Assembly: GCA_021498095.1 (NCBI GenBank)
Contig: JAIZWK010000001.1
Coordinates: 90,001-122,000 of the forward strand
DNA: 32,000 nucleotides
Source of the DNA: Candidatus Harpocratesius repetitus
Lineage (GTDB): Archaea; Asgardarchaeota; Lokiarchaeia; Sigyniarchaeales; Promethearchaeaceae
Reading direction: 5' to 3'
How positions within the stretch are numbered: the stretch's first letter is position 1; each line of letters starts with the position of its first letter. Positions 1-32,000 of this stretch are shown here, one piece after another. The translations under genes and the position numbers were made by a program. The notes beneath the pieces are model-generated. The model was not told where the DNA came from, searched no databases, and saw only the letters and a list, made by a program, of their open reading frames with translations.

Positions 1-364
1 GATAAAAATTAGTGATTAATGTGTGACGAAGATTGTATAATCTGCCGTATGTCTTAATAACTTGAGAAACTGCATCTTTTTCAACTTCAGGATTATTTTT
101 CTTTTCTTTTTTATATGAGCCTCGTAAAATTTCATTTTTAGCACATAATCTTTTCATTCTGCAATAGGTTTCCGACAGTGTTTTATGAGCCCACTGAAAT
201 AATCTTGATTCCGTTCTATTCGATCCAAGTAATTTTTGGGTGTATTTCCATAGCAATTTTACATCTTTTACGTTCTGCAAAAAAAAGTTTGTCCGTTTCA
301 AGTACCATTTAATCTCTATGATAGAAGCTTTTTTTGACTGCGAAATAAGAACAGTAAACAGACC
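1..364 (-). CDS. Partial or possibly decayed tyrosine recombinase/integrase-like reading frame (runs off the left edge)
   Basis: Manual translation of the minus strand gives 121 stop-free codons from 364 to the edge, ending ...QVIKTYGRLYNLRHTLITNFY, resembling the box II [H/Y]xLRH[T/S] motif of tyrosine recombinases. Absent from the ORF track because no stop lies in the window. An in-frame TGA at 367-365 bounds it upstream and no TGxR box I motif is visible. Confidence 0.4.
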
Positions 365-467
365 TCATATAATAAAATTAATAATTCAACAAGACAATAA
401 TGTTTAAATTTGGTAATAAAAAACTATAATTCATCCATAAGGATAAAAAAACAATTAAGTGTTTAAA

Positions 468-1304
468 ATGAAAAATAAAAAGAGTGCTATTTTATTTAGT
501 ATAGTGTTTTTAATGTCTTTCTTTACACCAGTTTTGGCTATTATTGATGATGGTGGTGGTGGAGGCTCTACTCCACCTAATCTTTATGATTACGATGTTG
601 GTGTTATAATAACGTATTATGAGAAAAATCCAAATCCGTTTAAACCATCTATAGTTATGGCAGAATATTATCTAAAAATAAATTCTCTTTTATTTATAGA
701 ACCCGGAGATGAATACTTTTACTCATATACTACTAGCCGATATGGAACTATAAAAGCAGATTATTCAAATTTATTTGATTTCTTGACTATAAAAGAAAAT
801 TTCCAATTAGCTTTTGATTTAGTAAAAAAAAAAAAGGAAAAAGACTATTTTTCAAAAATTATGGAAAAAATTGACTTAAAAGACAGAGAAACTTATTATC
901 CTAATGAATTTAGTGCTGGACAAATTCAAAAAATTGCTTTTCTTCTGGCTATAGAAAAAGGCTCACAAATTATTCTTGCTGATGAACCAACAGGAAATTT
1001 AGATGCTAATTCTCGTGATAATTTTATGGAAATGATTAAAGATTTCAAAAAAAACATCAAAGATTCAATGATTATTATTGTTTCTCATGATCCGGCACTA
1101 ATGAAGATTGCTGATCGCCTTTTTCTTTTAGAAAATGGAAAATGTATCTCTTCTAATATAATTTCAGCTTCTATCCATGAGAACTCAAAATATCCATTCG
1201 AAATTACAAAATATAAAAAACCTTTTAATCAGAAAATTCAAAAAACTGTAAGTAAATTGAAATCACTAATTGAAGAATTAGAATTATTATCATCAGGAGA
1301 ATAG
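468..1304 (+). CDS. Chimeric ORF: signal-peptide-bearing N-terminus fused to the C-terminal half of a LolD/MacB-type ABC ATPase (no Walker A)
   Basis: N-terminus MKNKKSAILFSIVFLMSFFTPVLA (signal-like) then a GGGGGS linker; C-half has LTIKEN, degenerate signature FSAGQIQK, Walker B IILADEPTGNLD and H-loop IIVSHD. No GxxGxGK[ST] anywhere in the ORF. ATG at 468 preferred over GTG at 459. Confidence 0.7.
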   Translation: MKNKKSAILFSIVFLMSFFTPVLAIIDDGGGGGSTPPNLYDYDVGVIITYYEKNPNPFKPSIVMAEYYLKINSLLFIEPGDEYFYSYTTSRYGTIKADYSNLFDFLTIKENFQLAFDLVKKKKEKDYFSKIMEKIDLKDRETYYPNEFSAGQIQKIAFLLAIEKGSQIILADEPTGNLDANSRDNFMEMIKDFKKNIKDSMIIIVSHDPALMKIADRLFLLENGKCISSNIISASIHENSKYPFEITKYKKPFNQKIQKTVSKLKSLIEELELLSSGE

Positions 1305-1309
1305 TAACA

Positions 1310-2035
1310 TTGAAAAACGATTCGAAAAAACAAAAATATGGGAAAATTGTAGCTTTAGGTTTGATATTGCTAATCCCTTTAACAATCATGCAACAAAATC
1401 ACCTTTTTAAATCGGATTTAAGTTTAAACTCAACTAATAATATAATCGCTGCAGATATTTCCCAAAATTATTCATTTGCATATCCATTTTACTGCAAAAC
1501 CAATTTTACTTTATCAAATAGTTCAACGCTCCAATTATTGGGCACGATTCAGTATGACATTAGTGGTTTTTTTCACTTTGAGCCTGGAGATGAATTTATT
1601 ATCAATTCCACAGCTAAATATCAGCGAACACTGACTTTTTCTGGAGAAAAGCTCATTCAATGGGATAATTTTACGCTATATAATTCCACTTCTTATGATA
1701 GCAGTTATCGCATCTATCAACTTGATTTCATTGGTAATATTTTATTTCATCTGACTTCTCCTTTAGTGAATCTTAGTATAGAGTGGATATTGCAAATTTT
1801 TGACAATCAGCTTCCAGATTTTAGTACATCTATAATAGGAGTCGATTTTAATCAATATAAACTTGAAATAAAAACCACATTTAAACAAAATTGTGATCAA
1901 TACTTTACTTCATTTTCAGATGATAATGACACGTCATCACTTAGAAATCAATCTATGTACATTATTTATGCGACAATTGGAATATGCGGGCTCTTAGGCA
2001 CCAGTTTTTTTATTCTGAGAAAAAAGCTTGCTTAG
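1310..2035 (+). CDS. Membrane-anchored hypothetical protein (N-terminal signal/TM, C-terminal TM anchor)
   Basis: Hydrophobic IVALGLILLIPLTIM near the N-terminus; C-terminal IIYATIGICGLLGTSFFIL followed by RKK; several NxS/T sequons. TTG start 5 bp after the previous stop. Confidence 0.75.
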   Translation: MKNDSKKQKYGKIVALGLILLIPLTIMQQNHLFKSDLSLNSTNNIIAADISQNYSFAYPFYCKTNFTLSNSSTLQLLGTIQYDISGFFHFEPGDEFIINSTAKYQRTLTFSGEKLIQWDNFTLYNSTSYDSSYRIYQLDFIGNILFHLTSPLVNLSIEWILQIFDNQLPDFSTSIIGVDFNQYKLEIKTTFKQNCDQYFTSFSDDNDTSSLRNQSMYIIYATIGICGLLGTSFFILRKKLA

Positions 2036-2162
2036 TAAACAAAAAATAATAATCACATGAATTACAAAATAGATCGAAGTTTGAAATTAATAAAAAAAAT
2101 GTAATTAACACTAATTTCTGTTGAAAAATGTTGTAAACAATTCTTCTTTAATTTTTCCCATT

Positions 2163-3596
2163 TCAATTTTGAAACATTTTTTTTGCTTGCTTTTGAATTT
2201 CCTCTTGAGCATTTTTTTCGTCATGATAATAAGCAATAAGAATTCGATGATGTGTAGCTAAGTGTTGAATAAATGAATTATTCTTTTTTTGAAGTAATTC
2301 TATCGATTTTTTAACGCTTTTTTCATTTAATATCCAAATTGATTGTAAATCTTGATCATCTTCGATAGACTGGTTTATTGGAGGGGTAATTCTTATTGGT
2401 TTTCCAGGATCATGTCTTAAAAATGACCAATGATTTGTGATACCATTCGTTTTACTTAAATTTTCAAAAAGTTGATTTTCTTTTTCACATATTTCACCCT
2501 TTTTATCCTTTTCACCCCTTACTCTCTTTACTCCAATATTATTCTCAATACGAGTAACAGGATCATAGATATAACAATTTTTAATCGGAATTCGATTTTT
2601 TATGGTATTGTATAAATTTCTTAAATCGTCTTTTTCTGAATTATTAAGATTTTTATCAGCATGGCGTAAAAGAATCTGGATAGTTTTAAAAAATGAAGCT
2701 TCTGTCAAATTATAGAAATCTGTTTCAAACCAATCTTTATTATTTTTTTCAAAATCATTCTTTGAAGGAAGTTTAAAAGAGTTTGGAAGACTAAGATCTG
2801 CTTTTGAAAAATAATCTTCATATATCTTATGAAGAATCAAATTATAACATACTGAGGTTTTATGAATATAGACAATTTTATACATCTGATACCTCGAATA
2901 TAGGAAATCCTCAAGAGCATCTTGAGCTTTTTCAGAAAAACAGATTTTATTTTTATGTAATTTGACAAATTTGCATATCCTATTAATATCGATTTTTCCA
3001 TAAGGAACGCCTGTAAAATATGCATCTCTTAAAAGATAATCCATTCGATCAGCATCTGCTTCAGAATGCAAAAGTGGTAATAAATAAGTTAAATTTTTAA
3101 ATTCTTCATCTTTAATTGGAGCTTGGCCGGTTATATACAAGCCAATATCTTGAGGATTAAAATCATTTTGCTTTAAAATTTCTCCAATCGAACTTTTCTC
3201 TATAATGTATTTTCCAATATCTTCATGAGTAAAATTATCATATAAATTTTCAAATGTATGTGAAAAGGGTAAATGTCCACAATCATGAAGAAGTGCTGCA
3301 AGTCGCATGAATTGAATGATTTTTTCATATTTATTATTCGGCAATTCAAATTCTTCTTTTATTTCAAGCGAATATAGAAGCTTGTCCATAACATGCAAAG
3401 TTCCAAGACAATGTTGAAATCTATTATGAGTCGCACCAGGATAGACTAAGGATGTTAATCCTAATTGTGTAATATTTCGTAATCTTTGAAATATAGGTGT
3501 TGAAATAACATCAAGCTCTAATTGCGTTAATGGAATTTCTTTATGAATTGGATCCAATATATATTTCTCAGCATGTAACCCGGTTAATGTTCTCAT
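2163..3596 (-). CDS. HD-domain dNTP triphosphohydrolase-like protein (SAMHD1/YwfO/YdhJ family)
   Basis: DPIH, FQRLRNITQLGLTSLVYPGATHNRFQHCLG, AALLHDCGHLPFSHTFE, DADRMDYLLRDAYFTG, RYQMYKIVYIHK: the full conserved motif series of this family. Confidence 0.92.
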   Translation of the reverse strand: MRTLTGLHAEKYILDPIHKEIPLTQLELDVISTPIFQRLRNITQLGLTSLVYPGATHNRFQHCLGTLHVMDKLLYSLEIKEEFELPNNKYEKIIQFMRLAALLHDCGHLPFSHTFENLYDNFTHEDIGKYIIEKSSIGEILKQNDFNPQDIGLYITGQAPIKDEEFKNLTYLLPLLHSEADADRMDYLLRDAYFTGVPYGKIDINRICKFVKLHKNKICFSEKAQDALEDFLYSRYQMYKIVYIHKTSVCYNLILHKIYEDYFSKADLSLPNSFKLPSKNDFEKNNKDWFETDFYNLTEASFFKTIQILLRHADKNLNNSEKDDLRNLYNTIKNRIPIKNCYIYDPVTRIENNIGVKRVRGEKDKKGEICEKENQLFENLSKTNGITNHWSFLRHDPGKPIRITPPINQSIEDDQDLQSIWILNEKSVKKSIELLQKKNNSFIQHLATHHRILIAYYHDEKNAQEEIQKQAKKMFQN

Positions 3597-3708
3597 TTTA
3601 ATGATTGATTGTTTGCATCAATTTTTTGAATTGTTATTAACTTATATGTAAGAAAATGGGAATAATTGAAATTTACTCAATTTTATCAATATATACAATA
3701 TAAGATTA

Positions 3709-4230
3709 CTAAATATATCCAAACTCAGAAAGATTATTTAGAATTATTTTAAATTCCTCATCATTAATTTTACTTTTCAATTCTGGCTTAAATTCATTAA
3801 ATTTTTGCTCGATCTTTGATCTATCGTAATCAACTTGCTCAGAGATATATACAATTGTAGCCAACATTTCAAATAATTCCTCTGGAAGAATGCCATTATT
3901 TAGAACATCAATTTTCTCTTTAAATTCTTTAAAATGCTTAATAACGTTAATTTCTTCTTCATCCAATATATCTTGAGATTCACCTTCTTCTAATACTATT
4001 GAAAAATCATTCATGTAATATAACATATGAGCGATTTCTGAACTATAAGGTCCACGCAAATAAAAATTCCACTTATAGGCCAATGAAAGCTTTGGGTTTG
4101 TTCTCCCATGTGTAAGAAGGTACAATGTTTTTTGAACAATAATTCGATTTGAAAATTTTACAGGATATTTATAAAAATGTTCTTTATTTAAAGCATCAAG
4201 AATAATTCGATATAGTTTACGATCAAGCAT
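3709..4230 (-). CDS. YwgA/DUF4065 (Panacea/SocA-like) family protein
   Basis: RIIVQKTLYLL and YKWNFYLRGPYSSEI match the QKxxY and YGPYS motifs of YwgA-type proteins; C-terminal FEMLATIVY; directly upstream of the HD gene, as in the Bacillus ywfO/ywgA neighbourhood. Confidence 0.7.
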   Translation of the reverse strand: MLDRKLYRIILDALNKEHFYKYPVKFSNRIIVQKTLYLLTHGRTNPKLSLAYKWNFYLRGPYSSEIAHMLYYMNDFSIVLEEGESQDILDEEEINVIKHFKEFKEKIDVLNNGILPEELFEMLATIVYISEQVDYDRSKIEQKFNEFKPELKSKINDEEFKIILNNLSEFGYI

Positions 4231-4846
4231 ATATTTATTCCTATTCCTTTCTTCCTTATAATTCTATGAGATTGGCAGTTTAATACAATTTCATATAAAT
4301 TTCCAAGATCATTTGTTTTTTTAGTTTATTGGATTAAAAATGATGACTTATTCATAGTAATTATCTTGATTTTAAAAAATAGAAAAGATTTTCATATAAA
4401 GTCTAAATAATTCTTTCAATTTTCAATCCAAATATTAATCGCTTATCTCTATTTTAATTTAGGTTCATATCATACTGAAGAAAACCTCCCGGAATTAGAA
4501 AAAATAAGAGATTTTTTAATCAAACGAAATTTCTCAAATACATCTCTTGCTTCAGATTATAATAATTTCAAAATTAAACCTCCCAGTTTAATAATAGATT
4601 CCATTTAATCAGACCTTATGGACCAACAAGAGGTAAATATTTTTCAATATAATGATATATCTGAAGTTGCAGAATACTGTTTCATATATATTAAAAATAA
4701 TTCCCTAAATGATTAATTTTTCAAAAAAAAAGATAATTTAGAACCTAAATTACCCTAATATTGAGATAACTAAAGATATTATAGAATTAGAAGTCCTTTT
4801 TCTTGAAATCTTAAAGTTCAATGAAAGAAAATTATTAAATAGACCT

Positions 4847-6775
4847 TTGTTCAAAGTACTATTCGAAAATCAAAAGGTTTCTGCAATGCCCAGTAAAATT
4901 TCAAAAATTCTTTCGGGATATAAAACTTCTTTAGAACATGCGAAAAAATTATATGAAGATGAATATAATTTACGAATGGATAATGCATTGCAGTTTTATA
5001 ATGAATTTCTAAAAGACAAAATATACGATTTCAGTAACATTAACGATTCAAATTCTCCAAAATATCAAAGAATTGTTGATAATCTCAGAAAGATTGCGGA
5101 AAAAATTAAGTTTGTAGCCATTGACGGAACCTGTTTTAAAGAAAAACTAGATCCGTACCTTGTTTTCTTTTCTTGTGCCTATGCTGTCCGAGGGAATATT
5201 GATCTAAATGTAGACAAATACTCTGTAAAATATGAGAAGTGGAGCATGAAGGAAGATAAAAGTGTTGTTTCCTACTTACCCGTTCCTTACGCAGATCTCT
5301 CAAATTTCTTATCTGAAGATGAAATGGGGGTAAGCGACAACCATAAAATAGATTTTATTAATATTCATTTGGATTTAATGAAACTGGCCGAATTATACCT
5401 GGCTTATTCTTTAATAAAAACCGACCTGCGACCTAATATTATACTACTTGATCAATCAATCAGTTCCTCATTTAATGCTCAAGGAATAGGACGAAAATCC
5501 GGTAAGAACATAATAAAATTTCTCAACCATGATCTATTTGGAGTTACAATAAATGAAAACGATGTAAATATTGCCTATTCCCACCCATATAATAATGATT
5601 TAGACATTCCACCTCCAAAAAATTTTAATTTAGGGCATTATCTTATGAGAATCTTAACGATTTCACCGAAAGGATCAATATCATTTAAAGAATTATTGAG
5701 AAAAATACCAAATTGGGATAATTTAGATGAAACACAAAGAATAAGACAAATTAAAAACAGAATCACAAAATATGTTAATATAATTCCAAAAGATCCGCTT
5801 ATTATTATTGATAATACCCAGAATCAAATCAAAATTAATCCAAAATACTACAATTCTTGGCAACGCACGTCTCACCTTTTTGAATCAGTCTGTAGGTCTT
5901 TGTTTGAAGAAAAGGAATCGGAAGTGAATTCAGGAATGGTTTACACCACAATCGAAGACGGAAAGCTGCAAAAACACTGGTTTACACCGGATGATATTCG
6001 TTTCTTCATTGCTGTTGCCTATCGAAAATTAATTGAAGCGTGTTGGGAGCATTCAATCTTTTTAATTGGAATTGCCAAAGATTCCAGCACTGCATATTTC
6101 AGTAAAAACTATTTTGATGTCTTTCGAGATTACGGTTTTGGGAACGACTTTGAAAAATATAAATTCAATAATAGTTTAGACAAGCTTCCTTGGACGGATC
6201 GTTTATTACTTGAAGGCATTGCATACTGCAATCCAAAAATTAACAGCCCTTGGTCCACTTTGGAAATGGATTCAGCAATAATTACCCTTCGCAATTCATA
6301 CAATCATTTATTAGCAAAAGCTCCCATCATCCATGGATCCGGAGAAAATCACAATATCTACTACCCTGAAAAAATTTTTCTACGCTCTCTTGCACAGTTT
6401 TATCTTAACAGATCCAAATTGATACCTATTGCAGGACATGTAATATTTATCGATCGGTTACTGCTTCCAAAATACGACAAGCAGTTAAATTTAGTCTCAT
6501 TAGGTTCACCCAGCGGAATGGAAGTTGTTTTTTTTGAAAACAATACCAAAAGTAATCCTGTTCAAGAAATTATAATGTTTCTTCTTAATATTTTGACAAA
6601 AAATCTTTTTCCTGAAGTTATTGGATACCCAGATCCTTTACATAAAGCAGATTGGGGAGCTAAAACATTAGGTCAAAAAATATTACCCATTATTCGTTCA
6701 TCACAGTATCTTTTAAAACAAAACCCATTAACTAAAACTTTACGCAAATTACGCCAAGAAGGCGGAGGAAGATAA
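4847..6775 (+). CDS. nurA: NurA-domain 5'-3' nuclease, enlarged (642 aa)
   Basis: FVAIDGT (first catalytic Asp), IILLDQS (second Asp), IGIAKDS, C-terminal GYPDPLHKAD. Start may be TTG 4847 or ATG 4886. Confidence 0.85.
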   Translation: MFKVLFENQKVSAMPSKISKILSGYKTSLEHAKKLYEDEYNLRMDNALQFYNEFLKDKIYDFSNINDSNSPKYQRIVDNLRKIAEKIKFVAIDGTCFKEKLDPYLVFFSCAYAVRGNIDLNVDKYSVKYEKWSMKEDKSVVSYLPVPYADLSNFLSEDEMGVSDNHKIDFINIHLDLMKLAELYLAYSLIKTDLRPNIILLDQSISSSFNAQGIGRKSGKNIIKFLNHDLFGVTINENDVNIAYSHPYNNDLDIPPPKNFNLGHYLMRILTISPKGSISFKELLRKIPNWDNLDETQRIRQIKNRITKYVNIIPKDPLIIIDNTQNQIKINPKYYNSWQRTSHLFESVCRSLFEEKESEVNSGMVYTTIEDGKLQKHWFTPDDIRFFIAVAYRKLIEACWEHSIFLIGIAKDSSTAYFSKNYFDVFRDYGFGNDFEKYKFNNSLDKLPWTDRLLLEGIAYCNPKINSPWSTLEMDSAIITLRNSYNHLLAKAPIIHGSGENHNIYYPEKIFLRSLAQFYLNRSKLIPIAGHVIFIDRLLLPKYDKQLNLVSLGSPSGMEVVFFENNTKSNPVQEIIMFLLNILTKNLFPEVIGYPDPLHKADWGAKTLGQKILPIIRSSQYLLKQNPLTKTLRKLRQEGGGR

Positions 6776-6777
6776 CA

Positions 6778-8769
6778 ATGTTTAATCCATTTGAAAAATT
6801 GGCAAATAATGCTTATGGGCGTTTGATGCAAATCCAAGATTTACCGGATGGTACAATAATTTATGAAGTTTGGTTTGATTACTGCCAAGAACTCTACAAT
6901 CAAATTAATGTAGGTTCATTTCTAGCGATTAAAAATTTCACTTTAGGGAATAAACCGGACCAAATTCATTACAGCATTCTTAAAATCATTAAAAAAATGC
7001 CCACACATTATGCAATGTTGGAAAATCTTCATAAAGGATATCCGGCATTTTCTGAAGAAGCTGCGCGCAGCATTCGAGATTCATTTACCGACCAAATTTC
7101 CCAATCAGATGAAGATCTTTCAAAAATTGTAGTTACAGCGGTTTCAACTAATTATGAATTTATATATCATGATAAACTCCAATCAATTAAAGATTTTGAA
7201 GTGATCCTTGAAAGTAATATAGCAATCTATGGAGAAGAAGCAAAAATACTTAGTAAGGATGCAGTACAAAAAATAATTAATAGAAATTTCACTTTAGATG
7301 CCCCTGAAATTGTATCTATAGGAACAATGAAAGAAAATGAAGAAGTCCAAGTTCTAATAGATATCGAAAAAGCATTAAAAACTCATTTCGGAATTTTTGG
7401 ATTTACAGGAGTTGGAAAAAGCAATTTACTCAGTACATTTATCTCAAAAATTTTTGAGAAAAAGGAACATATTCATAAAATTTTATTTTTTGATCTTATG
7501 GATGAATATCTCGGTCTTCTTTTAGATCTGTTCTTTAATAAAAATCTTAACTGCTATTATGTATATATTGATCATAAAGATTTAAGCCGAGATGAACGAG
7601 ATTATTTCACAACTCTTGATTGGTCTGACAGTATCTGCAATCAAATTTATCATCAAATGGTGTTACCTCGCGATATTAAAATAAACGATCAATACGCAGA
7701 TGAAATTAAAAAATTAATTAAAGCAATGTATCTAAACAGAAAAGTTAAAGTCATTGGCACAGTGGAAACTGTTGATAAATGGTTTGAAAAGAAACTAGAA
7801 TCAGTTCCGACTAAAATACAAAAGAAATATCTCTTATTTTCTGATCTAAAAAAATTATTAAAAAATCAAGGAATCGACATGAATGCCAGCATAACTGAAG
7901 AAATTCGGAAAAAAATAATTCCAATTTTAGAAAATCCTCCATTTTACTCAAAAACTCACTCAACATCAAAGAAAAAACAAAAAGAAGCCAACCAAGCCCA
8001 TTCAGCTAAGCAGTCTACAATTGAAGGTGGATTAATATCTGAAGATAAGAAAACTAAAAAAGCGAATACATTTCATTTAGCGAAAGATTTTGAAAAAAAT
8101 AGCTGGATTCAGTACAGAGAATTACTAATTTCTTATATTAAAAAGGATTCAATCATCAATTATTCAAATTATGGGGATTTTGTAATTAGCATGGAACAAA
8201 TCATTAAAGATACGGATGATGAATCAAAATCTTCTCTTTATATCTTCAGCGCCAATCGCGATTCACAACTAAGGGAGTTTCTAAACGAAATCGGATCAAA
8301 AATCTACGATCACCGAAAAGAAGAAGGAAAAATCAGCCCTATTACTTCACTTATATTCGATGAAGCGGATACATTTATACCCCAGTCTGAGGGAAAAGAT
8401 GAAAGTATCTCACTGTCTAAACAGATGATCGAGCAGTATGCAAGACGAGGTCGTAAATTTGGATTGGGAATCGGATTGGCAACTCAACGGGTGACCTATC
8501 TTGATACTACAATACTAGGACAGCTTCATACCTATTTTGTCAGTAAACTTCCGAGAAAATCGGACAGAGATCGTATTAAAGAAGCTTTTTCTTTTTCTGA
8601 TGAAGAATTAAATGAAACATTCCGTTATGGAAAAGGTAATTGGCTGTTAGTCAGTCATGAAGGGATGGGAATAGAAGGTGTGCCTTTATCCATTAAAAGT
8701 GAAAATGCAAATGATCGTCTTATTCAATTTTTCTTGGATCTCAGAAAAAGAATGACAGAATCTGAATAA
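6778..8769 (+). CDS. herA: HerA-like ATPase/DNA translocase (DUF87 family)
   Basis: Walker A HFGIFGFTGVGKSN, Walker B LIFDEADTF, arginine finger RRGRKFG, ATQR motif; N-terminal beta-rich HAS-barrel-like region; starts 2 bp after the nurA stop. Confidence 0.92.
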   Translation: MFNPFEKLANNAYGRLMQIQDLPDGTIIYEVWFDYCQELYNQINVGSFLAIKNFTLGNKPDQIHYSILKIIKKMPTHYAMLENLHKGYPAFSEEAARSIRDSFTDQISQSDEDLSKIVVTAVSTNYEFIYHDKLQSIKDFEVILESNIAIYGEEAKILSKDAVQKIINRNFTLDAPEIVSIGTMKENEEVQVLIDIEKALKTHFGIFGFTGVGKSNLLSTFISKIFEKKEHIHKILFFDLMDEYLGLLLDLFFNKNLNCYYVYIDHKDLSRDERDYFTTLDWSDSICNQIYHQMVLPRDIKINDQYADEIKKLIKAMYLNRKVKVIGTVETVDKWFEKKLESVPTKIQKKYLLFSDLKKLLKNQGIDMNASITEEIRKKIIPILENPPFYSKTHSTSKKKQKEANQAHSAKQSTIEGGLISEDKKTKKANTFHLAKDFEKNSWIQYRELLISYIKKDSIINYSNYGDFVISMEQIIKDTDDESKSSLYIFSANRDSQLREFLNEIGSKIYDHRKEEGKISPITSLIFDEADTFIPQSEGKDESISLSKQMIEQYARRGRKFGLGIGLATQRVTYLDTTILGQLHTYFVSKLPRKSDRDRIKEAFSFSDEELNETFRYGKGNWLLVSHEGMGIEGVPLSIKSENANDRLIQFFLDLRKRMTESE

Positions 8770-8846
8770 TATTAAAAATATCATTTAATTTATCAGAAAT
8801 AAGGTTTTTTTCTATAATACAAAAGCTCATCAGAAAGAAGTTTAAC

Positions 8847-10022
8847 ATGACATCTATCGAAATCTTTGAGGATTCTTCTGAAAAGGAATCAATTTCAAAT
8901 GTTTTAGTACCTAATTCAGCAATGGACGATATTCGAATTATTGATATTTTTTCTGGAGTAGGAGGTCTTTCATATGGATTCCACTCACAAGGTTATAATA
9001 TTCTCACAGCAGTTGATTTTGACCCTCATGCACTTAAAACCTATTCCAGACACTTTCATACAAAATATGAGACTATATGTGAAGATTTAACTAAAAAATC
9101 AATTTTAAGTCTAGCTAATCAGCAAAAAATTCCTGTTAAATCAATTGATCTCCTAATCGGAGGACCTCCATGTCAAGGATTTTCATTTGCAAACCGCCAT
9201 GGGGAAAATTCAAAAATAGAAAAAAGAAATTTAATCCATAGTTTTAAGTCGAATCTGAAAAATTTAAAACCCACCTTTTTCCTCATGGAAAATGTTGCTG
9301 GAATTAAATTAGGCAGCAATCAAATATATTTAAAAAAATTTTTAGAAGAGATTAAAAATTTAGGTTACGAATTTCGAGAATTTGAAATTAACTGTCTGCA
9401 TTTCGGTATTCCGCAGATACGAAACAGGTATTTACTGCTTGGATCATTAAAATCTGAAGGACGAGATTTGGAAAAAATAGTCTTACCCAAAGGAGATAGA
9501 AAAATTACCTTAAAGAAAGCAATTTCTGATCTTCCTAAAGTTCAAAATGGAAATAAAACGGATATTCTTCCTTATCAAATACAAAATTACTCCGAACTTT
9601 CCAATTATCAGAAAATGATGAGAAAATATAATATCCAAACTCACGTATCGAATAACACAGCTACACGTAATCAACCCTATGTTATTGAACGGTTTACTCA
9701 AATTAAACCTGGTGGAAATTGGCGCAGTATTCGACATATGCTGCATAATTATCGTAATGTGGATAACTGCCACAGTTCAATTTACCGTCGTTTACAATGG
9801 AACCAACCTTCAATTACGATTACAAATTTTCGGAAGAATATGATTATTCATCCTTCAGAAAATCGACTTCTTACCGTTCGTGAGGCTGCCCGGATTCAAT
9901 CCTTTCCGGATCATTTCGTTTTTCTCGGTCCGAAAAGTGTGCAGGAACAGCATGTAGCCAATGCCGTGCCGCCCCTAGTGTCGGAATTTTTTGCAAAAGA
10001 AATTAAAAAACATTGGTACTAA
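8847..10022 (+). CDS. dcm: DNA (cytosine-5) methyltransferase
   Basis: Motif I IDIFSGVGG, motif IV GGPPCQGFS, motif VI MENV, motif VIII PQIRNR, motif IX LTVREAARIQSFPD, motif X NAVPP. Alternative start ATG 8922. Confidence 0.97.
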   Translation: MTSIEIFEDSSEKESISNVLVPNSAMDDIRIIDIFSGVGGLSYGFHSQGYNILTAVDFDPHALKTYSRHFHTKYETICEDLTKKSILSLANQQKIPVKSIDLLIGGPPCQGFSFANRHGENSKIEKRNLIHSFKSNLKNLKPTFFLMENVAGIKLGSNQIYLKKFLEEIKNLGYEFREFEINCLHFGIPQIRNRYLLLGSLKSEGRDLEKIVLPKGDRKITLKKAISDLPKVQNGNKTDILPYQIQNYSELSNYQKMMRKYNIQTHVSNNTATRNQPYVIERFTQIKPGGNWRSIRHMLHNYRNVDNCHSSIYRRLQWNQPSITITNFRKNMIIHPSENRLLTVREAARIQSFPDHFVFLGPKSVQEQHVANAVPPLVSEFFAKEIKKHWY

Positions 10023-10035
10023 CCATCTTTGACCT

Positions 10036-10722
10036 TTATTTCCTAACCTTATTACTTGAACATTCTTCCTTATATTCACTGCATTCATCCTTTAATATGC
10101 AAGAAAAACATTTTGGATTTTTCTGAACACAGACCATTGAGCCAAAATCGATTAAAGCATAATTATAGATATCCCAATTATCATCTGGAAGTAATTCATC
10201 AGCAAATTTCCAGAAAAGAGGATCATTACGCGGGCGTTCCTTTGAAGAAACAAAATGAAAAAAGCGGGAAATAACTCGAATAACATTTACATCGACCAAA
10301 GAAATCCTTTCACCTCTGGCAAAACAACGAAATGCAGAGAGAGTATAGTTACCAACACCAGGCCAACCCAAAATTTCCATTGGTTTAATTGTCTCAAAAG
10401 AAAATTTAGAAGCCTTCATTTTTTTTTGAATTTCAAGTAGATAATCAATCCGTTTTATTAAGCCAAGATTTTTTAAGAGTAATTCGAAATCTTCAGATGT
10501 CGCAGACTTAAATGCATCTTCCGTTGGAAATTTTGAAATAAATTTGGGATAAACAGCAGCGACTTGGGAAGATTTTGTTCGCTGTAAAAGAAATTCTGCT
10601 ATAAAAACACGATATGAATTTCGATCGCTTCTCCAGGAAAATTGACGGAGATTTAAAGATGCCCACTCCATGATTTTTCGAGTGAAAAAGTTCCGAATAT
10701 ATGGATCTTCCCACGAATGCAT
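10036..10722 (-). CDS. mig: HhH-GPD [4Fe-4S] mismatch glycosylase, Mig (T:G thymine-DNA glycosylase) type
   Basis: AEFLLQRT, HhH WPGVGNYT, catalytic VDVNVIRV, Fe-S motif C-x6-C-x2-C-x5-C (CVQKNPKCFSCILKDEC). Lacks the MutY C-terminal domain; has QRTKS and NYA where MutY has QQTQV and NQA. Converges on dcm with a 13 bp gap. Confidence 0.8.
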   Translation of the reverse strand: MHSWEDPYIRNFFTRKIMEWASLNLRQFSWRSDRNSYRVFIAEFLLQRTKSSQVAAVYPKFISKFPTEDAFKSATSEDFELLLKNLGLIKRIDYLLEIQKKMKASKFSFETIKPMEILGWPGVGNYTLSAFRCFARGERISLVDVNVIRVISRFFHFVSSKERPRNDPLFWKFADELLPDDNWDIYNYALIDFGSMVCVQKNPKCFSCILKDECSEYKEECSSNKVRK

Positions 10723-10983
10723 ACGTTACTATTGATTATTAGGAATAAATAGAATTCTAACTGCTTTCTATTTAATAGACTTCTATGAGAATTATCAATT
10801 GAAGAAAAATATTGAGTTCTACTAAACGAATGATGGTTTTTTAGATGGTGTAAAAGACTATTTAGTTGAATTAATTTAGCACTTACTCTCTTTTTCGCCA
10901 TTTACCTTAATATTTTTTAAATATCTACTTATTTTGACAGATATTTTATAGTGTGAATTACAAAATATTATGCAAAAAAATCA

Positions 10984-12456
10984 TTAAGAATTATTAGCAG
11001 TAAGGACATGGACTAATTTATAAATTTCATCTGTGTGATAATTAGCATCTCTTAGAATTTTATGAATTCCACCTTCCTGACGCAGACTCTGTAAAAATTG
11101 TTCAACATTGTCAAAATTTAACCCGGTTACACTGAGGTGAAAATCTTCAATTATTTTTTCCTCAGGAACACCTAAAAGAAGATAAATTATGCAAATTATT
11201 AAGCCGGTTCTATCCGTTCCTGCTACACAATGAAGCAAAATACCTTTATCCCCTGATGTTTGGATTAGGCGTAACACTTTAATCAATTGTTCAGTATTTT
11301 GTCGAACACTGGTTATGTAGTTGTTTTGAAGCATAATTGGTATATGATGATATTCAATTGGATATTGCTCATTTGCAATAATAATTTTATCATAAGGACT
11401 GTTTAAAATTTCTTGGTCATTTCGCAAATCGATAATCATTTGAATATTATGTTCTTTGAGGAACTTTATTACTTCTAACGGTTTATACTTGGTTAAAGTA
11501 CTGCTACGAAATAGTTTTTCACATTTAATTTTTGGTTCCTGTAAGCTTTCCCTACCAAAGTCCCGGAACTTATAAAATGGAGGATATTTTGCTTTAATTT
11601 GTTCTTGGAACTCTTTAATAGATTTTAGATTTAAGGAAGTAGGTATAGAAGTATTTTTTAGTAAATTAAGAAAAGCGCAGAACATATAACCAATTTTTTC
11701 ACGCATTTCCAAAGGATCGATAGTACTGCTTACTTGTTGTAACACTCGAACGTATTCCTGCTCTTTAGGGCTATGAACTAATACTTTGTTGGTTAAATTT
11801 CTCATTGCATATAAATGTGTTTTCCCACCAGAATCTAAATAAAACAACGTGGCAATTTTATAAAAACAGAGATTATGTTGTAGATAGGCTCGATAAAGAT
11901 CGCCTCGATTAAAGAACGGAAAAAAACTTTCGTAATAGTTTAGAAATTTGCGCGCTTCGAGGTCGAACTTGGCTTTACGGTCAAAAGGTGGTTCAGCTGC
12001 AAGATGTTTTTTTAAATATGGTAATAACTTACCATCTTTATCCAAGCATACTACATTTTTTGGATCTTTTATCCGAGTTTCTAGAAAAAATAGGGAGAAT
12101 TGATCATTCAAATTTATCTTATCAATAGAATTAATCAAATGAAGTTCTACTTTAGTAAAGTTGATTGGAAGATACAAAATCCATAATGATTCTTTAAGAT
12201 TATGGGTTCCAGTTTCATAAGGAAGATAATTAACAAATGAAAGGGGACCAAAGATCTCTTCAAAGTTATTTACAGGATTTTTTGAAAATTCAAACCATAA
12301 TGAAGAGCCATTTCCAAATAAGTATAGATCAATATCTGAATAAAGATCTAATTCATCACGAGCCGCAGATCCCAATACAGCCATTTCACGAACATATTCT
12401 TGTAATTGAAAATATTTCTGAATTTTTGAAATTGTATCCTTAATAATATACGACAT
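10984..12456 (-). CDS. Fusion: Pol-beta-type nucleotidyltransferase (ANT(6)/Lnu-like) plus tyrosine/lipid phosphatase (PtpB/IphP, Y_phosphatase3 type)
   Basis: N-terminal LGSAARDELDLYSDIDL (GS...DxD); C-terminal FRDFG, LFRSS, IIDLRN and P-loop HCVAGTDRTG (CX5R). Confidence 0.85.
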   Translation of the reverse strand: MSYIIKDTISKIQKYFQLQEYVREMAVLGSAARDELDLYSDIDLYLFGNGSSLWFEFSKNPVNNFEEIFGPLSFVNYLPYETGTHNLKESLWILYLPINFTKVELHLINSIDKINLNDQFSLFFLETRIKDPKNVVCLDKDGKLLPYLKKHLAAEPPFDRKAKFDLEARKFLNYYESFFPFFNRGDLYRAYLQHNLCFYKIATLFYLDSGGKTHLYAMRNLTNKVLVHSPKEQEYVRVLQQVSSTIDPLEMREKIGYMFCAFLNLLKNTSIPTSLNLKSIKEFQEQIKAKYPPFYKFRDFGRESLQEPKIKCEKLFRSSTLTKYKPLEVIKFLKEHNIQMIIDLRNDQEILNSPYDKIIIANEQYPIEYHHIPIMLQNNYITSVRQNTEQLIKVLRLIQTSGDKGILLHCVAGTDRTGLIICIIYLLLGVPEEKIIEDFHLSVTGLNFDNVEQFLQSLRQEGGIHKILRDANYHTDEIYKLVHVLTANNS

Positions 12457-12487
12457 AATTATTTTCTCGAATTTTATTAATAATTTT

Positions 12488-13147
12488 TCAAGTAGAATAG
12501 TTTTTTATTAACTTATGTTCAAACTGTATGATTTCTTTCCATATTTCTTCAAAAAAACGGTTTTTAAGATTAGATAAGAGCTCATCAGGAGTAAGTATCC
12601 TTGAATTATCAAAATTTAAAATCAAGTGAGGAATAGAATCAATCATCCAAAATTGATCTATTTTATCTTGTTTAAGCTCGTAGTCATTACGAATAATCAG
12701 TTTTTCAACAGGGATAGAAAAGGGATATGGAATTTTATCAAAATGTGAAGTGTTATGAATTTTTTTCAGACACTGCTCAGGAGGAGAAGTAATATAGATA
12801 ATCACATAGGGGTTTTTAGAAAATTTAAGTGCATATCGGACTGCATGTTTATGGATTCCTACCCCGCTAAATTCTAAGACGCAATGTCCATCATTCTGAA
12901 TATATCTGAGAAATTGTGAATATGCATCATATTCTCCTGCTACTGTTCCATCAGCAACTGCTATCCGAATAGTGTCAATAGAATAAATCGGATAGCGAGA
13001 AAATTGTGAAATCCACTTTGCAATTAAAGATTTTCCTGCACCAATATTACCAATAAGAAAAATTTTGAAATTATTTTTTATCCTTATCTGATGTTTCATT
13101 TCATCCATTTTATGACGAGTTCTCCTTGCTTTTTTTCTTTTTATCAA
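12488..13147 (-). CDS. Small P-loop kinase (NMP/shikimate-kinase-like fold)
   Basis: LIGNIGAGKS Walker A near the N-terminus, SIDTIR, VLEFSG, IIYITSPPEQCLKKI. Start TTG 13147 or ATG 13108. Confidence 0.78.
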   Translation of the reverse strand: MIKRKKARRTRHKMDEMKHQIRIKNNFKIFLIGNIGAGKSLIAKWISQFSRYPIYSIDTIRIAVADGTVAGEYDAYSQFLRYIQNDGHCVLEFSGVGIHKHAVRYALKFSKNPYVIIYITSPPEQCLKKIHNTSHFDKIPYPFSIPVEKLIIRNDYELKQDKIDQFWMIDSIPHLILNFDNSRILTPDELLSNLKNRFFEEIWKEIIQFEHKLIKNYST

Positions 13148-13222
13148 TCAAAAAATTTTGCATCTTTTCATGTTTTAGTCAATAGAATCAAAGAGTTAAG
13201 AGAAATGAGATTGTTAAAATAA

Positions 13223-15136
13223 TTAAGACCGTCGAGCAGCTAAAACAGTCATTAATCCTAATCTCTCAGATGATTCAAGGCTAAAACCGCACTTATTGAA
13301 AATAAATTCGTAATCTTTAATAGTTCGCTCTTTTCCTCCTGTGATTGCAATTAAATTTAACGTAAGAAATACTCCTATATCAAATTGGGGATTTTCGGGG
13401 GGAACTAACTCAATAATATAGATTTTTCCATCTTCTTTCAAAATAGTATGACAATTGCTAAGAAGTTTAATTACTCTTTGATCATCCCAATCATGAAGTA
13501 CACGACTTAAAAAGATGGAATCCACAAGTCTTTGCGGGTTCTCTTTCAAAATGGACGAATATTTCAAAATTTCTTTTAAATTATTAAAAAAATCACCAAC
13601 AATTAATTCAACTCTATTTTGTTGAAGTAATTGAGTTAGATAACTTTTAGCAGAATTTACCGCTTCTTTTAAATCGATTAAAATTCCTCGTGTATTTGGA
13701 TATTTAAAAAGCAATTTTTTTAGAAGTACACCTTTTCCACCCCCAATATCCAAGATTATTGGATGTTCTTGATGAATTTCTCTTGTTTTGTTATTAAGAG
13801 ATTGATTTGTCCAATCAGATTTATCAAAAATGGAAAAAGGAAATTCTTCAACTATACGCGCGTAATCCCTCTCAGCATAGTGAGCCATTGCAGAATGATA
13901 AAGCATTGCTTTTTCAGGACGATTATTGATCCATTTAAAAAATTCTTCATTGTAATATAATTCGAATGCTGATCTACATTGCTTATTGGAATTCTTATTT
14001 TTCTCGTAAAATTTCTTTGAGTTTACGTAATGTTTCTGTAAAAATGGCGCCAAATAATTCCAAGCATGATAATGTTCTTCACCGAAAACTAAACAAGAAG
14101 CATATAAAGAATTGGGATGATCTTTTGTAAGCAATTCACCTTTTTTAGTTAGTGTATAATATTCTTTAGATTTCTGAAGCAGCTTCATAACATACAGAGC
14201 GTGAAGGATCTTTTCGCAGTAATTTACTTCAATATGACATGTTTCAGAGATTTGATCTAGTTTTTTTGGACCATTCGATAAATATTCAAAAATACCCAAT
14301 TTTACCGCAGCTACTACGGTTTGCTGTTTCCAATAAGATGTAAATAATGTCTGTAATTTCTGGTGGTTATGATCAGGGTCAGTTTCGGCATTAAATATAG
14401 TATTTACCCAATTTCCCGATTCATCAATTATACCTGATGTACCCTCAAATTTGACAACGCGAGCATAACCATTGTAAAAGGGTTCCACAAGTTGATATCG
14501 CTCTGAATATATCGGTTCTCCTTTCATATCAATATGACACCAACCCCGTTTATCTCGAGCCCGTGCAAATCCCTTATGAAAATTATCGAGATCATAATAT
14601 TTTGACGTATATAAGGGAATACCTTCCTGGTTGATATGAATTGCAAACCCATTGTCTAATCGAGCCACTGCTATCCCATATTTAAAATCACCCACATATA
14701 CAAAAGTTGTTGTATAGATTTTTTTTCCTTCAAGATCGATATGAAAAAATCGATTATTCATATCTCTCACAGCACAAAATTTCTCTTGAAAGTTGCCAAC
14801 CCATCGATAATTGTCCAGATATACCCGATCACCTTGAAGATCGATATGAAACCAATTCCTATTCTTCACAACAGCAGCATAATCATAATAATATCCAAAT
14901 GACCGATCGAAGCGATGTGGATATAATTCTTCACCAGTACTTGTAATATGAAAAGCACCTGTATTATCAACAACCGCAGCTACACCAGGTGGATGAAAAC
15001 TTAGTACATTTTGAAATCTAGCAGAGTATGCTGGAGTTCCGTCAGATTTTAAATGGTGAGTCATTGTTGGGGCAATCGTAAAAGATTGATAATCATTATT
15101 TTTCAGCTGTTTACTTTTAAGAAGATTAGACTTCAT
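13223..15136 (-). CDS. WG-repeat domain fused to class I O-methyltransferase (Methyltransf_2 with dimerisation HTH)
   Basis: About six repeats of type FHIDxxGxxxY...F..G.A in the first ~245 aa; AAVKLGIFEYL dimerisation domain; LDIGGGKG, GDFF, LSRVLHDW, GGKERT motifs. Confidence 0.88.
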   Translation of the reverse strand: MKSNLLKSKQLKNNDYQSFTIAPTMTHHLKSDGTPAYSARFQNVLSFHPPGVAAVVDNTGAFHITSTGEELYPHRFDRSFGYYYDYAAVVKNRNWFHIDLQGDRVYLDNYRWVGNFQEKFCAVRDMNNRFFHIDLEGKKIYTTTFVYVGDFKYGIAVARLDNGFAIHINQEGIPLYTSKYYDLDNFHKGFARARDKRGWCHIDMKGEPIYSERYQLVEPFYNGYARVVKFEGTSGIIDESGNWVNTIFNAETDPDHNHQKLQTLFTSYWKQQTVVAAVKLGIFEYLSNGPKKLDQISETCHIEVNYCEKILHALYVMKLLQKSKEYYTLTKKGELLTKDHPNSLYASCLVFGEEHYHAWNYLAPFLQKHYVNSKKFYEKNKNSNKQCRSAFELYYNEEFFKWINNRPEKAMLYHSAMAHYAERDYARIVEEFPFSIFDKSDWTNQSLNNKTREIHQEHPIILDIGGGKGVLLKKLLFKYPNTRGILIDLKEAVNSAKSYLTQLLQQNRVELIVGDFFNNLKEILKYSSILKENPQRLVDSIFLSRVLHDWDDQRVIKLLSNCHTILKEDGKIYIIELVPPENPQFDIGVFLTLNLIAITGGKERTIKDYEFIFNKCGFSLESSERLGLMTVLAARRS

Positions 15137-17624
15137 ATTTATTCGCTTCCATTATTCTTTCTTTTTTAGAACTTCTCAATTGCGCTGTTATTTTATTTTG
15201 TGGTGGTCTTCGTAATAAACACGATTGACAAACAGAATGACTTTTATAATTAAGCTGTAATTTTTTCAAAGAATCATCCAACCAAAGATTCATAAAATCG
15301 TTATTACCCACGCTCCCCCACGAACCTAACGTCTTTCGTAGATCATCAGGAGCGCAACATACATCAAATTTCCCATCCCATGCAATCCACGCCTCAAATC
15401 CCAAAAAAGGACATTCCCAATCTGAAGAAATGCTTGTTTTCTCTGAATTATCAAAAAATAGTATGTTATCTAATATAATTTGATTTGGTTTAGCAGGTCC
15501 ATCAACTAAATATGGATTTGATTCTCTTTTTGTGAGAGAATCTAATAGGTGATATGATTCTTTCACAATTTCATTCCAACGTTTTTTGCTGTTAGAATTT
15601 CTCAACAGAGATTGTTGCTCCATTTCAGGATAGAGCACCCAAAGATGATGACCTTTAATTCTGTCAATTCCTAATTTGTTGGCAAATTTAATCATTTGCG
15701 GCAGCTCATGATAATTCTTTTCCATAAAGGTCATTTGAAGTGTTATTCGACAATAATGTCCTGTTTTATGAAAAATATGATTTCTTTCCCTTACAAATGT
15801 ATGTAAATCATCCATTCTTTTTTGGAATGGAGAACCAACCATTATTTCTTCTTGGATTTTAGGGATTAAACTATTCCATGAAATTTTCACATCAGAAGCA
15901 ACAGGAATAATCAACTTTGCCCATTCTGATGCTGATTTCCTTGGAAATGTTCCGTTAGTTGTTAAATTTAATGCAATCCCAGTTTCTCTACATAATGAAA
16001 TTATTCGTTCAAAATCAGAATATAATAAAGGTTCTCCCATAGTTGAAGGAATTATTTCTTTTAATCCAAATGGCCAAGCATTCCATACGACTTGTTCAAT
16101 TATCTCGAATGGCATTCTCCGAGGTTTATATTTCTGTGCTTTTACACGATGGCTATTAGGATTTAATTTACTGAATCCTTCACACATAATACAAGAAAGA
16201 TTGCATTCGTCTGGGTTTGTATCAAATGTAATTCTCCATGGACCAATCCCTTGCAATGGTGTAGATAAAGTGTTTTGAAGTCTTTTTTCTATATTTAAAT
16301 ATAGTTGGTGAATAAAGGTGCCATCTGATTCAATAGAGTGAACTTTTGGATGATTTTTTCCAAATTTATCTAATAAATAGGGATTTTGAACAAGATAATA
16401 CATCTTTTCTGCAAGATCAACAGCATCTCCTTGAGAAAAAAGAAGACCATTTACTTGATCTTTTATTAGTTCTGCCATCCCTCCCTTATTTGAAGTAATC
16501 ACAGGAATTTCTGCTTGAAAGGCTTCGTGAATTACTAAAGGAGAATTTTCATACCAAATCGAAGGTACAACCAAAACATCAAACTCTTCAAAAATCTGAG
16601 CCACTTGATTGTTTGGATACTTTCCTATGAACTGAATACTAGAATTACATGACGCTTTAGCTTTCAAAGTTTGGTATAATTTCTTGAATTTATAATGTGG
16701 GGAAGCATTAATCCGTAAACTTACTTTCACATTGGTGCTAGAAGATTGCCCATTGATTAATTGATGTTTTTGGAAAAGCATTTTTTGTAAAATTTCGAAT
16801 GCATCTAATAACACATCCAATCCTTTAGATGGAATAGCAGTCCCGCAATACCCAAAAACAATTTCATGTTTTTCTTTCCGAATTAGACTTGGTACACGAG
16901 AATATTTTCCAAAATATTCTAAATTAAAACCATAATCACGATAAGTGCATTTTCTTGGATCAAGCCCTTCTTTGATGAATCGATTGCGGAGGAATTTAGA
17001 AGGAGCAATGAACATATCAACCAATGAGAATATTTGTCTTATTTTTGCTTTCCTATTCTCCAATAAAGTTTCACAATTCGATTCATCACGAAGATTATTC
17101 CCAATAGTATATTTCTGCTGTATACAACGAATGCACCGTTTGATATCTGTGGGCTCACAGATTTTTAGATCTCTCCCTAAAAATTGTCCTCTCGGACAGA
17201 GAAGCCAATAATCATGAAGAGTAAACACTATTTTGGCTCCAAAAGATTTAGTAATGGAAACTAAGTTTAACGAAAGATGATTTAAGTGTCCAAAATAGAC
17301 ATATTGCGGCTTAAATTCCTGCATGACCTTTTGAAAGAGTTTATCGATTAATGGTTGTTCATGCAAATGGATAAAATCCAATTCGTCTGGTTCTTGCACT
17401 ATGTAATGAATAATTCCTTCAATTTCTTGAGATTTTATATGATCTGGAATTTTTTGACTAACACGATAGAAAATCCGTGTATTATAGTATTTTCTTAAAG
17501 ATTTAGCGAGATTATAAGTGTAAACTTCAGAACCTGCTTCGTACTCAGGGGGAAATCCGTGATGAATGATTAACAATTTAGGCAGCGAATAAGAAGAATT
17601 ACCTGGTTTACTCATTTTTTTCAC
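15126..17624 (-). CDS. Fusion: GT4 (GT-B) glycosyltransferase plus radical SAM/SPASM enzyme
   Basis: N-half: HHGFPPEYEAGSEVYT, TLHDYWLLCPRG, KGLDVLLDAF, PSIWYENSPLVIHEA; C-half: CNLSCIMC, MGEPLLY, C-terminal CPFL...DGKFDVCC...CQSC. Confidence 0.9.
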   Translation of the reverse strand: MKKMSKPGNSSYSLPKLLIIHHGFPPEYEAGSEVYTYNLAKSLRKYYNTRIFYRVSQKIPDHIKSQEIEGIIHYIVQEPDELDFIHLHEQPLIDKLFQKVMQEFKPQYVYFGHLNHLSLNLVSITKSFGAKIVFTLHDYWLLCPRGQFLGRDLKICEPTDIKRCIRCIQQKYTIGNNLRDESNCETLLENRKAKIRQIFSLVDMFIAPSKFLRNRFIKEGLDPRKCTYRDYGFNLEYFGKYSRVPSLIRKEKHEIVFGYCGTAIPSKGLDVLLDAFEILQKMLFQKHQLINGQSSSTNVKVSLRINASPHYKFKKLYQTLKAKASCNSSIQFIGKYPNNQVAQIFEEFDVLVVPSIWYENSPLVIHEAFQAEIPVITSNKGGMAELIKDQVNGLLFSQGDAVDLAEKMYYLVQNPYLLDKFGKNHPKVHSIESDGTFIHQLYLNIEKRLQNTLSTPLQGIGPWRITFDTNPDECNLSCIMCEGFSKLNPNSHRVKAQKYKPRRMPFEIIEQVVWNAWPFGLKEIIPSTMGEPLLYSDFERIISLCRETGIALNLTTNGTFPRKSASEWAKLIIPVASDVKISWNSLIPKIQEEIMVGSPFQKRMDDLHTFVRERNHIFHKTGHYCRITLQMTFMEKNYHELPQMIKFANKLGIDRIKGHHLWVLYPEMEQQSLLRNSNSKKRWNEIVKESYHLLDSLTKRESNPYLVDGPAKPNQIILDNILFFDNSEKTSISSDWECPFLGFEAWIAWDGKFDVCCAPDDLRKTLGSWGSVGNNDFMNLWLDDSLKKLQLNYKSHSVCQSCLLRRPPQNKITAQLRSSKKERIMEANKYEV

Positions 17625-18213
17625 ATTCTTTGTCTTTTTAATTTCAGAATTTTTTCACTTTTTTATTATTATTTTCCTGTCAATTTTTTGGTTCGTTTTT
17701 TTGAAAAAATTTATTCAATTTCAGATAAATCTTTTTCTTTAGACATATTTAATTCTTTCTTTGTGAGTAAATATGTGGTATGATGGTTGAATTATTCCGA
17801 TAGACAATAAATTCCCATTATTTTTTCCAAAAGGAAAAAAAATAGAAAAGAGAAAGATAAGAAAGCATTTTATGAGAAATTGTAGAGTGAGACAATTTCA
17901 GATAAAACTTGATTATTTTCTCTTTCCTTGATATCGGAAATTATTGGGGTTCAATTGGTTGGAATGATTATTTCCAGCCGCTCGATAGGCAGAATTGTTT
18001 GGGTTATATACATTTGATCGATTCGCATTCGATCGATTGGAAGTAGATGATTTTTTACTCATGTTTTAACACCTGTAGTTGTTCAACTACAATTATACTA
18101 ATGATTTTTATTCATTCAAATATAATTGATAATTATCCAGATCAAATATGATCCATTTTTTATTTATAAATTAAATCATATTTTTCTAATAATTTCGAAA
18201 AACGGTATCGCAA

Positions 18214-21200
18214 ATGAATAAAAAAAGGGAAAATTCAACTTCAGAACTATATAAATCAGCAATAATCAGCTCATTAAAACAAGGAGATAAAAAACTTGCA
18301 GATATTGAGCAAGATGTACGATCTACATTAATTGGATTCAGTCGAAATACACTAAGAAAATATAGAGATATATTGATCAATGAAGATAGAATTGAACAAA
18401 TAGGAACCCAAGCTCACCCTACTTATCATTTAAAATGTAATAACTCGAATTTTCTTATTGAATCAGAAAGTCTTTTTCCCTCTAATGAAACTTTACTAAA
18501 TCAACTCTTTTTACTTAATGATTTTCTTCAAAATCCAATTTATCGAAATTATTTATCAGAATTACGCAATCCTCACACTGGTTCAATATTGAAATCGATA
18601 ATTCTGAGATATACACATATTTTTAATACAATTAAAAAGCAGAATCTTTTAGATTTCCTTCAATTTCTATTGTTCATTCTTTTTATGCATGAAAAACATA
18701 TAAATATTTCAGAATATGAGAAAGAAGAACAAGAATTATCCTTTTTAAAGAATATTCCGAAAGAAAAAATTTTTTTTTTTGAAGAAATAATGTCAAAACA
18801 AAAATTATTATATATTTTTTTTAGTCATTGTAATAGACTTACAACTACTAATCTTTCTGTCAATAAATTTTACTTATTAACTAAGGGAGAAAATTATGCG
18901 TATTTTGATAAAAGTTTAGAAAATTTAGTAACTTCGATACTTCGATCTCTTATTCTTGTGGAAGATCCAATTTCACTAAATTTATTTGAAGATATATCCT
19001 TAATAGAACTGCAGAAATGGATGTTAAAAAGTTTAAAGGCTCAAAATAACGCAGAATATTTTAATAACCAGATAGAGCGAATTGCATCATATTCTCCTTT
19101 CCCATTTTTCATTTTCTTAAAAGAAAAACTATTTCAAAAGTTTCAATTTATTCTTTATAACGAAATTCCTTTATATCGAGATTGGATATTTGTTAATCTT
19201 GAAATTTTATCTTCAAATATAAAAAAAATCATTTTTCGTGAACCAAACCCTCATTTTTATATAAATTTCATTGATCAAGCAATTTCTCGAATCATTCATA
19301 ATGCAACTTCAGTCAAAAAGTGCATGAATTGTTTACATTCAGCAAAAAATGATATGGAAAAAGAAATTTTTAAAAGTCTGTTAAATCTTAATTCAAAAGA
19401 AGAAATAAAAGAGATCTTTAAAAATAAACTAAGCGGTCGTATTGATTTTAGGTTAAAAAATGCAAAAAAGGTGCTGTTTTATCTTTATTTGAAAACAAAA
19501 ATCAGATTATTAGAGCCTAATCGAGAAAAGAACCCTTTAAACCAAAATAATGCAGATGAAGACGAACTTCTGCTACAATGGAATGTTTTCTTCCAAAAGG
19601 TCAAAATGGTTGCGCAGAAGCAGGAAAAACTTAGCTTATTTGAAGGAACTTCATTAAGACATCTTATCATGCAGAGTATCCGTATTTTTGAAAAATTATT
19701 GGAAAAAATTCAAATAATTCACCCCATATCACCCAATTCCTTAAAAAGGAACAATCAATCTGATTACAGACAATTCTTGCTTTCATGTCATAAAGGCCAA
19801 ATTAGATCTGGCAATAACGATGAAACATACCTTATAAAACTCTTTTTACTTCTTCGTGGAACAGCATTTGGAATTGAGGGATTTAGAAATGAAATCAATA
19901 ATACAAAAAATACAACACTTCTTTTACTCTCCTTTGAAGCACTATACTTATCTGATAATCTTGATGATTTTAAACTTCTTAAGAATTTGATGAAAAAATT
20001 TTTCATGTCAAATGAGAAAGAGATACCTATTCGAAGGAAAATGATGTTGTTAACAGGAATAATTCATTTTGCGATCGTTCCATTAAAAGGAAAAAATACT
20101 GTTGATCAAAAAAGAGCCAATCTTTTCATTCAAGCATTTGATTTTTTCTGTCAGTACTTAGAAAAACTCAAATCTACCTCTGGAACCAATATGTCTTTCA
20201 ATTTTAAGTGGTTTTTCAACCTACTAGGGATCTATTATTATTTTCAAAATGAAAAAAGATCAGCTTTAGTTGCTGATTTACTAGGATTGTGTTTTTCATT
20301 TGAAAACCGAGCTCTTTTTCCTGAAACCCTCCTTTTCCAATATAATTCCTCATTTCATTGTATTTCATATGGTGAAACTCTTATAGAATTTCCTCCGTAT
20401 TTCATGATTCCCCATTCATCGATGGCAAAAGTACTACAATTAATGTTGATCGAAAATGTAAGCATCTCCCTAAATTCAATAATGAAAGTCCTCAGAGATT
20501 CTAACTTTTCTGAAAAACTAGGATTTGTTAAATTTTTTTGTAATAATTCGATGCAAGCAGAAGATATGAAGAAGAATGAACAAGATTTGAAGAGAATGAA
20601 CCAGTTATTAGATGAAAATTTAAAGTTAAGAAAATTCATTCTATTTCTATATCAATCAATCTATTTATTACATACTATTTTTATTGATGTTCCATTTAAC
20701 CAGATTTTTACCTTTGAAACAAATGTTTCAGAACCACAACACATTCAAATTCAAAAACTACTCCAGACTGTAGATAATTTTAGTAGGTATCATTCTGGAT
20801 TTAATACTCAATATCCTGCTTGGATTATTGCTATGCTCGCTTTAGTGAATAAGGATTTCGAATTATATCAACATTGGAGTCGAAAAATTATCCAAGCATA
20901 TCCATATTGCATTCCATTTTACAGAATAAACCTTCAATATGCTTTTAAGATACAAAATGCTGCAATGCAGGAAGAAACAATCTCCAAAATCTGGCAGGTA
21001 ATTGCGTCGAATTCTTTTGATATCTATCCAACCTATAATCTTGGTAAATACTGCAATCACTGGCACCTCTATCAATTCCCAGACATTTTAGATCTTCTTC
21101 TTAAGTGCCATCCTAAACACAGAAGGGATGAATATTTGCTTATTCTCGATTATTTTCTGATGCGAATACCGTTAACTAAATCTCAAAAAATAGATATTTT

Positions 21201-21429
21201 AGAAAAAGTGCACGCTTATCGTCCAGAAACATTTTTTCAATATGAATCATTAACAGAAGAAATTGAAAAATTCCGAAATAAATACAATATCCACGATTAT
21301 TTCAAATTTTCTCCCGATGATAAACAACCAGGATACTCAAAGAAATATGGATATTATATTCCAGAACCAAGGCCATCGAGATTAAAATCTTACCAATATG
21401 TAAATTTGCCGGATAAAATTGTTATCTAA
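18214..21429 (+). CDS. Large (1071 aa) helical protein with N-terminal winged-HTH-like segment; possible regulator
   Basis: Long uninterrupted ORF; residues ~15-70 (SSLKQGDKKLADIEQDV...FSRNTLRKYRDILINEDRIEQIG) fit a wHTH pattern; remainder helix-rich with no recognisable catalytic motif. Confidence 0.6.
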   Translation: MNKKRENSTSELYKSAIISSLKQGDKKLADIEQDVRSTLIGFSRNTLRKYRDILINEDRIEQIGTQAHPTYHLKCNNSNFLIESESLFPSNETLLNQLFLLNDFLQNPIYRNYLSELRNPHTGSILKSIILRYTHIFNTIKKQNLLDFLQFLLFILFMHEKHINISEYEKEEQELSFLKNIPKEKIFFFEEIMSKQKLLYIFFSHCNRLTTTNLSVNKFYLLTKGENYAYFDKSLENLVTSILRSLILVEDPISLNLFEDISLIELQKWMLKSLKAQNNAEYFNNQIERIASYSPFPFFIFLKEKLFQKFQFILYNEIPLYRDWIFVNLEILSSNIKKIIFREPNPHFYINFIDQAISRIIHNATSVKKCMNCLHSAKNDMEKEIFKSLLNLNSKEEIKEIFKNKLSGRIDFRLKNAKKVLFYLYLKTKIRLLEPNREKNPLNQNNADEDELLLQWNVFFQKVKMVAQKQEKLSLFEGTSLRHLIMQSIRIFEKLLEKIQIIHPISPNSLKRNNQSDYRQFLLSCHKGQIRSGNNDETYLIKLFLLLRGTAFGIEGFRNEINNTKNTTLLLLSFEALYLSDNLDDFKLLKNLMKKFFMSNEKEIPIRRKMMLLTGIIHFAIVPLKGKNTVDQKRANLFIQAFDFFCQYLEKLKSTSGTNMSFNFKWFFNLLGIYYYFQNEKRSALVADLLGLCFSFENRALFPETLLFQYNSSFHCISYGETLIEFPPYFMIPHSSMAKVLQLMLIENVSISLNSIMKVLRDSNFSEKLGFVKFFCNNSMQAEDMKKNEQDLKRMNQLLDENLKLRKFILFLYQSIYLLHTIFIDVPFNQIFTFETNVSEPQHIQIQKLLQTVDNFSRYHSGFNTQYPAWIIAMLALVNKDFELYQHWSRKIIQAYPYCIPFYRINLQYAFKIQNAAMQEETISKIWQVIASNSFDIYPTYNLGKYCNHWHLYQFPDILDLLLKCHPKHRRDEYLLILDYFLMRIPLTKSQKIDILEKVHAYRPETFFQYESLTEEIEKFRNKYNIHDYFKFSPDDKQPGYSKKYGYYIPEPRPSRLKSYQYVNLPDKIVI

Positions 21430-21711
21430 TCAAATAACAATTAAAAAGCATGTCTCTGAATCGCAAATTACTCTAATTATTACATACTTTGGAACTTCAT
21501 AAATTAACTCCTATTTTCTTACATGACATTTATAACTCTAAATTTGTTCAAAAACGTAGTAGTTTTTTCAGTATCATTTATATCATTGAAAAACCCATAT
21601 TTATATTTTCAACATATTCTATTAATGGGAATTTTGGAAGAAAATTTTAATTAAAATTGAATTTCTATTGAATACTCGAACAAAACGGAAATTTTCCTAA
21701 TTTTTCCTCTT

Positions 21712-22134
21712 TTATTTTAAAACTCTTTTTTGTTTTTGAATTTTCTCTTGAGTTTTTTTATTATAATATTTTAAATATTTCTGCTCCCAGCGGTTTGATT
21801 TTTCACTTGCATGTTGAACAGAGAATCCCTGAATCCAAATGTAGCATAAAATTGTCAAAAAATCAACTAATTCCCATTTGTACGCTTGTCTACTCACTGG
21901 AAGGTCGATCGCTTTTCGTTCCCATTTCACAAGTTTTTTGAAGAACGAAATCTTATTGAAAATTGAATAATGTGAACAGAATTGGAGAATTTGATTTACA
22001 GATTGAGTAGTTTTGTGCACATAGATACTCAAGTACCCTTTTCTTTTATTCTCGCTGATGTAAATAATAGATTGTAAAAGAAATAAAATATTTTTATTTT
22101 TTGTCGAATCTTTGAGAATTGTTTTATTTTCCAA
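21712..22134 (-). CDS. Hypothetical protein, possibly a transposase N-terminal remnant
   Basis: TTG-started 140-aa ORF; YKWELVDFLTILCYIWIQGFSVQHASE loosely recalls IS4/ISH3-type N-termini. No DDE core or terminal repeats seen. Confidence 0.25.
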   Translation of the reverse strand: MENKTILKDSTKNKNILFLLQSIIYISENKRKGYLSIYVHKTTQSVNQILQFCSHYSIFNKISFFKKLVKWERKAIDLPVSRQAYKWELVDFLTILCYIWIQGFSVQHASEKSNRWEQKYLKYYNKKTQEKIQKQKRVLK

Positions 22135-22151
22135 ACGGTGAAAAATTGACT

Positions 22152-23102
22152 ATGAAATGGCTTGATTTCAAAATTACACAGCGGTGCAATAATCATTGTC
22201 GCTATTGCAATGTAAAACATGACAAACCCACTAGTAAAGATATGCTTTCAGTAAATGTAATCAAAAAAACGATTTATGAAGCTATTAACCTAGAGTTTAC
22301 TCATTTTGCTTTTTTAGGCGGAGAACCCACTTTACGACATGATTATCAAGAACTTTTTACTCCATTTCGAGATCCAACTGCCGAAAAAGTAGAAGAAATC
22401 ATGATTATATCTAATATTTTACAATTTAATGAAAATATGGTTGAAAATTTATTTTGTTCAAACACCAAAAGAGCAACTTTCACTGCTTCAATAGATAATT
22501 TGGTAAAACCCAATTTTAAGAATCAAAACCCTCAAAAAGTCCTTAGAAACTTGAAAAAAATTCAAAAAATTGCTTACCGATATGAACATCGGGGAAATCG
22601 CGAGATCCATATCCATTCAGTGATTTCGCGCGAAAATTTTTCAAATATCTTGAATCATGTTGAATATTTTGATAATCTCGGATATAAAGTATCAATGGCA
22701 ATTGTTGAACCCTATATTCTTACAGATTCTCCCCGAAAATATAATGAATTTTCTAAATCAGATTTTGAAAAAATTATTGAGCAATTAGACCAACTAGAAA
22801 GAACAAATAAATTGAATTGGGCAAATCAAGTTCTTCGAGATTATATTTCTGAATATATCTTGAATTCACAATCTCGACTTAAAAACTGTACCGCAGGTAA
22901 AAAACATGTGATAATCGAATTTGATGGGAATGTTTATCCTTGTTTAACAGAATCCTATAGACGGGGCTTAACGTTCGGAAATATTCAAGCAGAAGATTTT
23001 AGCCAGATCTATGAAAAAATGCAGAATTTTCTATGTCAATCAGAGTTTCATCAAACATGCTGGGATCATTACCTTTGGTCCCGATTAGCAAGGGAAAAAT
23101 AA
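22152..23102 (+). CDS. Radical SAM protein with SPASM/Twitch domain
   Basis: CNNHCRYC, FLGGEPTL, CTAGKKHVIIEFDGNVYPC, GNI. ATG 22152 preferred over 22119. Confidence 0.92.
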   Translation: MKWLDFKITQRCNNHCRYCNVKHDKPTSKDMLSVNVIKKTIYEAINLEFTHFAFLGGEPTLRHDYQELFTPFRDPTAEKVEEIMIISNILQFNENMVENLFCSNTKRATFTASIDNLVKPNFKNQNPQKVLRNLKKIQKIAYRYEHRGNREIHIHSVISRENFSNILNHVEYFDNLGYKVSMAIVEPYILTDSPRKYNEFSKSDFEKIIEQLDQLERTNKLNWANQVLRDYISEYILNSQSRLKNCTAGKKHVIIEFDGNVYPCLTESYRRGLTFGNIQAEDFSQIYEKMQNFLCQSEFHQTCWDHYLWSRLAREK

Positions 23103-23119
23103 AAAGCAGAGGGAAGGTT

Positions 23120-24082
23120 TTGAACAGTAAATTACTAAATAATCAAAATCCATTCAAAATAAAACGTCTGATTCTGGAATTAAGCCGCAATTGCAATTTA
23201 AATTGTTCAATGTGCGGTTTTGGAGGAAATCCGATTCGAGAAGATTGGTTTATGAATTTATCAATTGTAGAAAAAATCTTGTTGGACCCCTATATAAGAT
23301 CAAATTTGCAGGAAATACGTCTTAACGGAAGAGGAGAGAGTACAATTCACCCCGAATTCATATCTTTACTTAAATTTATTCGAAATCTTTATCCAAATGT
23401 TCAGTTAACCATGTTTACAAACCTTATGTTCTTGGATGAAAAGATTATGAAGGAGCTTTTAAAAAGAAATGTACTTCTGTTTATCTCCATGGATTCAAAT
23501 CAGAAAAGCCAATTTGAGAAAATTCGTAAAAAAGCATCTTATGAATTACTTAAAAGACGCTTAAAATTGGTGAAAATCGGTTTTATTGTGTTTACTCTTC
23601 AAGAAACAAATTGGAATGAACTACTTGATATTGGAAGGGTGGCAAAAGAACACGGATTGGGACTAATTATAAACAACGTTCATCTTTTAAATAGCAACGC
23701 CCGAGAAAGGTTTCGTGATATATTGAATTCAAATTGGAATGAAATCTTAGCCGATTTGCTGAAAATTCGACTTAGTTTCCCATCTGATCGAATATTAATA
23801 CCTGATCAAATATTAGGATATAAACTTCCAATGGAAATTGCGACGACAATAAGCTGCGGGAGCTTAAACTTTTGTCCAAACGCTTATTCAGAAATAATGT
23901 TGGGATATGATGGTAAAATCTATCCATGTAATATGTTTCACCCTTATATATTAGGTGATATAAACACTGAAAGAATTGAAGATGTGATAAAATCAACCAA
24001 ACGTCAAGATTTTTTACTAAATCACAAAACCACCGCATATTGTAAAGATTGTGCTTATTTGTTTCCAAAAGGTGATTTTTAA
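23120..24082 (+). CDS. Radical SAM protein with SPASM/Twitch domain
   Basis: CNLNCSMC, GRGESTIHP, CPNAY...YDGKIYPCN, ILGDI, CKDC. TTG 23120 with upstream GAGGGAAGG preferred over 23033, avoiding a long overlap. Confidence 0.9.
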   Translation: MNSKLLNNQNPFKIKRLILELSRNCNLNCSMCGFGGNPIREDWFMNLSIVEKILLDPYIRSNLQEIRLNGRGESTIHPEFISLLKFIRNLYPNVQLTMFTNLMFLDEKIMKELLKRNVLLFISMDSNQKSQFEKIRKKASYELLKRRLKLVKIGFIVFTLQETNWNELLDIGRVAKEHGLGLIINNVHLLNSNARERFRDILNSNWNEILADLLKIRLSFPSDRILIPDQILGYKLPMEIATTISCGSLNFCPNAYSEIMLGYDGKIYPCNMFHPYILGDINTERIEDVIKSTKRQDFLLNHKTTAYCKDCAYLFPKGDF

Positions 24083-24086
24083 AAGA

Positions 24087-25343
24087 ATGACTTCCACAAC
24101 TAGAATGCATTTTTCTACCATACGCTCAATAAAATCGCAAAATCTTGTAAAATGGCTCAAAAGTATTAATTTAGTAAATTTAGAAAATATAATTCTTTAT
24201 TATATGATGCAAAGAAAAATTTTACAAGTCCTGAAATTGTATGCTCCAGAATATGTTCAGTTTTGGCTCAAATACAGAAAAACCCTCTTCCAACAGCTGT
24301 TTTTTACCGTAAAATTTTGGACCCGTAAATACAAGCGTATTCTACGAAAAAACTCTCAAAGATCCTTTAAAATTGCATATTTAAATCCAAAAATCTTAAA
24401 AAATTCTCAATTATTTTCTGGACTAACAAATTTAAAAATTATTGAATGTGTTTCTTTTTGGAAAGGATTTATTGAGCAATACGGGAGTTTTCCTCCAAAA
24501 TTACAGGATAAACCTCTTCCCCAGTTACGCAACGCACTTTCGAATAATAAAGGTGCATCTATTGCGGTGATCATTCCGATTGGAAACAATACCACCGAAT
24601 ATTTAACCATTTTACAACAATCGTTATCCGTTTTATATGAAAACTCTCTCATTAATCAAGTTTATTGCATCGTTGATGGCAGAATTCTTCCTGAAAAATT
24701 CGAAAATTGGATAAAAAATCAAGAAAAATTCTCTCTATTATATTATCGCACAAAAGTCGGTCCCGCTACTATTCGGAATCACGGTCTTAAATTGTGTAAT
24801 CAAGGTAATTTTTCTGATGTTCTGCTCCTCGATGCCGATATACTTTTAACAAAAAACTCGCTTCATAACCTTCTATCGGCTTATTTAAACACCTCATATA
24901 GCATCGTGTTTCCTAAAATCATCTCACAAAACAATTCGATATTGGATTATTACTACGATATCAATGGCATTTTAAACGGTCGAATTCTGGCAAATCATAA
25001 ATCAGATAATGAACTCCTCACTAGTTTACTTTTATACGGCACAACAAGTGTTGTGTTAATTAATCAAGTGATTTTCCGCAATAATATCTCGTTTGATGAA
25101 AATTTTAAAATTGCTGCAGGAGAAGATATAGATTTTTGTTTAAACCTTATACATTCCGGGCACTCGTTAATTGGTTTTGAAAATGTATTCATTCAGCATT
25201 ATTACGGAAATAATGATATATCGAATGCAGGAATCCAAACCTTCAAAAGCCGGTTTGAGCGGTATGGAAGAGGAGATGCGATATTGCTGCAAAAACATCC
25301 CTATTTTTATGCTTGGTTAAATAAAACCCAACCAAGAATATAA
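24087..25343 (+). CDS. GT2 (GT-A) glycosyltransferase with N-terminal extension
   Basis: AVIIP, GPATIRNHG, LLLDADI (DxD), FDENFKIAAGEDIDF, RFERYGRG. ATG 24087 lies 4 bp after the previous stop. Confidence 0.88.
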   Translation: MTSTTRMHFSTIRSIKSQNLVKWLKSINLVNLENIILYYMMQRKILQVLKLYAPEYVQFWLKYRKTLFQQLFFTVKFWTRKYKRILRKNSQRSFKIAYLNPKILKNSQLFSGLTNLKIIECVSFWKGFIEQYGSFPPKLQDKPLPQLRNALSNNKGASIAVIIPIGNNTTEYLTILQQSLSVLYENSLINQVYCIVDGRILPEKFENWIKNQEKFSLLYYRTKVGPATIRNHGLKLCNQGNFSDVLLLDADILLTKNSLHNLLSAYLNTSYSIVFPKIISQNNSILDYYYDINGILNGRILANHKSDNELLTSLLLYGTTSVVLINQVIFRNNISFDENFKIAAGEDIDFCLNLIHSGHSLIGFENVFIQHYYGNNDISNAGIQTFKSRFERYGRGDAILLQKHPYFYAWLNKTQPRI

Positions 25344-26170
25344 TTCAGAAATAAAATTGGAATATTTAGCCATTTGAACACTTAATACTTATGAGGTTCT
25401 AGCAACTTCTATATTTTTGACAGAATTCCCATTTTAATCATTCATTTTCCGACAATAATCAAACTTATCCAAGAATTATTTCAGTCGGCAAAGATGAACT
25501 TTAGAAAATATAATTATGGGTAGGTTTTTGACTATTTTTAATCAAATTTTAGTAGAAATGATAAAAAAAGTTCTAAATTTTTGATCGACAAATTTCAAAT
25601 TTGGATGGAATGTTGGTAAATGCGTAGATTATGCATGATTTTTATTTTTTTATTAATCTATCAAATGTTGATAAAGGCTCTTATAGAAATCAAAAAATTG
25701 TGCATAAAAAAAAGATAATTAAAATAATTCAAACATAATAGATTTATCAATTATTATTTTGATAATAATACTTGAATAGGTAAGGAAATTTCACCTGTAA
25801 AAACTAAAAAGTAGAATATCTTGATTCAATCTTTACTATTCCTGATATTATTCATTACGAGTATAATATAATAATATTAGCACTTTGATTTCTCCTTTAT
25901 GAAAAAGATATTCTCATAAATTTGCAGTTTTTTTCTTAAGATCCTAAATTGTTCCTTATTTGCATGATTTTGGGTAATACATTTCTTATAAGTAGCAAAT
26001 CGGTTAAAGATAATACGCTTTAGATTGAATTGGAAAGGAATCCTTTTCTAATATATTTTTTAGACTCGTGAAATGCTCAATTGTTGCATGATCATTTTGT
26101 GTTAATGAAATAAATTATATATGTAAAAAACAAATTATTTAATTAAAATATCTAAGGAGATAAAATTAAA

Positions 26171-26959
26171 TTGGACGACGCTATAGTTTTAATAAATAAT
26201 CTCATCAAATCTCGATATGGGATTGAGAATTACTATAATATCATGATTTTTTTTGCTTATGGTAATGAAATGTTGAAATCGTTGTTTTTTTGGCGGGTTT
26301 ATGACCTAATGACCAGTTTAAGAAATACCATGTTACGTGGTGAAAAAACACCTTATCCTGATTTAGAGCAGAAATTTAAATCATATATGATAAATGAAGA
26401 AGATCCGACATTTCAAAAAATAACCAATCGAATAATTAAAAGTTTCATTCTAAATGATTTTGAATTCCTTTCGAAATTGAGAAATAATGAAATTTCTAAA
26501 GATTTTTTATTCTCTCACCTTATTCAAACTCCTATCAAAACAAAATTTGCTAAAAATCTATTTCAAGTAAAAGAAGATGGATTATTATTTTCAGATTTTG
26601 CATTAAATTCTCTTAAAAAACTGCGGTCTCAATTGGATTCTGGTCTATTTATATTTGATAAAATGACTCCTGAAATGGAAAAACTTTATAAAAACAATAT
26701 GAATCCTAAAAGCCATAAATTTCTCAAAAAAGCCAATAAAAGATTTTTTACAAACTTAATTGATTCATCTACTCAAGCCATTAGAGAAGATCTATTTAAT
26801 TTACACGCTTGGCGCTTACTAATCATGTCTTTGATTAATATGAAGCAATTTTACGAAGCACAAGAAGCCCTGAAATTTGCAATGGCAATTGATATGTATT
26901 TTGAGCCTTTTTGGAAACTCGGGTATGAATTGAGCGAGGCATTTGAAAAAAACAAATAA
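26171..26959 (+). CDS. Hypothetical protein with a C-terminal TPR-like helical pair
   Basis: 262-aa ORF; AWRLLIMSLINMKQFYEAQEALKFAMAID fits a single TPR consensus. Confidence 0.55.
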   Translation: MDDAIVLINNLIKSRYGIENYYNIMIFFAYGNEMLKSLFFWRVYDLMTSLRNTMLRGEKTPYPDLEQKFKSYMINEEDPTFQKITNRIIKSFILNDFEFLSKLRNNEISKDFLFSHLIQTPIKTKFAKNLFQVKEDGLLFSDFALNSLKKLRSQLDSGLFIFDKMTPEMEKLYKNNMNPKSHKFLKKANKRFFTNLIDSSTQAIREDLFNLHAWRLLIMSLINMKQFYEAQEALKFAMAIDMYFEPFWKLGYELSEAFEKNK

Positions 26960-27114
26960 ATTATCGAATAAAATGAATTTAATGAAATGAGAAAAAAATA
27001 TTTAATAACGAAGTAGATTATCAAAACGGAGAAATTTCTTGAAAAAGAATTTGATTGGAACTGATTGGCCGAGAAAATTGCTGCAACTCATAAAAAAAAA
27101 GCCATGAAGCATAT

Positions 27115-27194
27115 CAGTTCAGTTAAGTTTAGTTCAGTTCAGTTAAGTTCAGTTCAGTTAAGTTCAATTAAGTTCAATTCAATTCAATTCAATT
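27115..27194. repeat. Pentanucleotide tandem repeat, 16 units (CAGTT/AAGTT/TAGTT/CAATT)
   Basis: Read directly: units start as CAGTT/AAGTT and change to CAATT toward the right end. Confidence 0.95.
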
Positions 27195-27400
27195 CAAATT
27201 TGGAATTTTTCAACTTCTTAATTTATGTTGCTAATTCAAACTTGGTTTTCATTTAACCAATACATATCTCACCTTGTATCTTTTGGAAAAATTCACCTGG
27301 TATTACGCCAATTTGGTGTTCACAGCTCAAAACGCCGCACAACTTCTAATAGAGTATCTTACCAGCGCCTTGGGAGATTATATCATATGATTTATTTACC

Positions 27401-27529
27401 TTCTTTATATTATAGAAATAATATATTTATATTTTTATATATTCTATAATAATATATGTCTTCAAAAACTACGGTGGCAATTGATAAAGCGTTACGAAAA
27501 AAATTGAAAAAAATTGCTCTTTTCTTAGA
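27401..27529 (+). repeat. Long direct repeat, copy 1 (matches 30238-30366)
   Basis: Offset 2837 bp; 2 mismatches in 129 bp (27404/30241 and 27412/30249), identical from 27413 to 27529. Confidence 0.95.
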
Positions 27530-27551
27530 ATTGAAAAAAATTGCTTCTTAA
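27456..27551 (+). pseudogene. Truncated 31-codon copy of the RHH antitoxin gene
   Basis: MSSKTTVAIDKALRKKLKKIALFL is identical to the start of 30293..30625, then ELKKIAS-stop. Confidence 0.88.
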
Positions 27552-27673
27552 AACTAACAACAAAAAGTTATGATGAAAAAAAATTATATAAAAAATTATT
27601 GAAGACTCCTAATTATTAAGTGATTAATTGTAATAGATTAATTAGGTTATGAAATTAACTAGATGATTAAAAT

Positions 27674-28969
27674 ATGGTGATATCAGATAAAGTTAATATT
27701 ATAAATTATCTTGAAAACTTTAAACTAAATAAATTCAATAATGGAGATTCTAAAAAAAAGGGGAAAAAGACAGGTTTAGATATTTATATCAAAGAAAAAG
27801 GGGAAACCATTATTGAAAAATTTGAATATCAAGGCATGTATTTCATGAAATTTATTAATGAATTTTGGACTTCGAAACAAAGACAAAGTTCATCCTTACA
27901 TGAAATTTCATATCGAGCTTGTTATAAAGCTCAATTACCAAGATTTTTTATTGAAATTATGACAAAAAAAGGAGATTATGTATATGATCCATTCGCCGGA
28001 AGAGGAACAACAGGTATTGAGGCCGCTTTGATGGGGAGAAATATAATTTTAAATGATATTAATCCCTTAAGTAAAATTTTATCAAAACCACGTCTAAATA
28101 TACCAACTCATGATGAAATTGAGAAAAGACTTGATTCAATTAAGATGGATTATAATCTAAAAGCAGAAATTGATATTTCAATGTTTTATCATCCAAAAAC
28201 TGAATCAGAAATTGTTTCATTAAAAAAATATTTGAATGAAAAAAAACTAAATGGTGAAGAAGACTTTATAGATGAATGGATAAGAATGGTAGCCACAAAT
28301 AGGTTAACTGGTCATTCTAAAGGATTTTTTTCTGTATATACTTTACCTCCTAATCAAGCAGTTTTACCTGAAAGACAATTAATAATAAATAAAAAAAGGA
28401 ATCAAACACCAGAATATAAGGAAATAAAACCTAGAATTATAAAGAAATCAAAATCATTACTCAGGAATCTCTCAAAACAAGAAAGGAATAATTTGAAATC
28501 AGCTGCAAACAAAGCGATATTTTTAACTTTAGATGCACAGAAAACGAAAAATATTCCAGATAATTTTGTTCAATTAACAGTTACTTCTCCTCCTTTCTTA
28601 AATGTAGTTCAATATTCAGATGATAATTGGTTAAGATGTTGGTTTAACTCTTTAGATGTTAATGAAATTTCAAAAAAAATAACTATAGAAAATAATATAA
28701 ATGAATGGACAAGAATAATGACAAATGTTTTCAAAGAATTATATCGCATAACCAAAGTAGATGGTTTTGTAGCATTTGAAGTTGGTGAAATAAGAAACGG
28801 AAAAATAAATTTGGATGAATATATCCTCCCAATTGGTTTAAAAGTAGGGTTTAATTGTATAGGTATCTTAATTAATTCCCAAAATTTCACGAAAACGTCA
28901 AATATTTGGGGAATAAAAAATAATAAAAAAGGCACAAATTCTAATCGTATAGTTATATTCCAAAAATGA
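27674..28969 (+). CDS. Amino-methyltransferase, probably N4-cytosine type (motif I before motif IV)
   Basis: YDPFAGRGTT (motif I) precedes VTSPPF (motif IV; SPPY/F is typical of m4C enzymes); SYRACYKAQLPRFFI at the N-terminus. Confidence 0.88.
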   Translation: MVISDKVNIINYLENFKLNKFNNGDSKKKGKKTGLDIYIKEKGETIIEKFEYQGMYFMKFINEFWTSKQRQSSSLHEISYRACYKAQLPRFFIEIMTKKGDYVYDPFAGRGTTGIEAALMGRNIILNDINPLSKILSKPRLNIPTHDEIEKRLDSIKMDYNLKAEIDISMFYHPKTESEIVSLKKYLNEKKLNGEEDFIDEWIRMVATNRLTGHSKGFFSVYTLPPNQAVLPERQLIINKKRNQTPEYKEIKPRIIKKSKSLLRNLSKQERNNLKSAANKAIFLTLDAQKTKNIPDNFVQLTVTSPPFLNVVQYSDDNWLRCWFNSLDVNEISKKITIENNINEWTRIMTNVFKELYRITKVDGFVAFEVGEIRNGKINLDEYILPIGLKVGFNCIGILINSQNFTKTSNIWGIKNNKKGTNSNRIVIFQK

Positions 28970-28973
28970 ATCT

Positions 28974-29672
28974 ATGGAGTTTGTTAATAATATGGACGAA
29001 AAAGACAAATATATCAAAGAATTAGAAGATTTACTAACAGAAATGATGAAACCTATTAAGAATGTACCATTTAATTTAGTCATAAAAGGATTTTCTGGTC
29101 ATGATGTTATTTTATTCGACATGAATAATTCTAAAGATAGAGAACTTCTAGACTTATTAATAGAAGGGGCGCAAGATGCATTAAATAATGCATATAGCCA
29201 AGGAATTAAAGTAAAAAGAACGAATGAAGTTGGAAATTATATTGAAGAATATGTTTTGAATTCTTTAAATAAAGTAGGTTTACACGCTTCAAGGCCAAAA
29301 ACAAAGAGAGGTACTCATAAAGCGGGTGGATATCCAGATATTTTTATTTTAGATAAATATAAAAGACCTACATATCTTGAAATAAAATCCTACAATATTA
29401 AAAATTACCAGACTACCCAAAGGTCGTTCTATTTATCCCCATCCACAGAAAAAGATGGATTTAAAGTAATTCATGATGCTAGACACCTTATTTTAAGTTT
29501 TCAAATTGAGAAAAAAAAAATTGAAGATAAAGAAATTACATTTATTCCTGTTCATTGGACGATTTTTGATACAAAATACCTTAAAGGACAAATTAAACAT
29601 GAATTTAACGCATCTAATAAACAAATGTATTTAAATGAAGCGATTCTTGCAAAAGGTTCTATTGAAAAATAA
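28974..29672 (+). CDS. Type II restriction endonuclease, PD-(D/E)xK fold
   Basis: NEVGNYIEEY helix, GYPDIF and YLEIKS catalytic motifs; starts 4 bp after the MTase stop. Confidence 0.8.
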   Translation: MEFVNNMDEKDKYIKELEDLLTEMMKPIKNVPFNLVIKGFSGHDVILFDMNNSKDRELLDLLIEGAQDALNNAYSQGIKVKRTNEVGNYIEEYVLNSLNKVGLHASRPKTKRGTHKAGGYPDIFILDKYKRPTYLEIKSYNIKNYQTTQRSFYLSPSTEKDGFKVIHDARHLILSFQIEKKKIEDKEITFIPVHWTIFDTKYLKGQIKHEFNASNKQMYLNEAILAKGSIEK

Positions 29673-29811
29673 GGATTAGATTCAAAGAGAAATATAGAAA
29701 AAAAAGGAAAACAGAATTTTTGTAGAAATATTTAGCGAGAAGGACACTTAAGATTTTTAGAATGGGAGATATTCAAGAGCTAATTAATGTATGCAATAAA
29801 TTATACCAAGT

Positions 29812-29923
29812 TTTTCAATTATCTCTTTGATAATTTCAAGCTTGCAGGCAATCTATAGTTATACATAACTAAGATTGGCCATTTATATTTCAATTATCTC
29901 TTTGATAGTTTCAAGCTTGCAGG
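29812..29923 (-). repeat. Two 37-bp CRISPR-like direct repeats separated by a 38-bp self-complementary segment
   Basis: Minus strand repeats CCTGCAAGCTTGAAA[C/T]TATCAAAGAGATAATTGAAA[T/A] at 29923-29887 and 29848-29812; period 75 bp; identity extends 4 bp further after one mismatch. No third copy found. Confidence 0.85.
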
Positions 29924-30237
29924 GAATCAGTTCTACTTCTACCATTCGATATGCAATTTGATATATAGCTTTTTAAAGATGAACGAAATTTGATATTCAA
30001 GCAGAAGAGAGCAAATGGTAGTTAAGACAGCAAAATCAAAAGAATAACATAATCCATAAAAATATCGTCCCAACAATTCATTGTGGCAGAAATTTTAGGT
30101 TTATGGCAAAAATTACAAAACCTTTAGAAAAATTCTAATACAAATTCCAAGCCAAATTATACTCTACGTATCGGAATGCTAATATCACGTAGAAACCTTT
30201 TTCTGGTAGAGAGCACCACCTACATGAATTGATCGCT

Positions 30238-30366
30238 TTCCTTATATTGTAGAAATAATATATTTATATTTTTATATATTCTATAATAATATATGTCTTC
30301 AAAAACTACGGTGGCAATTGATAAAGCGTTACGAAAAAAATTGAAAAAAATTGCTCTTTTCTTAGA
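30238..30366 (+). repeat. Long direct repeat, copy 2 (matches 27401-27529)
   Basis: Covers the promoter region and first 24 codons of the intact antitoxin gene. Confidence 0.95.
30251..30270 (+). promoter_or_regulatory. Putative archaeal BRE/TATA promoter for a leaderless vapBC transcript
   Basis: Purine-rich AGAAATAA followed by TTTATATT at -30 to -23 relative to ATG 30293; duplicated at 27414-27433. The AT-rich context lowers specificity. Confidence 0.45.
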
Positions 30367-30625
30367 CCTCACCCAAAATGAGGTAATTGAAAAGGCGTTA
30401 TCCTTATTAGAACAAAATATCATCACACAAATCAAAGAATCTTCGAATAAAGCAGCCCTAAATAGTTCTAATGATCCTATTAAAAATACATTAGATATAA
30501 TTAGTCAGAAAGTCTGTGAAATTGATAGCAACCATAAAAAAATTCAAGAAATTTTATACAGTGGTCCAGAAACCATCGATGACATTATAACCTCAAATTG
30601 GAATACAGGGCTGGGTATAGAATGA
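30293..30625 (+). CDS. vapB: RHH/CopG-type antitoxin
   Basis: KTTVAIDKALRKKLKKIA...TQNEVIEKAL beta-alpha-alpha pattern; stop overlaps the PIN gene start (ATGA). Confidence 0.8.
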   Translation: MSSKTTVAIDKALRKKLKKIALFLDLTQNEVIEKALSLLEQNIITQIKESSNKAALNSSNDPIKNTLDIISQKVCEIDSNHKKIQEILYSGPETIDDIITSNWNTGLGIE

Positions 30626-31065
30626 AAAAGCAGAATATTATAGCTCTCGATTCCAATGTTTTCCGAAATCGGCAGTTTATTGATTATTTAATTTTCCACA
30701 AAGATCGATTGAATATCGGTCTTCCCATAATTGTGCAGGTGGAAGTTGCATATTTTTATAAAATTAAAGGATTTTCTTGGGAAATTTTTAAAAAAGAAAT
30801 GAAAAAGTTTGATGCGGTATTTATGGACTGGAAGATCGCAAATGTCGATGAAATTATCACCCGGATCTTTAACAACAAGCAGAATTTGTCATTCAAACAC
30901 CATTTTCGAGACTATCTGATTGGGTTGCAAAGCGAAAAAGCAAATCGGAACCTTATCACATACAATACATCACATTTTAATTGGTTGAACAAGGTTGAGG
31001 TTAAAACCCCTGAAGATTTCGTAAAGGATCTTGAAAAAATTATAAAGAATGCAAAAACCAATTAA
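30622..31065 (+). CDS. vapC: PIN-domain ribonuclease toxin
   Basis: IIALDSNVF, VQVEV, FRDYLIG, LITYNTSHF; ATG 30622 overlaps the antitoxin TGA. Confidence 0.88.
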   Translation: MKKQNIIALDSNVFRNRQFIDYLIFHKDRLNIGLPIIVQVEVAYFYKIKGFSWEIFKKEMKKFDAVFMDWKIANVDEIITRIFNNKQNLSFKHHFRDYLIGLQSEKANRNLITYNTSHFNWLNKVEVKTPEDFVKDLEKIIKNAKTN

Positions 31066-31233
31066 TTATTTTTACTTCAATACCTCGATTTCGGGGAATT
31101 CTTTTGAAATGTCTCACATCATCGGGTGATATCTCAAGATTATGGCCGTTTTTTACGCTGCACTCCATTCTAAAGGATTTTCTAATACATTACCAATGAA
31201 TTTTAATTTTTAAAATCGGCAAATCAAAACAAA

Positions 31234-31674
31234 ATGTCCGAAAAAAACACTCCTTCTTTGACTGATCAAATAAACGTCTACTTAAAAGCCATTGAATATA
31301 AGCGCAGCATCGGGAAAACTCAATGATCTATCTTTTCCTTATTTGCAACCGGTGCGGGAGCCGCATTTATTTACAGCTTTAAAGAACAGGAATGGATACC
31401 CCAACTTTTTATCCAGTTAACCGCAATTTTAATATTTTGGTTGGGTATTGTCTTTTATAACTTGTATCGCCGAATTAACAAAGGAGTGACTGAATTTCTG
31501 GTCCAGTTTGAATCATCGGTTAATTTCTTTCGTGATTTTCAAAAAACCATCAATGAAAACTATAAATCTAAAAGATCTTCTTCTCAAATATTAACATTTG
31601 CGGGCATGTTTTTGATGGTGCTCACAGCATTATACCAATTAATCCTCTATTTACAGAGATCTGGGGGTTTTTAG
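31234..31674 (+). pseudogene. Three-TM membrane protein gene interrupted by a single in-frame TGA (31324-31326)
   Basis: ATG 31234 is in frame with ORF 31441..31674; reads MSEKNTPSLTDQINVYLKAIEYKRSIGKTQ*SIFSLFATGAGAAFIYSF...; three hydrophobic helices. Confidence 0.72.
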
Positions 31675-32000
31675 ATGGTTCAAAACTATCCAGAAGATGC
31701 ATTTGAAAAGATCATGAAGAATGAGCAAAAACGATGGGGATTAACTTGTGTTTCTTTTTTACCCCATGATATTCAAGATAAGATTCAAAAGCTGCAAGAA
31801 ACCATATTAAATTGCTACGACAACCGAATTGCCCTAGAAAATTTATATAATAATTCTTTTATCCGATTCTATCAAAGAGAACAATTACACACGACCCATT
31901 ATACTTTAACACGAAGTCGTCCTGAAAACGCCTATATTAAGGCAGATATTCTAATAAAGGAAAATCAAATTTCATTCAGTAATTTCTACAATGCTTTCTT
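31675..32000 (+). CDS. Partial ORF, possible 2H phosphoesterase (runs off the right edge)
   Basis: ATG immediately follows the TAG at 31674; open to the window end; MVQNYPEDAF...WGLTCVSFLP...FYQREQLHTTHYTL contains a first HxT-type motif. The second motif would lie outside the window. Confidence 0.55.
   Translation, partial: MVQNYPEDAFEKIMKNEQKRWGLTCVSFLPHDIQDKIQKLQETILNCYDNRIALENLYNNSFIRFYQREQLHTTHYTLTRSRPENAYIKADILIKENQISFSNFYNAF

What the first reader, a model, noticed from the sequence alone, without database searches (positions are those of the whole stretch)
2163..10722. Candidate undescribed defence system: NurA-HerA plus m5C methyltransferase plus Mig glycosylase, with divergent HD/YwgA pair
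Seen: nurA and herA are 2 bp apart, dcm follows 77 bp later, a T:G glycosylase converges on dcm, and there is no mre11/rad50 or classical REase in the unit. Known: housekeeping archaeal nurA-herA usually sits with mre11-rad50; HerA paralogues power defence systems with Sir2 or DUF4297 partners; m5C MTases travel with Vsr or Mig. Inference: an R-M-like system where Dcm marks self and a HerA-NurA translocase-nuclease replaces the REase, with the dNTPase as a backup arm. I do not recognise this combination as a named system.
Basis: partly seen in the sequence, partly recalled or inferred. Interest (0 to 1): 0.86.

Follow-up and report, generated by a model that had tools for sequence, protein, structure and literature searches.

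The report
NurA-HerA nuclease operon with cytosine methylase
An Asgard archaeon carries a mobile cassette in which a DNA-chewing motor (a NurA-type nuclease plus a HerA ATPase) is coupled to a cytosine methylase and a mismatch-repair glycosylase. Comparison with about 80 related loci suggests an undescribed restriction-modification-like defence whose DNA-marking enzyme has been swapped during evolution.

Summary
Window 4886-10722 encodes a 629-aa NurA-fold nuclease ("NurAL"), a HerA ATPase 2 bp downstream, an m5C methyltransferase 77 bp further on, and a convergent Mig-type T:G glycosylase.

NurAL has no Pfam or PADLOC match. Its model aligns to S. solfataricus NurA at Z 20.

The pair is not the housekeeping one. 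The genome has other NurA and HerA genes and an unlinked Mre11-Rad50 pair. NurAL is absent from 13 same-family genomes.

In 82 related loci from many phyla, NurAL-HerA is near-invariant:
- 50 loci carry a DpdA-like transglycosylase plus DUF6884, the 7-deazaguanine marking module.
- 8 loci carry Dcm instead.
- None carries both.

On a rooted tree the Dcm-linked loci form two separate clades inside a DpdA-linked radiation. Within the window's clade, Dcm co-diverges with NurAL and HerA.

Best reading (about 0.6): a restriction-modification-like system in which NurAL-HerA degrades unmarked DNA and Mig repairs m5C deamination. The HD/YwgA pair is a separate neighbour; the HD gene is a 72-codon remnant in the closest relative.

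TdpABC is the nearest characterised precedent. This scan has already met the DpdA-linked version on other DNA. No function has been tested experimentally.

The parts
4886..6775 (+). NurAL: a 629-aa NurA-fold (RNase H-like) nuclease with about 300 aa of insertions, including a possible winged-helix insert at roughly residues 222-342 of the 642-aa ORF. The ORF opens at TTG 4847; the likely start is ATG 4886.
   Evidence: No Pfam, NCBIfam or PADLOC hit. AF2 model pLDDT 82. Foldseek top 10 are all NurA. VIA-align against 2ygk_A gives Z 20.0 with 308/319 aligned; against TdpB 8wfd_G, Z 12.7. Invariant D93, E182, D202 and H599/D602 fall in the order and secondary-structure positions of PfNurA D51, E105, D126 and H411; this mapping is inferred, not superposed. 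The insert model shows only weak winged-helix resemblances.
6778..8769 (+). HerA-family hexameric ATPase/translocase, 663 aa. It starts 2 bp after NurAL.
   Evidence: Pfam DUF87 5e-14. The best PADLOC model is HerA 'Type III coevolved' at 1.6e-53. It scores far below the NCBIfam equivalog cut-offs for repair HerA. Walker A GFTGVGKS and Walker B LIFDE are present. A HerA gene follows NurAL in 75 of 78 related loci.
8847..10022 (+). m5C DNA methyltransferase (Dcm), 391 aa, on the same strand 77 bp after herA. It is the proposed self-marking enzyme.
   Evidence: PF00145 1e-60 and PADLOC MTase_II 2e-95. Motifs FSGVG, PCQ, ENV and QxRxR are present. It is the only Dcm detectable in the genome. Orthologues sit in the same position in L011, L099 and L101, at 76, 53 and 43% identity.
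10036..10722 (-). Mig-type HhH-GPD T:G mismatch thymine glycosylase, 228 aa, convergent on dcm with a 13-bp gap. It is an accessory gene for repair of m5C deamination.
   Evidence: Best solved relative is 1kea (Mig.MthI), 6.5e-32 over its full length. PADLOC 'Type II nicking endonuclease' PDLC03398, 4e-33. The Fe-S cysteines, the HhH GVG and VDVN are present. A gene of this family lies in 4 of 7 loci of the window's clade.
3709..4230 (-). YwgA-like protein resembling the DarG C-terminal domain, 173 aa. It is a divergent neighbour and is not judged part of the system.
   Evidence: PADLOC DarG C-terminal region 9.5e-10 and no Pfam hit. It is found next to NurAL only in the window and in L011.
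2163..3596 (-). HD-domain phosphohydrolase, possibly a dNTPase, 477 aa. It is a neighbour and is not judged part of the system.
   Evidence: Pfam HD + HD_assoc_2. The PADLOC dGTPase hit is only 1.6e-4. It is reduced to about 72 codons in L011, where the cassette is intact.

Best explanation
Window 4886-10022 is a three-gene operon: NurAL, HerA and Dcm. Together with a convergent Mig glycosylase it forms a horizontally mobile, restriction-modification-like defence cassette.

Shown here:
- The four proteins have the folds and motifs of a NurA nuclease, a HerA ATPase, an m5C methyltransferase and a Mig thymine glycosylase.
- The NurAL-HerA pair belongs to a rare family scattered across phyla. In that family the pair is coupled either to a DpdA/DUF6884 7-deazaguanine module or to a Dcm, never to both.

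Inferred:
- Dcm methylates a short motif across the host chromosome.
- A HerA hexamer with a NurAL dimer loads on incoming DNA, probably at ends or nicks, and degrades it processively.
- The mark on self DNA blocks loading, translocation or cleavage. It may be read by the NurAL-specific insertions.
- Mig removes the T from T:G mismatches produced by m5C deamination, as Vsr and Mig do beside other m5C methylases.

The HD/YwgA pair is an unrelated neighbour in the same defence-rich region.
For: 1. Fold and motifs.
2. The pair is extra. The genome also has NurA(388 aa)-HerA(528 aa) at 2.55 Mb, a solo HerA, a solo NurA, and an unlinked Mre11+Rad50 pair at 4.09 Mb.
3. Distribution is patchy. No match was found in 0/2 same-genus and 0/13 same-family genomes. 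The family has only 380 representatives among 1.84 billion proteins, yet it occurs in Methanobacteriota, Thermoplasmatota, Nitrososphaerota, Cyanobacteriota, Chloroflexota, Latescibacterota and others.
4. Of 82 loci, 50 carry TGT/DUF6884, 8 carry Dcm, 0 carry both, and 24 carry neither. Many of the 24 are short contigs. The TGT partner matches PADLOC DpdA at up to 2e-97, and DUF6884 matches DpdC weakly.
5. On the tree rooted with distant Asgard pairs, the basal lineages are DpdA-linked. The window's clade (7 rows, support 100) nests in a 16-row clade (96) with DpdA-linked archaeal loci. The Nitrososphaerota Dcm clade lies in a different 47-row clade (97). This implies at least two independent swaps.
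6. NurAL, HerA and Dcm co-diverge: 82/79/76%, 62/54/53% and 54/46/43% identity, in the same order and strand with short gaps.
7. Nucleotide similarity to the closest relative starts inside HD and ends about 57 bp past the Mig gene, while the flanks differ.
8. Precedent: TdpB of the phosphorothioate-gated TdpAB complex has the same fold (Z 12.7; PMC12914056).
Against: - There is no experimental evidence for defence, methylation or nuclease activity.
- Some family members lack any adjacent modification gene. An Armatimonadota clade sits beside mutS and ileS. L102 has HD-CE/ORC-like genes after HerA, and L012 has only the glycosylase.
- A distant stand-alone NurAL-HerA pair (25-28% identity) is inherited family-wide in several Asgard families, in housekeeping surroundings. 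The machine is therefore not intrinsically a defence device.
- The Dcm-linked loci represent only 2-3 independent events, so the Fisher p of 3e-4 overstates the case.
- How a NurA/HerA machine would read m5C is unknown. The inserted domain gave no significant structural match.
Confidence: 0.6

Rival explanations
1. Two unrelated modules happen to lie side by side. NurAL-HerA would be a paralogous DNA end-resection or repair machine. Dcm + Mig would be a solitary methylase with its deamination-repair partner, perhaps the remnant of a type II R-M system that lost its endonuclease.
For: - Dcm + Mig is a known self-sufficient pairing; the best match is Mig.MthI.
- Stand-alone NurAL-HerA pairs exist in housekeeping contexts.
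- In L012 the glycosylase sits near a Bsp6I-type REase rather than next to a Dcm of this operon.
- The HhH-GPD genes of L007 and L012 are only 34-39% identical to the window's.
Against: - Dcm co-diverges with NurAL and HerA in the same operon position across four loci whose flanks differ.
- A Dcm was recruited independently beside the pair in Nitrososphaerota.
- Dcm and DpdA/DUF6884 are mutually exclusive across the 82 loci.
- The pair is absent from same-genus and same-family genomes.
Confidence: 0.17
2. The cassette is a defence system, but the modification is not the self/non-self signal. NurAL-HerA would act as a HerA/FtsK-type 'capture' nuclease triggered by something else, such as free DNA ends, replication intermediates or ORC/Cdc6-like sensors. 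Dcm or DpdA would have another role, such as regulation, shielding from other restriction systems, or addiction of the cassette.
For: - ORC-CDC6-like proteins fused or adjacent to effectors (SIR2_2, HD-CE, PRTase-CE) recur just downstream of HerA in L008, L102 and L007.
- This resembles the published HerA/FtsK 'capture' systems (PMC12839542).
- Some loci have no modification gene at all.
Against: Two chemically different DNA base-modifying modules replace each other beside the same nuclease-motor pair. This is most simply explained if the shared property, a mark on DNA, is what matters. The window has no ORC-like sensor gene in the unit.
Confidence: 0.15
3. A six-gene system, with the HD dNTPase and YwgA acting as a nucleotide-depletion backup arm of the NurA-HerA-Dcm system.
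For: The genes are adjacent and divergently oriented. The YwgA-like gene is kept next to NurAL in the closest relative. There is a weak PADLOC dGTPase hit at 1.6e-4.
Against: The HD gene is reduced to about 72 codons in L011, where NurAL, HerA, Dcm and Mig are intact. Neither gene is linked to the pair in any of about 80 other loci, apart from one distant HD gene several genes away in L076.
Confidence: 0.04

Closest known systems
TdpABC, the phosphorothioate-based defence of thermophiles (PDB 8wfd, TdpAB with AMPPNP and DNA)
   Same: A DNA-modification gene is coupled to a HerA-like ATPase plus a NurA-fold nuclease that acts as the restriction module. TdpB aligns to the NurAL model at Z 12.7 with 299 residues aligned. 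That tdpC alone makes the PT mark is stated in PMC12914056. That the PT mark inhibits TdpAB on self DNA is from my own recollection of the Tdp work, which is not in the library.
   Different: The mark here is m5C, and 7-deazaguanine in most relatives, not phosphorothioate. No TdpC-like gene is present. NurAL is about 270 aa longer than TdpB and closer in fold to SsoNurA (Z 20). TdpA was not among the sequence matches of this HerA.
Dpd system (dpdA-dpdK, 7-deazaguanine restriction-modification)
   Same: Most relatives of this cassette carry DpdA-like (PADLOC up to 2e-97) and DpdC-like/DUF6884 genes. The logic of a marking module plus a restriction module is the same (PMC12839542).
   Different: The restriction half is NurAL-HerA instead of DpdD-K. 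In the window, the DpdA/DUF6884 module is replaced by Dcm.
Canonical archaeal HerA-NurA end-resection complex (S. solfataricus, P. furiosus, T. kodakarensis)
   Same: The NurA fold and the order of the catalytic residues match. A HerA partner lies immediately downstream.
   Different: There is no Pfam NurA hit. NurAL carries about 300 aa of insertions. There is no mre11-rad50 linkage. The pair is absent from sister genomes, and the genome has other NurA and HerA genes.
Type II m5C R-M systems with a mismatch-repair partner (M.MthTI with Mig.MthI on pFV1; Dcm with Vsr)
   Same: An m5C methylase lies next to a T:G-specific repair enzyme. The glycosylase is a full-length homologue of Mig.MthI.
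   Different: No classical restriction endonuclease is present. The neighbouring nuclease is a NurA/HerA machine.
SIR2-HerA and DUF4297-HerA anti-phage systems
   Same: A HerA-family ATPase is used in defence. Solved HerA chains, among them HerAs of anti-phage complexes, match this HerA at 1e-10 to 1e-14.
   Different: The partner here is a NurA nuclease, not SIR2 or DUF4297, and a DNA-marking gene is present. Those systems have no modification component.

Membership tests
Canonical HerA-NurA repair pair | NurA (RNase H-like) fold with the D-E-D-H catalytic set | tested here: met
   VIA-align Z 20.0 against 2ygk_A. Invariant D93, E182, D202 and H599, compared with PfNurA D51, E105, D126 and H411. 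The residue mapping is inferred.
Canonical HerA-NurA repair pair | Sequence membership in Pfam NurA (PF09376) and the NCBIfam repair-HerA equivalogs | tested here: not met
   NurAL has no Pfam hit at E<=0.01. HerA scores 66 bits against a 970-bit cut-off for NF040819.
Canonical HerA-NurA repair pair | Operon or neighbourhood with mre11-rad50, and lineage-wide vertical inheritance | tested here: not met
   Mre11+Rad50 lie at 4.09 Mb, unlinked. NurAL is absent from 0/2 same-genus and 0/13 same-family genomes.
Type II restriction-modification system | DNA methyltransferase with intact catalytic motifs | tested here: met
   PF00145 1e-60. Motifs I, IV, VI and VIII are present.
Type II restriction-modification system | Cognate classical restriction endonuclease adjacent to the methyltransferase | tested here: not met
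   No REase family appears in any ORF of 2163-10722 by Pfam or PADLOC. The only 'REase_II' hit is the Mig-type nicking/glycosylase model.
Dpd (7-deazaguanine) system | DpdA (TGT-like) and DpdC-like genes in the cluster | tested here: not met
   tblastn with all 69 TGT/DUF6884 proteins of the relatives found nothing in the window. The feature is met in 50 related loci.
TdpABC | HerA-like ATPase plus NurA-fold nuclease pair | tested here: met
   Fold level only: TdpB 8wfd_G at Z 12.7. HerA domain.
TdpABC | TdpC phosphorothioation gene | tested here: inconclusive
   No ORF of the unit has a PT-synthesis-like domain by Pfam or PADLOC. No TdpC model or sequence was available to search with.
SIR2-HerA / DUF4297-HerA | SIR2 or DUF4297 effector adjacent to HerA | tested here: not met
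   Neither domain is in the unit. A SIR2_2+ORC-like gene follows HerA only in the distant locus L008.
Mig/MutY-type HhH-GPD T:G glycosylase | Full-length similarity to Mig.MthI, catalytic Asp, a 4Fe-4S loop, and no MutY C-terminal domain | tested here: met
   1kea at 6.5e-32, residues 9-221 aligned to 9-220 of 221. VDVN and C-x6-C-x2-C-x5-C are present. Substrate specificity itself cannot be tested here.
dGTPase / dNTP-depletion defence | Significant match to the defence dGTPase family | tested here: inconclusive
   PADLOC dGTPase 1.6e-4 at 19 bits. TIGR01353 scores 24 bits against a 152-bit cut-off.
DarTG toxin-antitoxin | DarG macrodomain plus a DarT toxin | tested here: not met
   The YwgA-like protein matches only the C-terminal part of DarG (positions 174-327 of 329). 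There is no macrodomain and no DarT-like ORF.

The most novel reading that the evidence does not exclude
NurAL-HerA is the restriction engine of an undescribed, domain-spanning family of restriction-modification-like systems whose self-mark is interchangeable. The mark is 7-deazaguanine (DpdA + DUF6884) in most lineages and was replaced by m5C at least twice. The Asgard cassette here is the m5C form. On this reading, a processive NurA/HerA nuclease-translocase can be gated by chemically unrelated base modifications, possibly through its lineage-specific insertions.
Probability: 0.5. Interest if true: 0.8.

Novelty: new variant of a known kind. Interest (0 to 1): 0.62.

Why it matters
If correct, this adds a defence family in which a processive end-resection-type machine replaces the site-specific endonuclease of restriction-modification. 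The m5C/7-deazaguanine swap is a natural experiment showing that the marking module is exchangeable.

It would extend the TdpAB principle, a modification-gated HerA/NurA machine, from phosphorothioate to base modifications and to mesophilic archaea and bacteria.

It would also give a biochemical handle on how a hexameric translocase senses DNA marks. More practically, it flags that 'NurA/HerA' annotations in Asgard and other genomes cannot be read as DNA-repair genes by default.

Tried and rejected
- Sequence searches of NurAL and of its family profile against PDB chains gave nothing meaningful. Only structure comparison identified the fold.
- The insert at residues 222-342 was folded alone (pLDDT 85). 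It had no Foldseek match at E<=0.001. The weak rows were mostly winged-helix domains, so 'wHTH sensor' remains a guess.
- I tried to show that L012 has a Dcm just beyond its Bsp6I-type REase. The contig-end fragment is too short and shows no methylase motif, so this is inconclusive.
- Literature: no paper in the library combines NurA, HerA and DpdA, or NurA/HerA with a methyltransferase-based defence. The PT/Dnd and BREX comparative papers describe HerA/FtsK 'capture' systems but never mention NurA. The primary Tdp paper is not in the library.
- Sequencing runs: no RNA holder is listed. The only holders are two DNA runs of the probable source sample. No reads were laid.
- Rfam and repeat scans of window 1-13000 found no RNA family and no flanking repeats that would mark an insertion.
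- The PADLOC 'mad3' and 'mad8' hits of the upstream ABC fragment and of HerA were judged generic ATPase similarity, not a MADS system.
- Complex prediction was not used. NurAL plus HerA exceed its size limit, and a pass would largely reflect the solved HerA-NurA complexes.

Full report
**1. What is in the sequence**

- HD, 2163-3596 (-)
- YwgA-like, 3709-4230 (-)
- a 642-aa ORF, 4847-6775 (+)
- HerA, 6778-8769 (+), after a 2-bp gap
- Dcm, 8847-10022 (+), after a 77-bp gap
- HhH-GPD, 10036-10722 (-), convergent with a 13-bp gap

HerA, Dcm, HD and HhH-GPD are recognised by Pfam. The putative NurA is not recognised by Pfam, NCBIfam, PADLOC or a sequence search of the PDB.

I folded it from an alignment of 27 homologues, giving pLDDT 82 and pTM 0.85. 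The ten best Foldseek matches are all NurA structures. VIA-align gives Z 20.0 against S. solfataricus NurA, with 308 of its 319 residues aligned across model residues 19-630. It is therefore a NurA fold carrying about 300 residues of insertions.

The family-invariant D93, E182, D202 and H599/D602 fall in the order and secondary-structure elements of the PfNurA catalytic residues D51, E105, D126 and H411 (PMC3300031). This mapping is inferred, not superposed. Homologues begin at the ATG at 4886, so the gene is probably 629 aa.

Other motif checks:
- HerA has Walker A and B. Dcm has motifs I, IV (PCQ), VI and VIII.
- The glycosylase is a full-length homologue of Mig.MthI (1kea, 6.5e-32), with the catalytic Asp and the Fe-S cysteines.

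**2. This is not the housekeeping pair**

The genome is 4.36 Mb in one contig. The closest public homologue of NurAL comes from 'Ca. Harpocratesius sp.', an Asgard archaeon.

The genome holds six DUF87/HerA-like genes and two Pfam-recognisable NurA genes:
- a NurA(388 aa)-HerA(528 aa) pair at 2.55 Mb
- a solo HerA at 3.94 Mb
- a solo NurA at 1.40 Mb
- a Mre11(545 aa)+Rad50(899 aa) pair at 4.09 Mb, linked to none of them

With the family profile, no match was found in 2 same-genus and 13 same-family genomes.

**3. The family and its partners**

The family is rare: 380 representatives at E<=1e-3 among 1.84 billion cluster representatives. It is nonetheless scattered across many archaeal and bacterial phyla.

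I gathered 82 loci, called ORFs and clustered them. In the first 78 loci, NurAL was in 77 and a HerA immediately downstream in 75.

The only other widespread cluster, present in 50 loci, is a TGT-like protein and/or DUF6884, either separate or fused. Pfam calls these TGT and DUF6884. PADLOC calls them DpdA (up to 2e-97) and, weakly, DpdC. DUF6884 is a YaaA/DpdC-like DNA-binding fold (PMC11701544). DpdA and DpdC make dPreQ0 and dADG in DNA in the Dpd system (PMC12839542).

Dcm occurs in 8 loci and never together with TGT/DUF6884. 24 loci have neither, and many of those are short contigs. The Fisher p is 3e-4, which is not corrected for relatedness.

**4. Phylogeny**

A distant set of NurAL-HerA pairs (25-28% identity) is near-universal in some other Asgard families, for example 5/5 and 6/6. 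These pairs lie among housekeeping genes such as DNA ligase and MFS transporters, and those genomes also have canonical NurA genes.

Rooting the tree on that set gives the following:
- The mobile family is one clade (support 100), and its basal lineages are DpdA-linked.
- The window's clade (7 rows, 100) nests within a 16-row clade (96) with DpdA-linked loci of Methanobacteriota, Bathyarchaeia, Thermoplasmatota and Aenigmatarchaeota.
- The Dcm-linked Nitrososphaerota clade sits in a different 47-row clade (97).

The DNA-marking module was therefore exchanged for an m5C methylase at least twice. The Dcms of L007 are unrelated (26-31% identity) to the window's, which suggests a third event.

**5. 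The trio is a unit**

In the window, L011, L099 and L101 the order NurAL-HerA-Dcm, the strand and the short gaps are all kept. The three proteins diverge in parallel, at 82/79/76%, 62/54/53% and 54/46/43% identity.

Nucleotide similarity between the window and L011 runs from 3348 to 10779 with one break. It ends about 57 bp beyond the Mig gene, and the flanks are unrelated or rearranged.

Mig-type genes accompany the clade in 4 of 7 loci. Outside the closest pair they are only 34-39% identical and vary in position. I read this as an accessory that follows m5C methylases in general. Dcm and Mig are each single-copy in this genome.

**6. HD and YwgA**

These two genes are linked to NurAL only in the window and L011. 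In L011 the HD gene is cut down to about 72 codons, while YwgA and the four cassette genes are intact. Nothing supports a 'backup arm'. Another note of this scan treats the pair as a separate candidate module.

**7. Mechanism**

Shown: the folds, the motifs, the linkage, the exchange of modules and the patchy distribution.

Inferred: Dcm marks self DNA. The HerA hexamer with a NurAL dimer translocates on and degrades unmarked DNA. The mark blocks the machine. Mig repairs deamination damage.

The closest characterised precedent is TdpABC, in which a single PT-synthesis gene accompanies a HerA-like/NurA-like TdpAB complex (PDB 8wfd, fold match Z 12.7; PMC12914056).

How m5C would be read is open. 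An insert at residues 222-342 looks winged-helix-like, but without a significant match.

**8. Caveats and rivals**

- Some members lack a modification gene. These include the Armatimonadota clade beside mutS and ileS, and L102, which has HD-CE/ORC-like genes.
- ORC/Cdc6-like effector genes recur downstream of HerA, as in the published HerA/FtsK 'capture' systems.
- The distant stand-alone Asgard pairs show that the machine can have non-defence roles.

I therefore give 0.6 to the R-M-like reading, 0.17 to chance neighbours, 0.15 to a modification-independent defence and 0.04 to the six-gene version.

**9. Novelty**

PADLOC models (2023) do not cover NurAL. I found no paper describing NurA/HerA with DpdA or Dcm.

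Two earlier follow-ups of this scan, on a cyanobacterium and on Ferroglobus, reached the DpdA-linked reading independently. I re-derived that linkage here. The Dcm variant and the rooted evidence for a module swap are what this window adds.

I class it as a new variant of a known kind: a modification-gated HerA/NurA restriction module.

Noticed in passing
G000:C1:2552505-2561932 (locus L086:7505-16932): The genome's other NurA(388 aa)-HerA(528 aa) pair sits in one same-strand run with a 1388-aa STAND/AAA NTPase, a 339-aa protein with no family hit, and a 349-aa TGT-like gene. It is not next to mre11-rad50. This may be a second nuclease-motor system linked to a transglycosylase.
   Followed up: partly
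L104-L119 (e.g. L115:6579-10335, L116:6813-10575, L117:8254-12016): A distant NurAL-like (~640 aa) + HerA pair, 25-28% identical to the window's, is near-universal in several other Asgard families (5/5, 6/6 and others). It lies among housekeeping genes such as DNA ligase, MFS transporters and F420 hydrogenase. Those genomes also keep canonical NurA genes. Its function is unknown.
   Followed up: partly
window 8847-10022: The Dcm's best solved-structure matches are eukaryotic DNMT1 catalytic domains (2e-39), ahead of bacterial M.HaeIII (7e-27) and M.HhaI (2e-13).
   Followed up: no
L007:11958-14732, L008:11680-14190, L102:4132-5440: Genes combining ORC/Cdc6-like or AAA domains with effector domains (PRTase-CE, SIR2_2, HD-CE) recur directly downstream of HerA in some family members. 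This suggests an optional third component.
   Followed up: partly
L021-L023, L026, L030, L033, L037, L060 (Armatimonadota and unclassified-bacterium loci): One bacterial clade of the family has no DpdA or Dcm nearby. In the loci examined it keeps a conserved neighbourhood with mutS, ileS and an HpcH-type aldolase, which may indicate a domesticated or repair-associated version.
   Followed up: partly
window 459-1304 and 1310-2035: A 281-aa ABC-type ATPase ORF matches only the C-terminal half of ABC_tran (profile positions 59-136), so the N-terminal half with Walker A appears to be missing. It has a PADLOC 'mad3' hit at 3e-17 and is followed by a 241-aa protein with no family hit. It may be a degraded defence ATPase.
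   Followed up: no
window 18214-21429 and L011:1-1448: The 1071-aa protein with no Pfam hit has a homologue in the Harpocratesius sp. relative (64-70% nt identity). There it lies on the opposite side of the NurAL cassette, which indicates a local rearrangement.
   Followed up: no
L045:13615-16076 (also L054, L058): In Nitrososphaerota the Dcm-NurAL-HerA trio is followed by a complete PstI/BsuBI-type REase with an Eco57I-like N6 methylase. This stacks two restriction-type modules.
   Followed up: partly

Follow-up and report, generated by a model that had tools for sequence, protein, structure and literature searches.

Two separable glycosyltransferase–radical SAM cassettes within a variable chromosomal island of an Asgard archaeon

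Genes for glycosyltransferases, radical SAM enzymes, a methyltransferase, a kinase-like protein and a phosphatase lie close together in the 32,000-nucleotide stretch of Candidatus Harpocratesius repetitus DNA analysed here (the window), raising the question of whether they serve one pathway or several. The original prediction, made from the sequence, was of a single bidirectional cluster; the enzyme domains listed in it all proved real in Pfam and motif checks, and its gene list for the left arm missed a conserved 49-aa open reading frame (ORF). The features, with positions in the window, are:

10984..12456 (−): Pol-beta NTase, helical linker and Cys-phosphatase (Y_phosphatase3; Pfam, E 7.9e-27)
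12488..13147 (−): small P-loop kinase-like protein, Walker A GNIGAGKS
13223..15136 (−): WG repeats, dimerisation domain and family-2 O-methyltransferase (OMT; Pfam, E 3.5e-30); homologue of UC4/WD0614
15126..17624 (−): fusion of GT4, radical SAM (CNLSCIMC) and SPASM domains (Pfam); homologue of UC3/WD0613
17913..18062 (−): small hydrophilic protein, 49 aa, first left-arm gene; candidate substrate or partner
18214..21429 (+): 1071-aa protein with a possible N-terminal winged helix, divergent from the left arm
21712..22134 (−): 140-aa ORF between the 1071-aa gene and the right arm; probably not a gene
22119..23102 (+): radical SAM/SPASM protein A (Pfam); probable start 22152
23033..24082 (+): radical SAM/SPASM protein B (Pfam)
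24051..25343 (+): GT2 glycosyltransferase (Pfam; DAD motif)

The genes fall into two cassettes: cassette 1 is the left arm (10984-18062, minus strand) and cassette 2 the right arm (22119-25343, plus strand). Right-arm genes were found in none of the 84 other distinct loci that have the left-arm fusion, and left-arm genes in none of the 51 other loci that have the right-arm radical SAM pair; the idea of a single bidirectional cluster thus finds no support in these 135 other loci. The closest relative (locus L001) kept the left arm and the 1071-aa gene and lacks the right arm, and three loci (L093, L094 and L095) kept the right arm alone. The original prediction had named two observations that would speak against it, arms that never co-occur elsewhere and arms that map to S-layer or lipid glycosylation loci; the former is what we found, but both arms map to uncharacterised mobile cassettes rather than to such loci. 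The described divergence of both arms around the 1071-aa gene holds for the left arm only; the right arm is encoded on the strand of that gene and follows it at a distance of 690 nt. Coupling is tight only in part: the fusion and OMT genes overlap by 11 nt, but 75 nt separate OMT from kinase and 31 nt kinase from NTase. The intervening 140-aa ORF has no family match and no homologue in any fetched locus, and is not conserved in L093.

We favour, at a probability of about 0.55, the reading that two independent, horizontally mobile enzyme cassettes were juxtaposed by chance in a variable island of this Asgard chromosome. Both arms are indeed located, as predicted, in an island rich in defence-type genes.

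The core of cassette 1 is formed by the fusion and the OMT, whose genes adjoin in 85 of 88 loci from at least 10 phyla. The fusion has more than 3700 homologues; identity is 66% for Ca. Harpocratesius sp., near 40% for Rickettsia, Phycorickettsia and Nitrospinae, and 38.4% over 96% of its length for the phage WO protein. The OMT is 42% identical to WO UC4 over residues 35-334 (E 1e-74). The cassette is patchy in Asgard archaea, where 12 of 250 other genomes have it, its genes frequently being split. The Undecim Cluster of Wolbachia prophage WO (WD0611-WD0621), with UC3 (WD0613) and UC4 (WD0614) as its core, has copies on Rickettsia plasmids and in Cardinium and Phycorickettsia; WD0613 and WD0614 have the same domains as the left-arm core, and their function is not known (PMC9203015; PMC4701759). 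Both systems are mobile, and both place the fusion (38-41% identity) next to the WG/KWG-repeat OMT (~42%) in the same order and on the same strand. In phage WO, the annotated neighbours of the fusion homologue are a GlmU-like protein, an epimerase, a GT/radical SAM protein, 531-aa, 329-aa and 555-aa proteins and two aldolases, the 555-aa protein being homologous to an ABC transporter in locus L004. In contrast with the Undecim Cluster, the window has an archaeal host, lacks a prophage context, and carries no GlmU-like protein, epimerase, PhyH, ABC/TLC transporter, aldolase pair or UDP-glucose dehydrogenase; in their place it carries the P-loop kinase, the NTase–phosphatase (PTP), the small protein (named NQLNP after its motif) and the divergent 1071-aa gene. 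These sequence comparisons mark cassette 1 as an archaeal variant of the Undecim Cluster core.

Free-living bacteria (Myxococcota, Pseudomonadota and Nitrospinota) have the form (small protein)-epimerase-fusion-WG-OMT-His_Phos_1, and the Bacteroidota form carries an NTase-PTP homologous to that of the window over its full length. The window shares with the free-living bacterial forms the core pair, the phosphatase slot and a leading NQLNP ORF, but it pairs this ORF, found otherwise mostly with His_Phos_1, with an NTase-PTP, carries a separate kinase in addition and has no epimerase, an SDR protein encoded upstream of cassette 1 in 49 loci.

The 1071-aa protein travels with cassette 1: its only homologue, 46% identical, is in L001, likewise divergent from the left arm, and searches of 40 relatives and of the rest of the genome gave none. 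It has no Pfam, NCBIfam or PADLOC match and no similarity to the ~1000-aa neighbour proteins in L090 and L094. Its predicted winged helix-turn-helix is not borne out by these family searches, and Atlas leads to such families score below 0.9; the N-terminal model (pLDDT 43.6) has an H-H-H-E-E order compatible with a winged helix. That it regulates cassette 1 would be a guess.

What cassette 1 might make can be approached from its domains. In the fusion, the CX3CX2C motif and the C-terminal cysteines are invariant among homologues, the latter (C738, CC756-757, C799 and C802) differing from the canonical CX2CX5CX3C pattern, and the protein forms a long separate branch in the tree. The modelled radical SAM half (pLDDT 82.6) resembles in fold anSME, the sugar-nucleotide enzymes BlsE and DesII, and SuiB, SkfB and PqqE, which mature RiPPs (Foldseek E 1e-12 to 1e-10, TM 0.52-0.60), with SuiB and SkfB on top but barely ahead of BlsE and DesII (TM 0.5-0.6); identities, however, are only 11-18%, the window's domain is fused to GT4, and the SPASM/twitch neighbours predict no substrate class for it. 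The closest solved sequences to the GT4 profile include sucrose-phosphate synthase (SPS; 6kih, Tll1590) and MshA (3c4q/3c48, C. glutamicum), a similarity at superfamily level in the C-terminal Rossmann half (E 1e-13 to 1e-14). Cassette 1 shares with two-step glycoside-phosphate pathways, SPS/SPP and MshA/MshA2 of mycothiol synthesis, this GT4 relatedness and, in most loci, a downstream phosphatase gene; unlike cassette 1, neither of them includes a radical SAM or methyltransferase step. A small-molecule product is supported by the OMT, since its nearest solved relatives are small-molecule phenol/N-methyltransferases (6c5b, CalO6, MmcR and PhzM).

The phosphatase slot is occupied by His_Phos_1 in 34 and by a PTP-type protein in 10 of the 67 loci with enough downstream DNA, these being non-homologous families; 11 loci have no phosphatase, and Rickettsiales-type clusters have PhyH, aldolases and transporters in its place. 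The NTase–Cys-phosphatase, with its GS...DID (NTase) and CVAGTDR loop (phosphatase) motifs, fills this slot: full-length homologues (~24% identity, E to 5e-21) directly follow the fusion gene in 10 Bacteroidota loci. The 'small kinase' of the original prediction does have a P-loop Walker A motif, but it is a putative kinase, assigned from this motif and from weak dNK and SKI matches below Pfam cut-offs. Its orthologue in L001 is 68% identical, and in a Planctomycetota cassette (L044) it is matched by the AAA_33 region at the N terminus of a protein that joins kinase and PTP. Cassette 1 probably runs through a phosphorylated intermediate, because two unrelated phosphatase families occupy one slot, because the L044 protein joins a kinase to a PTP and because the solved relatives of GT4 include SPS and MshA. 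Both of these enzymes glycosylate phosphorylated acceptors, and a phosphatase step follows. The loci without a phosphatase and the substitutions in Rickettsiales-type clusters weigh against such an intermediate.

From the observed homologies, gene order, separability of the arms, phosphatase slot and small-ORF linkage, we infer the following chemical steps, leading to a product that may be a free metabolite. With cassette 1 ordered as small NQLNP protein, GT4-radical SAM/SPASM, WG-repeat OMT, P-loop kinase and NTase–Cys-phosphatase, the GT4 domain would move a sugar from an NDP-sugar onto a phosphorylated acceptor, perhaps the product of the P-loop kinase; the fused radical SAM domain would modify the glycoside through H-atom abstraction; the methyltransferase would cap a hydroxyl; the phosphatase domain would take off the phosphate; and the NTase domain could possibly nucleotidylate an intermediate. 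Recurrent epimerase or UDP-glucose dehydrogenase neighbours suggest a sugar-nucleotide supply for both cassettes, an argument against which the missing epimerase of the window's left arm weighs.

The newly observed NQLNP protein, at the head of cassette 1, agrees no less well with a protein or peptide substrate than with a metabolite. It contains two tandem motifs (N-x-N-P-N-N / N-Q-L-N-P-N-N) and belongs to no Pfam or NCBIfam family; its ATG is preceded at 8 nt by an AGGTG box, and L001 has an orthologue in the equivalent position. A possible, if doubtful, alternative is that cassette 1 performs a RiPP-like modification, in which the NQLNP protein, recruited by the WG-repeat domain, would be glycosylated by GT4, altered by the SPASM radical SAM domain and methylated, with the kinase and phosphatase also acting on it. 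In its favour, the motif HMM matches 19 cassette loci (E<1e-5), always upstream and co-directional, and has a single match in the 4.36-Mb genome; the small protein precedes the cassette in 18 of the 78 loci with enough upstream DNA, spanning Asgard archaea, Rickettsiales, Myxococcota and Gammaproteobacteria; and in the reverse test the cassette lay directly downstream, in fixed order, in 30 of 80 loci retrieved by the small protein alone. The T-rich tract 3' of its stop would permit separate high expression, the phosphatase falls within the protein-tyrosine-phosphatase superfamily, and SuiB and SkfB, the leading structural neighbours of the radical SAM half, are RiPP maturases, which also weighs against a metabolite. 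Against it, the small ORF is absent near 60 of the 78 cassette loci, including those of Wolbachia/Rickettsia and Bacteroidota; the other 50 of the 80 small-protein loci have neither the cassette nor a conserved neighbour, and only one of five such genomes carries the cassette elsewhere. Moreover, the motif is strongly conserved where a RiPP core would vary, its Tyr is not invariant, a protease, RRE domain and exporter are all absent, and the methyltransferase is nearest to small-molecule enzymes.

Cassette 2 is a triad of two radical SAM proteins and GT2, kept in about 49 of 52 loci and present in about 50 other species; protein B is followed by GT2 in 51 of the 52. Protein A is 61% identical to the product of the first gene of the L093 triad and belongs to a narrow family, for which a set of 1.84 billion proteins gave 11 representatives at E<=1e-30. 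Protein B is 56% identical to its L093 counterpart, and its 241 homologues at E<=1e-10 come from Asgard archaea, Bacteroidota and other phyla. The conserved part of GT2 begins at ~24207 (database form 378 aa); a search of 5.8 billion proteins returned 11 at E<=1e-5, and GT2 was not found among 40 relatives. An epimerase adjoins the triad in nine loci and a UDP-glucose dehydrogenase in three. The motif HMM had no match in right-arm loci, nor was any conserved small ORF found near the triad. Mycofactocin MftC and MftF likewise pair a SPASM radical SAM protein with a GT2, and MftF is the best NCBIfam match of GT2, but at 50 bits against a cut-off of 280 (MftC, 32 against 265), and the right arm has no precursor peptide, MftB or MftD/E. 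Since a natural protein (P0252) fuses A and B and the triad is conserved, the two radical SAM/SPASM enzymes would cooperate with each other and, with GT2, act on another sugar-containing substrate.

An anti-phage or conflict role for one or both cassettes, through a modified (sugar-)nucleotide such as a viperin-like chain terminator or through glycosylation of invader molecules, is improbable. The original prediction had favoured such a role from the position among defence genes, its sole support. The island does contain HerA-type ATPase, Dcm, HhH-GPD, HD and N6/N4 methylase genes, and elsewhere a TIR protein (L003), AbiEi/AbiEii (L004) or a type I methylase (L107) lies beside the cassettes; a weakly dNK-like kinase and an NTase are present, viperins are among the radical SAM structural neighbours, and GT4 just passes the Pfam cut-off of PF20706 (27.1 against 26 bits), the 'GT4-conflict' family (PMC8195603). 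However, PADLOC yields only generic pVip radical-SAM similarity, the NCBIfam viperin models give 26-41 bits where the cut-off is 180, a sensor/effector architecture is absent, many loci lie amid housekeeping genes such as those for ribosomal proteins (L005), and in Wolbachia the cassette is constitutively and highly expressed (PMC4701759).

Very improbable, too, is one bidirectional pathway with both arms tailoring the same glycoside, cyclitol or nucleoside under aminoglycoside-type kinase/phosphatase self-protection. The arms are adjacent here, each combines a glycosyltransferase with SPASM radical SAM enzymes, and in L094 a His_Phos_1 gene follows the triad, so that a phosphatase linkage is possible for both cassettes; yet the arms never share a locus elsewhere, and the cluster, as originally predicted, has no scaffold synthase or exporter. 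The analogies drawn to BtrN and to aminoglycoside self-protection gain no specific support either: BtrN does not appear in the top 50 structural neighbours, and the kinase is of P-loop, not APH, type. Least probable of all is surface, S-layer or lipid glycosylation: GT4 and GT2 families commonly build envelope glycans, weak NCBIfam matches to EPS/LPS glycosyltransferases exist and an exopolysaccharide role has been speculated for WD0613, but there is no flippase, oligosaccharyltransferase or polyprenyl-phosphate enzyme, no protein of the cluster has a convincing transmembrane segment, the partners conserved with them belong to the radical SAM, methyltransferase and phosphatase classes rather than to glycan assembly, and the cassette occurs both in Rickettsiales and in wall-less Acholeplasmataceae.

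All cluster proteins look soluble, and the original prediction of cytoplasmic tailoring genes of sugar/radical-SAM type, among them a kinase and a phosphatase, is supported. Each of the two cassettes most likely makes or modifies a cytoplasmic sugar-containing product, although their adjacency in this genome could still reflect a shared function here.

The region between positions 10984 and 25343 of the window is made up of two cassettes, not one pathway; the observation behind the original prediction is itself real. Every domain named there, i.e., three radical SAM/SPASM domains, GT4, GT2, an O-methyltransferase and an NTase-phosphatase, was confirmed by Pfam. The 'small kinase' stands as a P-loop protein with an intact Walker A motif, whereas its matches to Pfam kinase families fall short of the threshold. 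One conserved gene, coding for a 49-aa protein, was missing from the earlier gene list. No convincing membrane segment was found in any protein of the cluster. The genes are as follows:

10984-12456 (-), left arm: NTase and Y_phosphatase3 domains (Pfam; CX5R in the phosphatase, GS...DxD in the NTase)
12488-13147 (-), left arm: small P-loop protein (Walker A intact; dNK and SKI matches sub-threshold)
13223-15136 (-), left arm: WG repeats and family-2 O-methyltransferase, WG-OMT (Pfam)
15126-17624 (-), left arm: GT4, radical SAM and SPASM fusion (Pfam; CX3CX2C)
17913-18062 (-), same strand as the fusion gene: conserved 49-aa small protein (AGGTG box before, T-rich tract after)
18214-21429 (+), between the arms: 1071-aa giant protein
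22119-23102 (+), right arm: radical SAM/SPASM protein A (Pfam; CX3CX2C)
23033-24082 (+), right arm: radical SAM/SPASM protein B (Pfam; CX3CX2C)
24051-25343 (+), right arm: GT2 (Pfam; DxD)

A single bidirectional pathway, as originally proposed, is unsupported, since the arms were found separately in other loci: none of the other fusion loci compared contains a right-arm gene, and none of the loci compared that carry the right-arm triad contains a left-arm gene. In the closest relative (L001) the giant is kept along with the left arm and its small ORF, and unrelated genes take the place of the right arm. The left arm does diverge from the giant, but the right arm is encoded on the strand of the 1071-aa gene, downstream of it. 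The wHTH ascribed to this protein could not be confirmed by Pfam, NCBIfam, the Atlas or its N-terminal model (pLDDT 43.6, too poor for structure search). The giant is present in two genomes only, that of the window and that of L001, and thus travels with this lineage's left arm. A shared family of 'giant wHTH regulators' across cassettes was considered and dropped, because BLAST and hhalign revealed no similarity between the giant and the ~1000-aa cassette neighbours in loci L090 and L094.

In the left arm we recognise a new variant, archaeal and with kinase/NTase-PTP, of an already described, functionally uncharacterised cassette, the core of the Undecim Cluster (WD0611-WD0621) of Wolbachia phage WO. 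The fusion is homologous to UC3 (WD0613), with 38.4% identity over 96% of the query (tblastn against WO wMel_KL, E 2e-165), and is 41% identical to the Phycorickettsia Undecim copy (P0010 in locus L004, the same record as cited in PMC9203015 and PMC4701759). The adjoining, co-directional WG-OMT corresponds to the 531-aa UC4 (WD0614; E 1e-74, 42% identity, residues 35-334). WD0613 and WD0614 carry exactly these domains and have no function assigned; they are highly expressed and have been transferred to Rickettsia plasmids, Cardinium and Phycorickettsia (Bordenstein and Bordenstein 2022, PMC9203015; Baldridge et al. 2015, PMC4701759). The window shares only this two-gene core with the eleven-gene island, being without UC1-2 and UC5-11, and lies in an archaeal chromosome, whereas the Undecim Cluster in WO has a prophage/EAM context. 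The annotated order in the WO region is GlmU-like protein, epimerase, GT/radical SAM protein, 531-aa protein, 329-aa protein, 555-aa protein (a homologue of the ABC transporter in L004), two L-allo-threonine aldolases, transporter and UDP-glucose dehydrogenase. By Pfam, positions 10984-25343 contain no GlmU-like protein, epimerase, PhyH, ABC protein, pair of aldolases, GlpT-type transporter, UDP-glucose dehydrogenase or UC methyltransferase, and homologues of the epimerase, PhyH and aldolase clusters of cassette loci were not found in the window.

In Wolbachia (L088:11394-12989) and Phycorickettsia (L004:10298-11986) divergence is far greater in the methyltransferase half of UC4 than in its WG half; C-terminally the two match at only 27% over 77 residues, and in L004 Pfam detects no more than a faint WG match. 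Judging from the sequences, this half may be degenerate in both. AbiEi/AbiEii adjoin the Undecim homologue in L004, and a 54%-identical relative of the fusion (L003:3831-7590) is situated beside a TIR-domain protein and another radical SAM protein of 727 aa.

Homologues of the fusion exceed 3700 in number (~780 aa, ~40% identical) and come from Rickettsiales, Myxococcota, Bacteroidota, Planctomycetota, Nitrospinota and others. We compared the anatomy of the cassette over 85 distinct loci. The WG-OMT gene directly follows the fusion in 85 of the 88 loci counted for it, and 49 loci have an SDR epimerase ahead of the fusion. Among the 67 loci with at least 3.5 kb of downstream sequence, the next slot is occupied by His_Phos_1 (34), a PTP-type phosphatase (10), the Rickettsiales set of PhyH, aldolases and transporter (12) or none of these (11), so a phosphatase step, filled by non-homologous enzymes, recurs in these cassettes. 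The NTase-PTP of the window is a full-length homologue of the gene immediately after the fusion in Bacteroidota, and locus L044 (Planctomycetota) encodes an AAA_33 kinase fused to a PTP that matches both the kinase and the NTase-PTP genes of the window; the two are, therefore, genuine accessories of the cassette.

The maximum-likelihood tree of 83 fusion proteins places those of the window, L001 and L003 together on a long branch with full support, separate from every bacterial sequence. Within Asgard archaea the gene occurs in 12 of 250 other genomes and 10 of 63 genera; a search of the two congeneric genomes did not find it, and GT4 and radical SAM are often encoded by a gene each. This patchy spread, together with the absence from congeners and the frequent splitting, fits horizontal mobility of the fusion gene. 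Several of the Asgard loci L147-L157 (genomes G043, G077, G089, G175, G184, G249 and others) have the two halves as adjoining genes, and in-frame TGA, TAG or TAA codons in some of these matches point to pseudogenes or assembly errors.

The window covers bases 90001-122000 of a 4.36-Mb genome in a single contig, with a G+C content of ~30%. The nearest homologue of the fusion, the largest enzyme in the window, comes from 'Candidatus Harpocratesius sp.', a genus of the Asgard phylum Promethearchaeota. The predicted position among defence-type genes was borne out: HerA-type ATPase, C5 DNA methylase, HhH-GPD glycosylase, HD protein and N6/N4 methylase genes surround both arms, which marks a variable, defence-flavoured island. 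In the flanks (2163-10722 and 27401-32000), Pfam detected an N6/N4 methylase cassette as well as genes for HD, HerA-type, Dcm and HhH-GPD proteins.

Another orphan cassette is formed by the right arm, whose three co-directional adjoining genes, two radical SAM paralogues followed by GT2, make up a conserved, uncharacterised triad. The triad was found in identical order in L093, a metagenomic contig (61%, 56% and 45% identity), and also in L094, a Promethearchaeota contig, and L095, a Desulfobacterium chromosome, where a group II intron, an IS91 element and an integrase surround it. GT2 itself is rare (11 proteins at E<=1e-5) and was not found in the 40 relatives searched. Of 52 loci in Bacteroidota, Verrucomicrobiota, Methanophagales, Acholeplasmataceae and other groups, 51 contain the radical SAM B-GT2 pair; about 47 of 49 triad loci have two radical SAM proteins, and P0252 is a natural fusion of A and B. 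The only recurrent neighbours are an epimerase/dehydratase (nine loci) and a UDP-glucose dehydrogenase (three loci). No conserved small ORF was found around the triad, the matches there being overlapping-frame artefacts.

In L094, a 963-aa protein with an N-terminal HxlR winged helix (E 2e-6) is encoded divergently ahead of the triad (237-3128, -) and a His_Phos_1 phosphatase after it (6974-7756, +). This layout mirrors the giant-plus-phosphatase arrangement of the left arm, but the two giants are not detectably related. A distant relative of GT2 (33% identity; L090:4640-12631) has another layout, repeated in ~13 metagenome contigs: a 1101-aa protein of no family, GT2, a 112-aa protein, a 548-aa protein and a 447-aa radical SAM/SPASM protein.

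The small protein of the left arm is encoded by a 49-codon ORF directly ahead of the fusion gene (289 nt upstream) and co-directional with it, with an AGGTG box before and a T-rich tract behind; the protein is predicted to be disordered and contains a motif in two copies (...NPNNSAY... and ...NQLNPNNFRY...). The Harpocratesius relative (L001) has the gene at the identical place. An HMM of the motif, applied to the six-frame ORFs of every fetched locus and of the complete genome, found it in 19 distinct cassette loci at E<1e-5, always upstream and co-directional, the next best match having E>2. The small ORF has a single match in the 4.36-Mb genome, none in right-arm loci, and recurs in 18 of 78 cassette loci, about a quarter. 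Its hosts are Asgard archaea, Rickettsiales, Gammaproteobacteria, Betaproteobacteria and Myxococcota, and the bacterial consensus reads (S)ARDNRANQLNPxHPAYxxSRG. Conversely, 30 of the 80 loci fetched by the small protein alone have epimerase, fusion, OMT and phosphatase genes directly downstream in this fixed order; the remaining 50, chiefly from Dehalococcoidia and Flavobacterium, have no conserved neighbour, and one of five genomes with a stand-alone small protein encodes the cassette elsewhere. On these sequence comparisons, the linkage between small protein and cassette is far above chance and not obligatory. Some Dehalococcoidia genomes (chromosomes L192/L201 and L206/L220) have at least two stand-alone NQLNP genes with no conserved neighbour; the family therefore also lives outside the cassette. 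The small protein has no Pfam or NCBIfam model and gave no usable Atlas lead, and our literature search found nothing relevant on the NQLNP motif or the gene combination. The small protein could act as a substrate or as a partner, or could be co-regulated; the complex prediction with WG-OMT (score 0.02) has no bearing on binding either way. The long T-rich tract at 17830-17880, between the small ORF and the fusion gene, is possibly an archaeal terminator/attenuator splitting high small-gene expression from the enzymes.

As for chemistry, among the solved sequences nearest to the profile of GT4 are sucrose-phosphate synthase and MshA, which use phosphorylated acceptors and are followed by a phosphatase step, and the methyltransferase of WG-OMT is nearest to small-molecule phenol/N-methyltransferases. 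From these two profiles and the phosphatase slot we infer every chemical step of a putative order for the left arm: the kinase would act first, followed by GT4, the radical SAM domain, O-methylation and dephosphorylation. Sequence searches against solved structures gave no match for the radical SAM half alone and nothing below E 0.1 for the P-loop kinase. Cysteines 143, 156 and 164 in the GT4 half are invariant in 11 distant homologues and might form a metal site.

Another reading is that the Undecim-type core is no metabolite pathway but a machine that would modify the widespread, disordered NQLNP protein post-translationally, by glycosylation, radical SAM chemistry and methylation, together with a phosphorylation cycle. 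We regard this as rather unlikely. The model of the radical SAM half (pLDDT 82.6) matched RiPP maturases (SuiB, SkfB, PqqE) about as well as sugar-nucleotide enzymes (BlsE, DesII), and the predicted structure therefore does not discriminate between peptide and sugar substrates. RiPP pathways with radical SAM/SPASM maturases have a precursor gene next to the maturase; a candidate here would be the 49-aa ORF, which also occurs without the cassette elsewhere. Pfam and NCBIfam detected no RRE/PqqD-like leader-recognition domain and no protease. The same searches agree with the prediction that an exporter is absent, no TM proteins being present, and that a scaffold synthase (2-DOI, inositol or other) is lacking.

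The proposed BtrN-type dehydrogenase appears neither among the best 25 NCBIfam matches per protein nor in the top 50 Foldseek PDB matches of the radical SAM half of the fusion, and aminoglycoside-type self-protection found no support: the kinase is of P-loop type with Walker A and no APH match, with no scaffold synthase beside it. GT4-conflict (PF20706) scored 27.1 bits against a cut-off of 26, far under Glycos_transf_1 at 90 bits; none of its described architectures, fusions or operons with STAND, AP-GTPase or ternary-system components (Kaur et al. 2021, PMC8195603), is present. The three radical SAM domains scored 30.2, 41.2 and 26.4 bits for prokaryotic viperin (NF038283), below the cut-off of 180, and PADLOC pVip E-values are only 1e-8 to 1e-11 over the generic radical SAM core. 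Mycofactocin for the right arm was also below its cut-offs (TIGR03965, MftF, 50.3 against 280; TIGR03962, MftC, ~32 against 265; no MftA-like small ORF). The Rickettsia buchneri aminoglycoside cluster (PMC8770908) was considered as a match and rejected, since its gene set (KanB, BtrR, IstM) is a different one.

Overall, few cargo modules of Wolbachia phage WO are as conserved and as highly expressed as the Undecim Cluster, which is also found on Rickettsia plasmids; its two-gene core now emerges as a cross-domain mobile cassette extending to Asgard archaea. Of the new elements, the NQLNP small protein holds the greatest interest, as it makes the function of the Undecim core directly testable, and the core, the non-homologous phosphatase slot and the small protein lend themselves to cheap, concrete experiments in culturable carriers (Polyangium, Myxococcus, Azospira, Ramlibacter and Ectothiorhodospira). 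Should the protein-modification reading be true, the Wolbachia phage WO cluster and its Asgard relatives would represent a new cross-domain class of glycosylated ribosomal peptide/protein systems.

Follow-up and report, generated by a model that had tools for sequence, protein, structure and literature searches.

The window, by which we mean the whole 32,000-nucleotide stretch of Candidatus Harpocratesius repetitus DNA that was analysed, carries near its right end two gene pairs separated by a short CRISPR remnant. On the forward strand, a gene for a 431 amino acid DNA methyltransferase (27674–28969; Pfam N6_N4_Mtase, 3.3e-20) is followed by one for a 232 amino acid MjaV-family type II restriction endonuclease (28974–29672; PF27324). 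Further downstream on the same strand lie the genes for a 110 amino acid antitoxin (30293–30625) and a 147 amino acid PIN-domain, VapC-like toxin (30622–31065), the start of the latter overlapping the stop of the former (ATGA). The methyltransferase, the endonuclease and the CRISPR remnant are bracketed by a pair of direct repeats, the right-hand one of which leads into the toxin-antitoxin (TA) operon.

In-register comparison of 27401–27529 with 30238–30366, both on the forward strand, revealed 127 identical positions out of 129 at a start-to-start distance of 2837 bp, while a repeat search delimited the pair as a two-copy direct repeat of 143 nt (27387–27529 and 30224–30366; 94%). The two mismatches in the repeat core are T at 27404 versus C at 30241 and A at 27412 versus G at 30249. 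Similarity is patchy, at about 60% identity, 16–20 nt upstream of the core and drops to the random level farther out, and the right edge, at 27529/30366, is abrupt. A search of the 4.36-Mb archaeal genome against itself returned these two copies only. The left copy comprises the TA promoter/operator region, including an imperfect palindrome of 44 nt (27408–27451), and antitoxin codons 1–25; the right copy is continuous with the intact operon. A 78%-identical relative (L024) has a TA module to which homology can be detected from 30240 onward, so that the repeat's left edge and the start of this homology are no more than about 3 nt apart. By this comparison the edge of the repeat coincides with the apparent edge of the TA module.

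The left copy ends in a truncated antitoxin stub of 31 codons plus stop (27456–27551, forward strand; stop codon at 27549–27551), in which 25 codons identical to the intact antitoxin are followed by six derived from the junction, and which lacks the second ribbon-helix-helix (RHH) helix and the toxin-binding C-terminus. At the boundary between repeat and insert lies a junction stutter (27530–27552, forward strand), a tandem re-copy of 27503–27529 that is imperfect over 23 nt and exact over 16 nt (27503–27518 equals 27530–27545). It may hint at template switching, slippage or illegitimate joining. Were 27530–30366 removed, the left flank would run straight into an unbroken TA operon. The first-pass annotation had described near-identical repeats around the two genes and a repeat element, with a truncated antitoxin in the left copy and an intact operon running on from the right one, and this layout was reproduced in full, down to the contrast between the 31-codon stub and the 110-codon reading frame.

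The same annotation had named the operon vapBC. Fold searching with Foldseek gave PIN/VapC proteins as the top matches of the toxin (1y82, TM 0.73; VapC4, 5h4h; TM up to 0.76), the AF2 model of which has a pLDDT of 89.7. Residues D10, E41 and D97 are invariant, N115 occupying the fourth position. The PIN identity needed the fold search: profiles of the toxin family returned nothing from the PDB, neither the toxin nor the antitoxin of the window matched Pfam PIN (PF01850) or a VapB-type family at threshold, and only one of 14 toxin homologues matches Pfam PIN (0.002). The antitoxin, with an RHH-like N-terminus and a predicted toxin-binding C-terminus, is likely of the ribbon-helix-helix type. 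Its profile match to the RHH protein E73 is weak (E = 0.06), and its AF2 monomer contains only helices 11–24 and 28–52 at low confidence (pLDDT 62).

Complex prediction for antitoxin and toxin gave 0.73 versus 0.00 for the best control, with a contact agreement between runs of at least 57% and a partner pLDDT of at least 72, and located the interface of the intact antitoxin at residues 63–101. Of 80 solved complexes 58 attain the mark used, as do two of 110 mismatched pairs; since VapBC complexes have been solved, the score may express no more than resemblance to them. The pairing of the two genes is conserved in other genomes. Judged from the PIN fold, the conserved pairing and the modelled complex, the target is a TA pair. 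The operon can be called vapBC-like, with a PIN toxin and an antitoxin of weakly supported RHH class.

Motif I (FAGRGTTG) precedes motif IV (TSPPF) in the translated methyltransferase, the order of the alpha type, and the protein is an alpha-type N6/N4 enzyme that probably produces m4C. The endonuclease has a PD...E-x-K motif (GYPD...LEIK); in the family alignment there is no variation at D122 and K138 and almost none at E136, as in PD-(D/E)xK enzymes. A PDB sequence search with the endonuclease gave no significant match. The precomputed PF27324 tag is attached to the endonuclease itself (P0001) and to 75 of the 75 homologues listed with it, and in both bacteria and archaea endonucleases of the MjaV family are found with an adjacent N6_N4 methyltransferase. 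The reading of these genes as a restriction-modification (R-M) pair is therefore sound: they form a genuine type II system with an MjaV-family PD-ExK endonuclease and an N6/N4 methyltransferase.

M.MjaV produces m4C at GTAC (PMC2588503, PMC11033074), and by analogy we presume a GTAC specificity with m4C protection here. Genome-wide, GTAC has an observed/expected ratio of 0.74, the second lowest among the 16 palindromic 4-mers. At the locus it occurs only at 29064 and 29311, both within the endonuclease gene. The idea that the restriction site might lie near the junctions and mark them was rejected, since the presumed site is away from both.

The insert between the repeats measures 2708 nt, and its only credible open reading frames are the two R-M genes. 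ORF and profile searches of the insert found no integrase, transposase or recombinase, as the first reading had held. No tRNA gene or Rfam family was found in or near the locus, so that tRNA-type site-specific integration was rejected as an explanation for it. The insert's GC content is 26.9% versus 31.0% for the genome. The closest homologous cassette (L016), the methyltransferase of which is 74% identical at the amino acid level, has only the two R-M genes in common with the window (27694–29630, 73% at the nucleotide level), which argues that the R-M pair is horizontally mobile.

Sequence comparison indicates that the insert is composite: only 27694–29630 is homologous to other cassettes, and the right 0.5 kb is a CRISPR remnant. 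The supposed repeat element proved real and is a mini-array of two repeats (29812–29923), with the same repeat as the arrays of 6, 53 and 152 repeats elsewhere in the genome. The repeats (29812–29848 and 29887–29923, reverse strand) agree with the 152-repeat array's consensus at 35 of 37 and 37 of 37 positions, respectively, and are spaced 75 nt apart; the spacer between them is 38 nt long and palindromic. The reverse orientation is suggested by the ATTGAAAT 3' end and by the position of the conserved flank. A truncated leader follows (29955–30150, reverse strand), which is 79% identical to positions 222–417 of the roughly 450-nt conserved flank of the 53-repeat array and lacks the repeat-proximal 190 nt or so. 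Both mini-array and partial leader match the genome's own type III arrays, and the next CRISPR array and cmr genes lie 5 kb from the mini-array. The spacer had no second match in its own genome and none in viral contigs, and the flanks between genes and repeats gave no other informative match in the genome. Mini-CRISPR arrays are reportedly found on mobile elements and viruses (Medvedeva et al. 2019; Faure et al. 2019); the present one may simply be a decayed resident array.

To place the locus within its family, 160 loci with an MjaV-family endonuclease were surveyed. At least 10 independent cassettes among them are tightly bracketed by direct repeats of 36–701 nt, made of local sequence and unrelated to one another. 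Where both flanks extend for 3 kb or more, eight of 59 loci are bracketed, versus 0, 0, 1 and 1 for shifted pseudo-windows. A Bacteroidales pair supplies the empty site: one contig (L200) has a single copy of a 231-nt sequence where another (L197) has two copies around a 2183-nt insert of methyltransferase and endonuclease genes, the flanks of the two being 99–100% identical. Because homologous cassettes are repeatedly bracketed by unrelated repeats, with one verified empty site, these alignments identify insertion with long target duplication as a demonstrated habit of the MjaV R-M family. In most members the right repeat begins 3–220 nt after the endonuclease stop codon; at the present locus the distance is 565 nt and is taken up by the CRISPR DNA, which looks native to the CRISPR supercluster, a point against the same route here. 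One family member (L051) abuts the 3' end of a tRNA. A transposon-like end structure was considered and rejected, the bracketed cassettes having no common terminal sequence or inverted repeat. With at least 10 independent brackets in bacteria and archaea and a clean occupied/empty pair, the family is a good model for studying the mechanism.

The empty-site allele that the first-pass annotation had hoped to see in related genomes was not found for this locus, either in a DNA search of 40 relatives or in scans of metagenome and genome contigs. When the 40 relatives were searched with 26000–31700, only methyltransferase homologues were found, standing alone and without synteny; for the gene on the left flank a single homologue, 32% identical, was found in a genome of the same genus, again without synteny. 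Scans of metagenome and genome contig collections for the exact 24-nt repeat core gave 0 matches.

One informative contig did emerge (L025), from a second strain, about 4% diverged and from another sample, ERZ27227322. Leader fragment, repeat and the remainder of the antitoxin follow one another on it, so that it contains the occupied right junction. Compared with the window it shows three differences in 199 positions to the left of the 30237/30238 junction versus 19 in 365 on the TA side, a contrast that fits two segments with different histories. The insertion had been called recent, which is now doubtful because the junction of leader fragment and right repeat is common to this diverged strain. 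Taken together with repeat copies that differ at two of 129 positions, the shared junction implies either an old insertion with homogenised copies or an ancestral arrangement of leader fragment and TA operon. In Logan unitigs of the source run, each relevant unitig starts 30 nt before the end of a repeat copy; since one (L028, 27500–29914) runs into the R-M genes and another (L027, 30337–35053) into the antitoxin, both right-hand continuations are present in the raw data; the source runs named in the Logan contigs are SRR15988955 and SRR15988949.

Insertion of R-M genes with long target duplication is attributed to Nobusato et al. 2000 as cited by Furuta, Abe and Kobayashi 2010 (PMC2853133). 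The latter authors (NAR 38:2428) described the route and its criteria, namely homologues of R and M inside the bracket, an insert of less than 20 kb without a mobility gene, repeats of more than 30 bp that are highly identical and not dispersed, and a related genome in which one repeat copy stands without the insert. At our locus the R and M homologues occupy 27674–28969 and 28974–29672, the 2708-nt insert is free of mobility genes, and the repeats agree at 127 of 129 positions with two copies in 4.36 Mb; a single-copy allele was seen for the Bacteroidales cassette, but for this locus none turned up in the relatives and contig collections searched. No archaeal case survived the screen of Furuta et al. 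(PMC2853133).

From this evidence we consider it reasonably probable that an MjaV-family R-M system entered the promoter-proximal part of the vapBC-like operon by insertion with long target duplication. For this individual locus, origin by the family's route is something we infer, as are its timing and the joining mechanism. A type II R-M unit would have entered the 5' part of the RHH antitoxin/PIN toxin operon without a recombinase, at the edge of the archaeal host's type III CRISPR-Cas supercluster within a defence island, and the event would have left two copies of the 129-bp target segment around a 2.7-kb insert. The right copy leaves the TA operon intact and the left is a dead 31-codon stub. 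The CRISPR DNA would have come along from an earlier residence beside an array or been taken up while the ends were joined.

The principal competitor, which we hold to be unlikely but by no means negligible, is a local rearrangement in which the R-M genes, the mini-array with its leader fragment and the TA operon were already neighbours where the CRISPR supercluster ends and a copy of about 150 bp, spanning the promoter and 5' end of the TA operon, later came to lie upstream of the methyltransferase. Template switching or unequal exchange would then have produced a promoter capture, and no R-M insertion would have taken place. The sharing of the leader fragment-TA junction with a strain about 4% diverged, while the repeat copies are 98.4% identical, speaks for such a history, as do the 16-nt stutter at the left junction, the use of the genome's own CRISPR repeat in a mini-array that has another array and the cmr genes 5 kb away, and the promoter that the left copy supplies 122 bp upstream of the methyltransferase. 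However, it leaves the at least 10 likewise bracketed homologous cassettes, one with an empty site, unexplained, it would need the copy to begin exactly at the edge of the TA module, and the insert is poorer in GC than its surroundings.

That last edge is what would be expected if the left copy were the end of a second TA module, and it is a coincidence under random target duplication. A mobile vapBC-like module that landed or was duplicated at both 27401 and 30238, with the left one cut at codon 25 by deletion or by the arrival of the R-M genes, would account for both copies starting at the same module position, which is also where homology begins in L024, whose TA module lies in a different context. 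We nevertheless regard this history as improbable: two events and a deletion are required, no remnant of a toxin or of an antitoxin 3' end lies on the left, and the apparent module edge may be no more than the end of promoter constraint at the divergence of that relative (78% identity). We give least credence of all to mis-phasing in the assembly, that is, an empty TA site together with a separate circular or tandem 2.8-kb R-M molecule holding one repeat copy. A short-read assembly graph is identical for both states, and the 129-nt repeat exceeds k = 31, the Logan unitigs breaking at it; yet the independent contig from the other sample shows the integrated phasing of leader fragment, repeat and antitoxin, the copies can be told apart by the bases at 27404 and 27412, and the assembly consists of one contig of 4.36 Mb.

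Insertion with long target duplication, our preferred reading, has possible consequences for regulation. The promoter/operator of the left copy points into the methyltransferase-endonuclease operon 122 bp downstream, and the R-M genes could in this way have come under antitoxin autoregulation. Such an R-M operon behind a TA promoter/operator offers a testable regulatory coupling between two addiction-type modules in a CRISPR-Cas island. The 129-bp repeats may also serve as substrates for precise excision or amplification. A bolder picture, and one to which we attach little weight, would have the R-M system as an autonomous recombinase-free element crossing between bacteria and archaea and, in this Asgard-type archaeon, tied into two further layers of defence, with transcription from the duplicated TA promoter/operator, the RHH antitoxin as a controller like a C protein and the mini-array as cargo that borrows the type III machinery of the host.

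Comparison with known systems places the components as follows. Like VapBC, the target operon encodes a PIN-fold toxin in which three acidic residues are invariant; a small antitoxin gene precedes the toxin gene and overlaps it by 4 nt, the promoter contains a palindrome, and the antitoxin C-terminus is predicted to wrap over the active-site face of the toxin. It differs from VapBC in that its proteins have no Pfam PIN/VapB match at threshold, an invariant Asn takes the fourth catalytic position and the RHH fold of the antitoxin is weakly supported. The mini-array resembles those of mobile elements and viruses in being a one-spacer, two-repeat array with the host's CRISPR repeat inside a putatively mobile segment, whereas its leader is truncated and no match was found for its palindromic spacer in the searches described above. 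The R-M pair resembles the MjaV system of Methanocaldococcus jannaschii in that its endonuclease is a member of the Pfam family that takes its name from MjaV and its partner is an N6/N4-type methyltransferase with the SPPF-type motif IV expected for m4C. Partner methyltransferases vary within that family, and the Bacteroidales partner matches the present one over 62 residues only (local, 40% identity).

The arrangement as a whole is closest to the known R-M insertions, with which it has in common R and M genes lying without a recombinase between genome-unique local repeats of more than 30 bp, here around an insert of about 2.7 kb, and homologous cassettes that are bracketed likewise, one with an empty site. 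It departs from them in its archaeal host, in a duplicated target that consists of promoter and 5' end of a TA operon, and in the CRISPR mini-array remnant that the insert also holds. The route has been known since 2000; the locus is no new kind of element but a further, archaeal example of this recombinase-free route of entry.

From the layout of positions 27401-30366, we propose that a restriction-modification (R-M) unit was inserted into a toxin-antitoxin (TA) operon with a long target duplication, as in homologous cassettes. A repeat search of the window revealed a two-copy direct repeat (27387-27529 and 30224-30366; spacing 2837), the sharp core of which was placed at 27401-27529 and 30238-30366 by alignment followed by in-register comparison. 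The core copies differ at 2 of 129 positions (27404 T vs 30241 C; 27412 A vs 30249 G) and are the only ones in the whole genome (4,361,485 bp, single contig); upstream there are about 20 nt of patchy similarity (~60%), and then the random level is reached. The window occupies bases 90001-122000 of this contig. At 27530-27545, just past the right end of the left copy, the 16 nt of 27503-27518 are copied again without mismatch; a stop codon comes next, the ORF being a 31-codon stub. The right copy leads into an ORF of 110 codons, the stop of which shares ATGA with the start of a second ORF (147 codons). The first-pass annotation, which had described direct repeats 2837 bp apart bracketing a methyltransferase (MTase), a restriction endonuclease (REase) plus a repeat element, with a truncated antitoxin on the left and an intact operon on the right, is thus confirmed in these respects. 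Two Logan unitigs from a source run, L028 (27500-29914) and L027 (30337-35053), start exactly 30 nt before the end of their respective repeat copies and run into the R-M genes and the antitoxin, so that both continuations are present in the raw data. About 200 nt to the left of the left copy, the intergenic stretch 27114-27203 consists of ~90 nt of degenerate pentanucleotide tandem repeats (TCAGT/TAAGT/TCAAT).

The R-M genes code for an N6_N4 DNA methyltransferase (27674-28969; Pfam 3.3e-20), in which motif I precedes the TSPPF motif IV, and an MjaV-family REase (28974-29672). The latter carries a precomputed PF27324 tag (family name MjaV), as do all 75 homologues listed with it; our local Pfam copy gave no match for this product. 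The family alignment retains PD...ExK, with D122 and K138 invariant and E136 nearly so. MjaV itself cuts GTAC, and M.MjaV makes m4C (PMC2588503, PMC11033074). Neighbouring MTase and REase genes of this kind also occur in Bacteroidales, Patescibacteria, Nanoarchaeota, Heimdallarchaeota and many other lineages. The closest cassette, at locus L016, shows 74% (MTase) and 68% (REase) amino acid identity, and what it has in common with the window is confined to 27694-29630, that is, just the two genes. In keeping with the claim that no transposase or integrase lies inside, no recombinase gene, tRNA or known RNA was found within or beside the repeat-bracketed segment. A paralogue of the MTase (genome 2436726-2437958; 62% amino acid identity) stands in housekeeping-like surroundings with no REase alongside, and homologues in four related genomes (56-62% identity) are likewise alone; these may represent orphan members of this methyltransferase family.

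The 147-aa product of the target operon is predicted with high confidence to fold into a PIN domain (pLDDT 89.7), and the best Foldseek matches of the model are Pyrococcus PIN/VapC4 and bacterial VapC structures. Among 14 homologues, residues D10, E41 and D97 do not vary, nor does the Asn at the fourth position. Toxin homologues derive from Promethearchaeia/Promethearchaeota MAGs. By sequence pattern, the N-terminus of the 110-aa antitoxin is weakly suggestive of a ribbon-helix-helix (RHH) fold; its profile match to the RHH protein E73 is weak (E = 0.06), and a low-confidence monomer model contains two helices (11-24 and 28-52). The two genes are paired in other genomes (41-78% identity). Prediction of the antitoxin-toxin complex gave a score of 0.73 against 0.00 for the best control, with contact agreement between runs of at least 57% and partner pLDDT of at least 72. 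Of 80 solved complexes 58 attained the scoring mark, as did 2 of 110 mismatched pairs. In the model, antitoxin residues 63-101 are placed over the active-site face of the toxin. The model supports binding of toxin by antitoxin, though VapBC complexes have already been solved and the score may reflect likeness only. Neither protein reaches Pfam thresholds, and the pair resembles VapBC in fold and organisation rather than by family membership. The earlier identification of the target as vapBC is therefore retained as "VapBC-like": PIN fold, gene organisation and pairing uphold it and Pfam membership does not. Since the left stub holds codons 1-25 only, it can neither dimerise as an RHH protein nor bind toxin.

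The "repeat element" of the first-pass annotation is real and lies between the direct repeats; it is a CRISPR mini-array (29812-29923) in which a 38-nt spacer separates two 37-nt repeats. The same repeat builds arrays of 6, 53 and 152 units outside the window (genome 125025-125438, 133707-137631 and 163385-174746; window-equivalent starts 35025, 43707 and 73385). Of the two mini-array repeats, the one closer to the right flank agrees with the consensus at 37/37 positions and the other at 35/37. Over ~450 nt the two large arrays have colinear right flanks, and this conserved sequence is probably a leader. Window 29955-30150 matches (79%) only positions 222-417 of that flank, indicating that the mini-array leader is without its repeat-proximal ~190 nt. 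Both repeat and partial leader match the lineage's own arrays, so the right 0.5 kb of the supposed cassette is the lineage's own CRISPR-type DNA and not part of the transferable R-M unit. Within 5-15 kb beyond the mini-array there are ORFs that in size and order resemble cmr genes and a csx1-like gene. The 53-repeat array has a one-base repeat variant (GCATGCAGG). The mini-array spacer (29849-29886) is an imperfect palindrome, predicted to form a hairpin on what is presumed to be the transcript strand (z = -3.1, 131-nt region); no match to it was found in the rest of the genome or among viral contigs.

No empty site, i.e. an allele with a single repeat copy and no insert, was found for the window locus (relatives are too distant, and exact scans of public collections gave no match), and homologous cassettes were therefore examined for the same behaviour. 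The first loci to be self-compared had long direct repeats around the R-M pair (158 nt in L016, 231 nt in Bacteroidales loci). Among 160 fetched loci encoding an MjaV-family REase, direct repeats of 36-701 nt tightly enclose the cassette in at least 10 independent cases, the repeats being local sequence and different in every cassette; the bracketed inserts measure ~1.95-2.8 kb, with one case of 5.1 kb, and no conserved ends were seen among them. Where at least 3 kb was available on both sides, 8 of 59 loci were bracketed, versus 0, 0, 1 and 1 in pseudo-windows shifted by 2.5-3 kb. Two Bacteroidales metagenome contigs represent occupied (L197) and empty (L200) alleles. In L200 nothing intervenes between the same 874-aa upstream gene and the downstream gene, and the 231-nt sequence is present once; both L197 copies align to it at 100%. 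The L197 insert (2183 nt) comprises only MTase and REase; the duplicated target spans the 3' end of the 874-aa gene, and the right repeat begins 4 nt past the REase stop. Judged by the published criteria (PMC2853133), this pair and the bracketed cassettes together demonstrate that R-M insertion with long target duplication, the route that the first-pass annotation had proposed for the window locus, is a habit of the MjaV family. In the L051/L155 cassette the bracketing 38-nt repeat (4335-4372 and 6892-6928) starts right after a tRNA-like 3' end (GGTTCAAATCC...CCA), which may reflect site-specific integration rather than long target duplication. Non-bracketing repeat pairs with ~2.5-3 kb spacing lie a few kb from the R-M genes in L065 (8135-8400/10634-10898), L066 (9385-9560/12521-12696) and L153 (9764-9902/12483-12614), and may bracket other inserted cassettes.

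By analogy with these cassettes, long target duplication is the best explanation for the window, and the lower GC content of the insert (26.9% vs 31.0% for the genome) fits R-M insertion. Local rearrangement of a promoter copy among resident genes is kept under consideration. REase stop and right repeat are 565 nt apart; in most relatives the distance is 3-220 nt, and in two others it is 430 and 449 nt. The gap in the window is taken up by the CRISPR remnant, possibly resident DNA of the adjoining CRISPR supercluster. GTAC occurs only at 29064 and 29311, not near the junctions. The same points keep a further candidate under consideration, two TA copies of which one is truncated. In L024, a 78% relative with a different context, detectable homology to the TA module begins at 30240, within ~3 nt of the left edge of the repeat, as expected if the left copy ends a second module, although the coincident edge may merely mark the end of promoter constraint.

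Both alternatives also draw on L025, a 564-nt ENA contig from another sample that is ~96% identical to window 30039-30650. It spans leader fragment, repeat and antitoxin, and the right junction is thus present in a second strain. Mismatches to the window amount to 4/81 in the repeat and 14/259 in the remaining antitoxin, compared with 2/129 between the window's own copies. Divergence is 3/199 to the left of the junction and 19/365 on the TA side, which mildly favours different histories for the two segments. These values would be accounted for by an insertion older than the strain split, its copies having been homogenised, by recombinational spread of the insertion from strain to strain, or by an ancestral leader fragment-TA arrangement. 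Mis-phased assembly of an empty site plus a 2.8-kb circle would give the same short-read graph, but L025 displays the integrated phasing, which argues against it. L025 is without 48 nt equivalent to window 30257-30304 (core promoter and antitoxin start codon), which may be a genuine inactivating deletion or else reflect the collapse of an AT-rich palindrome during assembly.

The left copy, which lies 122 bp upstream of the MTase start, contains an AT-rich promoter region as well as an imperfect palindrome of 44 nt. The R-M genes could plausibly be transcribed from this duplicated TA promoter and repressed by the antitoxin. Excision or amplification might also proceed through the 129-bp repeats, a proposal made for R-M units of this kind (PMC2853133). 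A 2010 survey of repeat-bracketed R-M units retained no archaeal example (PMC2853133); the SSU rRNA of the present genome scores best with the archaeal model. Compared with known systems, the points of interest are the archaeal host, a TA promoter as the likely target and an apparently hitch-hiking CRISPR remnant, together with a compact REase family that shows long target duplication repeatedly and, in L197/L200, offers a clean occupied/empty allele pair.

Follow-up and report, generated by a model that had tools for sequence, protein, structure and literature searches.

A CRISPR repeat pair enclosing a single spacer in the genome of Candidatus Harpocratesius repetitus is best explained, in our judgement, as a satellite mini-array with a truncated leader that belongs to the CRISPR-Cas system of the host and could still yield one crRNA but not grow. 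That it derives from the host system as described here is almost certain. That it is still expressed and processed is only slightly more likely than not. Mini-arrays of this type are known from earlier surveys of composite CRISPR loci in archaea, and the present one is a further archaeal example.

The stretch of DNA analysed, called the window hereafter, is 32,000 nt long and corresponds to positions 90,001–122,000 of a genome that consists of a single 4.36-Mb contig of 31% G+C and has an archaeal 16S signature. A preliminary description of the window had reported two 37-nt repeats on the minus strand, a gap of 38 nt between them and a palindrome in this gap, all of which are as described; its proposal of a CRISPR repeat-spacer-repeat with the geometry of a Cas6 substrate on the minus strand was likewise borne out. 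It had also regarded the element as an orphan. This is not the case: the repeat occurs 212 more times in three arrays situated 5–55 kb downstream on the same strand, and the cas genes lie 2 kb past the edge of the window. The features are listed in Table 1.

Table 1. Positions of the mini-array, its neighbours in the window and the parts of the host CRISPR-Cas locus
Feature	Position	Strand	Remarks
Left copy of 129-bp direct repeat	window 27401–27529	+	98.4% identical to 30238–30366
N6/N4 DNA methyltransferase gene	window 27674–28969	+	PF01555, E 3e-20
Type II restriction endonuclease gene, MjaV family	window 28974–29672	+	PF27324 in 76/76 homologues
Far (terminal) repeat, degenerate	window 29812–29848	-	35/37 versus array 4 consensus
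Single spacer, 38 nt	window 29849–29886	-	holds imperfect 29-nt palindrome
Promoter-side CRISPR repeat, 37 nt	window 29887–29923	-	37/37, equals consensus of 152-repeat array (genome 163,384–174,745)
Junction between repeat and leader fragment, 31 nt	window 29924–29954	-	no homology to any host leader
CRISPR leader fragment (distal module)	window 29955–30150	-	distal module also upstream of arrays 3 and 4
A-run + TATATAT box, possible archaeal BRE/TATA	window 29961–29977	-	candidate promoter
Right copy of 129-bp direct repeat	window 30238–30366	+	holds upstream region and start of ORF 30293
Mini-array	genome 119,812–119,923		2 repeats
Csx1/TM1812-Csx20 fusion (csx1/csx20)	genome 122,868–124,904		
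Array 2 (degenerate)	genome 124,949–125,437		7 repeats
cmr1–cmr6 with inserted CARF protein	genome 126,088–133,634		
Array 3	genome 133,706–137,630		53 repeats
Type I-B cas3, cas5, two cas7	genome ~142.5–150.5 kb		
Large HD-bearing protein + type III-D RAMPs	genome ~151–160 kb		
cas4	genome 162,639–163,325		
Array 4	genome 163,384–174,745		152 repeats
cas1, cas2 fusion, second cas4, Cas6-like ORF	past array 4		
Cas6-like ORF	genome 188,625–189,620		TIGR01877 E 7e-13, 49.4 bits, below curated cut-off

Repeats, polarity and the host CRISPR-Cas locus

The two copies are direct repeats with a start-to-start distance of 75 nt, and as a pair they are far beyond chance. They are repeats of the host's own class 1 array: against the consensus of the 152-repeat array (array 4), one copy is identical at 37/37 positions and the other at 35/37, so the repeat does have its like among CRISPR repeats, the absence of which the preliminary description had named as an outcome against its reading. 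Both copies carry, on the minus strand, the hairpin TATC-AAAGA-GATA followed by 8 nt, which read ATTGAAAT in the promoter-side copy and ATTGAAAA in the far copy. An 8-nt 5' handle of the ATTGAAAT kind is usual in Cas6-processed type I-B and type III repeats. The far repeat differs from the consensus by C16T and T37A (in crRNA sense); its hairpin is kept, and the stem is even lengthened to 7 bp by C16T.

Column conservation over the 205 copies of the two large host arrays gives a repeat unit of 37 nt, with flanks that are not conserved. The identity beyond 37 bp noticed in the preliminary description amounts to four bases (AATC) following one mismatch, and is read as chance, since in the large arrays conservation stops at the borders of the 37-nt unit. 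The 38-nt spacer has the modal length of the host (126 of 210 spacers, within a range of 36–40 nt). An Rfam scan of window 29600–30400 found neither the CRISPR-DR family nor any other RNA family; a sub-threshold match to the rpsL sRNA (E 0.92) was dismissed.

A search of the whole genome with the 27-nt core of the repeat, allowing up to five substitutions, returned 214 copies, in four clusters only and all on the plus strand, while the reversed control pattern gave 0 matches. The direction of these clusters can be read from three features. The repeat ends in ATTGAAAT on the minus strand only; a conserved flank is present in arrays 3 and 4 at the high-coordinate ends only; and degenerate repeats are found at the low-coordinate ends, the terminal repeat having 8 changes in array 2, 1 in array 4 and 2 in the mini-array. 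Therefore the crRNA sense is the minus strand, and the mini-array has its perfect repeat on the promoter side and its altered repeat at the terminal end, as in an array of normal polarity. Altered terminal repeats such as this one are frequent.

The four same-strand clusters span genome positions 119.8–174.7 kb, with cas genes between them. The host arrays alternate with cas genes of types III-B, I-B and III-D, with cas1/cas2/cas4 and with a Cas6-like gene. Nearest to the mini-array is csx1/csx20, at 2.9 kb, followed by the degenerate array at 5 kb and cmr1–6 at 6 kb; the mini-array is thus the outermost piece of a composite III-B / I-B / III-D locus of about 75 kb. The preliminary description had named the lack of a host cas6 as an outcome that would weigh against the element. 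A Cas6-like gene is present, with a score (49–51 bits) that lies below the curated cut-off of TIGR01877 (58.65).

Among the other arrays, array 2 directly adjoins the csx1/csx20 gene, upstream of cmr1, and in its leader the GTGTAGG motif known from arrays 3 and 4 survives only as a weak trace. Six of the 210 spacers are present twice (arrays 3 and 4), which points to internal duplications within or between these two arrays.

Outside this genome, the exact repeat was found in none of the species representatives, and neither repeat nor mini-array was found in 40 relatives, many of them incomplete MAGs, where the assembly of arrays is often unsuccessful.

A leader fragment beside a restriction-modification pair

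When window 27600–30700 was compared with the genome by BLAST, the sequence upstream of the promoter-side repeat proved to be 79% identical to genome 137,853–138,048, a segment located 220–420 nt past the first repeat of array 3. A three-way alignment of this distal leader module (about 197 columns) gave identities of 78% between the mini-array and array 3, 52% between the mini-array and array 4, and 53% between arrays 3 and 4. The module, which lies at genome 137,853–138,048, at about genome 174,960–175,155 and at window 29955–30150, includes a TTGGAATTTGTATTAGAATT block that is almost invariant in all three. In the mini-array, homology to the leaders has its limits at 29953–29955 and at 30150.

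In arrays 3 and 4 the distal module is followed by a proximal leader of about 210 nt, which holds a shared block, AAATTT(A/T)TAA...ATATTAATTA(T/G)TGTAGGTGTTT. The A-run/T-run part of this block resembles boxes upstream of the tRNA genes of this genome, and on account of that likeness we infer that the block is the normal array promoter. The mini-array is without the proximal leader, the AAATTT(A/T)TAA box included, and so does not have a complete leader. The only promoter candidate left to it, and presumed to be active, is the A-run with a TATATAT box, the core of which ends 37 nt before the first repeat. The box is conserved next to array 3 and, less completely, next to array 4, and bears a loose likeness to the A-run/T-run boxes upstream of host tRNA genes. 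In arrays 3 and 4 it is flanked by a conserved inverted repeat (CGTTCA...TGAACG), where a regulator of the transcription of the arrays may have its operator; the mini-array keeps the left arm only.

On the other side of the mini-array lie the genes of a methylase and of a type II restriction endonuclease; the latter is context, outside the CRISPR element. Several homologues of the endonuclease are named as such, and the MjaV-family homologues are spread over Bacteroidales, Patescibacteria, Nanoarchaeota and Heimdallarchaeota. An N6/N4 methylase is always adjacent to them, in either orientation; their PF27324 is a recently defined family. The two 129-bp direct repeats bracket a unit of 2.8 kb made of the methylase, the endonuclease ORF, the mini-array and the leader fragment. 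Among the ORFs of at least 40 aa listed in the bracketed segment and searched against Pfam there was no integrase, transposase or replication gene, and the only Pfam assignment was methylase, for the first large ORF. Close to the direct repeat, on its left side, a short ORF contains a microsatellite, (TCAGT)x16.6 at window 27114–27196.

This bracketing had suggested, in the preliminary description, that the element is carried by a mobile restriction-modification unit. The closest methylase-endonuclease pair, on a 3.9-kb contig (L029), shares 73% nucleotide identity over window 27694–29630 only. Past the endonuclease gene this contig has nothing in common with the window, and contains neither the mini-array, nor a repeat-like sequence, nor the flanking repeats; the mini-array, for its part, brings along a piece of host-array leader. 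Since the nearest homologous pair is without it, the mini-array is unlikely to be cargo of a mobile restriction-modification unit, and since only the pair is shared, the bracketed segment is a mosaic of a horizontally moving restriction-modification pair and a piece of the host CRISPR locus.

The right copy of the direct repeat covers the first 25–26 codons of the small gene at 30293, which are thereby duplicated in the left copy. This gene is the first of a pair (30293–31065), located between the mini-array and the cas genes and conserved in another genus. Its product has a weak ribbon-helix-helix match (Pfam E 0.03), and the product of the second gene, called PIN-like here, has no family match; the pair is a possible toxin-antitoxin system. 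No empty site was found in the relatives: three of them (L018–L020) hold the RHH/PIN-like pair but share nothing with the left flank.

The following course of events would account for the arrangement. The mini-array probably arose when the leader end of one large array was copied; this satellite kept 196 nt of distal leader, an intact repeat, a 38-nt spacer and a slightly degenerate terminal repeat, and lost the proximal leader of about 210 nt. A rearrangement in the defence island would then have brought it to the outer margin of the locus, next to an MjaV-type restriction-modification pair acquired in a separate event. Transcription, if any, would start from the A-run/TATATAT box 37 nt upstream and give a short minus-strand transcript, which the host's Cas6-like enzyme would cut 8 nt before the end of each repeat. 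The expected product is one ordinary crRNA, with a ATTGAAAT handle, the 38-nt spacer and a 3' repeat remnant, which could be loaded by Cascade, Cmr or III-D complexes and directed against an invader absent from the collections searched. Without the proximal leader no spacer acquisition would be expected, and from this the presence of a single spacer would follow. Polarity shared with the large arrays, the modal spacer length, the leader homology, the same-strand repeat identity, the cas genes around and between the arrays, the small number of changes in the two repeats and the lack of the element beside the nearest methylase-endonuclease homologue were counted in favour of this reading. Counted against it were the sub-threshold score of the Cas6-like gene, the loss of the promoter-like motif together with the proximal leader, and the published view of mini-arrays near type III loci as mostly degraded.

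The spacer, the state of the repeats and alternative readings

The spacer palindrome, 29 nt long and imperfect, forms a hairpin of 13 bp that contains one bulge. By folding energy the spacer stands 17th among the 210 of the host, and a fold at least as good is reached by 2.7% of 38-mers drawn at random from the genome. A special role for the palindrome was therefore rejected, 16 host spacers folding better, and so was the idea that a type III complex recognises its own transcript through it: inspected by hand, ungapped pairing is confined to the two 6-nt ends because of the one-base bulge. The protein-binding or recombination site envisaged in the preliminary description also finds no support, as the palindrome is unique in the genome and no stronger than many ordinary spacers.

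No second copy or meaningful partial match of the spacer was found in the genome with blastn-short. The best matches are at chance level, with 13 exact nt or 15–16 of 16–17 nt (BLAST E 1.4–5.3). One of these, 15/16 nt at the seed end of the spacer, falls in an element present at genome positions of about 378,900, 789,480, 1,059,040 and 3,133,020; it was judged to be chance (BLAST E 5.3), its four copies counting as one event. The copies of this element, at least four, are near-identical, and it seems to open with an ATG and codons for a hydrophobic peptide. A scan of genome 110–196 kb for sites with at least 10 of the first 12 nt, or at least 24/38, returned only the spacer itself and scattered 10–11/12 matches without extension. 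In six promoter regions, including those of the restriction-modification, RHH/PIN, membrane-protein, csx1 and cmr genes, the longest exact runs were 6–8 nt, which is taken as the chance level for AT-rich DNA.

Searches for a protospacer elsewhere gave zero hits in viral contigs (full spacer and its two halves), in metagenome contigs (two 20-mers), in genome contigs (one 20-mer) and in 399 other genomes of the phylum (full spacer, up to 3 mismatches). When all 210 host spacers were compared with the genome in order to infer a PAM, only partial matches of 17–21 nt were obtained, and no full protospacer.

The two repeats of the mini-array carry 2 changes in 74 nt, versus a divergence of 21–22% in the adjoining leader fragment; under equal neutral decay of repeats and leader fragment such a difference has a probability of about 2e-5. 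For comparison, array 2, at 5 kb, has 1–8 changes per repeat. The repeats of the mini-array are therefore either constrained, or a large array has renewed them through a recent recombination; their good state could stem from a recent copy or gene conversion instead of selection. Both changes of the far repeat would be harmless to the single crRNA, because T37A lies past the point where Cas6 is expected to cut, and the effect of C16T is a longer hairpin.

The main rival to a satellite mini-array is a silent relic, that is, a dead fragment of a rearrangement of the CRISPR locus, untranscribed or unprocessed and devoid of function. This is possible, but in our view less likely than not. The promoter-like motif of arrays 3 and 4 sits in the deleted, proximal part of the leader, a point counted against expression, and the failure to find the target in the genome, in viral, metagenome and genome contigs or in the 399 genomes of the phylum is in line with a relic, as are the absence of the mini-array from all relatives searched and the clear decay of array 2 nearby. 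Mini-arrays beside type III loci have been viewed as probably degraded repeats (Shmakov et al. 2023, 'Widespread CRISPR repeat-like RNA regulatory elements in CRISPR-Cas systems', PMC10120712). A relic fits less well with a promoter-side repeat that is perfect and a far one with only two changes, although the adjoining leader is about 21% diverged, and with an A-run/TATATAT box that still stands in place; nor would either change in the far repeat harm the one crRNA.

A second alternative is a regulatory RNA resembling a crRNA, as in CreA or in the 'cargo regulation' mini-arrays of Shmakov et al.: guided by it through partial pairing, Cascade would occupy a promoter and silence, without cleavage, either a cas gene or the neighbouring RHH/PIN-like pair. 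The layout would suit such a role, with an intact upstream repeat, a degraded downstream repeat, a truncated leader and a place at the edge of a composite locus including type I-B, and with a possible toxin-antitoxin pair between the mini-array and the cas genes, an arrangement found enriched in PMC10120712. For the spacer, however, no site of partial pairing that includes the seed was found, either within the locus or outside it, and the regulatory guide or decoy of the preliminary description is not upheld. Over genome 110–196 kb no match is anchored in the seed, the best having 10–11 of the first 12 nt and no extension; promoters of the neighbours share only short exact runs; and the best partial match genome-wide, 15/16 nt, has a BLAST E of 5.3. 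The identity of the RHH/PIN pair is itself weak (Pfam E 0.03 and none), and positional conservation was not seen among the relatives searched, many of them incomplete MAGs. We consider regulation of this kind improbable.

About equally improbable is a selected module with a fixed guide, in which the truncated leader would ensure constant, adaptation-proof expression of one crRNA, either guarding against an unsequenced invader or tying the RHH/PIN-like or restriction-modification cargo to the presence of Cas (through convergent transcription in the case of restriction-modification). If a single guide tied to cargo in this way were real, it would be an Asgard counterpart of CreTA or cargo regulation, with target rules beyond detection here.

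Still less credible is a weapon or decoy carried as cargo of the 2.8-kb unit, acting through host Cas proteins against a competing element or as a Cas6/effector sponge (RNA anti-CRISPR): the direct repeats do bracket the mini-array together with a horizontally mobile restriction-modification pair, and mini-arrays of viruses and plasmids with host-like repeats and leaders are known (PMC6858448), but the L029 contig shares only 27694–29630 and no repeat-like sequence, the bracketed segment has no mobility gene, orientation and leader module are those of the chromosomal arrays, and the spacer has no match in viral contigs or other genomes.

Known mini-arrays and the place of the present one

Mini-arrays in or beside class 1 loci were surveyed by Shmakov et al. 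(PMC10120712). They consist of two repeats, the upstream one intact and the downstream one degraded, with a spacer of 20–60 bp and no acquisition part of the leader, and were reported for about 15% of the CRISPR-cas loci of archaea, a share that rises to about 37% among composite archaeal loci including type I-B. Regulation was proposed where a partial target anchored in the seed sits in a nearby promoter, and toxin-antitoxin genes were found enriched between mini-arrays and cas genes. Beside type III loci, no targets or conservation were seen, and the mini-arrays were judged mostly degraded and non-functional.

The element described here resembles these mini-arrays in its two repeats and single spacer of normal length, in an upstream repeat that is (nearly) the array repeat and a downstream one that is degraded, in the missing acquisition part of the leader, in its place at the edge of a composite locus containing type I-B, and in the possible toxin-antitoxin pair between it and the cas genes. 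It departs from the regulatory cases, for the searches found neither a partial target combining seed and PAM nor, among the relatives covered, a conserved position. In contrast to the surveyed mini-arrays it retains a recognisable piece of distal leader, 196 nt long.

Two other systems call for comparison. CreA, of the CreTA pair in haloarchaeal type I-B systems, is likewise a repeat-spacer-repeat built of variants of the host repeat, and is processed by Cas6. However, CreA adjoins creT and its spacer pairs with the creT promoter, whereas no such match was found here, and CreA has divergent repeats, unlike the perfect upstream copy of the present case. The virus-borne mini-CRISPR arrays of SPV1 and SPV2 (Medvedeva et al. 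2019, PMC6858448) have a host-like repeat and leader and target relatives of these viruses. With these and with the solitary-repeat RNA anti-CRISPRs, the present mini-array has in common one or two spacers, repeats identical to those of the host, a host-like piece of leader and no cas genes of its own. Those arrays, in contrast, reside on viruses or plasmids and target close relatives, while the present one sits in the chromosome, shares the orientation of the host arrays and has no detectable target; also unlike mobile mini-arrays, it is absent from the closest copy of the adjoining restriction-modification pair (L029).

What had seemed an orphan in a mobile restriction-modification cassette is thus the outermost, leader-truncated piece of a Lokiarchaeial CRISPR-Cas region. 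It shows a possible route by which mini-arrays are born, namely a copy of the leader end of an array followed by deletion of the proximal leader. If the organism can be cultivated, the mini-array would provide a simple natural test of the expression and processing of an Asgard array from a 37-nt leader stub.
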